Shown: in pieces, positions 1-64,000 of the stretch | How the letters are laid out: every line of letters starts with the position of its first letter | Position numbering within the stretch: position 1 is the first letter of the stretch | Assembly: GCA_973895155.1 (NCBI GenBank) | Contig: OZ316891.1 | Coordinates: forward strand, 15,283,037 to 15,347,036 | Direction of reading: 5' to 3' | Origin: Marsupella aquatica | Taxonomy: Eukaryota > Plantae > Marchantiophyta | Length of the DNA: 64,000 nucleotides | Position numbers and translations under genes: made by a program | Notes under the pieces: model-generated | What the model was told of the DNA's origin: nothing | Database searches by the model: none | Seen by the model: the letters and a program-made list of their open reading frames with translations, nothing else

Positions 1-585
1 CCTGCATTTTTGGTGCAACAGTAAGGTATAGTTTTTGATACTTAGAAATTTCCAGAAATGCAGTCTATAAAAGTTTTTAAACAATTTCACAAACTAGACC
101 TATTTTGTAAACTCATGACTTTTGTATGTGTTGGTGCTTGTTTTGAAGAACTATTTTACATGGATTTGGTTGCCAATCTTTTTCATGCAAATGTGTCCTT
201 TTGTGTGTCTTTTGTTATGTCTTGCCACTTTTTGTCAAGGAAGAGTCGCCAATCATGCATGGTTATGCAAGTTGCGGATAGATTCTCTTCAAAACTTTTA
301 GGAAAAATTGCACTAAACCAGTCACGCCCTTTGATGAGAGGTCTACTATCTTAGATTTTATTGCATGCTACAAAAACTTTCACTAATTATTTATTTATTG
401 AGTAATACTCATAGTCTCTAGAGATTGGCAGGTCTAGTTGCAAAACCTTTCCAGTAATAGGCTCCATAATAGCCCAAGGCATAACAAAATGAAGCAGGCC
501 TGGGATTATGAGTTACTTTGTTGTTGTGGTTCTTCAAAGTGAGCAGCATTACATAGATTTATTACTCCTGATGGCAGCCGATGTA

Positions 586-656
586 TTCTACACCAGATTA
601 TAGACTAGGCCGGTGTTTGCGGGTTCTACACCAGATTATAGACTAGCCCGGTGTTT
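586..656. repeat. Short tandem duplication (38-bp period)
   Basis: TTCTACACCAGATTATAGACTAG(G/C)CCGGTGTTT occurs at 586 and 624. Confidence 0.85.
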
Positions 657-699
657 TTTTTATGTGCCGGCTTGCCCGCCTCCCAAGGGCATTGTGTAG

Positions 700-801
700 T
701 CTATTGCCTTTGCTTAGAGGCTCTTGTCCCCTTGCTTGGTGTTGATTGCCCCATATGTCCCTCCTTTTTCAAAAACTGAAAAGAAAACAAAAACAAAAAA
801 A
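700..801 (+). mobile_element. Probable 3' tail of a non-LTR (LINE-type) retroelement
   Basis: CCTTGCTTGGTGTTGATTGCCCC...CCCTCCTTTTTC followed by an A-rich tail. It resembles the 3' end of the LINE remnant at about 53915-53990 (CTTTGCTTGGGTGGATTCGTCCCC...CCCCCTTTTTC + A-rich tail). Confidence 0.4.
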
Positions 802-1859
802 CGGCAGCTCTGGTTTAGTTGATTACACTTGTAATAGTAACCCGAGTTGTAACTGTGTCATTTGTCCGCTTGAGAAGGGGCATGGATTCTAGGTTTTCTA
901 ACCCTAAAACTTTGACCTAATGGTTTATGCAATCCGGTCGATTTCTGTGACATACAATGTCGTGAGCGGCGTGCAGCCCGCAGGAGCGCCTCATGTAGGC
1001 TGGATCGCCCATCGTCCGTCTAGTCGTCCTTTCCATTTTCAACATAAGAATGCTGCTCTGCCCCGCCAGCGCCACACTCAGCGCAGTTCCTGTTTTGTTG
1101 TGCTCACTTTGAATTCGTCCCGGGCCTTTGTGTTCTCGTTATAGGTCACAATTCGATAGTCGTGTACTGCCTTCGAGTTGCTCTTGTTTTTGAAAGTGGA
1201 TGTAATGTTTGGAGGAACTGTCAGTTTGAGTCATCGCTGCCCAGCACTGCAACTTGTGGATCCAGTTGAATCTCTTCAGCAGGGATCATGGCTCTCTTTG
1301 GATTCAGTTGAACCTCTTCACCAGGGATTATGGCTCTCTTTCCCTTCCTGGTTCTCTTTGTATAATCGGGGGTTCGGTGACCTTGTGTCGACGTATTTCA
1401 TGAAACTGAACTAGCGACTCGGCGATAGTTTTGTAGCTCCTTTGTTACGGACTCGTCTTGCGTGTGCCTCACGTGAGTTTTATGCCCCAAGTTAAGGCAC
1501 CGAATGCTTGATGAAAGGAGAGCGTGTTGTAAGGTTTGTTCACTTCAGCTCTTGTGCAAGGCCGATGATTAAATAGCATTCTAAAAGAACACCATCTTTC
1601 GGGACGGAATAGCCCTCGGGCTTTGTCGATACGTGCTAATATGACGGCCTTCTACGAATTGTTGTCGATTCTCGGTAGTAATGTTATACAGAACTCACCT
1701 GGACAAAAAGCAGGGGCTTGTGACCTTCCATGAGCCGGTCCCTCGTCAGTTTCAGGGACACAAAACGCACCACCTAATGGGTGAGCTGTTGTGGGGCTTT
1801 GCCAATCGCAAATGGTTCAATCCGTGGTGCAACATCTCTTGATACAACTTTCTTGGAAT

Positions 1860-1997
1860 CTGTTTGTCTGCAGTATCCATCCATACTTCGAATCTGCATA
1901 CTTCGATACTGCATACTGTTTGTCTGCAGTATCCATGCATACTTCAAATCTGCATACTTCGATACTGCATACTGTTTGTCTGCAGTATCCATGCATA
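1860..1997. repeat. Minisatellite, 56-bp unit x ~2.4
   Basis: TGTTTGTCTGCAGTATCCAT... starts at 1861, 1917 and 1973; the unit is built from GCATAC(TTC) sub-repeats. Confidence 0.9.
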
Positions 1998-4265
1998 GAA
2001 CTTCAGATTCGATTTCTCCTAAGAGAACAATGAAATCACAGAACGTTGCTAAAGCCGAATGCACCATCCCAATTGATCTGGACTAAACTCTTTCTAGAAA
2101 GCTGTACATGTCTATGAAGACCTTTCAGATTCTGGGAAGCACCGCATTCCACTTGGCCTTGCCAGGAACGACCGTTGGTAATGCTCATAAGACGCCTTAA
2201 GTATTGTAGATAAGGTTTGTGTTCGTGTCTGTTATGCATGGCCTCGCCAAGTGGATTCTCGTGTCTTGTTTCAGTACGCTATCTTAAGGAGAGTTCGGAA
2301 AACATTTGGGATAAAAGGTCTGTCAGATCTCGAGACTTTGGTGCACTTTTTGCTTGACGTACCGCTGGCCGAGAATTGTATTGTGCCATCCGGTGGATTT
2401 ATCTGCTCCCTGGAATAGAGACATAACGTGCATCTCCTCTCGACCCACCAACAATGTACATAGTGGAGTGACGTTATATTCTGGGACACGGCTTCTATTC
2501 AACTTTACAATGTGAGGGAGTCCTCTCTACAATCCATAAGAAGACCGAATGCTTCTTGGTTCACTTCTGCCGCATCATTCTTTGGAATCCAATTAAAGTT
2601 TGGCATGTCTGGTCAAGTGCCTTTGTCGCGCCATCTCTGCATGATGTCCCGGTTTGGAGCAATCCAAGTTGGTCAATGCGGCAGACATGTGGAGAGTGGA
2701 AAGACAACGTGGATCCCATGCCCATCAAGAATGTGGTGAAAATTGGGATAGATCAACAGCTCGGCCTTTGCGCAGGGAGACTCCTTTGGATATTTCACCA
2801 CTGATCACGAAGGAAGAAAGAATAACGAACCCCCAAGACTTCCAGCGCTAGTTGCTGAAAATGTCCCTAACTGATTAGGGCACGACTGTCGGTAGAAAAC
2901 AACGTGCAACGGCGGTGATAAGACGTTCAGCCGCGCATCAACTTCCGCTATGAGGCAGTGATAATTGAAGATCTGGGCTATCCACCCGTTGCAGGACTCA
3001 ATCATTGGAGAGTCAGAACATGTCACTGCATGACAGTGGTGTACTTGACGGATGGAAGTGCATGAACTTGAAAGACAAGCGTGATCCCTGCTAGAATAAG
3101 TCACACCGAATGATACTTCCGCATCCAAAGAGAAGAGCTCACTAGACAACCTGAGCTACGATGGAAGAGAAATTTAGCGCAAAAAAGCCCCGCAAACATT
3201 TCATGACGCATCGATTGGCACCGTCCACTATTTAGACTGAAGTTGCGACAAGCTCCAAAGAAATCCCAAAAGAACCAACCTGCATTGCTTGAAGACTGTG
3301 CAAGTCGACACTACGGTCGCCGTAATCGCCCAACTCCCTAATTTGGTACGGCGAGGACAAATGCTTGCCAGGATCCTGATGTCAGAGTCAATGCAGTAGA
3401 GCTGACGGGGCGTCCAGTGACCGCTTTCGACAAAATCAAATGAGTTGTTTTGGATCGGGCAGGCTCACCAGGGTCTAGATTCGGTGAGGAGAGGCTCTAT
3501 ACCAGCTGCTCTCTATATACCAGCTGCTCCCTCCACACTGATTAGTAGTTTCTATCCGCGGAGATTCACACATTACTCGTGCGAAGATCAGTTAGGTACG
3601 TGGCGTCGCAATGCCTGCCCGATTTCGTTTGTGAGGAATAGGTGCGAAATTGTATGAGCCTCTGGTACGTGAGGAGGAGGTGCAGCAATTTCATCAACTA
3701 TTCAACTTGGACTGCCGGCAGCTACTTCTGGATCATCAATGAGGCAATTAATAAGCAGACCTAATTGGTGGCCTAGGACCTTACCCGAGATCTGACGAGA
3801 GAAGTCTATCCGAAGGCAGATACCAGTCGCTCTTTAGGCCTTCTCGAGACATCAGCATTCCAGCAGTCCATCGTCATCTAGACTTACTGATACACTGTTG
3901 TGAGACATCGAGGGAGAGACCATCAGTGCCTATGTGTATTTGATTTCCCGCAGCACATGCCACGACAGGAGGGAGAGACCTTAAGACGTAACTGGTTTTG
4001 GTTTATGACCTCGAGCTTCAACCAAGTCTGTTCCGGGAAGATGATGTATGGTGGCCCGAGGGGCTTGGGCTTGGAGGGTTGAATGTCTATGGAGGTCTAT
4101 TGGAATGCTGTAATAAATTAGGTGGCTTTGTACCAGCTGCTGCGTTCGAAGCATATGTTATGGAACAGGAAATTACAGCATAATTCGATTCGGGTGAGAA
4201 TATATCTGAGGAGGAACTTTGAGCACAAACTCGCAGTAGGCAGATCGAACAATTAATTAGTCACC

Positions 4266-7200
4266 ATGGCAGAGAAAACGGGGATGACGGCAATGATCAG
4301 GAAATGGGTGGGGTTGACGGCCGGCATATTGATCCAGTCTCTGGCAGGGAGTGGGGTCTGCTTCTCGAACTACTCACCGCTCCTGAAATCGGTGATGCAG
4401 CTCAGCCAAGTGCAGCTCAACAACATGGGTGTCGCGAAAGACTTCGGAGAGAACGTTGGACTGCTCGCTGGGTTTGTTTGTAACTTGCTGCCTCCGTGGG
4501 CCCTGTTGCTCGTCGGTGCTGCGGAGGGGTTTACAGGCTATGGAGTGCTGTTCCTCGTCTTGACAGGACGAATTGCCCCTTTGCCGTACTGGCAGGTATT
4601 TTTGTCTGCCAGATCCGTTTTCAGTCATTTGTCGTGCTCCGTCGCGAATTCTGGTTGTCAAATCTTCTACCCAAGTTGATTTTCTAGACAGAGCGCAGAA
4701 GTAGAGAAGCTGGGATTCAATCTCCCAGAGTGGTCTGATATTCTCTCGAGAGGAAGTTTGTGTTGAAAATCACATTGTATTGACGACGATCACACGGCTT
4801 CTGACCTTGTAGTGCCGTTCTTTGTTGTTCTGCCATCCCTTGACTAATGTGCCCTTGTTTGGTTCCTGAACTTTTAAAGTCCACCGATTTTCTTCTTCCT
4901 CTCAGAGCACATTCTCGAGGATGTCGGAGAGTGTGAGATTAGAATCGACTCAAGCTTACTAGTTTTGCGATTCAAAAAGATTCCAAAACAGAAAGTAATC
5001 AAAAGTTAAAATAGATAAGCAACGCACAGAGTGCTTTCCTGTAGCAGTCGAGATATTGGTCTGGGCAGTCCTGGCTGTGTTCCCTTCACCGCTGTTCATA
5101 GATTTCCGTGGACATTGAATGTAGATCATTCTTTCCCTCGGATTCCAGGAACTAGGAACTATGCATTTGATTTTTGTCTGTTAGAGTTATGAGTCTCTGG
5201 ACTATCGGATATAATGTGATACCTCCGGGTTTTGTAGTGTACTGAATTGGATTTTTTGTTTGGTAGATTATCTTTCCTTTCAGCGTCTTTAGACTTACAT
5301 CGAGTCCCTCTCTCTACTCCGGGAATTTTACTATGAAGTCCGTATTCTTGTCGATTCATCAGCATAACACCGCTGAAGATAGAAGCAAGTAAAGTGGTCC
5401 AATTGGGTTCAGGTGCGACGTGAATGAATTCTCAAGCGATGCCTGCGCTGGTGGCAGCTTCTCTGACAATTAACGGAAACTACTGCAAGCATGCATCTCT
5501 CAAGTCGTTCAACATTGTAAACAACTTGTGCTTTGGCTGTCGTTACCGTCTGTCACCGGGGAACAATTCCTCCAGTATAGATTCATATAAGCCTCTATCC
5601 CTGGATCCCGGCTTGCTTTCGACTTGCGTGAAAGCAGTGAATATCATGATGGTTGAACTTCCATGCCTTTCGAAATTCGGATGTTTTCATTCTTGACTGG
5701 GAGTCATTCCGTTGTACAGCAACGAGAGTCTTTCTAGATGCAAGCAAGGTCGTCCGTGACCATTTCTTTTTCTGAACAGGATAATCTATCCAGGCATTAA
5801 AATGCATCTGAGTTGCCTACAGTATATTTTTTGAGCAACTCCATACTTGGGTTTTTATGACTCGGGTGTCTACTCTCGCGTCCCTATGCGGTGCCTGTCT
5901 CCGGGATGAGGAATTGTCAGAAACTAATTGTTCATTCGTTGTCTCCCCACAGATGGCGTTGCTGTTGTGTTTAGCCTCCAACAGTGCGACATGGTACAAT
6001 ACGGCAGTGTTAGTCACGTCGATGCGCAATTTCCCCCAAAGCAGAGGCACAGTGGTCGGAATTGTCAAAGGATTCATCGGCCTGAGCGGTGCGATCTTCA
6101 CGCAAATTTACATCGTTCTGTTGTCTCAAGATCCTTCCTCTTTCGTGCTTCTCCTCGCGTTCGCTCCTCTCGCGGTGGTTCTTCTTACCATGTTCTTCAT
6201 ACACCCCGTGTCGTCTCCGACTGGCGATCACGACCCAGAAGAACCAGCAGCATTCTTTTTCATCCACGTGATCTGCATCGTCCTCGCTTTGTATCTTTTG
6301 GTCGTGTCGTTGACAGAAAGTTTTGTCCCTCTCACTCTTCTGATGGGGAGAATCATGATTGCCATCATGTGCATCTTGCTCTTCTCTCCTCTTGCTGTAC
6401 CAGCCAAATTCCTGGTGGACAAGTATTTCCGCGGTGGCAGAAAAGGGTTCAGGACATTGAACACTGGCACGAAAGAGCCACTTCTGGGGGGCAAGGGCCC
6501 TGAGATGATTGACGAGGAGGTGAGGTCAGAGGAACCAGCTGCAGGGTTTGAGTCGAAGGTCCAGCACGAGGACAGAGTTAGGCAGCAGCAGCAGAGGTTG
6601 GAGAAGTCTAGCTCGATGTGTATATACGCGTCTCCAGATGTGGAAGGGGACGAGGATCCCCAAACAATGCTTGCCGTGGGAGAGGGAGCTGTGCAAAGGA
6701 AGAAGGGGCCGAGGCGTGGGGAGGACTTCACGCTCATGGAGGCTCTTGTTAAGGCAGACTTTTGGCTACTGTTCTTCACATTCTTCTGTGCAGTGGGGAC
6801 AGCGGCCACTGCTGTCAACAACCTTGGGCAAATTGGTCAGGCCCAGGGCTACGTGGATGTCACGGTGTTTGTGTCTCTGTACAGCATTTGTAACTTTTTG
6901 GGTCGCCTGGGAGGAGGAACGGTGTCAGAGTACTACGTCAGGTATGTCTATCATTTTTGTTCTAGCCCATAAGAAGACCTCCTTTGCACTGCATTTCGGT
7001 CTTCTGTGCTCTCCTCTTTCCTTGTGAACGTAATATCTTCCTAGGCGTCCAAAGGTGTCCATGAGTTGGGTTGAAGTTGATCTTCCTTCTCGTAAAATTC
7101 CCATCTTCTACTATACACTTGTTTCTACGAAGTTTTCTGCTTTTGTCTGGGTGTCCCCGGGAACTATGCTTTTCTTCCCAAAATTTATGTTCACCCAGAT

Positions 7201-8005
7201 TTTCCTTTCCTATTAGACTCTTCTGCTTGAAAGAGATAGGATTGTTGATCGCTCTCATTTCATTCAGTCATCTGATAGTGGAGTTTGTTGCCTTGCGCTC
7301 TCGATGTAGATTGTCACTTAGGCTCGCAGGGATAAACGTCAAAATTTCAGGCTCTGTTTTTCGATTGCCCAGTTGGAATATATGAAAAATAAAGAGCTGG
7401 CGTGAGACCGGAGTACTCTGAGGCTCACATTGATCGTCAACTTTGTTTGATGCAGGTTGTTTTCCATCCCTAGAACGGCAGTGATGATGGTAGCTCAGGT
7501 GTTGATGATCGTTGGGCACTTACTATTTGCTACAGCAGTTTCAGGCTCATTGCTGACTGGATCAATTTTGTTGGGTTTCTCATGTGGAGTGCACTACACA
7601 GTCATGGTCCCCACGGCATCTGAACTCTTCGGATTGCGAGACTTTGGAATGATTTACAACTTCATAACAGTCGGATCCCCTGTTGCTTCTCTCCTCTTTT
7701 CTGGAGTGATAGCTGGTTATTTCTACGATAAAGAGGCTGCAAAGTCTGCAGGAGGACTGGGTGTTGCATGTGAGGGGTCTCATTGCTTCAGGGCCACATT
7801 TATAATCATGGCCGCTGTGTGCTTGCTGGGGTTGCTTGCCAACATCGTTCTTACACTCAGAATCAGACCCGTATATCAGTCCCTGTATGGAGTTAGTCTC
7901 CGGCATGCTAACAACAGTTCTTACGAGAGTTTATCTCTTGCTGGCACAGTTCGTAGTTCTGTAAGGTCCTCAAAGTCGACTGACGGTGTTGAGAGCATTC
8001 ATTAG
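4266..8005 (+). CDS. Nodulin-like / NFD4-type major facilitator superfamily transporter; exons 4266-4595, 5953-6941, 7456-8005
   Basis: Motifs KWVGLTAGILIQSLAG, YSPLLKS, GVAKDFGENVG, NFPQSRGTVVGIVKGFIGLSGAIFTQ, RGEDFTLMEALVKADFWLLF, NNLGQIG, SELFGL and CEGSHCF. GT-AG introns with compatible phases (0, then AG|G=Arg). Confidence 0.95.
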
Positions 8006-8941
8006 CTTGTTCTATCCGTGTGGATTGACGAATGCTTTGTTAAGGGAAGCCTTTAGCTTTGGTGTTCACTTATTGGAGTGGATGCTGAGTAATCCAGATG
8101 TAGCTTCTGGATTGAGTTGGACTTGGATGTTCATTTGGTAACGGGAAGTACTGCGAATCCTTTCTTGTCAGTGAGACCAAACATGAGTGCCGAAATCTGG
8201 TTGACCTGGTTTCATCTCTTCAAAAGCCGTGGTGATAACTGCGTCAATTCTTTTGATTCGGATGTGCTACCTTCAATCCATTCTGAATCATTTGGAGGAC
8301 ATGCTGCGTCCAGCTGAATTACGCTGTGTCATGCATGTTGGGTAGGACCATTCATTTCTGGTATTAGAAGCGATGAATGGGTAGGCGCCAGATAGTTCTC
8401 TTCTTTCACAAAACTTGGGATATGGTCCAAATCCTGAAGATTACCGGTAGAAGAGAACCTTCAATCTGGTCAACATGAATCTGGCATCCCCAACATTCTC
8501 CTCGTTTTTGATAGTTTTTAGTGAACAGCATTTCTCTGCAAACTTGAACAAAATGAGAAGCAAGGGAAATGATTTATCCTCGACAGGAAACAGAAACGGT
8601 CCCTTTACTGCTTCGCAATTTGGTTGCTCTCGGATAACTTGCAACAGTGAACTAAGATGTTCTTTGCAGCTTAAGTAAGTTATGTCCATTGGTCCGACCC
8701 TGTTCTCATGCACAACTCAGTCAACACTATTCAAATGTTTGGAAAGTGATTGATGTTCACTGGACTCCAACCAGATAACCTGAGATCGTTGGGCAGTACT
8801 CCAAGTGGCCGTGGCACTGGAAGCCAATTTTGGCCTCCTGCAACTTTTATGGTTGTTCCTGGAACTCAGTCATTATGGTCAACTTGTACTCATTACAGCC
8901 GCGCTTTGAGATGCCCTATTGAAGACGGGAGGCAAGGTTTA

Positions 8942-9141
8942 AAGGATCATCTAAAGGATAAAGAAAGGTTTAAAGTTATAAAGTGTTTTAATACAAAGCA
9001 ACTTGGACGTGTTTGCTTGCTTTCTAGATGAAGCCCAAGAAGGATCATCTAAAGGATGAAGAAAGGTTCAAAGTTATAAAGGAAGTGTTTTAAAACAAAG
9101 CAACTTGGAAGTGTTTGCTTGCTTTCTAGATGAAGCCCAAG
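8942..9141. repeat. Tandem duplication, ~100-bp unit x2
   Basis: AAGGATCATCTAAAGGAT...CTAGATGAAGCCCAAG occurs twice with a few substitutions and a 4-nt indel. Confidence 0.9.
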
Positions 9142-12086
9142 GATTTCGCCGAACTCCTAAGACCCCATGTTAAATGATTGTGTTGCAATACAATCTAGGT
9201 TGGTAGGACTCGTAATTGGCATGCCAAATGCCTTAACGAACCCAGGGTTGTACTGCAAAAAAATATTTTTCTGTCGACAATTATAAGCAATTCAGTATAA
9301 TCTAATATCATATAATCTAATATGCTGTGTCACTTCAGAGACATTAAACCAATCCGTATACTCAAAAATGGTTTGGTGTGTCCTTTGGTGCGGATTTGGT
9401 GAGAAAGTTTCTTAAAAGTTTTTGATAGATGCTAGCCGTAAACGTCCAGATGTCTTTTAAGTTATGTTTGAACCAATGCAAGTTTAATCACCATAGTTAT
9501 TTCTAACCACCAGGGGTAACCACAGAATTGTCACTCACGACACCCTCTTGTCCAAGCACTGAGCCCAGAATCTCCAATTCTTCTGTAGAATGACATGGAA
9601 TGTGAATTACAACTGGCGGGAGACCAGCAACATACTTTCTCGTCGTCATGAAAGGCCAGAGGAAGAGCTGATAAGGAGGGGTAAGCAGACTGAAAATGGC
9701 TCATAGATTTCCATGCACGAGTGCTAGAGGAAAGAGAGGGAGAGAGGCGCGAATGTTAAGGTAGTTTACGGATAGGTTTATTATGTCAGTATTCTCATTT
9801 GTAAATAGTGCAACACTACAATTGAGCTTTAATGTTGTGTAACTTAAGAGGAAACGTTTTCTGCGCAACACACTCAAGTTGGGCTCTAATATTGAATAAC
9901 TTCACAGAGCCATTATGTAGGGCATGACAAGGTCCCCATATTCTGACGATGAGTGCGGCAATGATGACTTACCCTAGAAAAAACTTCACCTCAAGATCAT
10001 CTAGTCTGGTTATGCTTTGTTCATAGCCTAAACCAATCGACTTGCTCTGTTACTCCAGATCGAAGCTATCTTTCGTTTCATTAGGCACCCAAATGATGGC
10101 AGGGTCATCTATCTTCTAGCACCTTTCACTGATCTTACTGAAGATGTTTTGATACCGTCAGGGATTCACCGTTTTAGTGCCCCTTCAATCAAAGTTCCTC
10201 GTTAACGGAGCTCATCTGTGCCTTCAGCTGGGCATGAAGTCATGTGACGGACTCAGCAAAGCAAGACAGGTGTTTGTGACAGTAAAGCACACCAGTCTAG
10301 CAAACTTCCACTAGCCAAAAATCCAAGAAGCAAGGACTCTCAATAATACGTACGTCGTGACAACGTTCAGACATCTCCTTATGAAGACTTTCTATCAAGT
10401 AGCAATCCAAGAGAACAGCTATCAACTGTGATGAGGTACAACTATGCAGATAATCCAACCACAAGCAATCGTATCATTCGTCGTGCTGTCCGAGCATTCC
10501 AGACTTAGCTCAGGCTTGCTTGCAAAACAACCAGAAAATACTATGCCCGCACGTATCAGATTTAGCCCAGGCTTGCTTACAAACAACAAAGAAAAACTAC
10601 ATAACTGATAGTTTTCTGCCACATCCAGAAACATTCTGCCACATCCAGATACATTTATTCCGAGAGAAGCTATCTCAATCAGACATGGACTCCACCCTGG
10701 AGAGAAAGTCGTAGTTTACATCAGATCCCAAAACCTTTTCAAGGCGCAGCTCTCTGCCGTATCCAATCTCGATTCTTGCCTTGGTTACTTATGATGAATC
10801 ATACCTATCCCAACAAGTAGCTGAAAACCAACCTTTGCCAGTGAGGTCCCATCTGATGCTTGCCTTTCCGTAGCGTCCACGTGTAAAATCACCTAGTTCC
10901 ACTCAAAACAGCTGATAAATTGAGATTGAACTTGAACACATGAAAACCAGGACAAAACTAGCATCTGGAAGAATGTTTGTCTCAAAGGTAACATGCAAGA
11001 ACACAGTACACGACGATCAGGGATGCAAGCATATGCCAACATACCTTCCCAGTATGTACTTACTTTCAAGAACCGCAGTGCAAGTCCTTTGCACCGTTCG
11101 CAGCCACCTCAGATAAATGCTTTGCAGGGGACTCAAGCACAATTTTTCAAGGCAAAAACCAAACCACAAGATGCAATTCGAGGTCTAGTCCACATGCATT
11201 GGCCGCCAAGAGAGATAAGACTGAAGCATCTGCTAATGTGGAACAATGGAAGCTTTACTCGGCGTGCCCAACAATCATAATCTGTATTCCAGTGTGGACA
11301 ACTGTTCAAGATCTGCCTTAAATTGCAGGTCGTAACCAAATGATGTGTCCATGACATCTAGCTTCTAAGAAAACCGTTTCTGTTCTATTCATAATTCCTG
11401 CAGGCCATAGATTATACCAAGACCTTTCAATCCAGCTATGAAGCCGACCATCCCTCTACCCTGAAAACATTTCTAGAACCGTGGGACTCTGCCCATACAA
11501 TACAAACGCATACAAGCTCCTACATCCGACTTGATGATAGATGACATTAAATACACATTGCCTTACGCTATTCAGACACTGAAATCATCGAGTGAAATCA
11601 TTCCACCTGATCCTTCGACAACAGAAGTGTAGGGAGATCAATGAACGGGAGCATTAGGAATGATAAGATTGTTGGCCAATCCTGCTCACATGTGGCTATC
11701 TTCCCTATGTCGGTACCGTAAAGTGGCATTCTCCCCAATATGGGCCTATCACAATGTTCCACATGGACCCCCAAAAGTGCCACACGATCAGCTCCTCTGC
11801 AAACTGTTTGACTATGCAGTTTACCTCTGAGATGGTCCTTCACTCCCCGATCTCCTGTTGAACCCACTGTAGTTCTAATTCCTCCTTATCCAAGAATGAG
11901 TTGCTCTCTAGACGACTCAAGACAAATAATCTAACAGCCATACCCAGCCCTCGGGAGAATACACTGGGAAATATCTTTTACTTGAAGCCCTGCCCAACAC
12001 TGAAGAAATCACTGTTTTTTTGCCGGTGCTGATAGATAAGCACTTTTCTCAATTCCGTAGAGATTCACAATTGCTACGCTTTGTAG

Positions 12087-14367
12087 CTACAGAATCGTGC
12101 ATTGACATTTATTTGTCTTAGGAGAGTCCGAGAGCTGCTTGTCTGTTGAGAAACACAGCACCATAAATCTTCATGAGAAACTCCATCCAGGTAAAGCCAT
12201 CTACTTTAAGAAAGGTTTCAACAAACTATCTGAGTTCAAAGTTACTAGAGATCTATATTGCTCCGTAGTATATTTCAATCCATCTCTGTGTTGAAATTAG
12301 CTTAAAATTACCTATCTGTATTTATGGCCCTGTCATGGCCTCATCGCCAATAACAACGCAAACAGGACTTACCATTGGCCTTGTCCGAAGAAGGAGGGCG
12401 TACTACGACATGCATTGTAATTAACCCGACAGGAACTCTTGACTCGGCAAGGGTCTTATTGTTCTCCAGTACTTTCCCGGCATTTATTAACTTCATGTCA
12501 CTAATAGTCTTGGGACCGTTCTCTTTCTCTGCAGCCAGGCAACTTGTCAGAATTAGAACCACCATTCAGGAGATTTTATAAAACAGTCTGAAGCTAGGCG
12601 AGCATTAGACAACAGCTTCAAGTGTCTGGAGTAGGGTTAAGGAAAAACATGCAGCTCACTGAGAAGTCTGATGAAAAGCTTGGATTGGATAAGCCAACTG
12701 GTTGATTGGATAAGCCAACTGGCTGCCCACAACCAGATTAAAAAACGATAAGAGTAGTTCCCAAAAGCCAAGGTGAACTGGAACGCATTTTCAGACTCTA
12801 AACAATCAAAGGAAACCATTTCCGTTGCTCACGAATGCAACAACTGAGGCAAGAACGGGAGCTGCAAAATGACTAACGAGGTCAAGAGGGGCCAAAGGAT
12901 ACCAACAAATCATTTTTTTAATAGAAGCTGCATATCATTCACATCGGCAGACTGGCATAGCAATTTCCCATGTCTCTAGGAGAACCTATGATACCGATTA
13001 CGAATTCTTTCGGGGTGTTCCTAACAGGAAAAAAACGACTCTAGGTTGCAAACAATTCACGACATTGAGGAGTACTTATCCCGGATATATCAATTGTCAT
13101 TACAAGTATTGCACAGGTCGAAATGTGAGTCGAACGTGCAGGCTGATCAAAGGGCTACTTGAAAATCCACGAGACGTTACAAATTGGTTTGAAAGAAAGG
13201 GCTAGAAATAAGGCTCGACTTGGCATACTACGGACAAACTGTATACATTGTGAAACCTCCGCTCTTCAGCTCATGCCAAAGTCAGAGACACACTAGAGTC
13301 CAACTAGAAGTATTGAATTTAAACCCCGGACTGTCGGAAGAGCCCTTCGTTGCAACTACTGGATCCAGTGCCCTTGCCAATTATCGCTGTCAAACAGTTA
13401 CAATTCAAAGAAAACTATCGTGGAAAGCTATCCGCTGACATGAAGACCTATAGCTGGCCCTTTACTGGTCTACATCAATTCTTAGTGCCACAAATCGTCG
13501 TAAGACACCGTTTTCTAAATATACTCAATAAACCAACAAGTGGAATAATAGATATGAACGAACAGAAACGTGGCTCCACTTCATCGGACAGCGTGACAAT
13601 TTCGCATTACACAGCAAGGGTGAAGACGGCCCTCATGGACTGTCACACTGGTGGAATGTTTCTCTCCAGCTAATGTGGCTCTTCCGGGAGTAAGTTTCCA
13701 GGGATTTTAGGGACCCAATGCCTTTTATGCTGAATTGTCTTCATATATGAACTGTAATCCCTTGTGAACTTACTGGACCTGTGCTCCGCGGAAGTATAGG
13801 GCTTCGCCCTGGATCCCAATTTCGAATTATGTGAACCAGTGATCCCAACTGGACCTCTTCTCAACTGCTATTGCCAAGTTGAACACCATAAGTGCTCTAA
13901 CCCCATGCAAACTAAAAGGGTGTCTGTGCAAGGACTCGAGACATACTTATGTGTACATTCAGAATCTTTAGGGATAGCTCAAAGTACCTGACCGAGATTG
14001 CTCTCTTTGTGTGGCTTAGGGTTTCACTAAGAATCTTTATGGAAGTTAAGAAGTTAGTAAGCTGAGGCGCTGTAAAGCAATCATCTAACAACTCTGACAG
14101 AGAATTCGCGTCTAATTTCCAATTACCCAATCATTCGTGAAAGGGCTACAACACACATCCTGAAATGCTCTGATTTCAAGTCAAGATTAATGTGATCAAA
14201 TTGTCCATTTAACATCAGAATGAAAGATTATTGTTACCTGAAGGCCATTGAGCAAGAATGCTCTCCTTAAGAGTGGCGACGGTTGTGGCAGGAGCATAAT
14301 TATTAGGACCTATATCAGTTCCATCGTAGAGCCGAAACTTCAGTTCCACTAAATCGTCACCCGCCAT
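12087..14367 (-). CDS. MUB: Membrane-anchored ubiquitin-fold protein (113 aa); exons 14367-14238, 12528-12373, 12142-12087
   Basis: MAGDDLVELKFRLYDGTDIGP...WPS|EKENGPKTISDMKLINAGKVLENNKTLAESRVP...MHVVVRPP...|DKQLSDSPKTNKCQCTIL*. C-terminal CaaX prenylation motif; GT-AG phase-1 introns join in frame (130+156+56=342 nt). The last exon is not in the ORF track and was read manually. Confidence 0.95.
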
Positions 14368-14657
14368 ATCCGCAATTTGAAGTTGACTTGGTAAACGATG
14401 TATATGATTTACCAGAATCCTACAATTTACAGAACTACGATCGACTTCCTCAAACCTATCCTTCTTCACTGCGCTTCCTTACTTCTAGCTCCCATTGTCC
14501 GCAAATCAGAAGATTCCCAACTCCAGAGCTGCTTCAAATGTCGGTCCCACGCTTTCCCGTCGCTCGAATCCCCAAAAACTAAAACCCGCAAGAAGTTCCA
14601 AAAGCTTTCCGTCGCACGAGTCCACCTATGTTCTTGAGCCCCTCATTTGTACTCCCG

Positions 14658-15395
14658 ATTAAAGATGATGGACGAGTTGATGAGTTTCACATCCACGAAT
14701 CCACGCGTTCTGAAGCAACATCCACACTCTGACAACGTTAGAAACTCATTCTCCCACTTCTCTAGCAACGATATTCTGATCAGATTTTCTCAGTAATGAC
14801 GTCTAGGGAACTTCGTGCCCCTTCTAAGGTCACATGTCGCATACATCCGTTTATCGATATCTGAGCAGAGAGGAACAGTGGCAGGCAAAATGATACGCTA
14901 CAATTCAACGTAACGGAGGGGAAACGCTGCGCATGTCAGCCCGGGGTGTGGCCTTTCTCCGCTCTAGCCACCAGCGTAGATATCCCTCCTGCCGGAACAT
15001 GAGTCTCCACATGGACAACTTTCTTTCCTTCCAACGCATGGCATACGGATGCATGTATGGACGCGATGAGGCTGGCATACGTATGGAGCCCGATATTGTA
15101 GTTCTCGCTCGCTCCTAGTATGGGAGTTGGTGGATGATGGGCGGCACAGGATCTCTGGACTGACTCAGTATACACAATTTCGCATGCAAAAACGTCTGTG
15201 ACAGGCTACTCATCTGAGAAAAAATTGGCAGCCTAAGCTCAACAACGCTTGCAAGACAGGAGACCTACCGTATCCATTGATTAAGAGCCCGCCGTCCCTA
15301 TCATGAACCAGGTACCTCTACTTTGTCCCTTGCCTCGGATTGATTTAACTCATCCTAGTTCGGTACAAGTGATCAACATTCTTTGACAGTAGGAC
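14658..15395. repeat. Copy A of a diverged dispersed non-coding duplication (paralog of 36427-36549 + 46217-46962)
   Basis: Shared colinear blocks include GACGAGTTGA..GTTTCAC, TCTGATCAGATTTTCTCAG, GAAACGCTGCGCATGTCAGC, GCTCTAGCCACCA, TCCACATGGACA and CCCTATCATGAACCAGGTACC...AACTCATCCTAGTTCGGTACAAGTGATCAACATTCTTTGACA. Confidence 0.85.
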
Positions 15396-16034
15396 GATCT
15401 TTTAGGAAACTCCCCCTCGTGGGCCGGTGAGAAGCCTTGGATTAACAAAGCCACAAAGATCAGATCCAAAATCTCCACAGGAATTGTGGGCACGTTTGGC
15501 ATACAGCAGGGAAATCAAGGCCAAGGATTCAGATCCACTGCCGGAACGATGCAATGGTTTCCTCGGAAAATCCTGAAAGTACACAAGATCCTGGACGTGA
15601 TGGCCACAAATCTGCTTGGCTCGTGAAGAAACCCCGACTCTGATAAAAACCCTGCTCACTGTTGTGAACAGTAACGTCGAAGAATTCCACCACAGGCCTC
15701 CACAAACCCGAAAAGCAACAAGGCTATATTTTGCACTCCACCGAAATGGAATTCCGAAACGGAAAGTGTCGTCAGATCTGGTCAAGGTCGTAAACCAAGA
15801 ACATAGCCTTCCTGCAAAGGGGGCGCACAGACACGCACACCGAACCCTCGTCTCCCACCGAGCCTCAAAATGCAACTGCCCCGTACTTTGCACTGAAAGT
15901 TCAAGCCCTCCTCCTATTCAACAGTTCACATGAAGTCCAAGAATCCAAGCTCCGGTCCAGGAAGGTCGACAATTATGCCAATACTCCTCCTTGCTGGGCC
16001 AAGCAAGCACGGCCAGCGAGCCAGCCAGCGAACT

Positions 16035-17060
16035 CTTCCTCAACTTCCTCGTCCTCGTCCTCGTCCTCCTCGTCCTCGTCTTCTTCGTGTTCGTCAATGC
16101 CCCCTCAGTCTTCGTCCTCTCGAGCCGAGCCACCGGACCGGACCGGACCACACTCGCTCCCTCACTTCCGCAGTACTACCCTAAAGCCGCACGCTGAGCA
16201 TGAAAATCATAAACAAGTGCCATCGCCGAAAAGCTCAACCCCTGCGAGACACGCCTGGCACTTCAATCCGGAACTTTCTGCCCTCCATCGCTACCAAAAA
16301 GGTGTCTGAATCTTCAGCCGGATGCGTTGCGTTGCTCCCGCAGTACTCCCATTGCACACCGCATCCTGCTCCCCTCTCCTGCCCTCCTCTCCCCTCCCCC
16401 CCCCCTGCCCTGCCCTGCCCTGCCCTGCCCTTTTTGCTCCTCTCGCCTGCCTCCCTCCCTCCTCCCTGTGCCTCCCCCTGCCAAGGCTCTCCTCTCGTCC
16501 CTACATGAAGAAACAAGAGCAAAGAAGGCGAAGAACGAGGAGACGAAGAAGAAGAAGTAGAAGAAGACGACCAGAGCGAATCATGCGACGCGACGACACC
16601 GGTGTTATCATTACTATTTTATCGTACTGTCTTACGCCACTACGCCTCTGGACTTGGGCGCTAGCACGGCCTGGCCTGGCCTGGCCTTCGCGACGGGCTG
16701 CCACCGGTCACGACGCGGGGGAATGCTGTCGCCCGACACGGCGTCTCCCGCTCGCTACCGTGCATCGCCGGTTGCTCGCAAGGCCGGCAGGGAGGAATCC
16801 CCATCCGGGAGACCAGCCCCGACCTGTCCCTTGCGCAACTGCCTCCACTGGCTGCTGGCCAGCTCGCTCTCTCCCTGCTTTGCGCCGCGGTGCAACGTTT
16901 TGTCCTCTCCTTTGTTTTGTTTTGTCTTGTTTTTTTGGTGCTTTGCTTTGTTTTCTTTTGTTTTTTGCTTTGCTTGGTCTTTTGCTTTGCTTTGTTTTGT
17001 GCTTTGCTTTGCTTTGTTTTGTGCTTTGCTTTGCTTTGTTTGTGCTTTGCTTTGCTGCGT
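16035..17060. repeat. Compound low-complexity/microsatellite region
   Basis: (GTCCTC)n at ~16045-16085, C-runs and (CCCTG)n at ~16370-16480, (GAA)n at ~16506-16570, and (CTTTG/TTTTG)n at ~16905-17057. Confidence 0.85.
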
Positions 17061-18871
17061 TGTCTGCACCGCTATTCTGTAATTTTGTACAGCAGGGCTG
17101 GAGGAAATGTGCAAGCAAGGCGAGCTCGAGTCATGTTCGTGGCACTGTGGCGTTATAAGTTCCATAATGGGATGTGGATCCAAACCTTCGTCCGCAAGAG
17201 ACGTCCCCAAATGCCATGTTCTGGTTTGGAAATTGTGTTCAGGGTTGTTTTGTTGGACGTCTCTGGTTGGTTGCATTTAGCGTGGGACGTCGTTATTATC
17301 CCTAATCTCAGGCGCAAGAGTGGTGCTGCAAGTTTCGTGGGATTGTGGTGCATTGTTGGTGTTCAAGACTTACTTTTCCTTGGCATGCTAGCAAGATTTC
17401 TGAGCATGTATGAGTTCCTATAATATCCTTGATCACCTGAGAGGCTGAGTCATGTCTCTGGTTAATTTGCTCAGTTTTTCAACTTGTGGAACGACTACTT
17501 TAGTTCTATTATTACCTGTTTTGGATGGCATCCTATAATATCCTTGATCACCTGGGAGGCTGAGTCATGTGTCTGTGTTAATGTTGTATAGAAAAAGGGA
17601 CAAATACCCAAAGCCCTAACTAGAATTAATCAGACATACATGCTAGGATTAGAAGCCATCAATATCTGGGTTCATAAATATGTTTAGCATGAGTAACCCC
17701 AGAGGCTGCCCGCTGCCAAGAAATCTGCATAACTGGGTGGTGAGGCACAGTGGCGGGTTCGGGGCCTGGGGTTCGAGGGTTGTAGCAGGCATCACAAAGT
17801 CTTTTAGCACAAACCCCACCTACACTGGGGTACACCAAGACCTATATGCCCACATACACTTGAAAAAATGGCATGGGACCGTAGGTTGGGGAAGTAAGGG
17901 CCCCAAGCAGGCTAGGGAGGTTTGAGACCGGGCTTTATCCTGAACAGTGGTGGACCTCGCCACCCAGTGCCCTCACCAATCCCAGCACTTGTGCCTAAGT
18001 GCCCTTGGTGCCCGAACGCCTCCACGGAATACCTCGAGCAAGCATCCAAGTGCTTTTAGCACCACCTGCGACCCCTCCCATACGACGTCGCACTTGTTCA
18101 CCTACATGACCGCTATTCAACAGTCCTCACTGTCTGCACAAGCAACCAAGCACCTCGATAAGTAACCCCATCGGATCTAGAACTTGCCAAGTCTAGCATC
18201 TTAACTCAAGCTCAATAGACGTTGGTAAATAGGTCAGCAATAGGTCCTCCCGACGCCATAAGCCGGAACCAGAACCCACGCCCACTGTTCGTCCAGGACA
18301 GCTCCTTCCTTGGGCGCGGTCCGAGTTCCCCCTCGTACCTATCCATCACCAACTGACCGCCCTGACCTCAGAACATGCTCATGGCCCAAATAGCATAGCT
18401 TGTCCTAAAGTTTGTCCCAAGCTTGTCTCAACACGCCGGGACCAGAATGGCCCCGACTCTAACACCGACTCCCGGGTCGCCCCACTGACGGTCTAGGGAC
18501 CAAGCGCCTTTGGGACTCAGCCTCTGGACTTACTTGGCCTTGCCTCCCCAACACCAACTCCCTTGGGAGGCTGAATGCGGCTTGGTTGCTGTTCGGCAGG
18601 ATTTGGCAAATGGGCGAGCTAACACCCGTCAACCACGAGAACCCATGGCACCCCTAGACCCAGTTGAGCTCAGGAGGGCATAGCCCTCCTCAAGAGCTTT
18701 CTAACGCACCTAAGAAGTCCTCCAATGGACTTCCCTTTGGGAAGATATCGTCATTTCCGTTTGGCGGTTTCCCTTAGTGTCGCGACCGCCGCGGCTCACG
18801 ACTTCGGCTCGCCCTTAGCCCCCAAGGAGACACCACTCCACTCATATATGCTTCTGGGGACCTGCCACCCC

Positions 18872-19199
18872 CATTCGCAACGGCAAGCCCATGAACCATC
18901 CAACGCACAATAGTCAACATAGAGAGATATGTGGTTCACCTCCACATGAGGCTACGTCCACGAGAACACACAATAGCTTTACTGCACTCTAGGCCGACCG
19001 GCCATACCAAGCATCCACAGCACAAGCTCTCCCTATCTCTCAACTAGCTCCGTAACAATGAGCCTAAGTTCCACCAGGGTCTGGCATCAGCCCTGGCTAT
19101 ATACACAACAGCACTACCGCTAACAATAGCTAAATCCTAACCCGAGTTAGCCTAATTGTAGTTAGCTCATGAGTCACAAGACTAGAGCAATATCTAACA
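18872..19199 (-). repeat. 3' LTR of the copia element (outer 16 bp missing)
   Basis: Aligns without gaps to 25040-25367, with about 11 substitutions by eye. Inner end reads TG on the minus strand, preceded by the PPT. Confidence 0.93.
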
Positions 19200-19210
19200 A
19201 ACTCCCCCTT
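19200..19210 (-). other. Polypurine tract (PPT)
   Basis: AAGGGGGAGTT on the minus strand immediately before TGTTAGA of the 3' LTR. Confidence 0.9.
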
Positions 19211-19409
19211 GACTCTTGTCTTGGGGACTGGACTAAATACTACCATATGGAATCCTCAGCGGGAAGTTCTAGACAATCACCAAACCATGTCTCCCCCTAA
19301 AAACCACAAGGGTTAACTAGGGGTTAACTAGAACTAAGTCGTAGCCAAACAGGAATGAGTAATCCATATACAAATAGTCACACATGATTGCTAAATAACT
19401 CTACTTGCA

Positions 19410-22400
19410 CTACAATTGCAAAACTTGCAAAGTAGCACGGTGTCTTGAGAAACTCTCCAAAGGAATCACTTTGGTAAAGACATCAGCGGGATTGAGCTTT
19501 CCATCAATCTTGACTAGCTCAAAAGTTTTATCAGACACTGCTTGCCTGATAAAATGGTACCTGATATCAATGTGCTTCACCTTGCTATCCATCACTTGGT
19601 TAGCAGCCAAGTGAAGAGCACTCTGACTATCACAATTTAGAGTCATTTTTCTATGCTCTAAACTCATCTCCGCGATCAACTTATCCAACCAAATTGCTTC
19701 ATTTGCTGCTTCTGTTGCTGCAACATACTCTGCTTCTGTAGTAGACTGAGATATCCACTTTTGTAAGGTAGATTTCCAACTGATACATCCTCCTCCAAGA
19801 GTAAATACAAACCTAGTTGTAGACCTCCTTGTATCCAGACAGCCTCCATAGTCAGAATCTACATAGTCAACTAACGTTCTATTTGATCTGTTATCAAATA
19901 GTAACCCATAGTCCTGTGTACCCTTGAGATACCTAAGAATCCACTTCACAGCTTCCCAATGTACCTTCCCTGGATTTGACATGAATCTGCTAACCTTGCC
20001 CATCGCTAGGGCCAAGTCAGGCCTAGTACAAGTCATCAAATACATCAGACTGCCTACTGCCTTCTCATAAGAAATCTTAGCCATCAGACCTTTCTCCACA
20101 ACATCCGTAGGAGAGAAAGCCGATGATAACTTGAAATGTGAAGCTAAAGGAATACTCACTGGCTTACAGTTCTCTATGTTGAATCGTGCAAGTACTTTCC
20201 TTGCATACTGGCCTTGACTCAAGCACAACTGTCCAATGTCAGAGTTCCTAAAAATCTCCATCCCTAAGATCCTCTTGGCCTTACCAAGATCCTTCATCCT
20301 AAATTCAACACTCAATTTCGCCTTGAGACTGTCAACCTCAGATTGATCTTTAGCCACAATCAGCATGTCATCCACATAAATAACCAGAATGATGAAACCA
20401 AACATATCATTCTTGACTGATTTCGTATACACTCAAGGATCATACACCATCCTTATAAAACCTTGAGCAAGCATGAAATCATCAAACCGCTTGTTCCACT
20501 GTCTGGGAGACTGCTTCAATCCATACAAGGACTTGAGCAATCTGCAAACTAAGTTCTCTTGGCCCTTCTTCATAAAGCCTAGTGGTTGTATCATGAAGAT
20601 CAACTCTTCCAAGTTGCCATAGAGAAAAGTAGTAACAACATCCATCTGATCCATCACTAGACCAAAAAACACAACAAGCTGACACAAGATCCGAATTGTG
20701 GAATACTTAGCCACCGGCAAAAAGACCTCATTGTAGTCCACTCCTTTCTTCTGAGTGAACCCCTTGGCAACAAGCCTTGCCTTGTAGATCTTATCTCCAA
20801 CCTCTGAAGGATTGTCCTTCAACTTGTAAATCCACTTGCTGTCCACCACTTGCTGACCTCTTGGAAGCTCCACCAACTCCCATGTCTTGTTGTCACTCAA
20901 AGATTGTAACTCCCTCTGCATTGCTGCATTCCACTCATATTTTTGCTCTGAAGCACAAGCCTCACTGTACGAAGAAGGCTCTCCTTCTTCCAAGATCAAA
21001 GCCATGTCATCTTCATTAGGTGCAATGTCAAACTCATCTAGCTTAGATAAGTCTGCCCATTGACCATACTGGTAGGAGCTCTAGTAGAACGACTGGAAGT
21101 TCTTCTAGTAGATGACTCAGGCTGATCTGTTGCTGCTGCTGGTTGAATTTGAGGTACCCCAGCAACAATCTGCTCCTCTTGTTCCATCACAGGAACCAGC
21201 TCCAAGCCCGGAGCTTCTCCATCTCTCCTGTCATGAACAACATCATGACTAATCTCCCCCTCAACCCCATCCGGGGTGGGAGATTTCCCCTTGTCAGTAT
21301 GGGAGTCCTGATAACTCTCCCCCTCCTTTGATGATCTGGACTCATTAAAGGACACATCTCTACTGACAATTAGCTTACAGGTTACTGGATCCCATAACCT
21401 ATAACCCTTCACACTGTTCTGATAGCCAAGGAAAATGCACTTCTTCAACTTGGACTCCAGCTTGGATCGCAGCTGGGAAGGTATAAGCACACAAGCATCA
21501 CATCCAAAAATCCTCAGATGTGAGTAATCTGCTAGACGCCCGTACCTCATTTCAAATGGCGTCTTGAATCCAATAGAACTGGATGGAGAAAAATTTACCA
21601 AATAAGCTGCAGTGTTGACAGCTTCAACCCAAAACTCATGTGATAAGCATGATTGACTCAACATACTCCTGGAGCGGTCCAATAGTGTTCGGTTGAGTCT
21701 CTCAGAAATACCATTCTACTGAGGAGTATAACTTGTTGTGAGATGGTGGGTAATCCCTTGCTCCTTACAATACGTTCCAAACTCCCTAAAACTATATTCA
21801 CCGCCGTTATCCGATCGAAGATATCTCACCTTATTACCAGTCTCATTCTCAACTTGGACTTTCCACTCCTTAAAAGTGGCAAAAACATCAGACTTATTGT
21901 GTAGAAAGTATATCCACACATACCTTGAGTAATCGTCTATGAACGTGATATAGTATAACCATCCAGAATGTGAGGGAGTAGGGGCTGGACCCCACACATC
22001 ACTATGTACATACTCAAGTACCTCCTTGCTGGTGTGAGTTCCAACTCTGAAGCGTTTTCTGTGCTGCTTCCCAAGCGCACAGTGCTCACAAAATTCCAAC
22101 TTACAAGATTGCAAATTAGAAAGTAATCTTTTTTCTGAAGAATAGCCAAACCTTTTTCACTCATGTGGCCCAAATGGAAGTGCCACAATCAGGCCGTCTC
22201 CTCATGAGATAAGGTTACATTGGCTTCATCACAAACTACACTGCCCTCCAAAACGTATAGATTGCTATGTCTCTTTCCCTTCAATACAACTTTAGTACCG
22301 GTTGAAACCTGAAGGACACCATTAGCAGAACTCCATGATGGCCATTTGCTTCTAAAACTCCAAGTGAAATGAGATTTTTCATCATGCTGGGAATGTGTCT

Positions 22401-23687
22401 CACATTCCTCAACGTTCTTACAGCACCATCAGACATATGAAATCTTATAGATCCAAGTCCAACAACTTGACATGGGATTTCATTTCCCATCAACACTAAC
22501 CCGTTGGAAACCGTGTAAGAACTGAAAAAATCTCTCCTAGAGCAAATGTGAAAAGTACATGCACTATCTAGAATCCAATCATCACTACCTGGATTTGACA
22601 CTACGTTGAGAGCATAACCTTGATATCACAATATGTCATCATCATCGAGTAAATCTACCCCATGCGAGCTCGATGCCGCGTTAGCAGATGCAGTAGGGAC
22701 CTTTACTCGACAATCCCTTTTCATGTGGCCAGACTTGCCACAATTCCAACATGCAAGAGGCTTCCTCTCTTGCAATTTCCCTCTGGATTTAGATCTCCCC
22801 CGTGATGTAGATCTAAACCTATTTTGCCCATTCGTGCATTGCGCTGCTCTTCCCCTGTTCACATTGAGCGTAGTGCCAGAAGAAGATGTTGTCTATGATT
22901 GACCCAGCTTCTTCTGAGCATCAGACAGTAATGAGCTCACCACCTCATTATACAAAATGGACTTCAGATCTCTGTACAAGAGCACCTGTTTCAAGCCCTG
23001 ATATGATGGCGGTAAGGAGCTTAGCAGAAGCAAGGCCTTATCCTCATCTTCAACTCCTTTTCCTAGGTTTGATAGATCCACCGCTAGACTGTCAAACTCA
23101 TCTAGGTGATCCTGCATCTTGCTCCCTTCCTTGAGCCTGAGGCTCATCAAGAGAGACTTCTTGTACAATCGGTCTGACGCATCTTCCTGGTTGTACTTCT
23201 CTCTTAGAGCCTTGAACAGTGACGCGCAATCCGCATAATTATCCAACTGTTTGATGATGTGCGGCTTGAGATATAGCATCACTGCGTTGACAGCAATCAC
23301 CTGCTCCTGTCTCCACTGTCTCACAAAAATCTCTTCCTCTCCATCATACTGCTCTCACAAAGAAAGCAGATGAGCTAAGCCCATGGCCCAAAGGACACTC
23401 TTCGCTTGCTTCTCCCATAGCAAGTAATCAGTACAACCATCGTACTTCTCCACCTCAAACTTCACTCCTCCAAATCTAGCCATCTCCCTCTTCTTCCCCA
23501 CTACCAACAGCTCTGGTAGTAACACAGCTTCCTCCACTGCACGTCGCACCGGTGATCGTACCGGTGTCACAAGTTCCTCCTCAAACGGTAGCAGCTCCTC
23601 CTTTGACTCTCCGTCTGATCGTCGCGATCTTGAAGCTCCACCGACGCCAATTCTTCCAGTATCCTCCGAGTCACTCATATGAAACAA
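19410..23687 (-). pseudogene. Copia gag-pol polyprotein interrupted by stops and frameshifts
   Basis: gag (KFEVEKYDG..., ALLLLSSLPPSY), zinc knuckle CWNCGKSGHMKRDC, protease WILDSACTFHIC, integrase HSDVWGP...LRSDNGGEY, RT KARLVAKGFTQ...YGLKQSPRQW...IYVDDMLI, RNase H DSDYGG...TEAEY...CDSQSA...KHIDIRYHFIR. Split across at least 8 ORF fragments. Confidence 0.95.
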
Positions 23688-25009
23688 TCATGAAAAAATA
23701 TCTTTTTTTGAAACTTCTCATAAAACTCAAAACTCAACACCGCCGCGTAGCCCACGAAGCTAGGAGTCCAATACTGAAAGTCTAAATCAAAATCAAAATT
23801 TGAAAAAAAAGTTATTCAAATTTTGGTCGGGGTGGGTAAAACCTTGGGAAAGTCCCCCATTTTGACCACCTCAGGGAATAACCAAAATACCAAGTGCAAC
23901 CCGTCGTCGGAATTGCGATGTGATTGGTGCGCCGCGTTGCTGACTTCAGTGGCAATGTCCTCGCCAAACAAGAACCAAAAAAGTTATCATTTGGCGGACG
24001 GAATCTTTGCCAGACGGCTGAAAAACAGCTCTCTGTTTTTTGGGAATATTCCCGCACAGTCCAACAGGTCTCACGGGGGGCCGTTCCCCCTGTCGGAGTG
24101 GTTAAAATGGAGGGCGGCAGGTCCCGGGTCCAAGGACAACCAAAGGAGAGGGAAAAAGCTATAAAAAGCGCCCTAAAGGGGGTGCTTAGGCCCCTTAAAC
24201 AAAAAATATAGGTGAATACACGAGGACGGGAGGTGGTGTGTGGGTATACACACGATTGTGTGTGTATTAACACACACAAGGGCCCAATAAAACCCCCCTT
24301 AAAGCAAAAAAGCTCCCCTGGAAAAAAAAGAATGTAAAACTCACTTGAAAAGCCGCTGTTTCCAACAAGAAAAGTGAATGCCGCCGACGGAAAAAGTGGC
24401 TGAATTTCACCGGCATAGTCTGCAGCTCCAGCAGAGTAGAAAATTTCCGCCGCGTCGCCTTCACTCCGCGTCAAGTGCCAATCCCGGGCTCAAAATGACC
24501 GCCTCGCCGCGATCAAACCGTTGAGCCGTAGCACTTCGCGTCTCTTCCACCGAGTCGGACATCACGAAGAGAAACCCGGTTCAGATGTGAACAAGCTCCA
24601 TAGCTTGTGAAAAAAAAACCTGAACGCCTTCGTCACTCGTCATGTCTCACTCGATAACAAATTGGCAACAATCCAGCTACCGAAACGACCACCTCGCTTC
24701 AACCTTCAACTTGAGCTATAATGTGCGACCCCTCCTGCACCGCACAGCTCACACTGTTGAAAAATGCAAACTCTGGTCTCTCCCCTGAAATACCATCGAA
24801 CACGAATAAACCCTGAATGATGCAAACTTCAATTCCTCCGCACCACGGATACCGATCAGCGAGTTCTAACCACCGTTAGAAAGCCCTCTCACTAACCTAT
24901 CCGCTCAGCCACACACATTCAAGTTTCATGCGACGAAACTCCGAATGTACCATCGATAGTGAACGCTGGAAAAACCTGTCACGAAAAAACCTCGTCACCT
25001 CCCAGGCAT

Positions 25010-25021
25010 GCTCTGATACCA
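25010..25021 (-). other. Primer-binding site (tRNA-iMet type)
   Basis: TGGTATCAGAGC on the minus strand, 2 nt inside the 5' LTR end. Confidence 0.93.
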
Positions 25022-25023
25022 CT

Positions 25024-25367
25024 TGTTGAGTATAGACGACATTTGCAACGGCAAGCCCATGAACCATCCAACGCACAATAGTCAACACAGAGAGATACGT
25101 GGTTCACCTCCACATGAGGCTACGTCCACGGGAACACACAAGAGCTTTATTGCACTCTAGGCCGACCGGCCATACCAAGCATCCACAGCACAAGCTCTCT
25201 CTATCTCTCAACTAGCTCCGTAACAATGAGCCTAAGTTCCACCAGGGTCTGGCATCAGCCCTGGCTATATACACAACAGCACTACCGCTAACAATAGCTA
25301 AGTCCTAACCTGAGTTAACCTAACTGTAGTTAGCTCATGAGTCACAAGACTAGAGCAATATCTAACA
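25024..25367 (-). repeat. 5' LTR of the copia element (344 bp, TG...CA)
   Basis: TGTTGAG...TCTAACA termini; direct repeat of 18872-19199. Confidence 0.95.
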
Positions 25368-28300
25368 TGGCCTTGGGCCCAAGAGGAGCTCACTCCCAAG
25401 CCCTCAGAACTCAAAGTCCATCCGACGGTCCGGACGGCCATCCTTGAGCCTGGCCCATTTCCCCTTGACCCAACCAGCCATAGGCTAGTCCAAGTCCTTA
25501 GTGTGTGTCCCCAGCTTGGCCCCTTGCCTCGCTAGCGCCACGTCTCATTGCCCACAAGTCTCCCCATGCTAAGTCCTCCCCGGATGGCCTATCCGGGCCT
25601 GGACCATAAGGGAGCTTGGCGTCGGAGTCAGCGGCGCCGGAGCTAAGTGTTAAGGTAGTCGAGTTCCGCGACTTGAACTCAGACATGGGCTGGAATAGGA
25701 TTGATGAGTCAAAATTATGACTATAGCTATGAAGGAAGGCATACTGAACTCTACCAACTGGATCTAGGTCATTACAACCCAAGTTAGTGGTCTTCACTTA
25801 GGATCCTAGCAGGGACACCAAAGAGTATCAACCAATCCATAAGTCAAGCCAAAGCCATGGGAGGAGGTATTGAAGACATCTCAACCTTAAATCAGCCCAC
25901 CATTCCAAAGATGGCATCATGTTTACCATAATCTCACCTGAACTTCCATTCAAGTAACTTGAACTCCTGGTGTAATCTACTTAACCTTTTTACTGTGGAA
26001 ACGGAATTATTTCATTCGCAAACAATTTGGAAGGCACATTAGCCTAGCCCATTCACACGCTTACCAATCCTCTCCCACACTTGAACCTGAGAACTGGTGG
26101 TCCTTTCTTTGCCCATCCTATCTTAAACAATTCCAGAATTGACCGAGTGTGACCTATGAGGATATTAGTTTTTCTAGAGCAAGTGAATTTTACCTTTCCA
26201 CATGTACCAAGTTGTGACAATGTGCAACACACCTCAACATGAATTTGTGGAAATGTATCCAATGTGCTCCAACTTCTCATGTAGGAGAGCTTGTCCTGGC
26301 TTGACTCTTGGCTGTCTTTGGCACACATTTGCCACATATGGTCCACATCAAAACATTCCTTGAATTAAAATTTTAGGAATTTGGAGTTTGGTAAATTTAA
26401 TGTGTATGTGTGGTAAGTGTTGTAGGGCAAAAACCTTTGAGCATGTACATTCATTTGTCAATTGGCCAATGTGTTAATTTGCAGATTGAAAGTAAAGTAC
26501 ACATTGGCACAAGAACTTGTCGCTATGAAAATTTAGCTCTCATCTAGGGGCCCCTTAAAGTCAAGATGGAAGAGTGTCAAGCATCTATTGATGCAAAGAT
26601 TGAAGGCACAATGAAGTGAGTGTGAATATCCATGGTGATAGTCAAAGGGCATTACATCTTCTTGTGACAAACTAGATAATGGACAGTAAAGTAAAGCACA
26701 TTGGAGTTAGATATAATTCATTAGGAAGATTTTTGGATAAAATATTTGAACTATTCAAGATTGGCAAACTCAATTCTGGATTAAGTTGGCGCCTTTACTA
26801 ATGCAATTCATTTGGAGAGATTTTTCAAACATTGCACCACATTGCAGATTGTGCAATTGTATCACAAGTAGGGTAAATGAAAATTTTCTAGTTATCTATG
26901 ATATGAGAACTCGTTCTCTTTTTGGCTACAATTAGTTGTTGTTAACCTCTTATGATAAAGGGAAAACCTTGTATAAGCTTCTGTCTAGAACTTCCCATTG
27001 AGTAATCATGTAGGTAGTATATAGGCATGATGCTCCGCTACACTACATTTCAAGGAATTTATAAGGCATTCACTCTTGAATATATACTTATATGCATAGT
27101 AAATCTAACCATAGTCAAATAGTTGATGAAGGTAATTATATGTGCCAGTACTCTCTTCATCAACAAGACTTAGTTTGTGAATAAAACTTAGGCTCATTGT
27201 TACCGAGCCATCTAAGAGACAATGAAAGTTTAGCCTAAAATTCAGTAACGTTGTCTTGTGTTCCCATGGCACACTTAGAACATATTGCATCCTGGCATAT
27301 GTAATCACCCTCAAGTTGTCTGGGAAAAATATGGGTGTGTTAATATGATCAAACAAACAAATCACTTGATGATGGACTTGGGGCCAGTTGAGCGATGTCT
27401 TGTCTAGGGTGGGTTTCCATCCCTTGCCCCCCCAAAAAGTAGTTTTTCAAAGAAAACTAAGGCTAATTATGGCAAAATAGGATGGGGATTCAAAATCCTC
27501 AAAGGCCAAGAGAAACCCAAGAGATGTGAGATGTGGGTGACCATACCTTTAGTTTCTTCCTTCCTTAAGTTTCCTTTTTGTCCGTTTGATAGATCATACT
27601 TCTTGATTGTCAGTTCTTGAAGAAACTAAGGGGCATTTTTGTTACCTGGCATTTTGAATATATATTTTTGGTGGAAAGGCTTGCCTATTTTACCCTTTTA
27701 TTTGTTTACTTGACATGTTACTTTTCAGTTTTAGGTTGTTATTCTAGTTATTGGTTCTAATTGTTTTTCTTTGCCTGGCTTGCCTCAAACGCAAATAGTT
27801 AAGCTTGGTTCTTCTTGAATAACTTCTTGTTTGTGACAAATCATGCTGATATGGCTGCATATGCATCCAAAATTTTTGGAAGGAACTTCCCATGGGGGTC
27901 CGTAATCAGCTTTCTTGGATAATCCAGGGAATTTGAAATTGGATTGACCACAAAATGCTTCTACATTTGCATTGCACCAACTTGTAAAATGATATGCTTT
28001 TTTGCACATGTACTTCATAGTTGTCTTTCTTAAGTGAAAATTTGAATTTCGATCCCCTTTGTGCTTTTTTTGGTTCATATTTTCTGGTGCTTTATGGAGA
28101 AGAATGTACAGTCCACATTTGGATAGGGGTATAATTAGATTTCTCTTATTTAACAAAAGTAGGCCTCTAACTGAAGCCCTCGTTTTCAGGGCATTATGAC
28201 CCATAATGCTTGGTTACCAGTACTTTACTGCATATATTTTCCCTTGGGACGCACTGGTCAATCTTTGAAAAACGTGTGCATAGAGACTTGGAAGAAGGAG

Positions 28301-31300
28301 TATTGGACATCTTAGCTGGTCAATATTTGAAAGAATATGTGCACATGGACGTGGAACAAGTGATCATAACCAGCAAGGAAGTGTCCAAGTAGGTTCCATT
28401 GACTTCTACTATTTAAATTAACATTGTTTGGGGTTATTTGTTTTTGATTATATGGAGAGGAATTGCAATGATTATTCTTATACACCCCTCGAATCCTTGT
28501 AATCAAAAGGTATAGATTTCGTACCTGCTACTGTAGTTATGTAAAGTTACCACATGATCAACAATTATAGGAGACTTTTAAGTACACCACAAATAAGACA
28601 GATTATTAGACTGGACTTTTGGGCCCCCCATGCTCGAAGTCAAGACTTGCCCACATGGTTGACGGTCAGTCTAATAAGAAGTTTGGAAACCTATTGGGAA
28701 GCTACTAAATAGCCAAAATGCTTTTCCGTTACAGGCTGTTTCCATCATTCAATTGCTTTAGAATCTGGAAAGGAAAGCTAAGAGCGACACGTAGGACAAG
28801 GAATTGTATGATGTGGGGTAAAGAGAAATGTTGTTTGGAATTGAGTTCCATTGAGGGCTAGTTGAGAGAACATAGGAGCTTTGGATAGGAGTTACCCTCC
28901 TATGTGGTTTAGTCAGGAGCTTTACTAGACTTTGCAGTTTATTGATTAGTATGGCTTTAGTTCCTTTGCCTTTGTGGGGGGCCCTTGGGCTCTTTGGTGT
29001 TCTTGGAAATTTCTCCCCTTTATTGCCTCATGCTTTTTGAATCATGTTTTCCCGTTTGATGCTTTTTGTTCTTTGGCAGTGTGAATATGTAATTGAGATG
29101 GGATGAATAGAGTAGTTTTTCAAATTATCTGATACCAAATTTGCCACCATTCTGATGTGCACTATTGAGTAGTAGGTTTTCCAAGAAGGGAAACCTTGTA
29201 TGATGAAGAACAGGAAAGTCTAATAAATGCACTTAAAGGTCATGACTCACGACCTTGTGGAATGGAGATAATGGACAATCTTCATGGCATCCAACAGGTG
29301 TTCACATATATTCTTTGGTGGTATTTTTTGTTCAAACTGCCACTGTCCCCAAAGCCAAAAAACCTGGTGGATCTAGGTTACCATAAGTAGTTGATGATGT
29401 TCTTACCATAAGTAGTTGGTGATGTTCTTAACATAGTAGAAAAGTATACTATTTTGTACCTGCCACAGCTAGGGGGCAGTGGCAGTTTAAGAGAAATGGA
29501 ATGTTCGCATTTATGCTTTCTCTGGGCCACATCAACCATCAACAGGATAAGAGTAATACTGCAAAAAACTAAGGTAGCATCAGTCTAGCCAAAGAAAGAA
29601 CTGAATGAAAACACCACTAAGGGAATAAACGAGGGAAAATATAGGGGATCACTACAAACTGACAACCAGAAGCACGAAAAGAGCTGAACGCACCCACCAA
29701 ATGAGCTGAAAACACAATGAAATGAAGGACACTCTAAACAGGAAATCAAAAGACCGCTCAAAGCTCAGGACCTGAAGGACACTCTAAACAGGAATCACAT
29801 CATCTGAATGGCTGTCGTAAGCTTTGAGCGGTCGTTCTGAAGCAGAACAGAAGGTGACTTACATTTTACAATCTCCTCACCTCCCCAGCCTCTAGTAGGA
29901 GATTAAATCGTGCTTAGACAGAATCGCAGGCCGATCACGTGTGATGCCATAATGAAGCTTCAATGCTGGTTTTAGGAAAGCAAAGCACAAACCTCTCCCT
30001 AGTTCTTATTGTGTAAACATGTTTTGCTACCAAGGTTGACAGGTAAAACGATGCTCGGGACAGCATGCATCTACACGTTCAAAGAACTATGCCAGCTAAG
30101 ATAGACCGACGAGGAAACACTCATGAATCTTCAGCAGCGCGGATCTCTCAATCCTCTCTCACCATCGGATCCAACGTAGTGATTTCGTGCAATGAAACTT
30201 GAAACGACACCTGCCATCTTGGTTGCCCGGAGTTCGATGCAAAAGCATGAGAACCATGGGCTGGCTCTTCACATCTCGAGCACTTAGCGGGAGCTGCATG
30301 AGCAGTGTGCATCGTCACTAACTTCATCTAGCTCACCATTTGATCACTCACCACTTCTATCACTTCATTGAAGTTGAAAAGTGTCACCTGCCACCTTGGA
30401 TGCCTAAGGTCTGAAGTGTTGTAGCCACCCTACGTGCGGAACAGTCGAAGGCTCGTAAAGTGGATTTTCGAAACCACACCTCACATGCAAGTACCACTCA
30501 CTCACACATAGAGTATCTACATTATATCTTTTGGCCCCACCTTGCAAGCCCGGCCCAGCCCCTGAGTGCATGACGGTGCCGATGACGGCTCTCCCCAGAA
30601 TGATAGGCTCGAGCTGGCAGGAGCCAAACCAATCCGTGGTTGCTTGATTTTATCCAGTGCTGTATTTAAAACAAATTAATTGTGCTCAAGTATCTTTCTT
30701 TCCCTCGAAAGATTGCGTTTCATAAAGTGAAACAGCAGACAACGAGTGGGGCAGTGGGCAGCTCACAAGTGGGAGACAAGGCCCATGGACCAAGCGGTGG
30801 GCGTCCAGGACCGGGTTTTTTTGTGGTATTCTTATGTTCGTTGCTGGTTGGGAGTTATCCATCCACCTCTCCTGTTCGCTTCCTTGCTGCACAGGGCTCC
30901 GCCAATATGCGACGTTACCCATGAAATGACGTTTCTGAAGTGTCTTCAACCCGGGACCCCCAATTCATTGGCAAACACATCCTCTTCTTTTGAAAAACTG
31001 GAAACATGCTACGGTACTTTCGTATTCTGAAACCTTCAGACTCATATCGCAGACGAGTTTACGCAATGACGTCGAAACAGGATGACGCAGTCCACACGAT
31101 TCGGATGTCCAGTTGGATTCTGAAAGGTGATGATGTGTTGTTGTGTGGGCTTACTAAGCGAATGGTCCCAAGAAAATTAGATGGAAGCATGAAAAACTGA
31201 AATATCTTGATACAATGATTTTTTTCGAGAACAAAGCACAAAGGCATCCTATTAAACTCTCCAGCAGAGCTCGAGGCACTATTGTTGGAAGCAGATCACA

Positions 31301-32996
31301 AAGAATTTGAGATAGAGTATAATTTTAACGACATATCCCAATTTGCCATAAGTTAAGGAGTATTTAAGACATGTTCTGAACCTCTCTAACTAGTCTTCTA
31401 ACCATCAATCAATCTGTCCTTCCTGCTCCTTCATCATCATTCATCGGCGCTTCTTCAGGAGTTGCTCCCGGAGATTGCAAGCTTGCTCCTCAGCAGCTCT
31501 CAATGCTTTCTCCTTAGACCTTTCTTTCAATGGGTTTTGTGTTGCTCCTGTCTCCTCGACCACTCGTTCTCCTTCCCGAACAATGAGAGCCCATTGCCGT
31601 TCTCCTTCTCTTCGACTTCACAAGATGTCGAGGATTCCCAAGATCTGGTTGGAGTGGTCGGATTCGGAGAACTGTCAACCAAATGCTCTGTCGCCAACCG
31701 ATTGCTGTCCAAAGGACTCAAGGGGGTGGGTTTGTCTGCCGTGATCTGCTCCCTAACCTTTGTAAATCGGTCTCTAATTCAATTCTGGGTGCTGGTCCTC
31801 TGGCTGGGCATTGTACCTTCATCACTGTTAAGTCTATGTCTAGGAAACTCAATGCCACACTGGGTTGCTCTGCAGCCTTCTCCTCAGATTTCGACAACGA
31901 TGGCCTTTTCACTCTCCGTCGACACATATTCTGTAGTGTCCGGAGTCCGCACGGCGTCCAATTCCGTGCCAGTGTCAGCTATCCAACCTCTGTGTCGACG
32001 GATTATTAACTTGATACAATGATAACAATGGCCCCGTTTGATTTTGAGAGTTGTTGACATTTAGTTCCTGAAAACACGGGGCTGGCCAGAGCCTTTCGAA
32101 TTAGCCCTGTTCGATGGGCGAGCGAGTTTCATGTTTATAAGAAACGATGCGTTTTTGTGGAGTCCTTGTGAATAAGGTGTGCATCGTCGAAAGGCGAGCC
32201 TAAGGAGTATATTTGTCCAGTGTCAAGGCAAAAAGTAGACTACGAATTTGGTAATCCAGGACTTTTGCTGTCCATAACCTCAAGTTAGTAGTTGAGGTCC
32301 ATGAACATTGAGGTTTGAGACCCCCTATTCAGAGTGAAACGGTCCATGAAACCTAGCATTGTAGTGCGTGGCATTAGGCCAGGAGATGGTGAGGAGTGAG
32401 ATGGTGACACAGTTCTCTCTGTCGGACTATGGGACACTTCTTGACAAAGCACGACAAGCTTGTGGATCGTTACTATAGTGATTGTTGATTGTTAGTAGTA
32501 GTTTAAAAGTCTTCCGGCTTAAGCTTGGCCATCGTATTAGCAGAATGATAATGATAGGATCCTCGAGAGTGGGAGTCTACCGACCTGTTTCTAGTACCTT
32601 GTAGCCAAGGCCACTAGTTTGGAATACTCGCCCAACAAGAATTCCCAGGCTACGAGGCTCATGTCAGGAAGGAACTATGAGGAGGCCAAATCCTGCCCGT
32701 CTAGATGCTTAGAACTGGAGGAACCTGAAAAGGCAACATAATTCTATACATCTGTCTGTATTGTGGATATTGAGATGTTCCCAACACAGATGTTACAATG
32801 AAATCTTCAGTATCATCTAGAAATAAAATTGTACACACTGTCATCCTATGTTTCTCATTTCAACGACCTTCCGCCAATCCAACTAAACAATCCTCCCACT
32901 TTCCTGTTCTCTTGCGTTCTTTCTCTTACTATATATAACACATCAAATACAAACAACAATATTCACAGTTGAGGAACACCACCCCTGATATGGCAT

Positions 32997-33977
32997 CTAA
33001 TCTACTAGTGTAAATTCAACACAGTTCCCATAGGGGTCACGGGCAAAAATGGCTCGCCGTCCAGACGAGCTTGCGAATAGGAGATTCCTGCATCGATTGT
33101 CACAAAATTGTAAGGTTTGCATGGATGACGGAAAAATAAGATCCCCACCACTGCAGAAATGTAAAAAGATGAATTCCTCAGCCATGATATCAAAAATTCA
33201 TCACAACTTTTCAAACAAGCCTCACCTGCTTTCTCCAAAACAATTTTCAGACCGTCCAAACTCTTTAGGGCTACACAGGTATGTCGATCACGGCCACCAT
33301 AGGCGGGACGGCCAGTCAGAGGGTCGGGATTTGGTAGTTCCATCACATGGATCATTTCTGCTCCAACCCAGAACCAAGCTCCACTATAGGGTAATTTGTC
33401 ATTAGGTCGATCCGGGTTGATAGCATTTTAAAGTCTCAAATCAGTATTATCATGTGATTGGTAAGCACATTTGCAGTCCTTACGGGGCAAAGAGTTTCAC
33501 TCCTTTGTAGGGCAGCAGCAAAACCTCATGCTTCAATGCCTTCATACAAGTAAATTACCCACAGTAGAGGCACCTCTTCCACATCCAGGAATGCTACTTT
33601 CCATCCCCATACAACGTGAATCCCATCAAAGAGTGAAGTATAGAATCCGTTGGTTATCATCCAGTACAAATAGCAGGAAAACCCTATGTATACTCGAGAC
33701 GTGCTTCGCCCCTTGGAAAATCAGAAACCTCGACGCACATTATCGCATAGCAAGTATGAAAATATTTCTCCCTGAAGATGCCGAAGTTGTCGTGTTGCAT
33801 TATGGGGAGATATGATATGGTTGGAATAGTTCAGAACGCTGGAAAAATTGTACGTTAATTCACCCGTCCTAAATATTGTCCAGTCCCATTCAGACAATGA
33901 TATCGTACCTAGGACTCCTTGGTAGAATTCGGCAGACCGCTCCAAATTTTCACATATCACCCCTACATGATATGCAC
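32997..33977 (-). pseudogene. VOC / glyoxalase-bleomycin resistance (lactoylglutathione lyase-like) gene, apparently disrupted; exons ~33977-33909, ~33434-33226, 33087-32997
   Basis: YHVGVICENLERSAEFYQGVLG / INPDRPNDKLPYSGAWFWVGAEMIHVMELPNPDPLTGRPAYGGRDRHTCVA...LEKAG / ISYS..SSSGRRAIFARDPYGNCVEF. There is a 1-nt frameshift near 33070-33075 and no in-frame acceptor for the middle exon. 5' exons are not confidently located. Confidence 0.8.
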
Positions 33978-36426
33978 CTCAGAAGTCGAGACATACACAA
34001 AGTGGATTGTCAGTTTGATCTCAAAGGGCGTCGCAGAGCTTAAGAAAAGAGTCTTCCTGCAATGCGAGTATTTTTAAATTTTGCGAAGTCTCCAAACTTA
34101 GTACCCACCAATAACATGAAGGTTCAATAAGGATATTGGAGCGGTGAATTTCCAAGGAGCTAGTTTTCTCTTTTGACCAATATCCGGCATATATACGAGA
34201 TAAAAAATGATCCCAGGTTAAACTTTTGTAGGTTTCAGACATCAGGATGCAACAAGTTTGCATACACCAACTCAGGTGAAGGGAAAGGGCTGAGAAAGCT
34301 GTTTACTTGGGCTAGTAGGCACTTGCGTCTGTGGAGTCGGTGACAATTCCGCATTGCTGCAGAACAGGAGAGGTAGCACATGGACTTGATCGCTGTAGCT
34401 TGACGTTGGAGAATCGGTTGACATTCTGGCTCGATAAGAACTTGCTCGGTGCAGCTCCTTTCTGCCAGTAACGGAGATCCCAAAATTGAAACAAAGGTTG
34501 CAAAGTCCTAAATTCTCATGAACAAAACAGTCCAATAAACAAAATTTTGAATGCCAGGAATTTTAAAACGTTCTGCACTCATTCACGAAAATCAATAATC
34601 ACGAGTATACAACAAAGCTCTATTTAAGGATGCCAACGTCTCAAACCATCTCATATGTACACAATCTTCATCAGTTCACACACGATGGGAAAATCTACCA
34701 CAACATGCTTGATCCTCCCTTCACAGGTCTTCTTGAAAGCGGAACCCACTGTTTCCTTAGCTAAAACGGCTCCCCAAACGGTCTGGACGACCTCAGTTCG
34801 TGATTTAGACTCCCGCTTAGACTTCCAACTCCTCATGTTGCTGATACTGAAATCTATAATTCTCCCAGAGCTTAAAAGTTTGGGCAAGGCATTTGAAACC
34901 ATCCACCGGCCCCATGTTTAGTAAAATGGCTTGATTTTAAAAAAAAGCTACATTTGGTTTTTGTATCATAGTAAATCAATTCCTTCCCATCCCAGCAGAG
35001 ATGGTGGGAGAATCAGCAAGTGAGCTACTATGGGCTAAGCAGTTATGAATCTCTGAAGTGCTTTGCCCAAGTAAACTCACTCAGGAGCACAGAGGTAGAG
35101 CTTGGACGTGATCATTAAGTGGTCAGGGAGTTTGAAATTATCATGCTTTACTCCAGGTTGCAAGCGTAGCATCAACTTCTGCCCATCATAGTACTCGAGA
35201 CGCTTGTTGTCATCGAGAGTTAGAGTAAAATGGATGATAATGACTCCCGTTGTACAATAAAAATACCTGTCATGGTCCCCAGGAACGCGGGGCTGTCTGT
35301 TGGCCTGTTTCCTAACTTCCCCTAGGAGAAGATTCTTGTCCGACGTACCTCATAGCTGCAATCAGGTTGCCTCTACTCGATGCAGCAGATTGGGGTTGTG
35401 GAATGGGCAAAGCCCGGGTCTGCTTTAGCCGCTTGCCCTTTGGACTGGAAACAATTTGATTAGTAGAGTCAATTCTAGAAGATGGCAATACAGGGGAAAA
35501 GCGTGCCGGTGGATATCTCAGGATGGGCTGATCCCCTTGTGTTGCTTGGGATAATCCCTTTCCAACAGCCCGTCGTAGTGGAGGAGAGCGTTCAGGCGCC
35601 CGGCGCATTCTTCTCGTCGGATTGTCGTCTTCGTCAGTGGATTCCTTGATGTTGGACTGTCCGGGATGGGATTGATGTTCATAAAAGCTGTATCCGGGAC
35701 TGTATCCCGGGCTCTAGTGTGAGCCCTGGGGCAAGCCACTAGCAGCCTGCCGGGAATTGGATTGACCGCCTCATTGTTAGTGATTGACCTGCACTGTGAA
35801 GATGGTTGAGCAGAGCATTCCATCTCATCTATAAAATGACAAGTAGGAGAAGATTGGCACTCTCAACCCCTCAATTGCTTGCATTGTTTTGTACAGAGGA
35901 GTGCTGCCACATGTTTGCAATGGACAAACCACACTTTAAAATTCTCTCAAATTGCTACCTCCCCTGATATGAAAAGAGCCCCAGCATCCGCACTGGTGCT
36001 TGCTATTGGGGCCTGGTCCAGCACATTGACCAATATTCAGGTCAATCATACTTGAATGAAACAAAGGCCAGCACTACAAAGTGGCTTCGGGAGAGCACAT
36101 TGCAACGGGTAGCCTTTAATTCGTTGCGAATATTTGCTAGATCCTACCTCTCTAGAACAATTTTAGTAAGTTTTTTTGTCTCGATTGCGCAGCTCTGTTT
36201 CTCTCTTTGTCGGAGAGTAATTTACCGCAAGCAACTTTATCGGGTGCTTCAGTGGACTTTCAGACAATTGGAGTGTCTCTTTCCCTCCCAATGGTCTCTA
36301 TGTGGGATGAAAGTAGGAATGGCCAAAAGTGCAGACAGCTACAGAGCAAAATGTACACCATTCGTTACTTAGTGACACGGTTCCTGGCTGTCAGTGCTGT
36401 CGGTGTACCAAAACCTTGCCATTGTC

Positions 36427-36549
36427 ATTACAGATGATCGACGAGTTGAAAAGTTTCACCTCCACAAATCCCACTTCTCTAGTGACAATAATCTGATCAG
36501 ATTTTCTCAGAAACGCTGCGCATGTCAGCAAGGGGTATGGCGTTTCTCT
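36427..36549. repeat. Copy B (left part) of the non-coding duplication, interrupted by the MULE; includes TSD GTTTCTCT at 36542-36549
   Basis: Colinear with 14658-14960. Confidence 0.8.
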
Positions 36550-36858
36550 ATTCACGGCTATTCCAAATATCGATGCACATTAATGAGGGGTGAGGGAGCG
36601 TTTACAGGGATTTACGGTAATTGGGTCGCGCTTACAGGAGTTTAGTGTTTAGGGCAGTCCGTACAATAGACGGGCAGGGTGTCCCTCGAACGACCACCGC
36701 ACTACCCGGCCTGTCCCCAAAGCCTGCACTGCCCTGTCCCTATTGCTGGCTGCCCCTCCCGGGCCCGCCCTACCCATACCGGCCATAACCCGCTCACTCT
36801 CGAATCTCTCGGGTCGCGAGCGATTTTACCTCCCCGGCCATCCGCGTATCCAGTGTGA
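36550..36858 (+). repeat. Left TIR (309 bp)
   Basis: ATTCACGGCTATTCCAAATATCG...GTATCCAGTGTGA; reverse complement of 45908-46216 with about 11 mismatches by eye. Confidence 0.96.
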
Positions 36859-37157
36859 TTTGTAGAAATGCTTGGAATGTAATGGAATGCACCTTATGTA
36901 CGCATTCAAATTCCTAATACTGTTTGAAAACCTGCTTTGAGCGGGATGGCGTGTAGGGTATGAAGGGAATGGAATGAATCGCAGGTCTCCAAATTTGATT
37001 CCTCTAAGGGAATGTACTAACTTGTCCTGCACATGTCATTCCCTGCCAAAGAATACCAAAAGAGTGTGTACTCAGGAATGGAATGTCGTGCCATGTGCCA
37101 GGTGATTAATCGTGCGGTAAGAGCTTACTAGGAAACTGAACACTTCACATTTGTGCA

Positions 37158-40100
37158 ATGTCAGGAACTTCTGTGTTACAACTTTTGCACTTGGAGGCTC
37201 TCCTTGATTCTTTCAAGTCATCCACGCCTGTGCCAATGTTGGATCCTTTTTTACAGGGCGGGACCGCCTATATGAAGACTGGAATAGACACAGAGCACTT
37301 GAAATCATTGGACGTCATAGACACAGTGCACATTTCGACAGCAAATGATGTGGAACCGGATGCACTTGATGTTGTCCTGGACCATCTACGCGGACTCACT
37401 CTCCAGGATTACGAGGAACAGTTTCATAATGAGTATGTGCCACCGATACGCAAAAGTCATTCCGAATATTTGAAATGTGACCGGATTCAGATTCCGCACG
37501 CAGGTGAATTTGAACTTAATGCTCTTGATTGGTTTGGATCAAAATCCGATTATGCTTGGATTCCAGAGGGAAGGCTTAAAGATTTCATTTGGGGCGAGAA
37601 TATGCGGGACAATTTCCACACACAATTCACTACTCGGCAGTTGGTAGAGAATCGGATATACAAGACAGGTCCGCTGGTGAAGACAACTACCCTATATTGT
37701 TGTTGTTTTGGTCCTGAAGATTACCGAGGTTGGAAAAGTTCAAAGGTACCAGACAAACTGAAATGCAAGGATACTGGCGTGTTTTTGAAGAGGAAAACAA
37801 TTACAGGTGAAGTTGTCTTATTTGCACTCGCTCCTTGTTTGCGAACAGTCCAACTGTGCATGAATTGAATTTATTTGCAAAGTCCCACTCACGCTTGGCA
37901 TGGGCTGCTGCAGGAATGTCGGTACGTCGTGGTTGTCGATGCTCGTTTACCTCCACAAAATATGAGGACCGGCTTGGGGCTGTATTGATAAAATGGATCC
38001 AAAAAGATCATTTGGACAAGCTTGGTAACATTTGCCATGGCCTCAAAGACCCCATAGCCTCTGAAGCAAATGCACATATTGCTCCAAGAATCTCATTGAA
38101 GCTCAGGACCAAAATCGAACGATACCTGAGGGCTGGGTTGACTGCCAAGGCAATTGTTGATGCACATTTCGAGGAAATTCTTACCAGGTGGCGTAAGGAT
38201 CACCCGGATGAGGATGCTGACGTCATCATGTCCAGAGACATGCAGCTAACTCCTAGGGACGTGCAAACTGTCAGGGATTCTATGAGACGACGTCAACCAG
38301 ACTATTTCTCGGATGAAGCACAAGCCACTAAACTCTGGGTTCTTCAGAATGAAGACCAAGTTTTGTTGTATCAATCGCAGGTGAAAGTGAACAACCAGCC
38401 TTTTATTCTTGTGTGGTCATCCCATTGGCAGCAAAAGAAGCTAGCACAACTTGGTCATCACGGGCCAGTAGCATTCGATGCCACTTTTGGCACCAATCAC
38501 CTTGGGGTAAGTACTAAATTGTTTGGCGTGTTTGATACCCTGTTGCATCTGTTATATGAAATTTACGTTCCTTCTGAGCACTGCAATTTTCTGTTGTAAT
38601 TTCAGTTTCCATTTTACACAGTTGTCGTCTTCGACAAATTCCAAAATGCCATTCCCGTAGCATTTGCGGTTTTGCAATCATACAAAGCAGTACATGTGGC
38701 CCAAGCCTTGAATGCCATGAAGGATTGTGTGGATGCGCGGAGGGCAGAAATGAATCTCAACCTCCCTTGGACGCCCAATTGTTGGATCATTGATGTAGCT
38801 GACGAGGAGCAGTTAGCAATCAGGTATGGGTCGTATTACACTGCTGCACATGAATTGGAAGTAGCACGCTTGAAGAGAAGTTGGAATCATGTGTTTTGTA
38901 TGATAACGTTTTTCAGACAGGTATTCCCAAACGTGCATATTACATTCTGCACATGGCACGTTCGAAGGGCCTGGACCAAGAACATCATCTCCAAAGTGTG
39001 TTGCCCATTTGCCAAGGCCCAGATCAATGCTGATTTGGGGACAATCATGTATCCAAATGGCTCCGGTGAGTGCCATTCATTATTTATTATTCCACTGCGC
39101 ATCGATTTCATATGAACTATTCTTAATAAGTCCCTCCATAATGCACAAAACCTAACCTTACTCCATGTCCGGTGCAGACCTCAGTGACGAGTCCGAAGCC
39201 TTTATGGATCGATGGGTTGACAGTCAACCAGGATTTGTGGCTTACTACAGAAGAGAATGGCACAACAAAGTCGCCAGTTGGGCTGTCCAGTTACGAGGCT
39301 ACAATCACGCAAACCAGAACACGAACGGTGGCATTGAGCGGTGGCATCACACCCTGAAGATGGAGTTAAAGGCAGGGAGGTACACTATTACAGGACGCTC
39401 CATCCCCTGGCTACTTGGGGTGTTAAAGTGCTTGAGAACCATTACTAGTGCATGTGTGCAGATAAATTCCAGGGCCGCATTAGGAATAGGACCATTGAAG
39501 GCCATGTACACAAGTCACTCACCAGGGCCAAGGCAATCCCAGATGACTATGTCCAAACATTCAAATGTGGTTCTGCCAGATGTGCCTCGGTTCGCAGCAC
39601 GTCAGCACAGAATTTCTGCCTGGGCCCAAAGGAGCATGTTGTCACTGACTGGGACAAGGACATATGCTCTTGTACATGTGGGTACTCCCTTCAGAGGAAT
39701 GCATGCAAGCATCAGGTACAAACTGCACAAGCCATCATTTTTTGCATCATCCCGCTAGCCTTTCCATGCACCATTTCATCCTGTATGATGTGCTACAGAT
39801 CAAAGTGTTGCTGTTCACAGAGAAGATGTTTGAGCTGGAAATTTTGCATCAGCTCGGCACAAAAATGGGTTCGTTTTCGGGTGGACTAGACCACCATTTC
39901 AATATTAGTAAAGGACTTTGTCCACAATTGCCCACAGAGGTAGGCAACATCACTTTGACGTTTGACAATGAGGATATTTGGGAGGAACGGAATGGTGATG
40001 TTTCGCAGTGTATTGAAGTGTCACCACCATTGGAGGAGTTCAGAGTACTTGTGAAGGAATGTTACGACCAAATTTCCTACCACCCAACCCTTGCTAAGAC

Positions 40101-40800
40101 CGCTTTGATAGAGTTAAAGCAATGGATGGAGTCCATTTTGAGGAGGGAAGCACAACAAATTGTGGGTAGGCTACAGCGGGACACGGGTCCTGAGACACTC
40201 ATTCCGACTGAAGGTTCCGATCAAACTACAGTGAGGAAAGAAGGGTGGGTGGACAAAATGATGGGTGCAAAAGCGAAACGACAGCGCAAAGTAAAGGGCC
40301 CGGGTCACAACAACAAAGAAAACCAGGCCCCGTATCCGGTAGGGGACTTGCACAATTTAGTATGTGGACCACATGCGCCAGAGAAACTGCACATAAAAAC
40401 TAAGGGGCAACAACCATCATTCCAGGCCAAATTTGAGAAGGAGTCCATAGACGCGCTCGCAAACATGTGCCAAGCGTTGTCAGACCAAACACATGTGGAT
40501 AAAGGCACTGCAACACCTTCCGCGATGCGCAGACGCAAATGCACCATTTCCACAACGTCCAACACAGGGAAGAAGATCAAAAATAGAGCAGCCGCTCCAG
40601 CTCAAGTGGACGATGTACTCACCCAGTGCTCTAAGTCAAGCATGCTGAATGGGCCTCTTAGCCAGGCAATAGTGGCGTTGATCGGAGATATCCACATCGG
40701 GTCTAGCCAGGCCTGGGCAATGTCTCCTAACTTCTCAGAGATTTTACGAGCTTTCTCGGCAGGAGTGTCATCCACCGTAGACCGCTCCACGGAAGTCTAA
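37158..40800 (+). pseudogene. MULE transposase (DDE + SWIM zinc finger); exons 37158-37806, 37914-38506, 38606-38823, 38917-39065, 39178-39715, 39799-40800; disrupted
   Basis: FDATFGTN (D1), WIIDVADEE (D2), FCTWHVRRAW (CxxH), NTNGGIERWHHTLK (E) and CSCTCGYSLQRNACKHQ (SWIM). All introns are GT-AG with matching phase. Frameshift near 39425 and TAG at 39446-39448. Confidence 0.9.
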
Positions 40801-41629
40801 CAACATGTAGTATCCATTGCTGGAGATTAGTGACAAGCCCATGAATAATTCACTATCATGAATAATAAAACACTTGCGAATAGTATTTGCGTGCTTGTAG
40901 TATTTGCGTGCTTGTAGTATTTGTGTGAATGATATGGATGTTTGCACTCCAATACTAGACACACTACTCAGCCAAAGGGTCAATTCACGGCGGACCCTTT
41001 GGCGCGCCAATCCACAATTACAGGAATCATTTTAATAATTCACCATTCGATCATAACACGAGTGCCCATGCGCCAAAATATAATGAATGAATGAATGATG
41101 GCCACGTACTCCAAAGCAAATCTGAAAGTAGTGCAAAATCATTCGTCATTTATGAAATTAAACCATTCTCATTATTAAAAACGTGTTGCAAACACGTAGA
41201 TGGTACTGTGTATATATTGTAATAGTGAATGAACAATAGTCTTTCAAAATTCGTTCTTTTCGACATAAAAATAAATAAAAAATATGTCCATCCATTTAAT
41301 CTTCTTCATCTTTCGATGTGAGATACATACTAATAACGCTATCCCGTGCAGAGAAGCGAGAGGTTCATGGCCGCCGACCTCTCCGGTGGGTGGTCCCCGT
41401 TACCTTGTACTAGCATCGTACCCTACATAACCACTCCGGTGCATGTATGGAGCTGGTCTGCTATAAACTCCCCGGCCAACCGACTGTATTGGAAGCAAAA
41501 ATATATGGCAGCATGCAACCCATCATTTGCGCATATATGAAAACGCTGCATATATAAGTGGCCCTACTCCAAATTCAATGCCCCTACACACGATTTGGAA
41601 TTTTTGCTGTGGCCGCGCTAGGAAACTAG

Positions 41630-44239
41630 TCACTCACTATCTAAATTCTCGACCATTTTTTGAACCTCACTGCACTGGGCAGCCGCTGCTATAATTTGTT
41701 CCATGAGGTCACTCATTGGTGTCGCCACACTCTTTGGAACACTCTTTGGAACTTGCTGTTCTTTCTTGGAACCAATATCAGGAGGATTGTCCAGGGTGAC
41801 CTTCATTTCTGGTACAGTTGGAGTTGTACCCGCTTTGGGGACTGCTTCATTATCATTTGATGCTGTGTCCAACTGTGCATGCACAAAAGAATCCCGGGCA
41901 CCTGATATTGGCTGAAGTAGCACTACTGGTGCATCTGACTTTGGTGCCAATGTTGTCACTGGTATATCGTGCTGCTCTAGAACATTGGCTGCCGGTAAAT
42001 GTCCAAACAGGTCTTCAGCATCTGCATCAAGGCAAAGTTGTTCGAGTTTCTCTTCAGCATCGGACTCGGACATGAGGTCCTGGTCTGATGTGTCCGTCCA
42101 CACTGACTCCAACTCAACCTATACAATGTCATTTCAGACACAAATGTTATTCTCAACCAAGAATGATTCCATAATGTAACAAGATTGCAGCGCACGTACG
42201 TCAAGTGAATGGTACATTACCTACTTCAATGCTTCCTCATCTGTACATGAGTTAATTGACTTGTACATGGCAACAATGCTGGGTTTGTAAGTGTCAATAG
42301 CCTTTTGCTTACGGTTTGCCTTCCATAGCTTGTACTCATTTTCGCCCATGGTCTAATAGCGTGGCCAGCCGTGTTCTTCCTCCCATAATAGAGAGTCTCA
42401 TTTTTGACGCATCCAATTCATAGCATCTTTGCAGAGCATTTTGCGTATGACTGCCATGCCATCATGCACTTCAATGGCATCAAATTCGCCTTCCAATGGC
42501 TGAAAGAAAGTGGACAGCACCGAAGCACTTCTGGTCATGCGCTGAACATCAAAATCGTGTAAATGTGCATATCCACCATGTTGTATGTCAGCAAAGGCGC
42601 GCTGGACCCAGGAACAAACATACCTTGTGTGTGGGCATTGGGAAACCATGGCCTGCAAGCAAGCCCAATCGCAATCATTGATCAGGCTGTCCCATGCGGA
42701 AAAGCCAATTCTAGGCATCATATATGTGAAGAAGAGAATGAAAACATTCTCTGCTGGAACAACGGGCTGGGGAATTCGTGATCGGTTCTCTTCAAATTTA
42801 GTCACAAACTTGCGTTGTGTTGACGACCTGCATGACATGTAATCACTTTAGTCATTGAGTACGGGACATAACTGAAAAGAGAGGGATTTTGGCACGATAT
42901 GGAACGATGTGCTGTAATACTCACTTCACCCGTCTTTTTGCCATGCTCCATCGTTGTCACAACGTACCCCTTACATTGTAGTAATTGGGGGAAGGTTCTG
43001 CCCCTGGCTGCTTCCTTCGAGCTGCATTCCTTGCCTCACGTTGGCGTTGTGCAACTGGGTCCTTTGTGTACAGGGATGGTGGGTTACCGCCACTGATGAG
43101 GCCGTGCTTCTTGAAAACATGGCACCCATAGGTTTGCTGGGTCTTAAAAACCACATTCTTGCAGGGCAACATCTTACACACAGCTCTGGACCCATATACA
43201 AAATAATGAACTCCCTCCTTAGCATGGCTTTTGCCGTGTAACTCCTGTAAGTCATTGGACGTTCAGAATGAAAGGCCCATGCATGTATAAGTGAAGAATA
43301 TAGTGAGTAACAAGCAGAGTTGTGGGGCAATGTAATTGCTCTTACCGACTTGCAGTGGGAACAAGGCTCGGGTAACGCTGCACATTTGTAGAAATCAGCT
43401 GGCCTGGGCATGTACTTCCCCTTCACAGACAACTGGTCTGAGCCCCGGTCTGAGCGCCTACGTGTCTGCGGGGCAACTTCATCATCATTGTCCGCCTGAT
43501 TGCCTGAATGTTCGCTACATTCAGGTACAACCCTTTGGTTGTCGTGAACTTTGCCTCGGTTGCTCTCTATATTGGACCCCTACCTTTGCTTTACGTGGAG
43601 TGAACCTGGTGTGAGGTGGCAACTCAACTTGACCACCGTTGGATTTTCTTTTTTGCCCACTTGCAGGAGGGACAGCACCGGAGGGACTCGGCAATGTTGC
43701 AATCATGACCACATCACCATCGTCATCGTCTTTGGAGTCAGAGTGTTCGGTGGCTTCGGGTAGCGGCAGTATGTTTTGGTGCACGGGGCCACTTTGAATT
43801 GGCAAATGGGGCTCCTGGGTGGATGGTGCGCTGGCTACAATGCCTGGCTGACGGGGTGCGCTTGGTACAACGCTGGCCGGTGCTGGCAAAGCAAGAACCA
43901 TCAGGTGTGGCTCAGGCAAGGCAGGAGTGTCCAAGTCATTACCGTCAATGACAGTTGGGACCGAGGTTGAAGTGGGACATCTCCACATAGCCAATCTTTG
44001 GTTAGCAGCCTGACAGTGAAAACCGAGAAGAGAGTGAAAATGAAAATTACAATAAGGTGAATTGAACTGATGGACAATATAACGTGCCGGAAGTGTCATA
44101 CTTAATTAGAGGAATACAGGAACAGTAGCCTGGATCTATAATATTAAGTACCCGAATTAGCATTTGAAAGACAAATTGTAATCCGTAATGTGGCGAGCCA
44201 AGTACCTGCTTCTTTGTTCGGTGCATTTTTCCCTAACAC
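41630..44239 (-). pseudogene. MULE accessory gene B: spliced protein with Pro-rich N-terminus, Cys/His zinc-binding motifs, an unrecognised globular domain and an acidic tail; disrupted
   Basis: Exon-like blocks bounded by AG/GT at ~44239-44205, ~44009-43346, ~43244-42925, ~42827-42222 and ~42118-41630. Motifs CAALPEPCSHCKS|ELHGKSH and CKMLPCKNVVFKTQQTYGCHVFKKH. Frameshift near 43530 and TGA at 42957-42959. Boundaries are approximate. Confidence 0.6.
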
Positions 44240-44670
44240 CTGCATGACAGATTGTGCAATCATAGCACACACTTAGTAAAATGGAGGGGAATGTCAGTGA
44301 AGGAGTAACAGTACAGACTTCTGCAATTTTTATTCAATTTTTGCATGTAGTCCTACATTTACTAATATACAGAACAACGCAATTAAAAGAGACTTTGGGA
44401 TAATTGGATCATGGCTTCGTGATATTCAAGTGGAAGGCATATGATGACAATGGAGGCATGCAAAGAAACAAGTGGATAAAATAAACATTGGACAGTACGC
44501 AGGACACAGTGTTTGAAATAAATAACTTTGCTTCCATCCGCATACATATTGGCCAGGCACTCTCACATCGAGTGGAAATTGAGGAACCTGCCACTTTGAA
44601 AGTTGCAGGGCACAAAAAAGTAATATCTCCAAAAAACACTAAGCACCCTAAACCTGCACTGAGTCTACAT

Positions 44671-45552
44671 CTACCGGCTGCGCCCAGAGTACACATCCAA
44701 TGATGAACTAAACACTTCTGCAAGGCGTTGGACAATGGATGACATCGTGCCCTGGGCTCCTGAATCGTCCACATTGTCATCAGCTTCCTCTTGTAGCAGG
44801 ACTGACCCATCTCCTGTGGTTGATGTAGGTGTGGTGTAAGACGTTGTCGGGGATTCGCTTATAGGTGAGTGTGCACTGACCATGGAGGGGTTATCGCGCA
44901 TTGTTGTAGGGGATGCATGTACAATTCTTGAAGCAACAGGATCAACGTTGCAGCCATCGATAGCGCTTTGACACGGGAGGTGTGCTCGGGAGCTCTGAGG
45001 TGTTCGTTGTTGCGTAGGGGTTCATGTTTGGGTCCATAGACGGGACTGCGGCAAGGTACTATTTGAAGCAACAACGTCCAACTCATTCACAGTCAATATA
45101 CCGCGATTAATCCGGAACATGACATTGCAAAGGGGCGCATCCTTCACCGAATCATGGATCAGTTGGAATTGATCAATTGGATCCATACAAGCTAAAGCAC
45201 GAGCGGAGAGGCCCAACAAATTTTGTGCAGCATCCCATATAGCGGCCGTCAAAGCTGGCTTCCCATAATTAGACTCCCGCATCCCGTCCGATAACAGCAA
45301 CTCAAAATGAAAGAACTTGGTGTACAATCCATTCTACAATGCATCATGCTCGCAATGCTTATTTTGAGGCCCTTCTGTTGAAACCTTGCACAGCCCTCTT
45401 GGAATCTTCTCTGTACAGCCTCGATAGAGGAATTTCTTGGGAAATGGATTCGTGGCAATGAAGTTAAAAACCACGACACTGCATGGACCTATATACCCTG
45501 TGTCCTCTCTCATGAAGGCTGCTTGTACATCAAAGAGAGTTGGCATCAACAT
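44671..45552 (-). pseudogene. MULE accessory gene A: RPA70 C-terminal (DBD-C)-like OB fold with zinc-ribbon remnant and S/T/P-rich tail; disrupted
   Basis: FLYRGCTEKIPRGLCKVSTEGPQNKHCEH...YTKFFHFELLLSDG...LTAAIWDAAQNLLGLSARAL resembles the RPA1 DBD-C pattern (Y.AC...C..K.....C..C...Y.l.l.isD.t....t.F...ae.llG.sA..L). In-frame TAG at 45334-45336 and frameshifts near 45040-44960. Confidence 0.65.
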
Positions 45553-45907
45553 TGAGTTTGTCTTACCGTCGTGAATTGCTTCGCAGTGCTTTTAATCCTT
45601 CGTATGGGACTCACAAATGCACACTATATTCTGCTCTCTGCAAAACTGGAACAACATTATGAATAAACCTCGCTTGGACCTAAACCTCAAATTCAAAGGG
45701 CTTCATTTTGAGTGAATGGTCGATGTTGCACACACTAACCTCAAGCGCACAAAGCTCGATTGCTGATTGCCAAAACGCAAAGTGGCAGAGTATGCAATAG
45801 GTCACACACTATCGTCGCAAAAAAGTAGCGCGGGAAGGAAGGTTCTAGATGCAAGGTCCTCGGGTATCGCAGACCTTCACGTCGTACCCCTCCAGTATGA
45901 AGTTCAC

Positions 45908-46216
45908 TCACACTGGATACGGGGATGGCCGGGGAGGTAAAATCGTTCGCGACCTGAGAGATTCAAGAGGGAGCGGGTTATGGCCGGTATGGGTAGGGCG
46001 GGCCTGGGAGGGGCGGCCAGCAATAGGGACAGGGCAGTGCAAGCTTTGGGGACAGGTGGGGTAGTGCGGTGGTCGTTCGAGGGACACCCTGCCCGTCTAT
46101 TGTACGGACTGCCCTAAACACTAAACTCCTGTAAGCGCGACCCAATTACCGTAAATCCCTGTAAACGCTCCCTCACCCCTCATTAATGTGCATCGATATT
46201 TGGAATCGCCGTGAAT
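45908..46216 (-). repeat. Right TIR (309 bp)
   Basis: Reverse complement of 36550-36858. Confidence 0.96.
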
Positions 46217-46962
46217 GTTTCTCTGCTCTAGCCACCAAAGTGGATGTCCCTCTTGCCGGAACTTGAGTGTCCACATGGACACCTTTCTTTTCCTTCCACC
46301 ACATGGCATCCGCAATGAGGCTGGCAACCCGACACTGTGGGTCTCGCTCGCTCCCACTGTAGTATGGGAGTGCGTGGATGACCCAGGATCTCTGGGAAGA
46401 CTCACTCAACTGGGAGTTTCCAAGCTGGGTCATTAGTGAAAGTTAGGGAGTTGTGGTATATTCCATAAATGTGGGGTAATTATAACGCGAGCAAAAGGTA
46501 CAAATTTTTCTCGCACGAGCAAACAAATTTCCTGCATGACCCCTATTTTTCTACATGCAACTGCCTCGCTATCAACTACCTGGTTGGTAACATCCCTTTT
46601 GGGGACTCCCTTTTTGCTAGCAAGCTCACTAACCATCTGGACTCTTTAAAAAACACAAAAAATGTAGAAGGCACCAAAAAGCGACTGAAATTTGGAATCA
46701 TTATTGTCTCGCTATCAAAATCTCCTGTTTGCTTGCAACATAGAATACCTCATAAATGTGGTTACGGGATTCAGTTATAGAATTTTTTAAATGGGGGAAG
46801 TAGCATTAACCTGCCCCATAAGGCAGGATTTGCAAGACAGAGAGACCGAGAAGCGCCTGCCCTCCCTATCATGAACCAGGTACCTTCACTTTGGGCCTTG
46901 CCTTGGATTGATTAACTCATCCTAGTTCGGTACAAGTGATCAACATTCTTTGACACTAGGAC
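46217..46962. repeat. Copy B (right part) of the non-coding duplication
   Basis: 46217-46400 matches ~14953-15165 and 46830-46962 matches ~15250-15395. Confidence 0.8.
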
Positions 46963-47297
46963 AGTTATCATTTAGCCAACTTGGGCAGTGTCATTCAAGG
47001 GGTTTACAACCATAGTTCCTGAGTGCTCGTGAATTAACTAGCACAATTCCCAAGTGTAGTTTGGCTCTAGTTTTGACCTGAAAATTGTGCCTGAAAGTGT
47101 ATAATCCTGGCTGCATGCTAGCCAAGGGGGTCAAAATGTCATAAGCCTGGTCCATATTTAGGCTGAGGTTATGGCTCATATTTAGCCATGGAAATACAAA
47201 GAGTAAATTGCAGGAGGCTATTTGTTTCACATCCAACCACAATTTTGTTTCGTTGCCAAACGTGTCATGAAGGGTATAACAAATATACCTTGTCTCC

Positions 47298-47470
47298 ACA
47301 GCTAACTCATGTAACGCCATTGAGCCAGCCCATCCGAACAGTACCAATGCGGTATGCATCAAACGACTGAGATGATTTAGAACAACAGTATGAGCACGAT
47401 ACCAAGGAAGACCCATACAATACCCCTTTCTGATGATTAAACCCTATGCAACTTTTTCTTGCCTCAAAAA
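47298..47470 (-). pseudogene. psbB: Nuclear plastid DNA insertion (NUPT): 5' end of psbB (CP47) with its leader
   Basis: From ATG at 47416: [40 protein letters not shown], versus the CP47 N-terminus [48 protein letters not shown] lies just upstream; similarity stops after about 40 codons. Confidence 0.9.
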
Positions 47471-48136
47471 TTGCTATTAGTTGTGAGAAACCCCTCCAAA
47501 CATCCCTGCAGTCCCTAATTTTCATGTGGTTGTGTATATGACATTGCCAAAGGAAAAGGCCAAACCTAGAGACATGATCCAAAAGGAAACGCCCAATAGA
47601 GGGAGAGGACCGGAAAAGGCCCCAAGAAGACCATAGAGGCCCACCAAGCCCAGGATTCCCCCACAGCCACTGTACAAGGGAACAAAAAAACAAAGAACCC
47701 ACTAAGTATCTGAGTAGACTAAGACCCTACTGGATTAGAAAACAAAAAGTGGCAATGAGGTACATCTTACTACAAACCTTGGGAAGGGGCACGAAGTCCT
47801 TCGGAAGGGAAAGAAGAGCCTGGAATGTACTAGACTCTGGCTTCTTCTTCTACATTTCTACTAGAGCCCCCGTTCCCCGCTGTCTGTCTTGCGTTCGAAG
47901 TCTCTACTCTACTACAGGTCGCAAGTTGATATAGAACGGTACCCAGCAAAGGATTGCACAGTGGTTTCTTCGTCGAACCAAATTGATTTGGATCTGCTCC
48001 AGGCATTGCGCGAGCAGAAGAGGTACTGAGTGCAAGACCGTGTTGTAATTTGCGAGCCACTCGCTGCGGAGGATTTCGAGGGTGGAGCTGTGACTGTCTG
48101 TCTGTGCGGTTGTTTTGTTTGCTTGAACTCGAGAAT

Positions 48137-50779
48137 ATGGCTCGGAAGGAGAAACCTCCCGGGGGCGCCCCGACTTGGGAAGCACTGCTCAAGTGGAGTC
48201 TTGCCAACTCCGACGGTCTGCAGCAAGCTCCTCCACAAACCAGGTGCGGTGCGAGAATAAGTAGAGAAGGAATGAATTCCGTTTGTCCTGCCAAAGCGTC
48301 TATTTTGTTAGTGCATGGGCGGGGCGGTACAAAAGCAGACGGAAGACAGTGAGACAGAGTCTGGTTGATTGTATTTAGTGGATTGCTTGAATGCTTGTAG
48401 AGTTAAACTTGAATTTTATGCGTTGCCAGCCGAACCTCAGTGGGCGTGCAGACTTCCAACCGAGACTTAAGTGCTAATCCTGCTGTCGCTTTTTGATAGT
48501 CTGTTGCAACATAACAATTTAGTCTCAGGAAATATCTTCCCAATGCTACGGGGTACACAATTGGCGTAGAATGGTTGTCTGGGTTGTCAACCGTCTCAAT
48601 CGTGTTGGTAAATAGTAGAGACCGCTGATTTTCTCGGAGCAATTGGTCCTACTAAAATTTAGAGTCTGAAATCTCACTCTTTCGTCTAGTTTGTGAACAA
48701 AATTATTGGTAGGCTAAGTTCGTTACCATTGCACTTTTCTTCGATGGTCTCCTACGGGTCCTTCGCCCCATCTTCACAGTAGCGATATTGCAAATTTCGT
48801 TCTAGATGCTCGCATGTACGACGGGGCTCCGTTTAGGTCTTTTCTCGTCATAAGGTGCAGAATGGGTCTATATATTCGGATCTAGATAGGTCAATATTGG
48901 TTTTTCAGTAGTCTCGCGAGAAACGTTTGAAAGGAATTCCTGACAGTGTGGATGGGTTCTATTCTGCAGTGAGGAGGATAGGAAATGGTTCAACGAAGCA
49001 GTGCAGGCACATACCATTGATGTTATTAGGAGAATGAAGGAAATTTCTCTTGTTTTGAATACACCTCAACAGATATTAGACGAACAAGGGGTCACTCCTG
49101 AAGAGCAGGAAGGTACTTTCTTAGTCCTTTCCTTTTCATGGATTAAAATAACTTGATTCTGCCCTACATTGTTTTTATTTATTTCGGAAGGGCAGCTTAA
49201 ATTCAACATGTGTTCTTTGAACTATCTGTGCAGGAATGCTTGAAGAATTGCAAGAGCATGTGGAATCTATCGATATGGCAAATGGTACGTCCAAAGGATA
49301 TGTGATGAGTATTAACTTGCAGCAGCTCAGCTTGCTGCTTACATCAGTTTGACTGTGTTGTTTTCTGATGAGGTCCTTAGGTTCCTTAAAGGCAGAGAAT
49401 CTTTGTCAAAGCAGTTTATTTTGATGGGTTCAGTTAGTAATGAACTAAGGGAACGTTTCTGTCCTGACGCTTGAATGCAGATCTTCATGCCATTGGCGGT
49501 TTGATACCTCTGCTTAACTACCTTAAGAACCCTCATGCGCCAATCAGGGCAAGAGCTGCGGAGGTTGTGATGACAATGGTGCAAAATAATGAAAAATGTC
49601 AGAAGCAGGTCATGGATGTGAAGGGCTTGCAGTTGTTGCTGCACAACTTTACCTCAGATGAGGCTTTGAATGTGAGGGCCAAAGCACTGGGTGCCATCTC
49701 TTGTAAGCTCTGCTCTAATCTCCTGCAATGTTTTGTTTTTTTATTTGATTTTGTGCCGTGACACCGTGGCTGCTTCGTCTCAAGGTTTTATGTCAAAATA
49801 AGACAATAAGCCGATTCGTAGATTTGGCATGATGGCAGAAAGGTCGCAACTAAGTGTACTTACCGTAGTCATACGTGTCAATGGAGTGGGGTTGAACAAT
49901 TGATGAAGTTCTTCCACAGTTTTATTTCTCTGCCATCTTCAATTTGAGTGATCTTAGAGTTTAAATTTCTGACATTCTGGAAATGTTCTGTAGCACTAAT
50001 CCGGCATAACAAAGATGGAGTGGCTGCATTCCGTTTGGGTAATGGCTATGCTGGCCTACGAGATGCACTATCATCAGGTCACCCACGACTGCAGAGGTAT
50101 GTACACAAGTGTTGTGGATCTGACATGGAGATTTTGCTTAGGGGGGTTGTTGGGATTAATGTAGAATATTAATCTTGCTTTTGTAAGTACATCCGTTTGT
50201 CTTACCCCACATCTACTACTGTAGTCTGTCATTTCTCATGGAAGGTTTTTGGTCTGATTGTTGAAATGGGAATTGCCTACTTATCCCATTGTGTGTTGCA
50301 GGAAAGCTCTTCAAGTGATTTTCTATCTTCTTCAGGAGAACCCTAAGGATGTGAAGGTGGTGACAGACTTGGGGTTTCCTCGGGTCTTGACTAGTTTAGT
50401 CAGCAGCCAAGATGGGGATATTAGACGGGCTTCGCTTAGCTCCCTAGTGGAGATAAGCAAGAATGGTGGGTTGGTAGAAGCTGCTGAATTTAGTGGCCAA
50501 CTTAAGCAATTACTTAGTGGAAGGATAGAGGAAGTAAAGCAATATGGGCCTGACGATCAGGCAGCTGCTAAGGAAGAATGTTACCTCATAGATTCTTTGT
50601 GGCAACTGTGTTTCAATGGGCCTTCTGCTCTCAAACATACTGATCTGCTTGTCCCCATCGCGACCTATGAGCAGGAAGGTGCAGAAGCCGCTCTCTCATC
50701 CAATAGATCATCCGGAAATAGTGCAGAACTTGTGGAGAAATCAGAGAAGGCTCCTTTGCTGCTATTAGGTCCTGGTTGA
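48137..50779 (+). CDS. FES1: Hsp70 nucleotide-exchange factor Fes1/HspBP1; exons 48137-48243, 48970-49112, 49234-49284, 49481-49702, 49994-50096, 50302-50779
   Basis: PTWEALLKWSLANSDG, SEEDRKWF, LEELQEHVESIDMANDLHAIGGL, IRARAAEVVMTMVQNN, KALGAISSLIRHN, AFRLGNGYAGLRDAL and C-terminal PLLLLGPG. All introns are GT-AG and in frame. Confidence 0.95.
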
Positions 50780-51739
50780 GATTTCCTTCTCTACAATTTC
50801 GAGGGCTTGAACTGCGATGGATGTAATGCTTCTGGTGTAAAATTCAGAGCTTTGCTTTTGGAATAGAGCAATTTTGTATGTCAGAATATGTAGAAACATG
50901 TACAGGCGGGACTATCTAAATCTGTAATTTTTCCGTGCGAAGTATGTACTGGGATCAGAGTGATAACTCAAAATGTCTCCTCCTGTTACCTAGGAGTTCC
51001 CCTGGTCTAATTGAAGGCACCATCTTGGGGATTTTTACTTTCCCTTCCAGTTCAGTACCTATCATCTAACTCTGTTAAACCACGGTATGGCCCCCACTGT
51101 TCGTTTGCCTTTCTGTGACAAGGTGAATAGTAGACCCACCCTGCTTTCCCACTCAGGTTCCATCGTAGGATACTCATACTTTATAAACATTTTTTGGTGA
51201 TTTCTTGAAAAACCATGACCTACTTTTAGCTGTGATTTTCATTTTGAACCATAGTTTGCTGCCTCCCTATGGTGAACTAGGAGATGACATTGATACTCCA
51301 AAATTCCTGAGAATTTAACATGTTGTTTCATACACATGATTGTCCTAAATGTGAAGTGAGCACTACGAGCACCTGTATAATGGAACTTGAAGTATATTTC
51401 TTCGAGCTTTTCTTTTAGTTGGCATAGCTTATTCATCTCACCTGGAGATAAGGAAGGTGAGATAGAAACATTTGGCAGGACAGGCAAACTGTGACATCAC
51501 CATCAGTTTCATTTGTGATGCTCTGACGATGAAGCGTCTGATGTCCACTGAAAAGGAATTTTGCTAGTTGTCACTAGCAACTACGCAGTCCTTTGCGAAC
51601 CACAGTAGTTGTCCACTTTCGTTCTGACCAAAGAAATATGAAAGTATCCAAATTTGCTGGGGTTTTCTGTAAACCCATCAAATAGTCAAAACACTCCAAA
51701 GTGAAGGGTGCCAACGTCAGAGTCATAAGCTTGGATAGA

Positions 51740-51845
51740 TCTCCATTATAACCTTTATGCTCAGATGACTCTCAGGGTAATGCTACTAAAGCTCTCCATT
51801 ATGACCTTTATGCTCAGATGACTCTCAGGGTAATGCTACTAAAGC
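51740..51845. repeat. Tandem duplication, ~53-bp unit x2
   Basis: CTCCATTAT(A/G)ACCTTT(T)ATGCTCAGATGACTCTCAGGGTAATGCTACTAAAGC occurs twice. Confidence 0.9.
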
Positions 51846-52269
51846 CACCTGCTTTAGAACAAGGTTCCCTTGTGCTTTGGAGAATCTTGGAAGCCTCTAT
51901 TGTACTATAGTCTCAAATACTACTTTAACCTACTCATAATTGTTCCATAATTGTTCCAGTGTTGCCTAACTCTAGCAATGAGCCCCTCTAAGATTTGTTA
52001 TCAGCATGATCAATAGGGATGCGACTAAGTATGAAGAAGCTAGTAAAAGCAAGGACAATGGTTATTCTTCGAGGACTTGACAATAGTGCACTCAAAGATA
52101 ACTCCAACGGACCTGTTGCCGACCATGAAAACATGGACTATATGAATAAATTTTCCAACAAATCACACCACATGAACCCAAGATGCTCTGCATGACCCCA
52201 ATCATGGGGCTGCATACTTTCCGGCCAGCCGACCTAGGGAATCACCTATAGTATGCTCATCCAAACCAA

Positions 52270-53990
52270 AGCTTGTTTGTGCCAGTGGACTAACAAGAGC
52301 CTCACAATAGCAGGGAGGTCTATTTTGCTGAAGCATGTTCTCCAGTCAATTCCTACCTATCACCTGGTGTCATTGGTGCTGTACAAAACAGGATAGCAAG
52401 AGATTAATTTTTTTTGCAAGATTCAAGAGGGGATCCAAGAACATCACTGGACACAAGAAAGCTCTGCTAGCCTGGAAGGTCATCTTCTCAGCCAAAGGGA
52501 ACGGGGGATTGGGAATTCAATCTTTTGACGAGCAAGCTCAAACACTGAAGATGGGGCACATCTCTAAACTCATTGTTGGCTTGAACGTGACTGGGTGCGA
52601 ATGGCACAAGAAATCATTACGACGGGGCTAAATTTGGGTATAGGAACGAAATAAAGGAGAAATTGGGTTGCCACTGAAGCACTGCTATTGAGTGATGAGC
52701 TGCTGATCAAAGGTTTGCCATCTTTGAAGAGCCTGATCCAGGGATGGTTTGCCAAGAGACCAACAGCTCAAATTCAACTTTGGGGAAGTTACCATCCCAC
52801 CTCCCAATTGAGCAGACCATGGTTTTGTACCTCCGCACCATGCAGGGCTCTGCTCAACCAGGTGTGGACCTGAGGAGATTCATGGCTAATCCCAACTCCT
52901 TGATCTCCAGACTCAGCACGGTGAGTGGATCCCTGAGGAGGAGATCCAATACCAAATTTGGGGCACCCGGGTGATTGGGAATGCAGAGTCTTTCCCTAAG
53001 GTGAGGTTTTTCATGTGGCATCTTTTGAATCCTGGTTTCTTTACCTACAGCAGGGCGAGCCACTGGGGTGTGTGTGATGGCATTTGTGCTTGGTGCAAAA
53101 TCCAGTTTGAGCACACTGAGCACATGTTCTTCAGCTGCAAATCTATTACCACAAAACGGGCCACAAAATGGAACGAGCTGCAAAGATTGCTGCAACATAC
53201 TACTGCTTTGAAGATACCTCAAGGTTCCCTTTAGAATGCTATTGTTGCTGCCATTCAGGTGCACAAGAGAAAACTAGGCCCAATGATTCTGATCATCGAG
53301 ATGTGCTCCAGTATTTGGAACGAGAGAAATGGAGCTATCTTTTCTCAATTTTTGGGGCGCCTTCCCGGTTGGGTCAAACTGAAACCCATGTCCAAACTAT
53401 GATTGACATATGCAATTCTGAGAGGACAAGGAAACAACTTCAACTTGCGATCAACCAACTCCAGGTTGTTCTTAAGCCTTGGGAGAAAATTGACGGCCCT
53501 CTAGCCTTGAATTTTGATAATGTGAACTGCTTACAAACATCCCAGCACTATGATTGAGGTGGAATGACCCTAAAGAGGATAGAAGTACTGCCCACTGCAC
53601 TAAGGACGTCAATTATGGCATGGGAGTTGCTCTTTTGACCTTAAGAGTTGGGAACAACCTAGTTGTATCAACAGGAACAAGGCATATAATAAGAGTATGA
53701 TGTTTTTGTCTGATTGTTCTAGACAGTCCAATGATCAATTGGAGTTTATGTTGCTTGGTAGAAGTAAACAGAATAGGAAAATGACTGTCTGGAACACCGG
53801 TGGGGTCACCATTAGGTGGTTTCTTTGGGTACGTTCCTTGGCCTGACTAGTGATTTGAGTGTTTTCCTTGCGATACTTTGGCCCTTGGGTGCATGCATGG
53901 GTCCCATTTTGTTTCCTTTGCTTGGGTGGATTCGTCCCCGTGCCTGGTATGATGGGTGTTCGCCCCCCTTTTTCAAAAAATTAAAAAAAA
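52270..53990 (+). mobile_element. 5'-truncated, decayed L1-type LINE (post-RT region, zf-RVT, 3' UTR, A-rich tail)
   Basis: NKSLTIAGRSILLKHVLQSIPTY, AWKVIFSAKGNGGLGI and KVRFFMWHLL...ICAWCKIQFEHTEHMFFSC (zf-RVT). Many frameshifts; ends ...CCCCCTTTTTCAAAAAATTAAAAAAAA. Confidence 0.85.
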
Positions 53991-56469
53991 TGTGCACCTA
54001 CTATTTTGCATAGAACACAATGGTAACCTTAATGTATCTTCTGGATATAAAGGTCTCTTCCAGGTATCCATGCGCTACCACTGGCCGGGCCACTGGCAAG
54101 AAGTGAAGGTGTACATAACGATCCACTCGTTGTAAGAAAGATTCTCTAGTAGGAAAAATACTTGGAATAAAAGTGGGTGTTTCTACCTAGGAATATATTT
54201 TTCAGTGAAGAAGTCAAAATTTAGAAAATTTGTGAGCTTCAACAAGCTTGGATGAGATCTCCATACCAAATCTTTTAACTGAATATAATATAAAAGTTGG
54301 CATGTTGAATAAGATATACGTTTTAACTTGGATAAATGAAGTTGGGTATATTGTTTTACTTTGAAACAAAGAGCATTTGGGGATTTAATCCAAACTTGAA
54401 AGTCTGGATAGAGATCCCATCAGAGCATTTGGGGCTGTATCAAAACAAGAGGATTGATTCTTGGGGTGGGGAGTGAGGTCTTGCCCTCTAGTTTGGATAG
54501 AAACCCCATTAGCCAAATTTGCCAAAGTCTTACCTGGAAAGGTGGCTGTTGACTGACACAAAGAAAACCACACAAGAGGTTGTGACTAATTCATCAACAA
54601 ATTATTTGGCCAAATGAGTTAAAGCCTTGAATCTAATACAATATGTATCAGAAAATTAATTGCAAACCACGCTTCTAAGTTTATATTAAAATTTATGGGA
54701 AAATGTACCTCCAGGGCCAGGAATCAGTCACTATCTGAAATTCCCAGATTTCTAGAAAAAAGAAATGCCTTGAATTGGATTCCCTGTTCTACAATGCACA
54801 GGACCATGCTGGAATATGAAGTTGAATGATAGGTTGTCTCAAAGTTTCAAAGTTGCGGATGATGGTTTTTGGCCATAACAAATGACCATAACTTTCACAG
54901 GGTTTTGTATAAGTATTTTGTTTTCATTAGCCTCTAGAGTGGCTTATGGTCATGGCAAAAAGTTACGGACTATGAAATTGGTAGTCCATAACTTTTTCTG
55001 TCCATGGCCTCCATCAATTTTGAGGTTTGATCGAGGGTTTGATACCCCCGGTTGGGTTGTGACGCTGAATTCTCAACGGAAAAAAGTGAAGACGGCTGAC
55101 TCAATTCAGGCTACTGTTAGTGGGAAACTCATTTATGAGCTCCCCTTGGCTCCCCACCTCTTAGAAGCCATCCTCTGCCCAACTAGAATAGCACCTCAAA
55201 TGATCAAACAGTCCCTTTCCTCATCACAAATGAGACCCCCAATATGTTGGCGCTTGCAAAACTCACCAAAGCCCACCACCGGCCGGTCACACCAAAAATT
55301 TACTGCCATCCCCAAACCCGTGAGTTTACCTGTGCACAATTGACCAACACATGTGTGAGTCGAGCTTCTCGCATACCCAATCCAATATTTTCCTGTGCAA
55401 GCCTGACCTTTGAACAGAGGCAGACGTTTGGACGGTAGATTTATATGCAAGTTGCATGGCAGAGGGGCGCTGCTTCCCAGCCGCCTTTCTACCAGAAAAA
55501 TGGAGGTGGGAGCAAATATCATAGTTGCCCCAAAAACTTACTGAATGGAGGCACTCTTGGGGGTACCTGTATATCAAAATATGACATACACAGTGTAAGA
55601 CATCCTTTCGTACCATGATAAATCTTGTTATTTTCATTAATACCATATATTAGCACATTTTGATGTGTGATTTCTTCAAATATGGCTACCACATTTTGAT
55701 GTGTGATTAGTGGCAGGGCACTCTTGGGGTGTGTCCTTGCCAATATATGCCCCTATGAGACAGAGTAGCGGTTGGGGCTCCATGGCCAGTCCTCACTAAA
55801 TATAAGCAGCTATGGGAGAGTAGCGGTTGTGGCACCAAGGTCCCACAGCCGGAGATTCTCTGGGGAACTGAACAGTCTCAAAGCAGTTCATGGGTGCCAA
55901 GCTTTTCCTTTGCAAAGGAGTGCAAATGGTGCTGCCTCCTTCACCACACTGCACATTTGAGCCTGTGAAGACCACTCTTGTGAACAGTGTGTGCGACCGT
56001 TGGGATATGCTCGTTTGGACAAGCAAAGGTGCAGGAATTCCGTTGTTCTCGAGGTCTCAAGGTAGGAGTAGTGAAAACGACGACCCTGGAAAGGTGTCCA
56101 GGAACGTTTGACCAGAATCACAATTTCCATATTGGAAACGACACAGATTCGATGCCCGTTCGGGAAATCTACCTGCCAAGTCATCTGAAAGGACCGGAGC
56201 GAGCCTCATCGATTCTTGGAACCCCGCCTCAAGTCTCGGAGGCTCGTGCAAAGATCCAAGGCAATAATGCTTTTGAGAGCTCTACCGAACTCTCTCACTC
56301 ACTCTGAGGACCAACATGGTGTGAATTCGCAATGTTACTGAGCCTCTGCAGACAGCAACAATTTCCACTGGACGGTTGACATGACTCTGCAGAAGTGGGC
56401 CGTCATGGACTGCCTTGACGAGTTCAAGGAGCTCGTGAGCTGATTTGTAAGAATTGTTACTGAGAGGAG

Positions 56470-59400
56470 ATGGCGTCTTTTGGACCTTGGGCCTCAGAAT
56501 TGTTGTCACGTGAAGAGGGAACTTCGTCCACCACACAACCTTATGTTGACGATGAGCTGGAGCACCTCTTGGACAGCGGATGTTCGACCCCTGCTGGAGA
56601 GGCAAATGCTGCGAATGGCCCGGAAAAGGCAAATGCTGCGAGTGGAAATTCCGTGCAGTCGCATGGAATGTCCCTTGCCTGCCAAACACCTTCTCCAGTT
56701 CCCCAGAACAGAGCGAATTTTCAGATCCATGCTGCTGCAGCGAATTCCAGGGACCAATGTGCAGCCCCAAGCTCGTCTAAGTTTCAATTCACTGCAGGAG
56801 AGAGTTCGACGGAGCTCCATTCTCCCAGTTCCTCTAATATTCAAATCAATGCAGCCAATTCGAATGGGCCATGTTCTCCAAGCGCTCATGAAGCTCGTGG
56901 CCCATCCCTTGCTTCCCCGCCAGTGTCCAAAACAGCTTCCTCACTAATTCAGTGTCGCTCTGAATACCCATTGACTCCAGGGGAAGAAGACGATGGCAGG
57001 ACTACAGGGGCTACTTTTCATGATCTATCTAGAAGTTTATCGTATTTTAGCCAGCCTGCCATGTGCTCTCCTTCCTTGCCTACCAGAGGTGAAGCTAGTG
57101 GATGTACCACCCCCGTCTCTGCTGAGTGGGAATGCACACCGGGTGCAACTCCAACCCAAGGTGAGAATGTTAACGACGGGGTCACACTGCCTTACCTCAC
57201 AGACTGAGTCTGTTATGCCTCTCCCAGCACCAAGATAATGGCAAGGAAGATTTGTTTCCACTTGTCAGTGGCCATCGGATTGAGAGTCAAGAAATCATAA
57301 GTTAGATTACCCAGTTTATTTTCATTAAGTCAGCTGATCGAATTCTCTTTTCTTCTGGGTGAATGTGCCCCTGAAGGAGATCGTGTTTGACTCAGTAATA
57401 TTAAGTCACATAAATCTATCTGACCTTTTTACTTTGTATTATCATCAGGAACGGGAACAAATCCTGCCTGGAATGAAACAGAGAATATCCGGAAACGACT
57501 GGTCTCACGTGACCTGTTTTCTGTTTCGAGCCCCGCGAAGGCTCGGAAGATTATTTCTAATGATGTCACGACGAATCTGCTTCAGTTTGACGGTCCCGCT
57601 ATACAAAGTAAGACTTCTGATTCTCGAACAGAAGGTAATGTCAGCTGCCATTCAACATTTGAAGTCCATCTGAGTCGAGCTTTGACAGTGGAGCTCATGA
57701 CACTCAAGGGTGGATGAGTTTTTTTATCATTGATACCTTTGACAACTGTATGAGAAATACACCTTAATTTAAAATAAACGAAATGCTCTTCCTCTCATGC
57801 AGACCTTGTGGGATGTTTGTCCAGCAGGCCCTACATGTTCGACCATTGACATACACAAGAGAAATATATTTGGCGAGCCGCAACTCATTCCATTTCCTGT
57901 TTTGAATCCACATTTGCGAGCTCTAGGGAACCTGGACTTCACGACGGCGTTTCAACTGCTTGAGAGGTTGAAGGGGTAAGTTGGCAATTTATTTCCTTCA
58001 ATCCTGTCTTGCGGGCTAACGAACAGAGGCCCTGAAAGCTTGATGCAGGGAATGCATTTCCTTGTTCAAGGAGGACGTGTTATCGATTTGGATAGAGTCC
58101 TTGTTATCTCCATACTGGGTCATTGTTGTGTAAATGTTTTTATTGTAATCAGCTTCTTTTCTCTTTGCCTGGAGGTTGTAGTGTCTATCTGCCTTATGCT
58201 ATTTCAGCTTTGAAATAATGGAGGAAGTTGTGGTTTCCTTCATTGCTGGCTGGCCGTGGACTTATCAACTGTCTAGTGTTTGGATGCGTTGGAACGTGCA
58301 ATGATGGAAGCAGGTTTCATTCATGCAGTGCCTCCGTACCTGTAATCTCCATTTTTCAAAATAATGAGCATCTGCTTCTATCTTTGGAGCAATGCTAAAG
58401 TTCTAGCTGGATGTTGGAAATTTCAGGAGAAATTTGGAGGAAACCTTCAGCCTTGGGACCATCGAGAAGCTGATGACCATACCCAAGGCTAATGTGCAAG
58501 CATACCTTCTGCATCTCGAACCCCGACAGAATTGGCGTAACCTTTGCATCAGGGTACTTTTCTATTTCCAAGTCATTCAAGCATTTAAGCTGTTGAAAGA
58601 GTTTTGTTCTTATTTGAATGTCAATACTTTCGCGTTGTTCAACTGTAGATGGAACTGATCGAGGTTACTAATGATATCAGTCCTTATATACGCTATAGGA
58701 TGATCGTCTTGTAAATCAGCGAAGTGTGTAGCCATAACCTATTGGTGCAGTACGAAGAAAATTTACATCGTCAGACATGGATTCATTCCGATGAGGTCCA
58801 AATTACGTTCATTACTCTGGCTGATGAAATCACAAATTCTTCACATCGCCCATTTTCGTGCGGGTTGTCTAACTGCAAGCGCTTGTCTTCAACGTTCTTC
58901 ATACTCAAGGGGAACCTAGTTTTCCGAGCTTGATGAACAGAGTTTGGACAAACGATGCTATGGAAGGCTCTGTTGATTCTTAATCAAGAATGATCTTATA
59001 GCGGTGCATTCATTTTACTTACCCTGTCTTCAAAGTTCGATCTCAGATAATTTGGCTAACCCGAATCGTCGTCACGGCAGGAGGCCCCCTTCACTGAAAA
59101 TCCTCGATTTGAATGCTGCGCCAACCTTGCGGGCAGGCTATCATTCAAGGTTCGTGACCTACCTCCGTTCCTGTTTATGTCTCCTGGCTGTGACATTTAT
59201 TTTCAAAGTTGTACATTCGACGTCACAGAGTCACCTTGATTAACCCTGGATTGCGCGAGGTTCTATGGTTTGATTTACTGGAACACTGCGATGGTATCTT
59301 GATAACGGTCGAGCAGAAGACATCCCTTGTTTAGCCTGTGGTGATTCGTCCAGTCCAACCCTTACCATAGTAAGATTTTTAGGGAGTTCGAATCAAAAGA

Positions 59401-62400
59401 CGCAACTGAACCAGGGTTGGATTCCAAGTTACTCTCGTTATGATATTGATTGTGAAGGGAGCATTAATTGTCCGGCAAACCTCTAAACTGTCGTTCTCGT
59501 CTTGATCATGGACTAAGAATGTGTTTGCTGCAGCTATTCGAGCAAAAGGAAGGCCTTACTGCACTGCAGCGATGTTTTGGTCCTGACAGGGTCCTGAGGG
59601 TTTTCTTTGCCGCTGGGCCAGGAGGGAGGGAAGGAGAGAGTGTAGGCAAATAATGAAGGAAGGGATCATTGTTGGCCTCCGTTATTATCAGTACTGGAGT
59701 ATGTTCTATTAATCTCTTCCTTTACAATTATACTCTGGGATATAAATTTCACTGACTAGCGATTCAAGGGCATCGTAAGAAATAGAAAACAATTCGAGCG
59801 TTAAACACAATGACCAAGAAACTTGGCAATACAGTGCTTGTCGTGATTGTATTGTTAATAATGTATCTGAATAATCTTTATATTCTCTCCCTGCTTCGAG
59901 TGAGGGAGGGTCTTCCAATATGCTCCCTTTGCAAGACTTAAAAAATGATTTTGATGACATAGACAAATGAAGTAAGCTTTCAATGGGTCAAGGTAGACTA
60001 AACTCGAAAGATCGAAGCGGACCTGGATTTGAATCCTCATTCTGTATCTTAATCTTCTAACCTACGTATCATTAGTTTGAGTTCGGATTGTCCAGTGTTC
60101 ATTGATTACACTTGCAAATAGTTTATCCTCTGTTTTCGGTTCCGAAGAACTTGGAATTTTACCTTCTGATGTTTTTGTGTTTGATTTTTGGTGGGCATAA
60201 ATAGCTCACAAAGACACGGGGAACGACTTCAAGAAGAAGACTAGGCCTGTGGGTGAGTCTTCTGTTTCCCAAGAAGTGGATGGTTACTCCCTGATTGGTT
60301 CGAATTTGAATGTGCGATGTACTCCTGTCAATTGTTACATGCCCTTGCGAGAAAATGGATAACCGAAGTACATGTGTCCTCTACTAGATGAAGAATTCTG
60401 GAGCGCCACTCACTGCTACTTTGTGTGCACGAGCTCGGAGGCAGAAGTAGACAAAACTAACAAGCACTTCAAGCAATTTAGAACCATACGTGAAGCTCGG
60501 TGTTACATGATGCATATTCATACGACACCAAACATATCCAAGTACACAGCCAGGTGTGTCGTTGGAGTGTCACTCTTTTGGCGTGGAATCATATCCATTG
60601 GAAGAAAGCTCTCAATGATTTGCGAATTTCTCCATCTGGTGACTAGTGCTCGGACTGGTAACTAGCTGAATAGATTTATTACCAATCTGCATTCCTGAAA
60701 AATCCCCTAGGGTGGTAGACGAATCCTCCTCCACGGACAGGGAAAAGTCAGCCTTTCTGGTCTTTAGAACGTACTTCTAATTACAGTAGAGGCTTTCTGG
60801 GAGGCACATGATTTTGGCGATAAAACTGCAATCTTCTTTCTGTAGCCCTACTGGCATTCAATCCGTTTTCTACAGAAGATCCATTCATCCAGATACTCTT
60901 GTTTCCTTCCAATCCCCTTTAGAGGCTACCACCATCCAGGTTACCTTACATAGAGGTGGCACGCATTCAGAACCAACTGCCATCATTCACATTTTCCGCT
61001 ATGGTTGTTCGATGAGATGAATGGCTCCCTTTCAAGCACTCGCCATCGCAGTCACTGTGGTAGTCTTGTCCGTCTAAAACCGATTCAAGAGGGAGATCAC
61101 GAGTTCTCGGTAGTACTGAGAGACATTGTACATGCTGAAGTGTCAAGCACGAATTATTCTGAGCTGGAACTTGATCAACACGTCTAAATGCGATTAATCT
61201 TGTTGCAACTTGCGATTAATCAGGTTGCAACTTGCGCTATCTCAAACCCAGCATATTGACCTTGATCTTTCTACAATCAGTGTGACGCTCGAAGAAGATC
61301 TCCAGTGCAAGGTACTAAGCCACATGAGTGCACGGGGTTGTTTATCATGTCGGATGCTCTGCTTGATCTGCAGGAGTAAAGGGTACATCCCAGGCCTAAT
61401 CTGGTTCCCATGATGGCTGTAGGACGACATGACCGGGTTGAAAACCATTTGCACAGATGGTGCAGGGTATATTAGTGTTGATCTTGCGAATGAGATTGCC
61501 GCGAGCCTTAATAACGGAACGACAAACCCAGAGAAAGTGTTTGGAAATCAGGTGACCCATGCTGATCTTGGGTAGTGGGTAAATTTGCAATATGCCATTT
61601 GGCTCACTTACAAGCATTGGAAACTTGTTATAAGTGTGTGGATGGTGTACTGATGTTGGGACATACCTTGAATTCCAGGAGTATCCGTCACTAATCCAGA
61701 TTCGTCTTTTCCACAATGGATCTGCAAGCAAAGGCACACTTCTTGCACATAACACGGTTAGAACTTCCCCTTGACTATGATGGCACTGTGAAATGATTCT
61801 TCGTTCTTTCCTGACAATTCATCCAAGTTTCCCAGACTAGATTCTGACCAAGTCATTACTTTCCGACCGACAGACGATGATTGGACATGAAATAACTAAC
61901 CAACATTTTGTTTGATTCATTTTCAGTTGGGTCGAAGAACCATTGTATTACGTAAATCAATGCAGAAAGTGGAAAGTGATCCAGAACTTTCTGACTTTCA
62001 ATCTTTCAACTCACTGGAGATATGCGGATACAGGTCTTGTATAGTGATCTTCCTAACTTGGAGCATCTTTGATCGCTGGATACATGTGAGAGTAATTTTA
62101 CGGGTAAATTTGCTGATATTATTCGCTTGAATTGTATGCGGCTGTTGCAGCAAGCCTCCTCGAGAGGCGAAGCTTTCACGAGAATTGATTGTGTTACTCA
62201 CTCTTGGGGGAGTGCCTCGATCATTCTTTACGAAGCTTGTTGATAAGGCTATAGAGAACGTGGGCAATATAGTGAATGATCCAAGAGCTGCCTGGATGGG
62301 TATGATGTTAATTCCTTTGGCCTTACTGCTGGTGATGTCATATTCTAAAAAAACCCTACCTGGTCCACTCATTTCTCTTACATATCGATAACTGCGTAGT

Positions 62401-64000
62401 GTGAGTTTGTAAGTTGTTCACGTTCTGAGTCCCAGCCGTAATTGTTCTGAATGGGAAAAGTGCTCTCTTTTCAATTTTGGTTGAGGTTGGTATTTAAATT
62501 TTTGATGTTTCCTTCTGATCTCAGCGATTCAAGACTGGAACAACGATAATGCCAAATTGGCTCGAAGAATGCTTCTTGCGGGGATTCCCCCGAAAGAACC
62601 GTTTCTACAGAAGACCCTCATGGGGTTGAGGAAGGATTTGTTACAAGACTTCCGTAAAGGAAGAGTCTCTTTGCCTGATTCGTGTTATTTATATGGGACA
62701 GCCGATCCAACTGGCACACTCGAACCGAATCAGGTTGCCATCACAATGTAAGAAGGAAGCATACTTGTCGATCGCTACTAAGGTGTCATCCCCATTGCTC
62801 GTTTCTGAATGCTAGTATTACCTCGTTTCCATTACAGTACTGAACGATAATGGAAATGTAACTATTGTCACTTCGTGCAACGATTCAATTTACTATGAAG
62901 TAACCAGGCGATCAAATATGGTGCATGTATTTCCAAGCTCTTCGTCTTGTGGAAAAGTTGAAGTGTCCTGTGATACGAGGCTTTCTTCTTCAGTGTTAGA
63001 AGAAAGGACTAGCACGACAGGAAATGAGACAGTCTCCAGTTAGTATATACGAGTGTCTTAAGCAATAAACTTTTCGTCTGAGGTTATTGAATACACGTAC
63101 TTAATGATGACTATTTCTGTGATATTTACACAATTTTCATGATGAGAAACATTTGAATGCTAGGAACGCTTACGATTTTTATTTCATTTTACATTGAATG
63201 TCGTAATGCAGGGGTTACGGACTTGTGTCTTGGCCACACGTAGGTGTATTTAAGAGCCCCGGGAAACACCCTGGGGATTTTCATGACTTTGAAGCCATTG
63301 CAAACAAGGAAATTCAAGACGTTGTTGGCAGTGGCAAGTACGTTATATTCTTCTCCACTAAAGGTTCGCGTTCTATTCCGGATGAGATTGCCAGCAGTGA
63401 TCTGGATGGCGATAAGTATTTCATAACTTGGAATGACGAGGTAAGATAAGAAAGTGCTATATCTTCTTTACTTTGGAGTTCAGGAATCTTGGATAAATTA
63501 AATGAATGCGCTGGCCAGGTTTAGGCAAAGGTGGCAATGGTACATCTACGTCCAGGTGGCAGGTTCCGTTGTTGTTTTGGTTCCGCTGAGGTTATCAGAA
63601 GTTGGTATTCACATCGGTAAAAATTGTCTGAAGCCTGAAAAGTCGTTAGTGTTTCTTCTTTTCCGCAGCTACTTGCCCACTACGCGGAGCACAAAGTCCG
63701 ATGGCTCAAAAAGCCAGACGAGAGCGTGGAGTCCGCCGTGTGCAAACCTGTGGATCTTCCGTGGGAAGAACTGGAAGACAGACTGATTTATAAATTCATC
63801 AATGCTCGCTTTAGTAACAGGTAGTCCCTCTATACCCGTGTGTCCAGAGCTCTCCATATTTTATAGTGAATGATTCTAAAGTACCGATGTAACTGAGGGA
63901 AGTGAATGAATTAAATTACTATCTATGGGAATGGTGCTGGTAGTAGACTACAAGCATGCTTGGCTGTTTGGTCTTGCATGACAGTTTCTGTGAGGGCATC
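56470..64000 (+). CDS. RNA-dependent RNA polymerase, RDR3/4/5 (gamma)-like, multi-exon, 3' end beyond the window; one apparent frameshift at ~59621-59650
   Basis: Exon peptides PHLRALGNLDFTTAF, LQRCFGPDRVLRVFF, KEGIIVGLRYYQY, EARCYMMHIHT...KYTARLQLALSQT, TDGAGYISVDLA, PSLIQIRLFHNGSASKGTLL, RKSMQKV, LSRELIVLLTLGGVP, YLYGTADPTGTL, KSPGKHPGD, IFFSTKGSRSIPDEIASSDLDGDKYFITWN. The start codon and exons around 58550-59480 are uncertain. Confidence 0.88.

Follow-up and report, generated by a model that had tools for sequence, protein, structure and literature searches.

A decayed member of a repeated Mutator-like transposon family with an accessory unit facing its transposase

Within the 64,000-nucleotide stretch of DNA analysed here (the window), positions 36550 to 46216 hold a Mutator-like DNA transposon that exists in many copies and is decayed in this one, with a transposase gene on the plus strand and, converging on it from the minus strand, accessory coding regions that we call A and B. 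The element ends in terminal inverted repeats (TIRs) of 309 bp (left, 36550..36858, plus strand; right, 45908..46216, minus strand), which pair at 96.4% identity with 11 mismatches, and it is flanked by an identical 8-mer, GTTTCTCT, at 36542–36549 and 46217–46224. At an empty paralogous site in the window (~14953–14960) this 8-mer is present once, in agreement with a target-site duplication (TSD) of 8 bp, where 8–11 bp is expected of the Mutator-like element (MULE) superfamily (PMC6446971). The long TIRs and 8-bp TSD proposed in an earlier, sequence-only reading of this DNA are thus borne out, as is the identification as a MULE, by TIRs, TSD and DDE transposase together. Elements of the hAT superfamily, which also duplicate 8 bp, have short TIRs and a hAT dimerisation domain; we rejected this assignment given TIRs of 309 bp and six transposase open reading frames (ORFs) with no hAT match in Pfam. 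The hexamer GGAATG occurs six times at the left subterminus, which is not exceptional: 14 of 425 segments of 300 bp hold an equally frequent 6-mer.

The transposase gene (37158..40800, plus strand; ~1046 codons) comprises six exons (37158–37806, 37914–38506, 38606–38823, 38917–39065, 39178–39715 and 39799–40800), separated by five introns of 83–112 nt, all GT–AG. Its catalytic-type residues, read like its exons and lesions from the sequence, are D405, D477 and E590, with a CxxH at 498–501. Comparison with MULE clusters gave an Atlas score of 0.94, with 10 of the 10 best named matches in the family; one exon ORF matched PF10551 at E 3.6e-4 and 21.4 bits, under the Pfam cut-off of 27.6, and a word-based search of proteins of 346–2000 aa returned no relatives of exon 2. 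Two further motifs were recognized by eye: an N-terminal DNA-binding motif of WRKY-GCM1 type, which has no Pfam match, and, 3' of the frameshift described below, a CxC-x8-CxH motif (39671..39712, plus strand) that we take to be a SWIM-type finger, for which the transposase ORFs likewise gave no Pfam match. The protein may resemble the Arabidopsis SWIM proteins AT1G60560 and AT4G13970. Of the six-exon DDE-SWIM transposase first described, the six exons and the MULE-type DDE residues hold, while SWIM stays a motif seen by eye and the reading frame is broken by a frameshift near 39430 and a TAG at 39446, so that autonomy of the window copy is not supported.

Between the stop codons of the converging genes lies a spacer (40801..41629) with a GC content of 0.41, against 0.47–0.48 in the genes, containing a 17-bp unit repeated 2.8 times at 40881–40927. 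An AT-rich spacer had been placed at ~40800–41340; it exists, but it extends further, its AT bias is mild, and it holds a 190-bp piece (41251..41440) that also occurs, with other flanks, in high-depth contigs. This piece, which has no Rfam match, is probably inserted organelle-like or high-copy DNA.

Region B, on the minus strand, runs from a 34-nt mini exon (44206..44239) through a first large exon (43346..44009) encoding a P/S/T-rich linker with a Cys cluster at its end, a zinc-finger exon with the pattern C-x4-C-x13-H-x4-H (42925..43244) and a helical-domain exon (42221..42827) to a last exon (41630..42118) with a conserved V-x-T-S-D motif followed by an acidic low-complexity tail. In the window copy it is interrupted by a frameshift between 43582 and 43523 and by stops at 42959, 42400, 42355 and 42223. 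Its C2H2-like finger and all-helical domain have 17 relatives at 20–41% identity, mostly partial gene predictions of 104–412 aa; an eighteenth match, the 2110-aa repeat protein P0022 (E 6.6e-4), was discarded as spurious. All 12 relatives with an organism name come from the liverwort Calypogeia fissa (CAM6122973.1, CAM6098397.1, CAM6100777.1 and CAM6103829.1 among them), scattered over 12 contigs and compared here as proteins, irrespective of location in a MULE. The frames of the B relatives are open, with R or K in 10 of 11 rows at one of B's stops and E, D or Q in 9 of 11 at another. Relative P0005 shares 49% identity over 100 aa with the zinc finger, which is a beta-hairpin plus helix in the P0005 structure model, and 32% over 196 aa with the helical domain; relative P0014 has a B-like plan with PLATZ as its N-terminal module. 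B matches no Pfam family, NCBIfam gave nothing, the B profile turned up nothing significant among PDB sequences, and Foldseek searches of PDB and BFVD with the whole B model yielded no match at E<=0.001; its fold search gave a best VIA Z of 8.7, to generic helical hairpins, and a best Atlas score of 0.79. A profile search of proteins of 57–721 aa, a range outside which fused forms fall, added one cluster, and two metagenome scans, one viral scan and two plasmid searches came back empty. Judged by sequence, B is a member of a conserved multi-copy protein family that has neither a Pfam name nor a known fold.

Region A (44671..45552, minus strand) encodes a predicted 176-aa Cys/His-bearing alpha/beta domain and a 116-codon S/T/P-rich tail, and is covered by sister contigs. 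It likely starts at ATG 45552, after a 103-nt 5' intron (45740–45638), and is interrupted by stops at 45336 and 45024; a TAA at 45594 was dropped as a lesion, lying upstream of that ATG. A word-based search of proteins of 180–576 aa yielded no relative among 1101 candidates, Pfam gave no match, a PDB sequence search gave nothing significant, and the structure model (pLDDT 32.6) was too poor for a fold search. The sequence-only reading had called for an OB-fold gene and a zinc-finger gene: the second is seen in the C2H2-like finger of B, whereas the fold of A is not established, its likeness to archaeal RPA profiles being borderline. Against archaeal members of PF08646, the sequences compared, region A aligns in register over 72–84 columns that take in the zinc ribbon, a pair of strands and the helix after them. 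Its hhalign score against RPA profiles was reached by 11 shuffles out of 273 in one test and 21 out of 328 in another (P about 0.04–0.06) and its HMMER score by 175 of 3000 and 89 of 2000, and the control P0005 outscored it in three of these tests. We lean slightly towards region A being an RPA-like zinc-ribbon OB fold.

Regions A and B splice into a single in-frame ORF of ~997 codons, and the earlier picture of two tandem minus-strand genes therefore survives as to strand and convergence on the transposase, but not as to gene number, which one ORF fits equally well or better. The donor at 44674, two bases into the last codon of A, ranks first among 58 GT sites (score 5.4, against 4.1–7.7 for other donors of the element) and joins A to the mini exon in frame; the intron would measure 435 nt, against 83–196 nt for other introns of the element. 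That outsized intron speaks for two genes, a layout in which A would have a separate poly(A) signal and end at 44671 while B begins at the mini-exon ATG, and so do a natural-looking stop of A (44673–44671), an AATAAA at 44334, the in-frame ATG at 44226, a TAG at 44235 that interrupts the joining frame inside the mini exon, and the lack of an A-like part in all B relatives. Set against these are the in-frame join from the best local donor, a promoter space for B of only ~100 bp, the partial nature of most B relatives, the one-protein plan of P0014 with its PLATZ module, and the keeping together of mini exon and A tail in sister contigs, single contigs in three runs joining 44219 to 44820. We judge one spliced gene of ~1000 codons somewhat more probable than two, and give the two-gene reading, which would fit a helper or an anti-silencing function alike, a little less than an even chance.

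The sequencing runs that contain the window copy also contain diverged sister copies, with coverage of the transposase, B and A that mostly leaves out the linkers. Run X1 contributed 763 aligned contigs, 375 of them under 90% alike to the window copy; its summed depth, which is not a copy number, reaches 109–181 over the transposase core, 72–110 over the B finger region and 78–92 over A, compared with 14–21 for the window copy's own contigs and 22–30 for linkers. Run X2 gives 392–656, 216–349 and 267–372 for the same three regions, with 35–42 for own contigs and 75 for linkers; run X5 (organism C), with short low-depth pieces only, was not counted as carrying the element. Single contigs of uniform depth (19.8 in X1, 41.5 in X2) join 39983 to 40417, 40448 to 42260 and 42304 to 42937, none of those listed spanning the whole element. 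The sister copies are 80–95% alike, keep the order transposase, B, A, conserve exons better than linkers and diverge more in the accessory parts than in the transposase core. Synonymous changes account for 22 of 27 listed transposase differences and for four of nine in the B tail, where five are not synonymous and six are adjacent; one sister contig has Trp where the window copy has TAG at 39446. Because A and B are common to diverged sister copies, the cargo is a family feature rather than a one-off Pack-MULE capture, and the suspicion that they might occur in this copy alone is contradicted. We hold it very probable that the accessory unit belongs to the element family.

Membership of the Pack-MULE class itself was rejected on the same sister contigs and on a six-exon transposase gene that is complete in layout. 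The related idea that A and B derive from host genes, captured in pieces and taken along as passive cargo with no role, draws on the lack of relatives of A and on the lesions, which in the window copy number seven stops and one frameshift in the accessory unit against one stop and one frameshift in the transposase. This excess of stops may instead mean that the unit became dispensable late in this lineage. Passive cargo is improbable in an element that has its own transposase, whose sister copies share the cargo and keep its exons better than its linkers, and whose B region has many relatives over 12 contigs of one liverwort with no host-family match. Least probable of all is that A and B come from a second transposon inserted into the MULE, for example as an RPA-like gene of a Helitron or an accessory gene of another DNA transposon. 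Plant Helitrons typically carry RPA-like genes (PMC6431247) and P0014 has another N-terminal module, but we found neither inverted ends inside the element nor a further duplication, its right TIR sits 350 bp upstream of A in the position of a promoter, and the order is kept in sister contigs.

Our best overall explanation, which we hold with slightly more than even confidence, is a decayed MULE copy with a family accessory unit that likely serves as a transposition helper. Intact members of the family would cut and paste by means of the DDE enzyme. Both long TIRs would contain inward promoters like those of maize MuDR, so that the transposase would be expressed from the left TIR and the accessory unit from the right. 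The C2H2-like finger might recognize element DNA, and the helical domain of B might oligomerise or bind the transposase. If A is an RPA-like OB fold, it could hold single-stranded DNA at the element ends or the excision gap, favouring insertion or donor-restoring gap repair; the DNA-level role of MURB-type helpers would then be testable through predicted single-stranded-DNA binding. Taken as a claim by itself, a DNA-binding helper function for the accessory unit is tentative.

The anti-silencing module suggested earlier fares less well. In such a reading the unit would be a VANC-like factor whose finger binds short non-coding motifs and which keeps the copies of its own subfamily free of DNA methylation, by removing or blocking it. 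This would be consistent with a finger that looks sequence-specific, set in a fast-diverging protein that has disordered linkers, with sister copies that differ more in their accessory parts than in the transposase core, with CpG depletion in the genes (o/e 0.54–0.71, compatible with host methylation) and with the 17-bp repeat in the spacer. Against it, B and its 17 relatives have no DUF1985, DUF287 or PMD match in Pfam, the top 7- to 10-mers of non-coding DNA in this decayed copy lie within shuffle range, the most frequent 6-mer, counted 10 times, is equalled in 87 of 200 shuffles, TAGTATT stands at chance level in the window, and VANC has been called dicot-specific (PMC13547354). We consider this function unlikely. 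A bolder form of the helper reading, itself rather doubtful, is that liverwort MULEs have a lineage-specific accessory protein of finger plus helical domain with a swappable N-terminal module (RPA-like here, PLATZ in a Calypogeia relative), and that the present family would encode its own single-stranded-DNA-binding protein, which would steer repair of the excision gap or strand transfer. If true, a cut-and-paste transposon would possess a device until now associated with Helitrons, which move by a rolling circle.

For region A the closest comparison is with RPA1 DBD-C (PF08646) and the RPA-like genes of Helitrons: its in-register alignment with archaeal PF08646 members has a score not clearly above shuffles, and Helitrons lack both TIRs and a TSD and move by a rolling circle. 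In maize MuDR, mudrA and mudrB are convergent. MuDR and the window element both have long TIRs, a DDE transposase and a second unit, and are set apart by description, the window element having an 8-bp TSD and an accessory unit whose ~1000 codons specify a C2H2-like finger, a helical domain and perhaps an OB fold; mudrB, whose function is unclear, is described as required for integration (PMC6446971). Arabidopsis VANDAL21/Hiun (vanA, vanB, vanC) is likewise a MULE with more than one accessory ORF, and its accessory proteins diverge faster than its transposase (PMC5735166); the window element differs in its long near-perfect TIRs, in having no DUF1985 or DUF287 match and in showing, in this decayed copy, no enrichment of target motifs over shuffles. 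In a published table (PMC6446971), the second ORF of the aphid MULE Spectre, which shares the 8-bp TSD, and of the yeast MULE Mutyl (mutB) is given a C2H2 finger or a role in DNA binding, but their TIRs measure 22–76 bp, they belong to other kingdoms, and the table describes no helical or OB-like portion. The same source gives angiosperm MULEs with a plant mobile domain (PMD) gene (groups 42 and 45–50) an antisense accessory ORF facing a SWIM-bearing transposase, whereas A, B and the B relatives show no PMD match in Pfam. The literature searched, which excluded most subscription journals as well as Repbase and Dfam, contained no MULE with an RPA or OB gene and no report of this liverwort family, nor any such three-part layout, in keeping with the earlier impression of an unmatched architecture. 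At present the element adds another accessory-gene MULE to those described, through a dead copy whose OB-fold label is unproven. Accessory genes such as mudrB, VANC and PMD are where MULEs innovate, and those described come nearly all from flowering plants; the present family is probably a variant of accessory-gene MULEs, likely from liverworts, and its conserved, unnamed accessory proteins would offer a handle on transposition or silencing evasion in the MULEs of early-diverging plants.

The transposon copy at 36550..46216 is bounded by terminal inverted repeats (TIRs) of 309 bp each (36550-36858 and 45908-46216), which differ at 11 positions, 7 of them transitions and 4 transversions, and an identical 8-mer lies directly outside both ends. 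Another part of the window, 14752-15411, is a paralog of both flanks (36469-36548 and 46218-46981) in which the two run contiguously around the 8-mer, present once and in a slightly diverged form. From this empty site, the element ends and the 8-bp duplication are fixed without recourse to the TIRs. TIR alignment, flanking 8-mers and empty site together bear out the repeats and target-site duplication proposed by the sequence-only reading, and both agree with the definition of Mutator-like elements (MULEs) in the available part of PMC6446971. The element is nested in another dispersed repeat, of which 46532-46925 reaches a summed contig depth of 2547 in sequencing run X1. Its left junction (35997-36589) shows no difference between runs under two organism labels (X1 and X3 versus X2), so the insertion is common to both labels. 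The left subterminus (36859-37157) contains GGAATG six times, and a 17-bp unit is repeated 2.8 times at 40881-40927, within the spacer between the converging stop codons (40801..41629); neither exceeds the levels of other 300-bp windows or shuffles. A 190-bp piece of the spacer (41251-41440) recurs in contigs with other flanks at depths of 600 (X1), 1253 (X2) and 186 (X5, with 14 differences); it had no match in Rfam or among plasmids, and has the appearance of organelle or other high-copy DNA that was inserted there as a fragment. Elsewhere in the window lie a retrotransposon at 18872-25367 (-), presumably Copia-type, with 328-bp LTRs 96.6% identical and a pol frame broken by stops, and two host genes, at 4257-8005 (+) and 33005-33427 (-), which we take to be a nodulin-like MFS transporter and a glyoxalase-like gene, respectively.

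The transposase gene on the + strand has six exons, five GT-AG introns of 83-112 nt and ~1046 codons overall. Its frame is open for ~620 codons, a stretch that includes D405, D477, E590 and a CxxH motif, and is then broken by a frameshift near 39430 and by the TAG at 39446. Beyond these lesions lie a CxC-x8-CxH motif and, finally, the long sixth exon. One exon ORF matched the Pfam MULE family (E 3.6e-4, below cut-off), and the Atlas placed the transposase among MULE clusters (0.94). Exon model, D/D/E and CxxH residues and Atlas placement uphold the proposed six-exon enzyme; with its transposase broken, the present copy cannot be autonomous.

Antisense region B comprises four exons (44009-43346, 43244-42925, 42827-42221 and 42118-41630, all -) encoding a P/S/T-rich linker, a C-x4-C-x13-H-x4-H finger, a ~200-aa helical domain and an acidic tail, and carries four stops and one frameshift. 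Its helical exon drew 18 matches at E<=0.001 among 1.84 billion representatives; one was dropped as spurious, leaving 17 relatives, and the 12 of these that are named are all from Calypogeia fissa, spread over 12 contigs of differing length. Judged by these relatives of B, the host is probably a liverwort. One relative, P0005, aligns with the finger exon at 49% over 100 aa and with the helical exon at 32% over 196 aa. At the positions of B's stops, the relatives carry sense codons. Pfam returned no family over the part that B and its relatives share, and a model of P0005 (15 sequences, pLDDT 67.3), in which residues 2-44 form a beta-hairpin and helix and residues 82-317 form long helices, found no convincing fold match. 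Ahead of the finger, a Cys/His cluster at 43346-43420 (-), C-x6-C-x2-C with two His across the intron, could bind a second zinc; it did not turn up in the B relatives read. Another relative, P0014 (CAM6103829.1), has an N-terminal PLATZ domain (E 4.9e-19), connected to the B-like part by a long acidic linker; this fusion may be genuine or may be an artefact of a chimeric gene model.

Region A, with a probable start at ATG 45552 preceded by a 103-nt intron, encodes a 176-aa domain that carries Cys/His clusters and continues in frame into a tail of 116 S/T/P-rich codons, which stayed open in 161 of 20000 shuffles; two stops break the reading frame. The protein search yielded no relative of A, Pfam and NCBIfam gave no match, and A modelled alone folds poorly. 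By eye, A follows what we take to be the RPA1 DBD-C pattern, and profiles of archaeal PF08646 members (32, then 91 sequences) were used to test it. In hhalign alignments of 72 and 84 columns, A matches the zinc ribbon of PF08646, a pair of strands and the next helix in register, but shuffles scored equal or better in 21/328 and 11/273 cases with hhalign and 89/2000 and 175/3000 with HMMER, and the control P0005 scored above A in three profile tests. The OB fold suggested earlier is plausible rather than established.

Two antisense genes had been proposed. The antisense coding sequence stands, but A and B splice into one in-frame ORF. The best of 58 GT sites within 45100-44250 is 44674, inside the last codon of A, scoring 5.4 where nine other donors of the element score 4.1-7.7 (leave-one-out); from it, a splice via the 34-nt mini exon (44206..44239) joins A and B over ~997 codons. 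This in-frame join counts against separate genes, as does P0014, whose plan is that of the spliced A+B with another N-terminal domain. Separate genes would instead accord with the mini exon's TAG, the AATAAA at 44334 and the in-frame ATG at 44226, as well as with a joining intron of unusual length. On balance we lean slightly towards A and B being one gene. The accessory codons (41630-45552) hold seven stops in ~997, versus one in the ~1046 of the transposase (37158-40800), and the accessory unit may have decayed before the transposase.

Five sequencing runs, from three studies with three organism labels and none recorded as RNA, contain the stretch or part of it, and contigs of four of six runs were aligned to the element at 80% likeness. 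In X1, possibly the source sample itself, 375 of the 763 aligned contigs are <90% alike to the present copy. Contigs identical to that copy have a depth of 14-21. Summed depth reaches 109-181 in the transposase core, 72-110 in B (42592-43379) and 78-92 in A (44562-45349), but only 22-30 in the linkers, 14 in a part of the spacer and ~21 at the left end; contig depth does not equal copy number. X2, from another study and organism label, has the same profile. This pattern nonetheless shows several diverged relatives with transposase, B and A in common. Joints that share one depth, 19.8 in X1 and 41.5 in X2, connect the last transposase exon with the helical exon of B and this in turn with the finger exon, probably as a single contig, and other contigs in X1, X2 and X3 join the mini exon to the A tail; none of the contigs listed spans the whole element. 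A and B are thus not confined to the present copy: diverged sister contigs cover both, and the accessory cargo is present family-wide. The codon comparison covers 40 differences, beyond which there are 1255 more; 4 non-coding rows among the 40 were set aside. Of the 27 in the transposase, 22 are synonymous, and the nine in the acidic tail of B (six adjacent) divide into 4 synonymous and 5 nonsynonymous. A loose contig end in X3 has Trp in place of the transposase TAG.

The DDE enzyme would act by cut-and-paste, with putative promoters in both TIRs; the available text of PMC6446971 places the transposase promoter in TIRs and describes mudrB as needed for integration. By analogy with that need, an accessory DNA-binding protein might act with the transposase at the element ends, where an RPA-like domain, if present, would suit single-stranded ends or the excision gap. 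The suggested anti-silencing module survives as our second reading, a VANC-like role for the accessory unit. Against this role, neither VANC domains nor motif enrichment was seen in the element; the motifs that VANC binds lie in arrays in non-coding DNA (PMC5735166), and VANC is termed dicot-specific (PMC13547354).

We conclude that the element belongs to the MULE superfamily and is set apart by its accessory unit. Its layout had been put forward as undescribed, and no published account was found in the literature searched. Multi-ORF MULEs are already well known. In the available parts of the sources, Arabidopsis MuDR-type elements typically carry two to three genes (PMC13547354), and a table of 50 MULE groups includes antisense PMD, mutB, OTU, SET and C2H2 ORFs (PMC6446971). 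RPA, OB-fold and PLATZ do not come up in the accessible text of PMC1702500; for Helitrons, RPA is listed in PMC6431247. As far as the available table extends, an OB fold is absent from the 50 MULE groups (PMC6446971).
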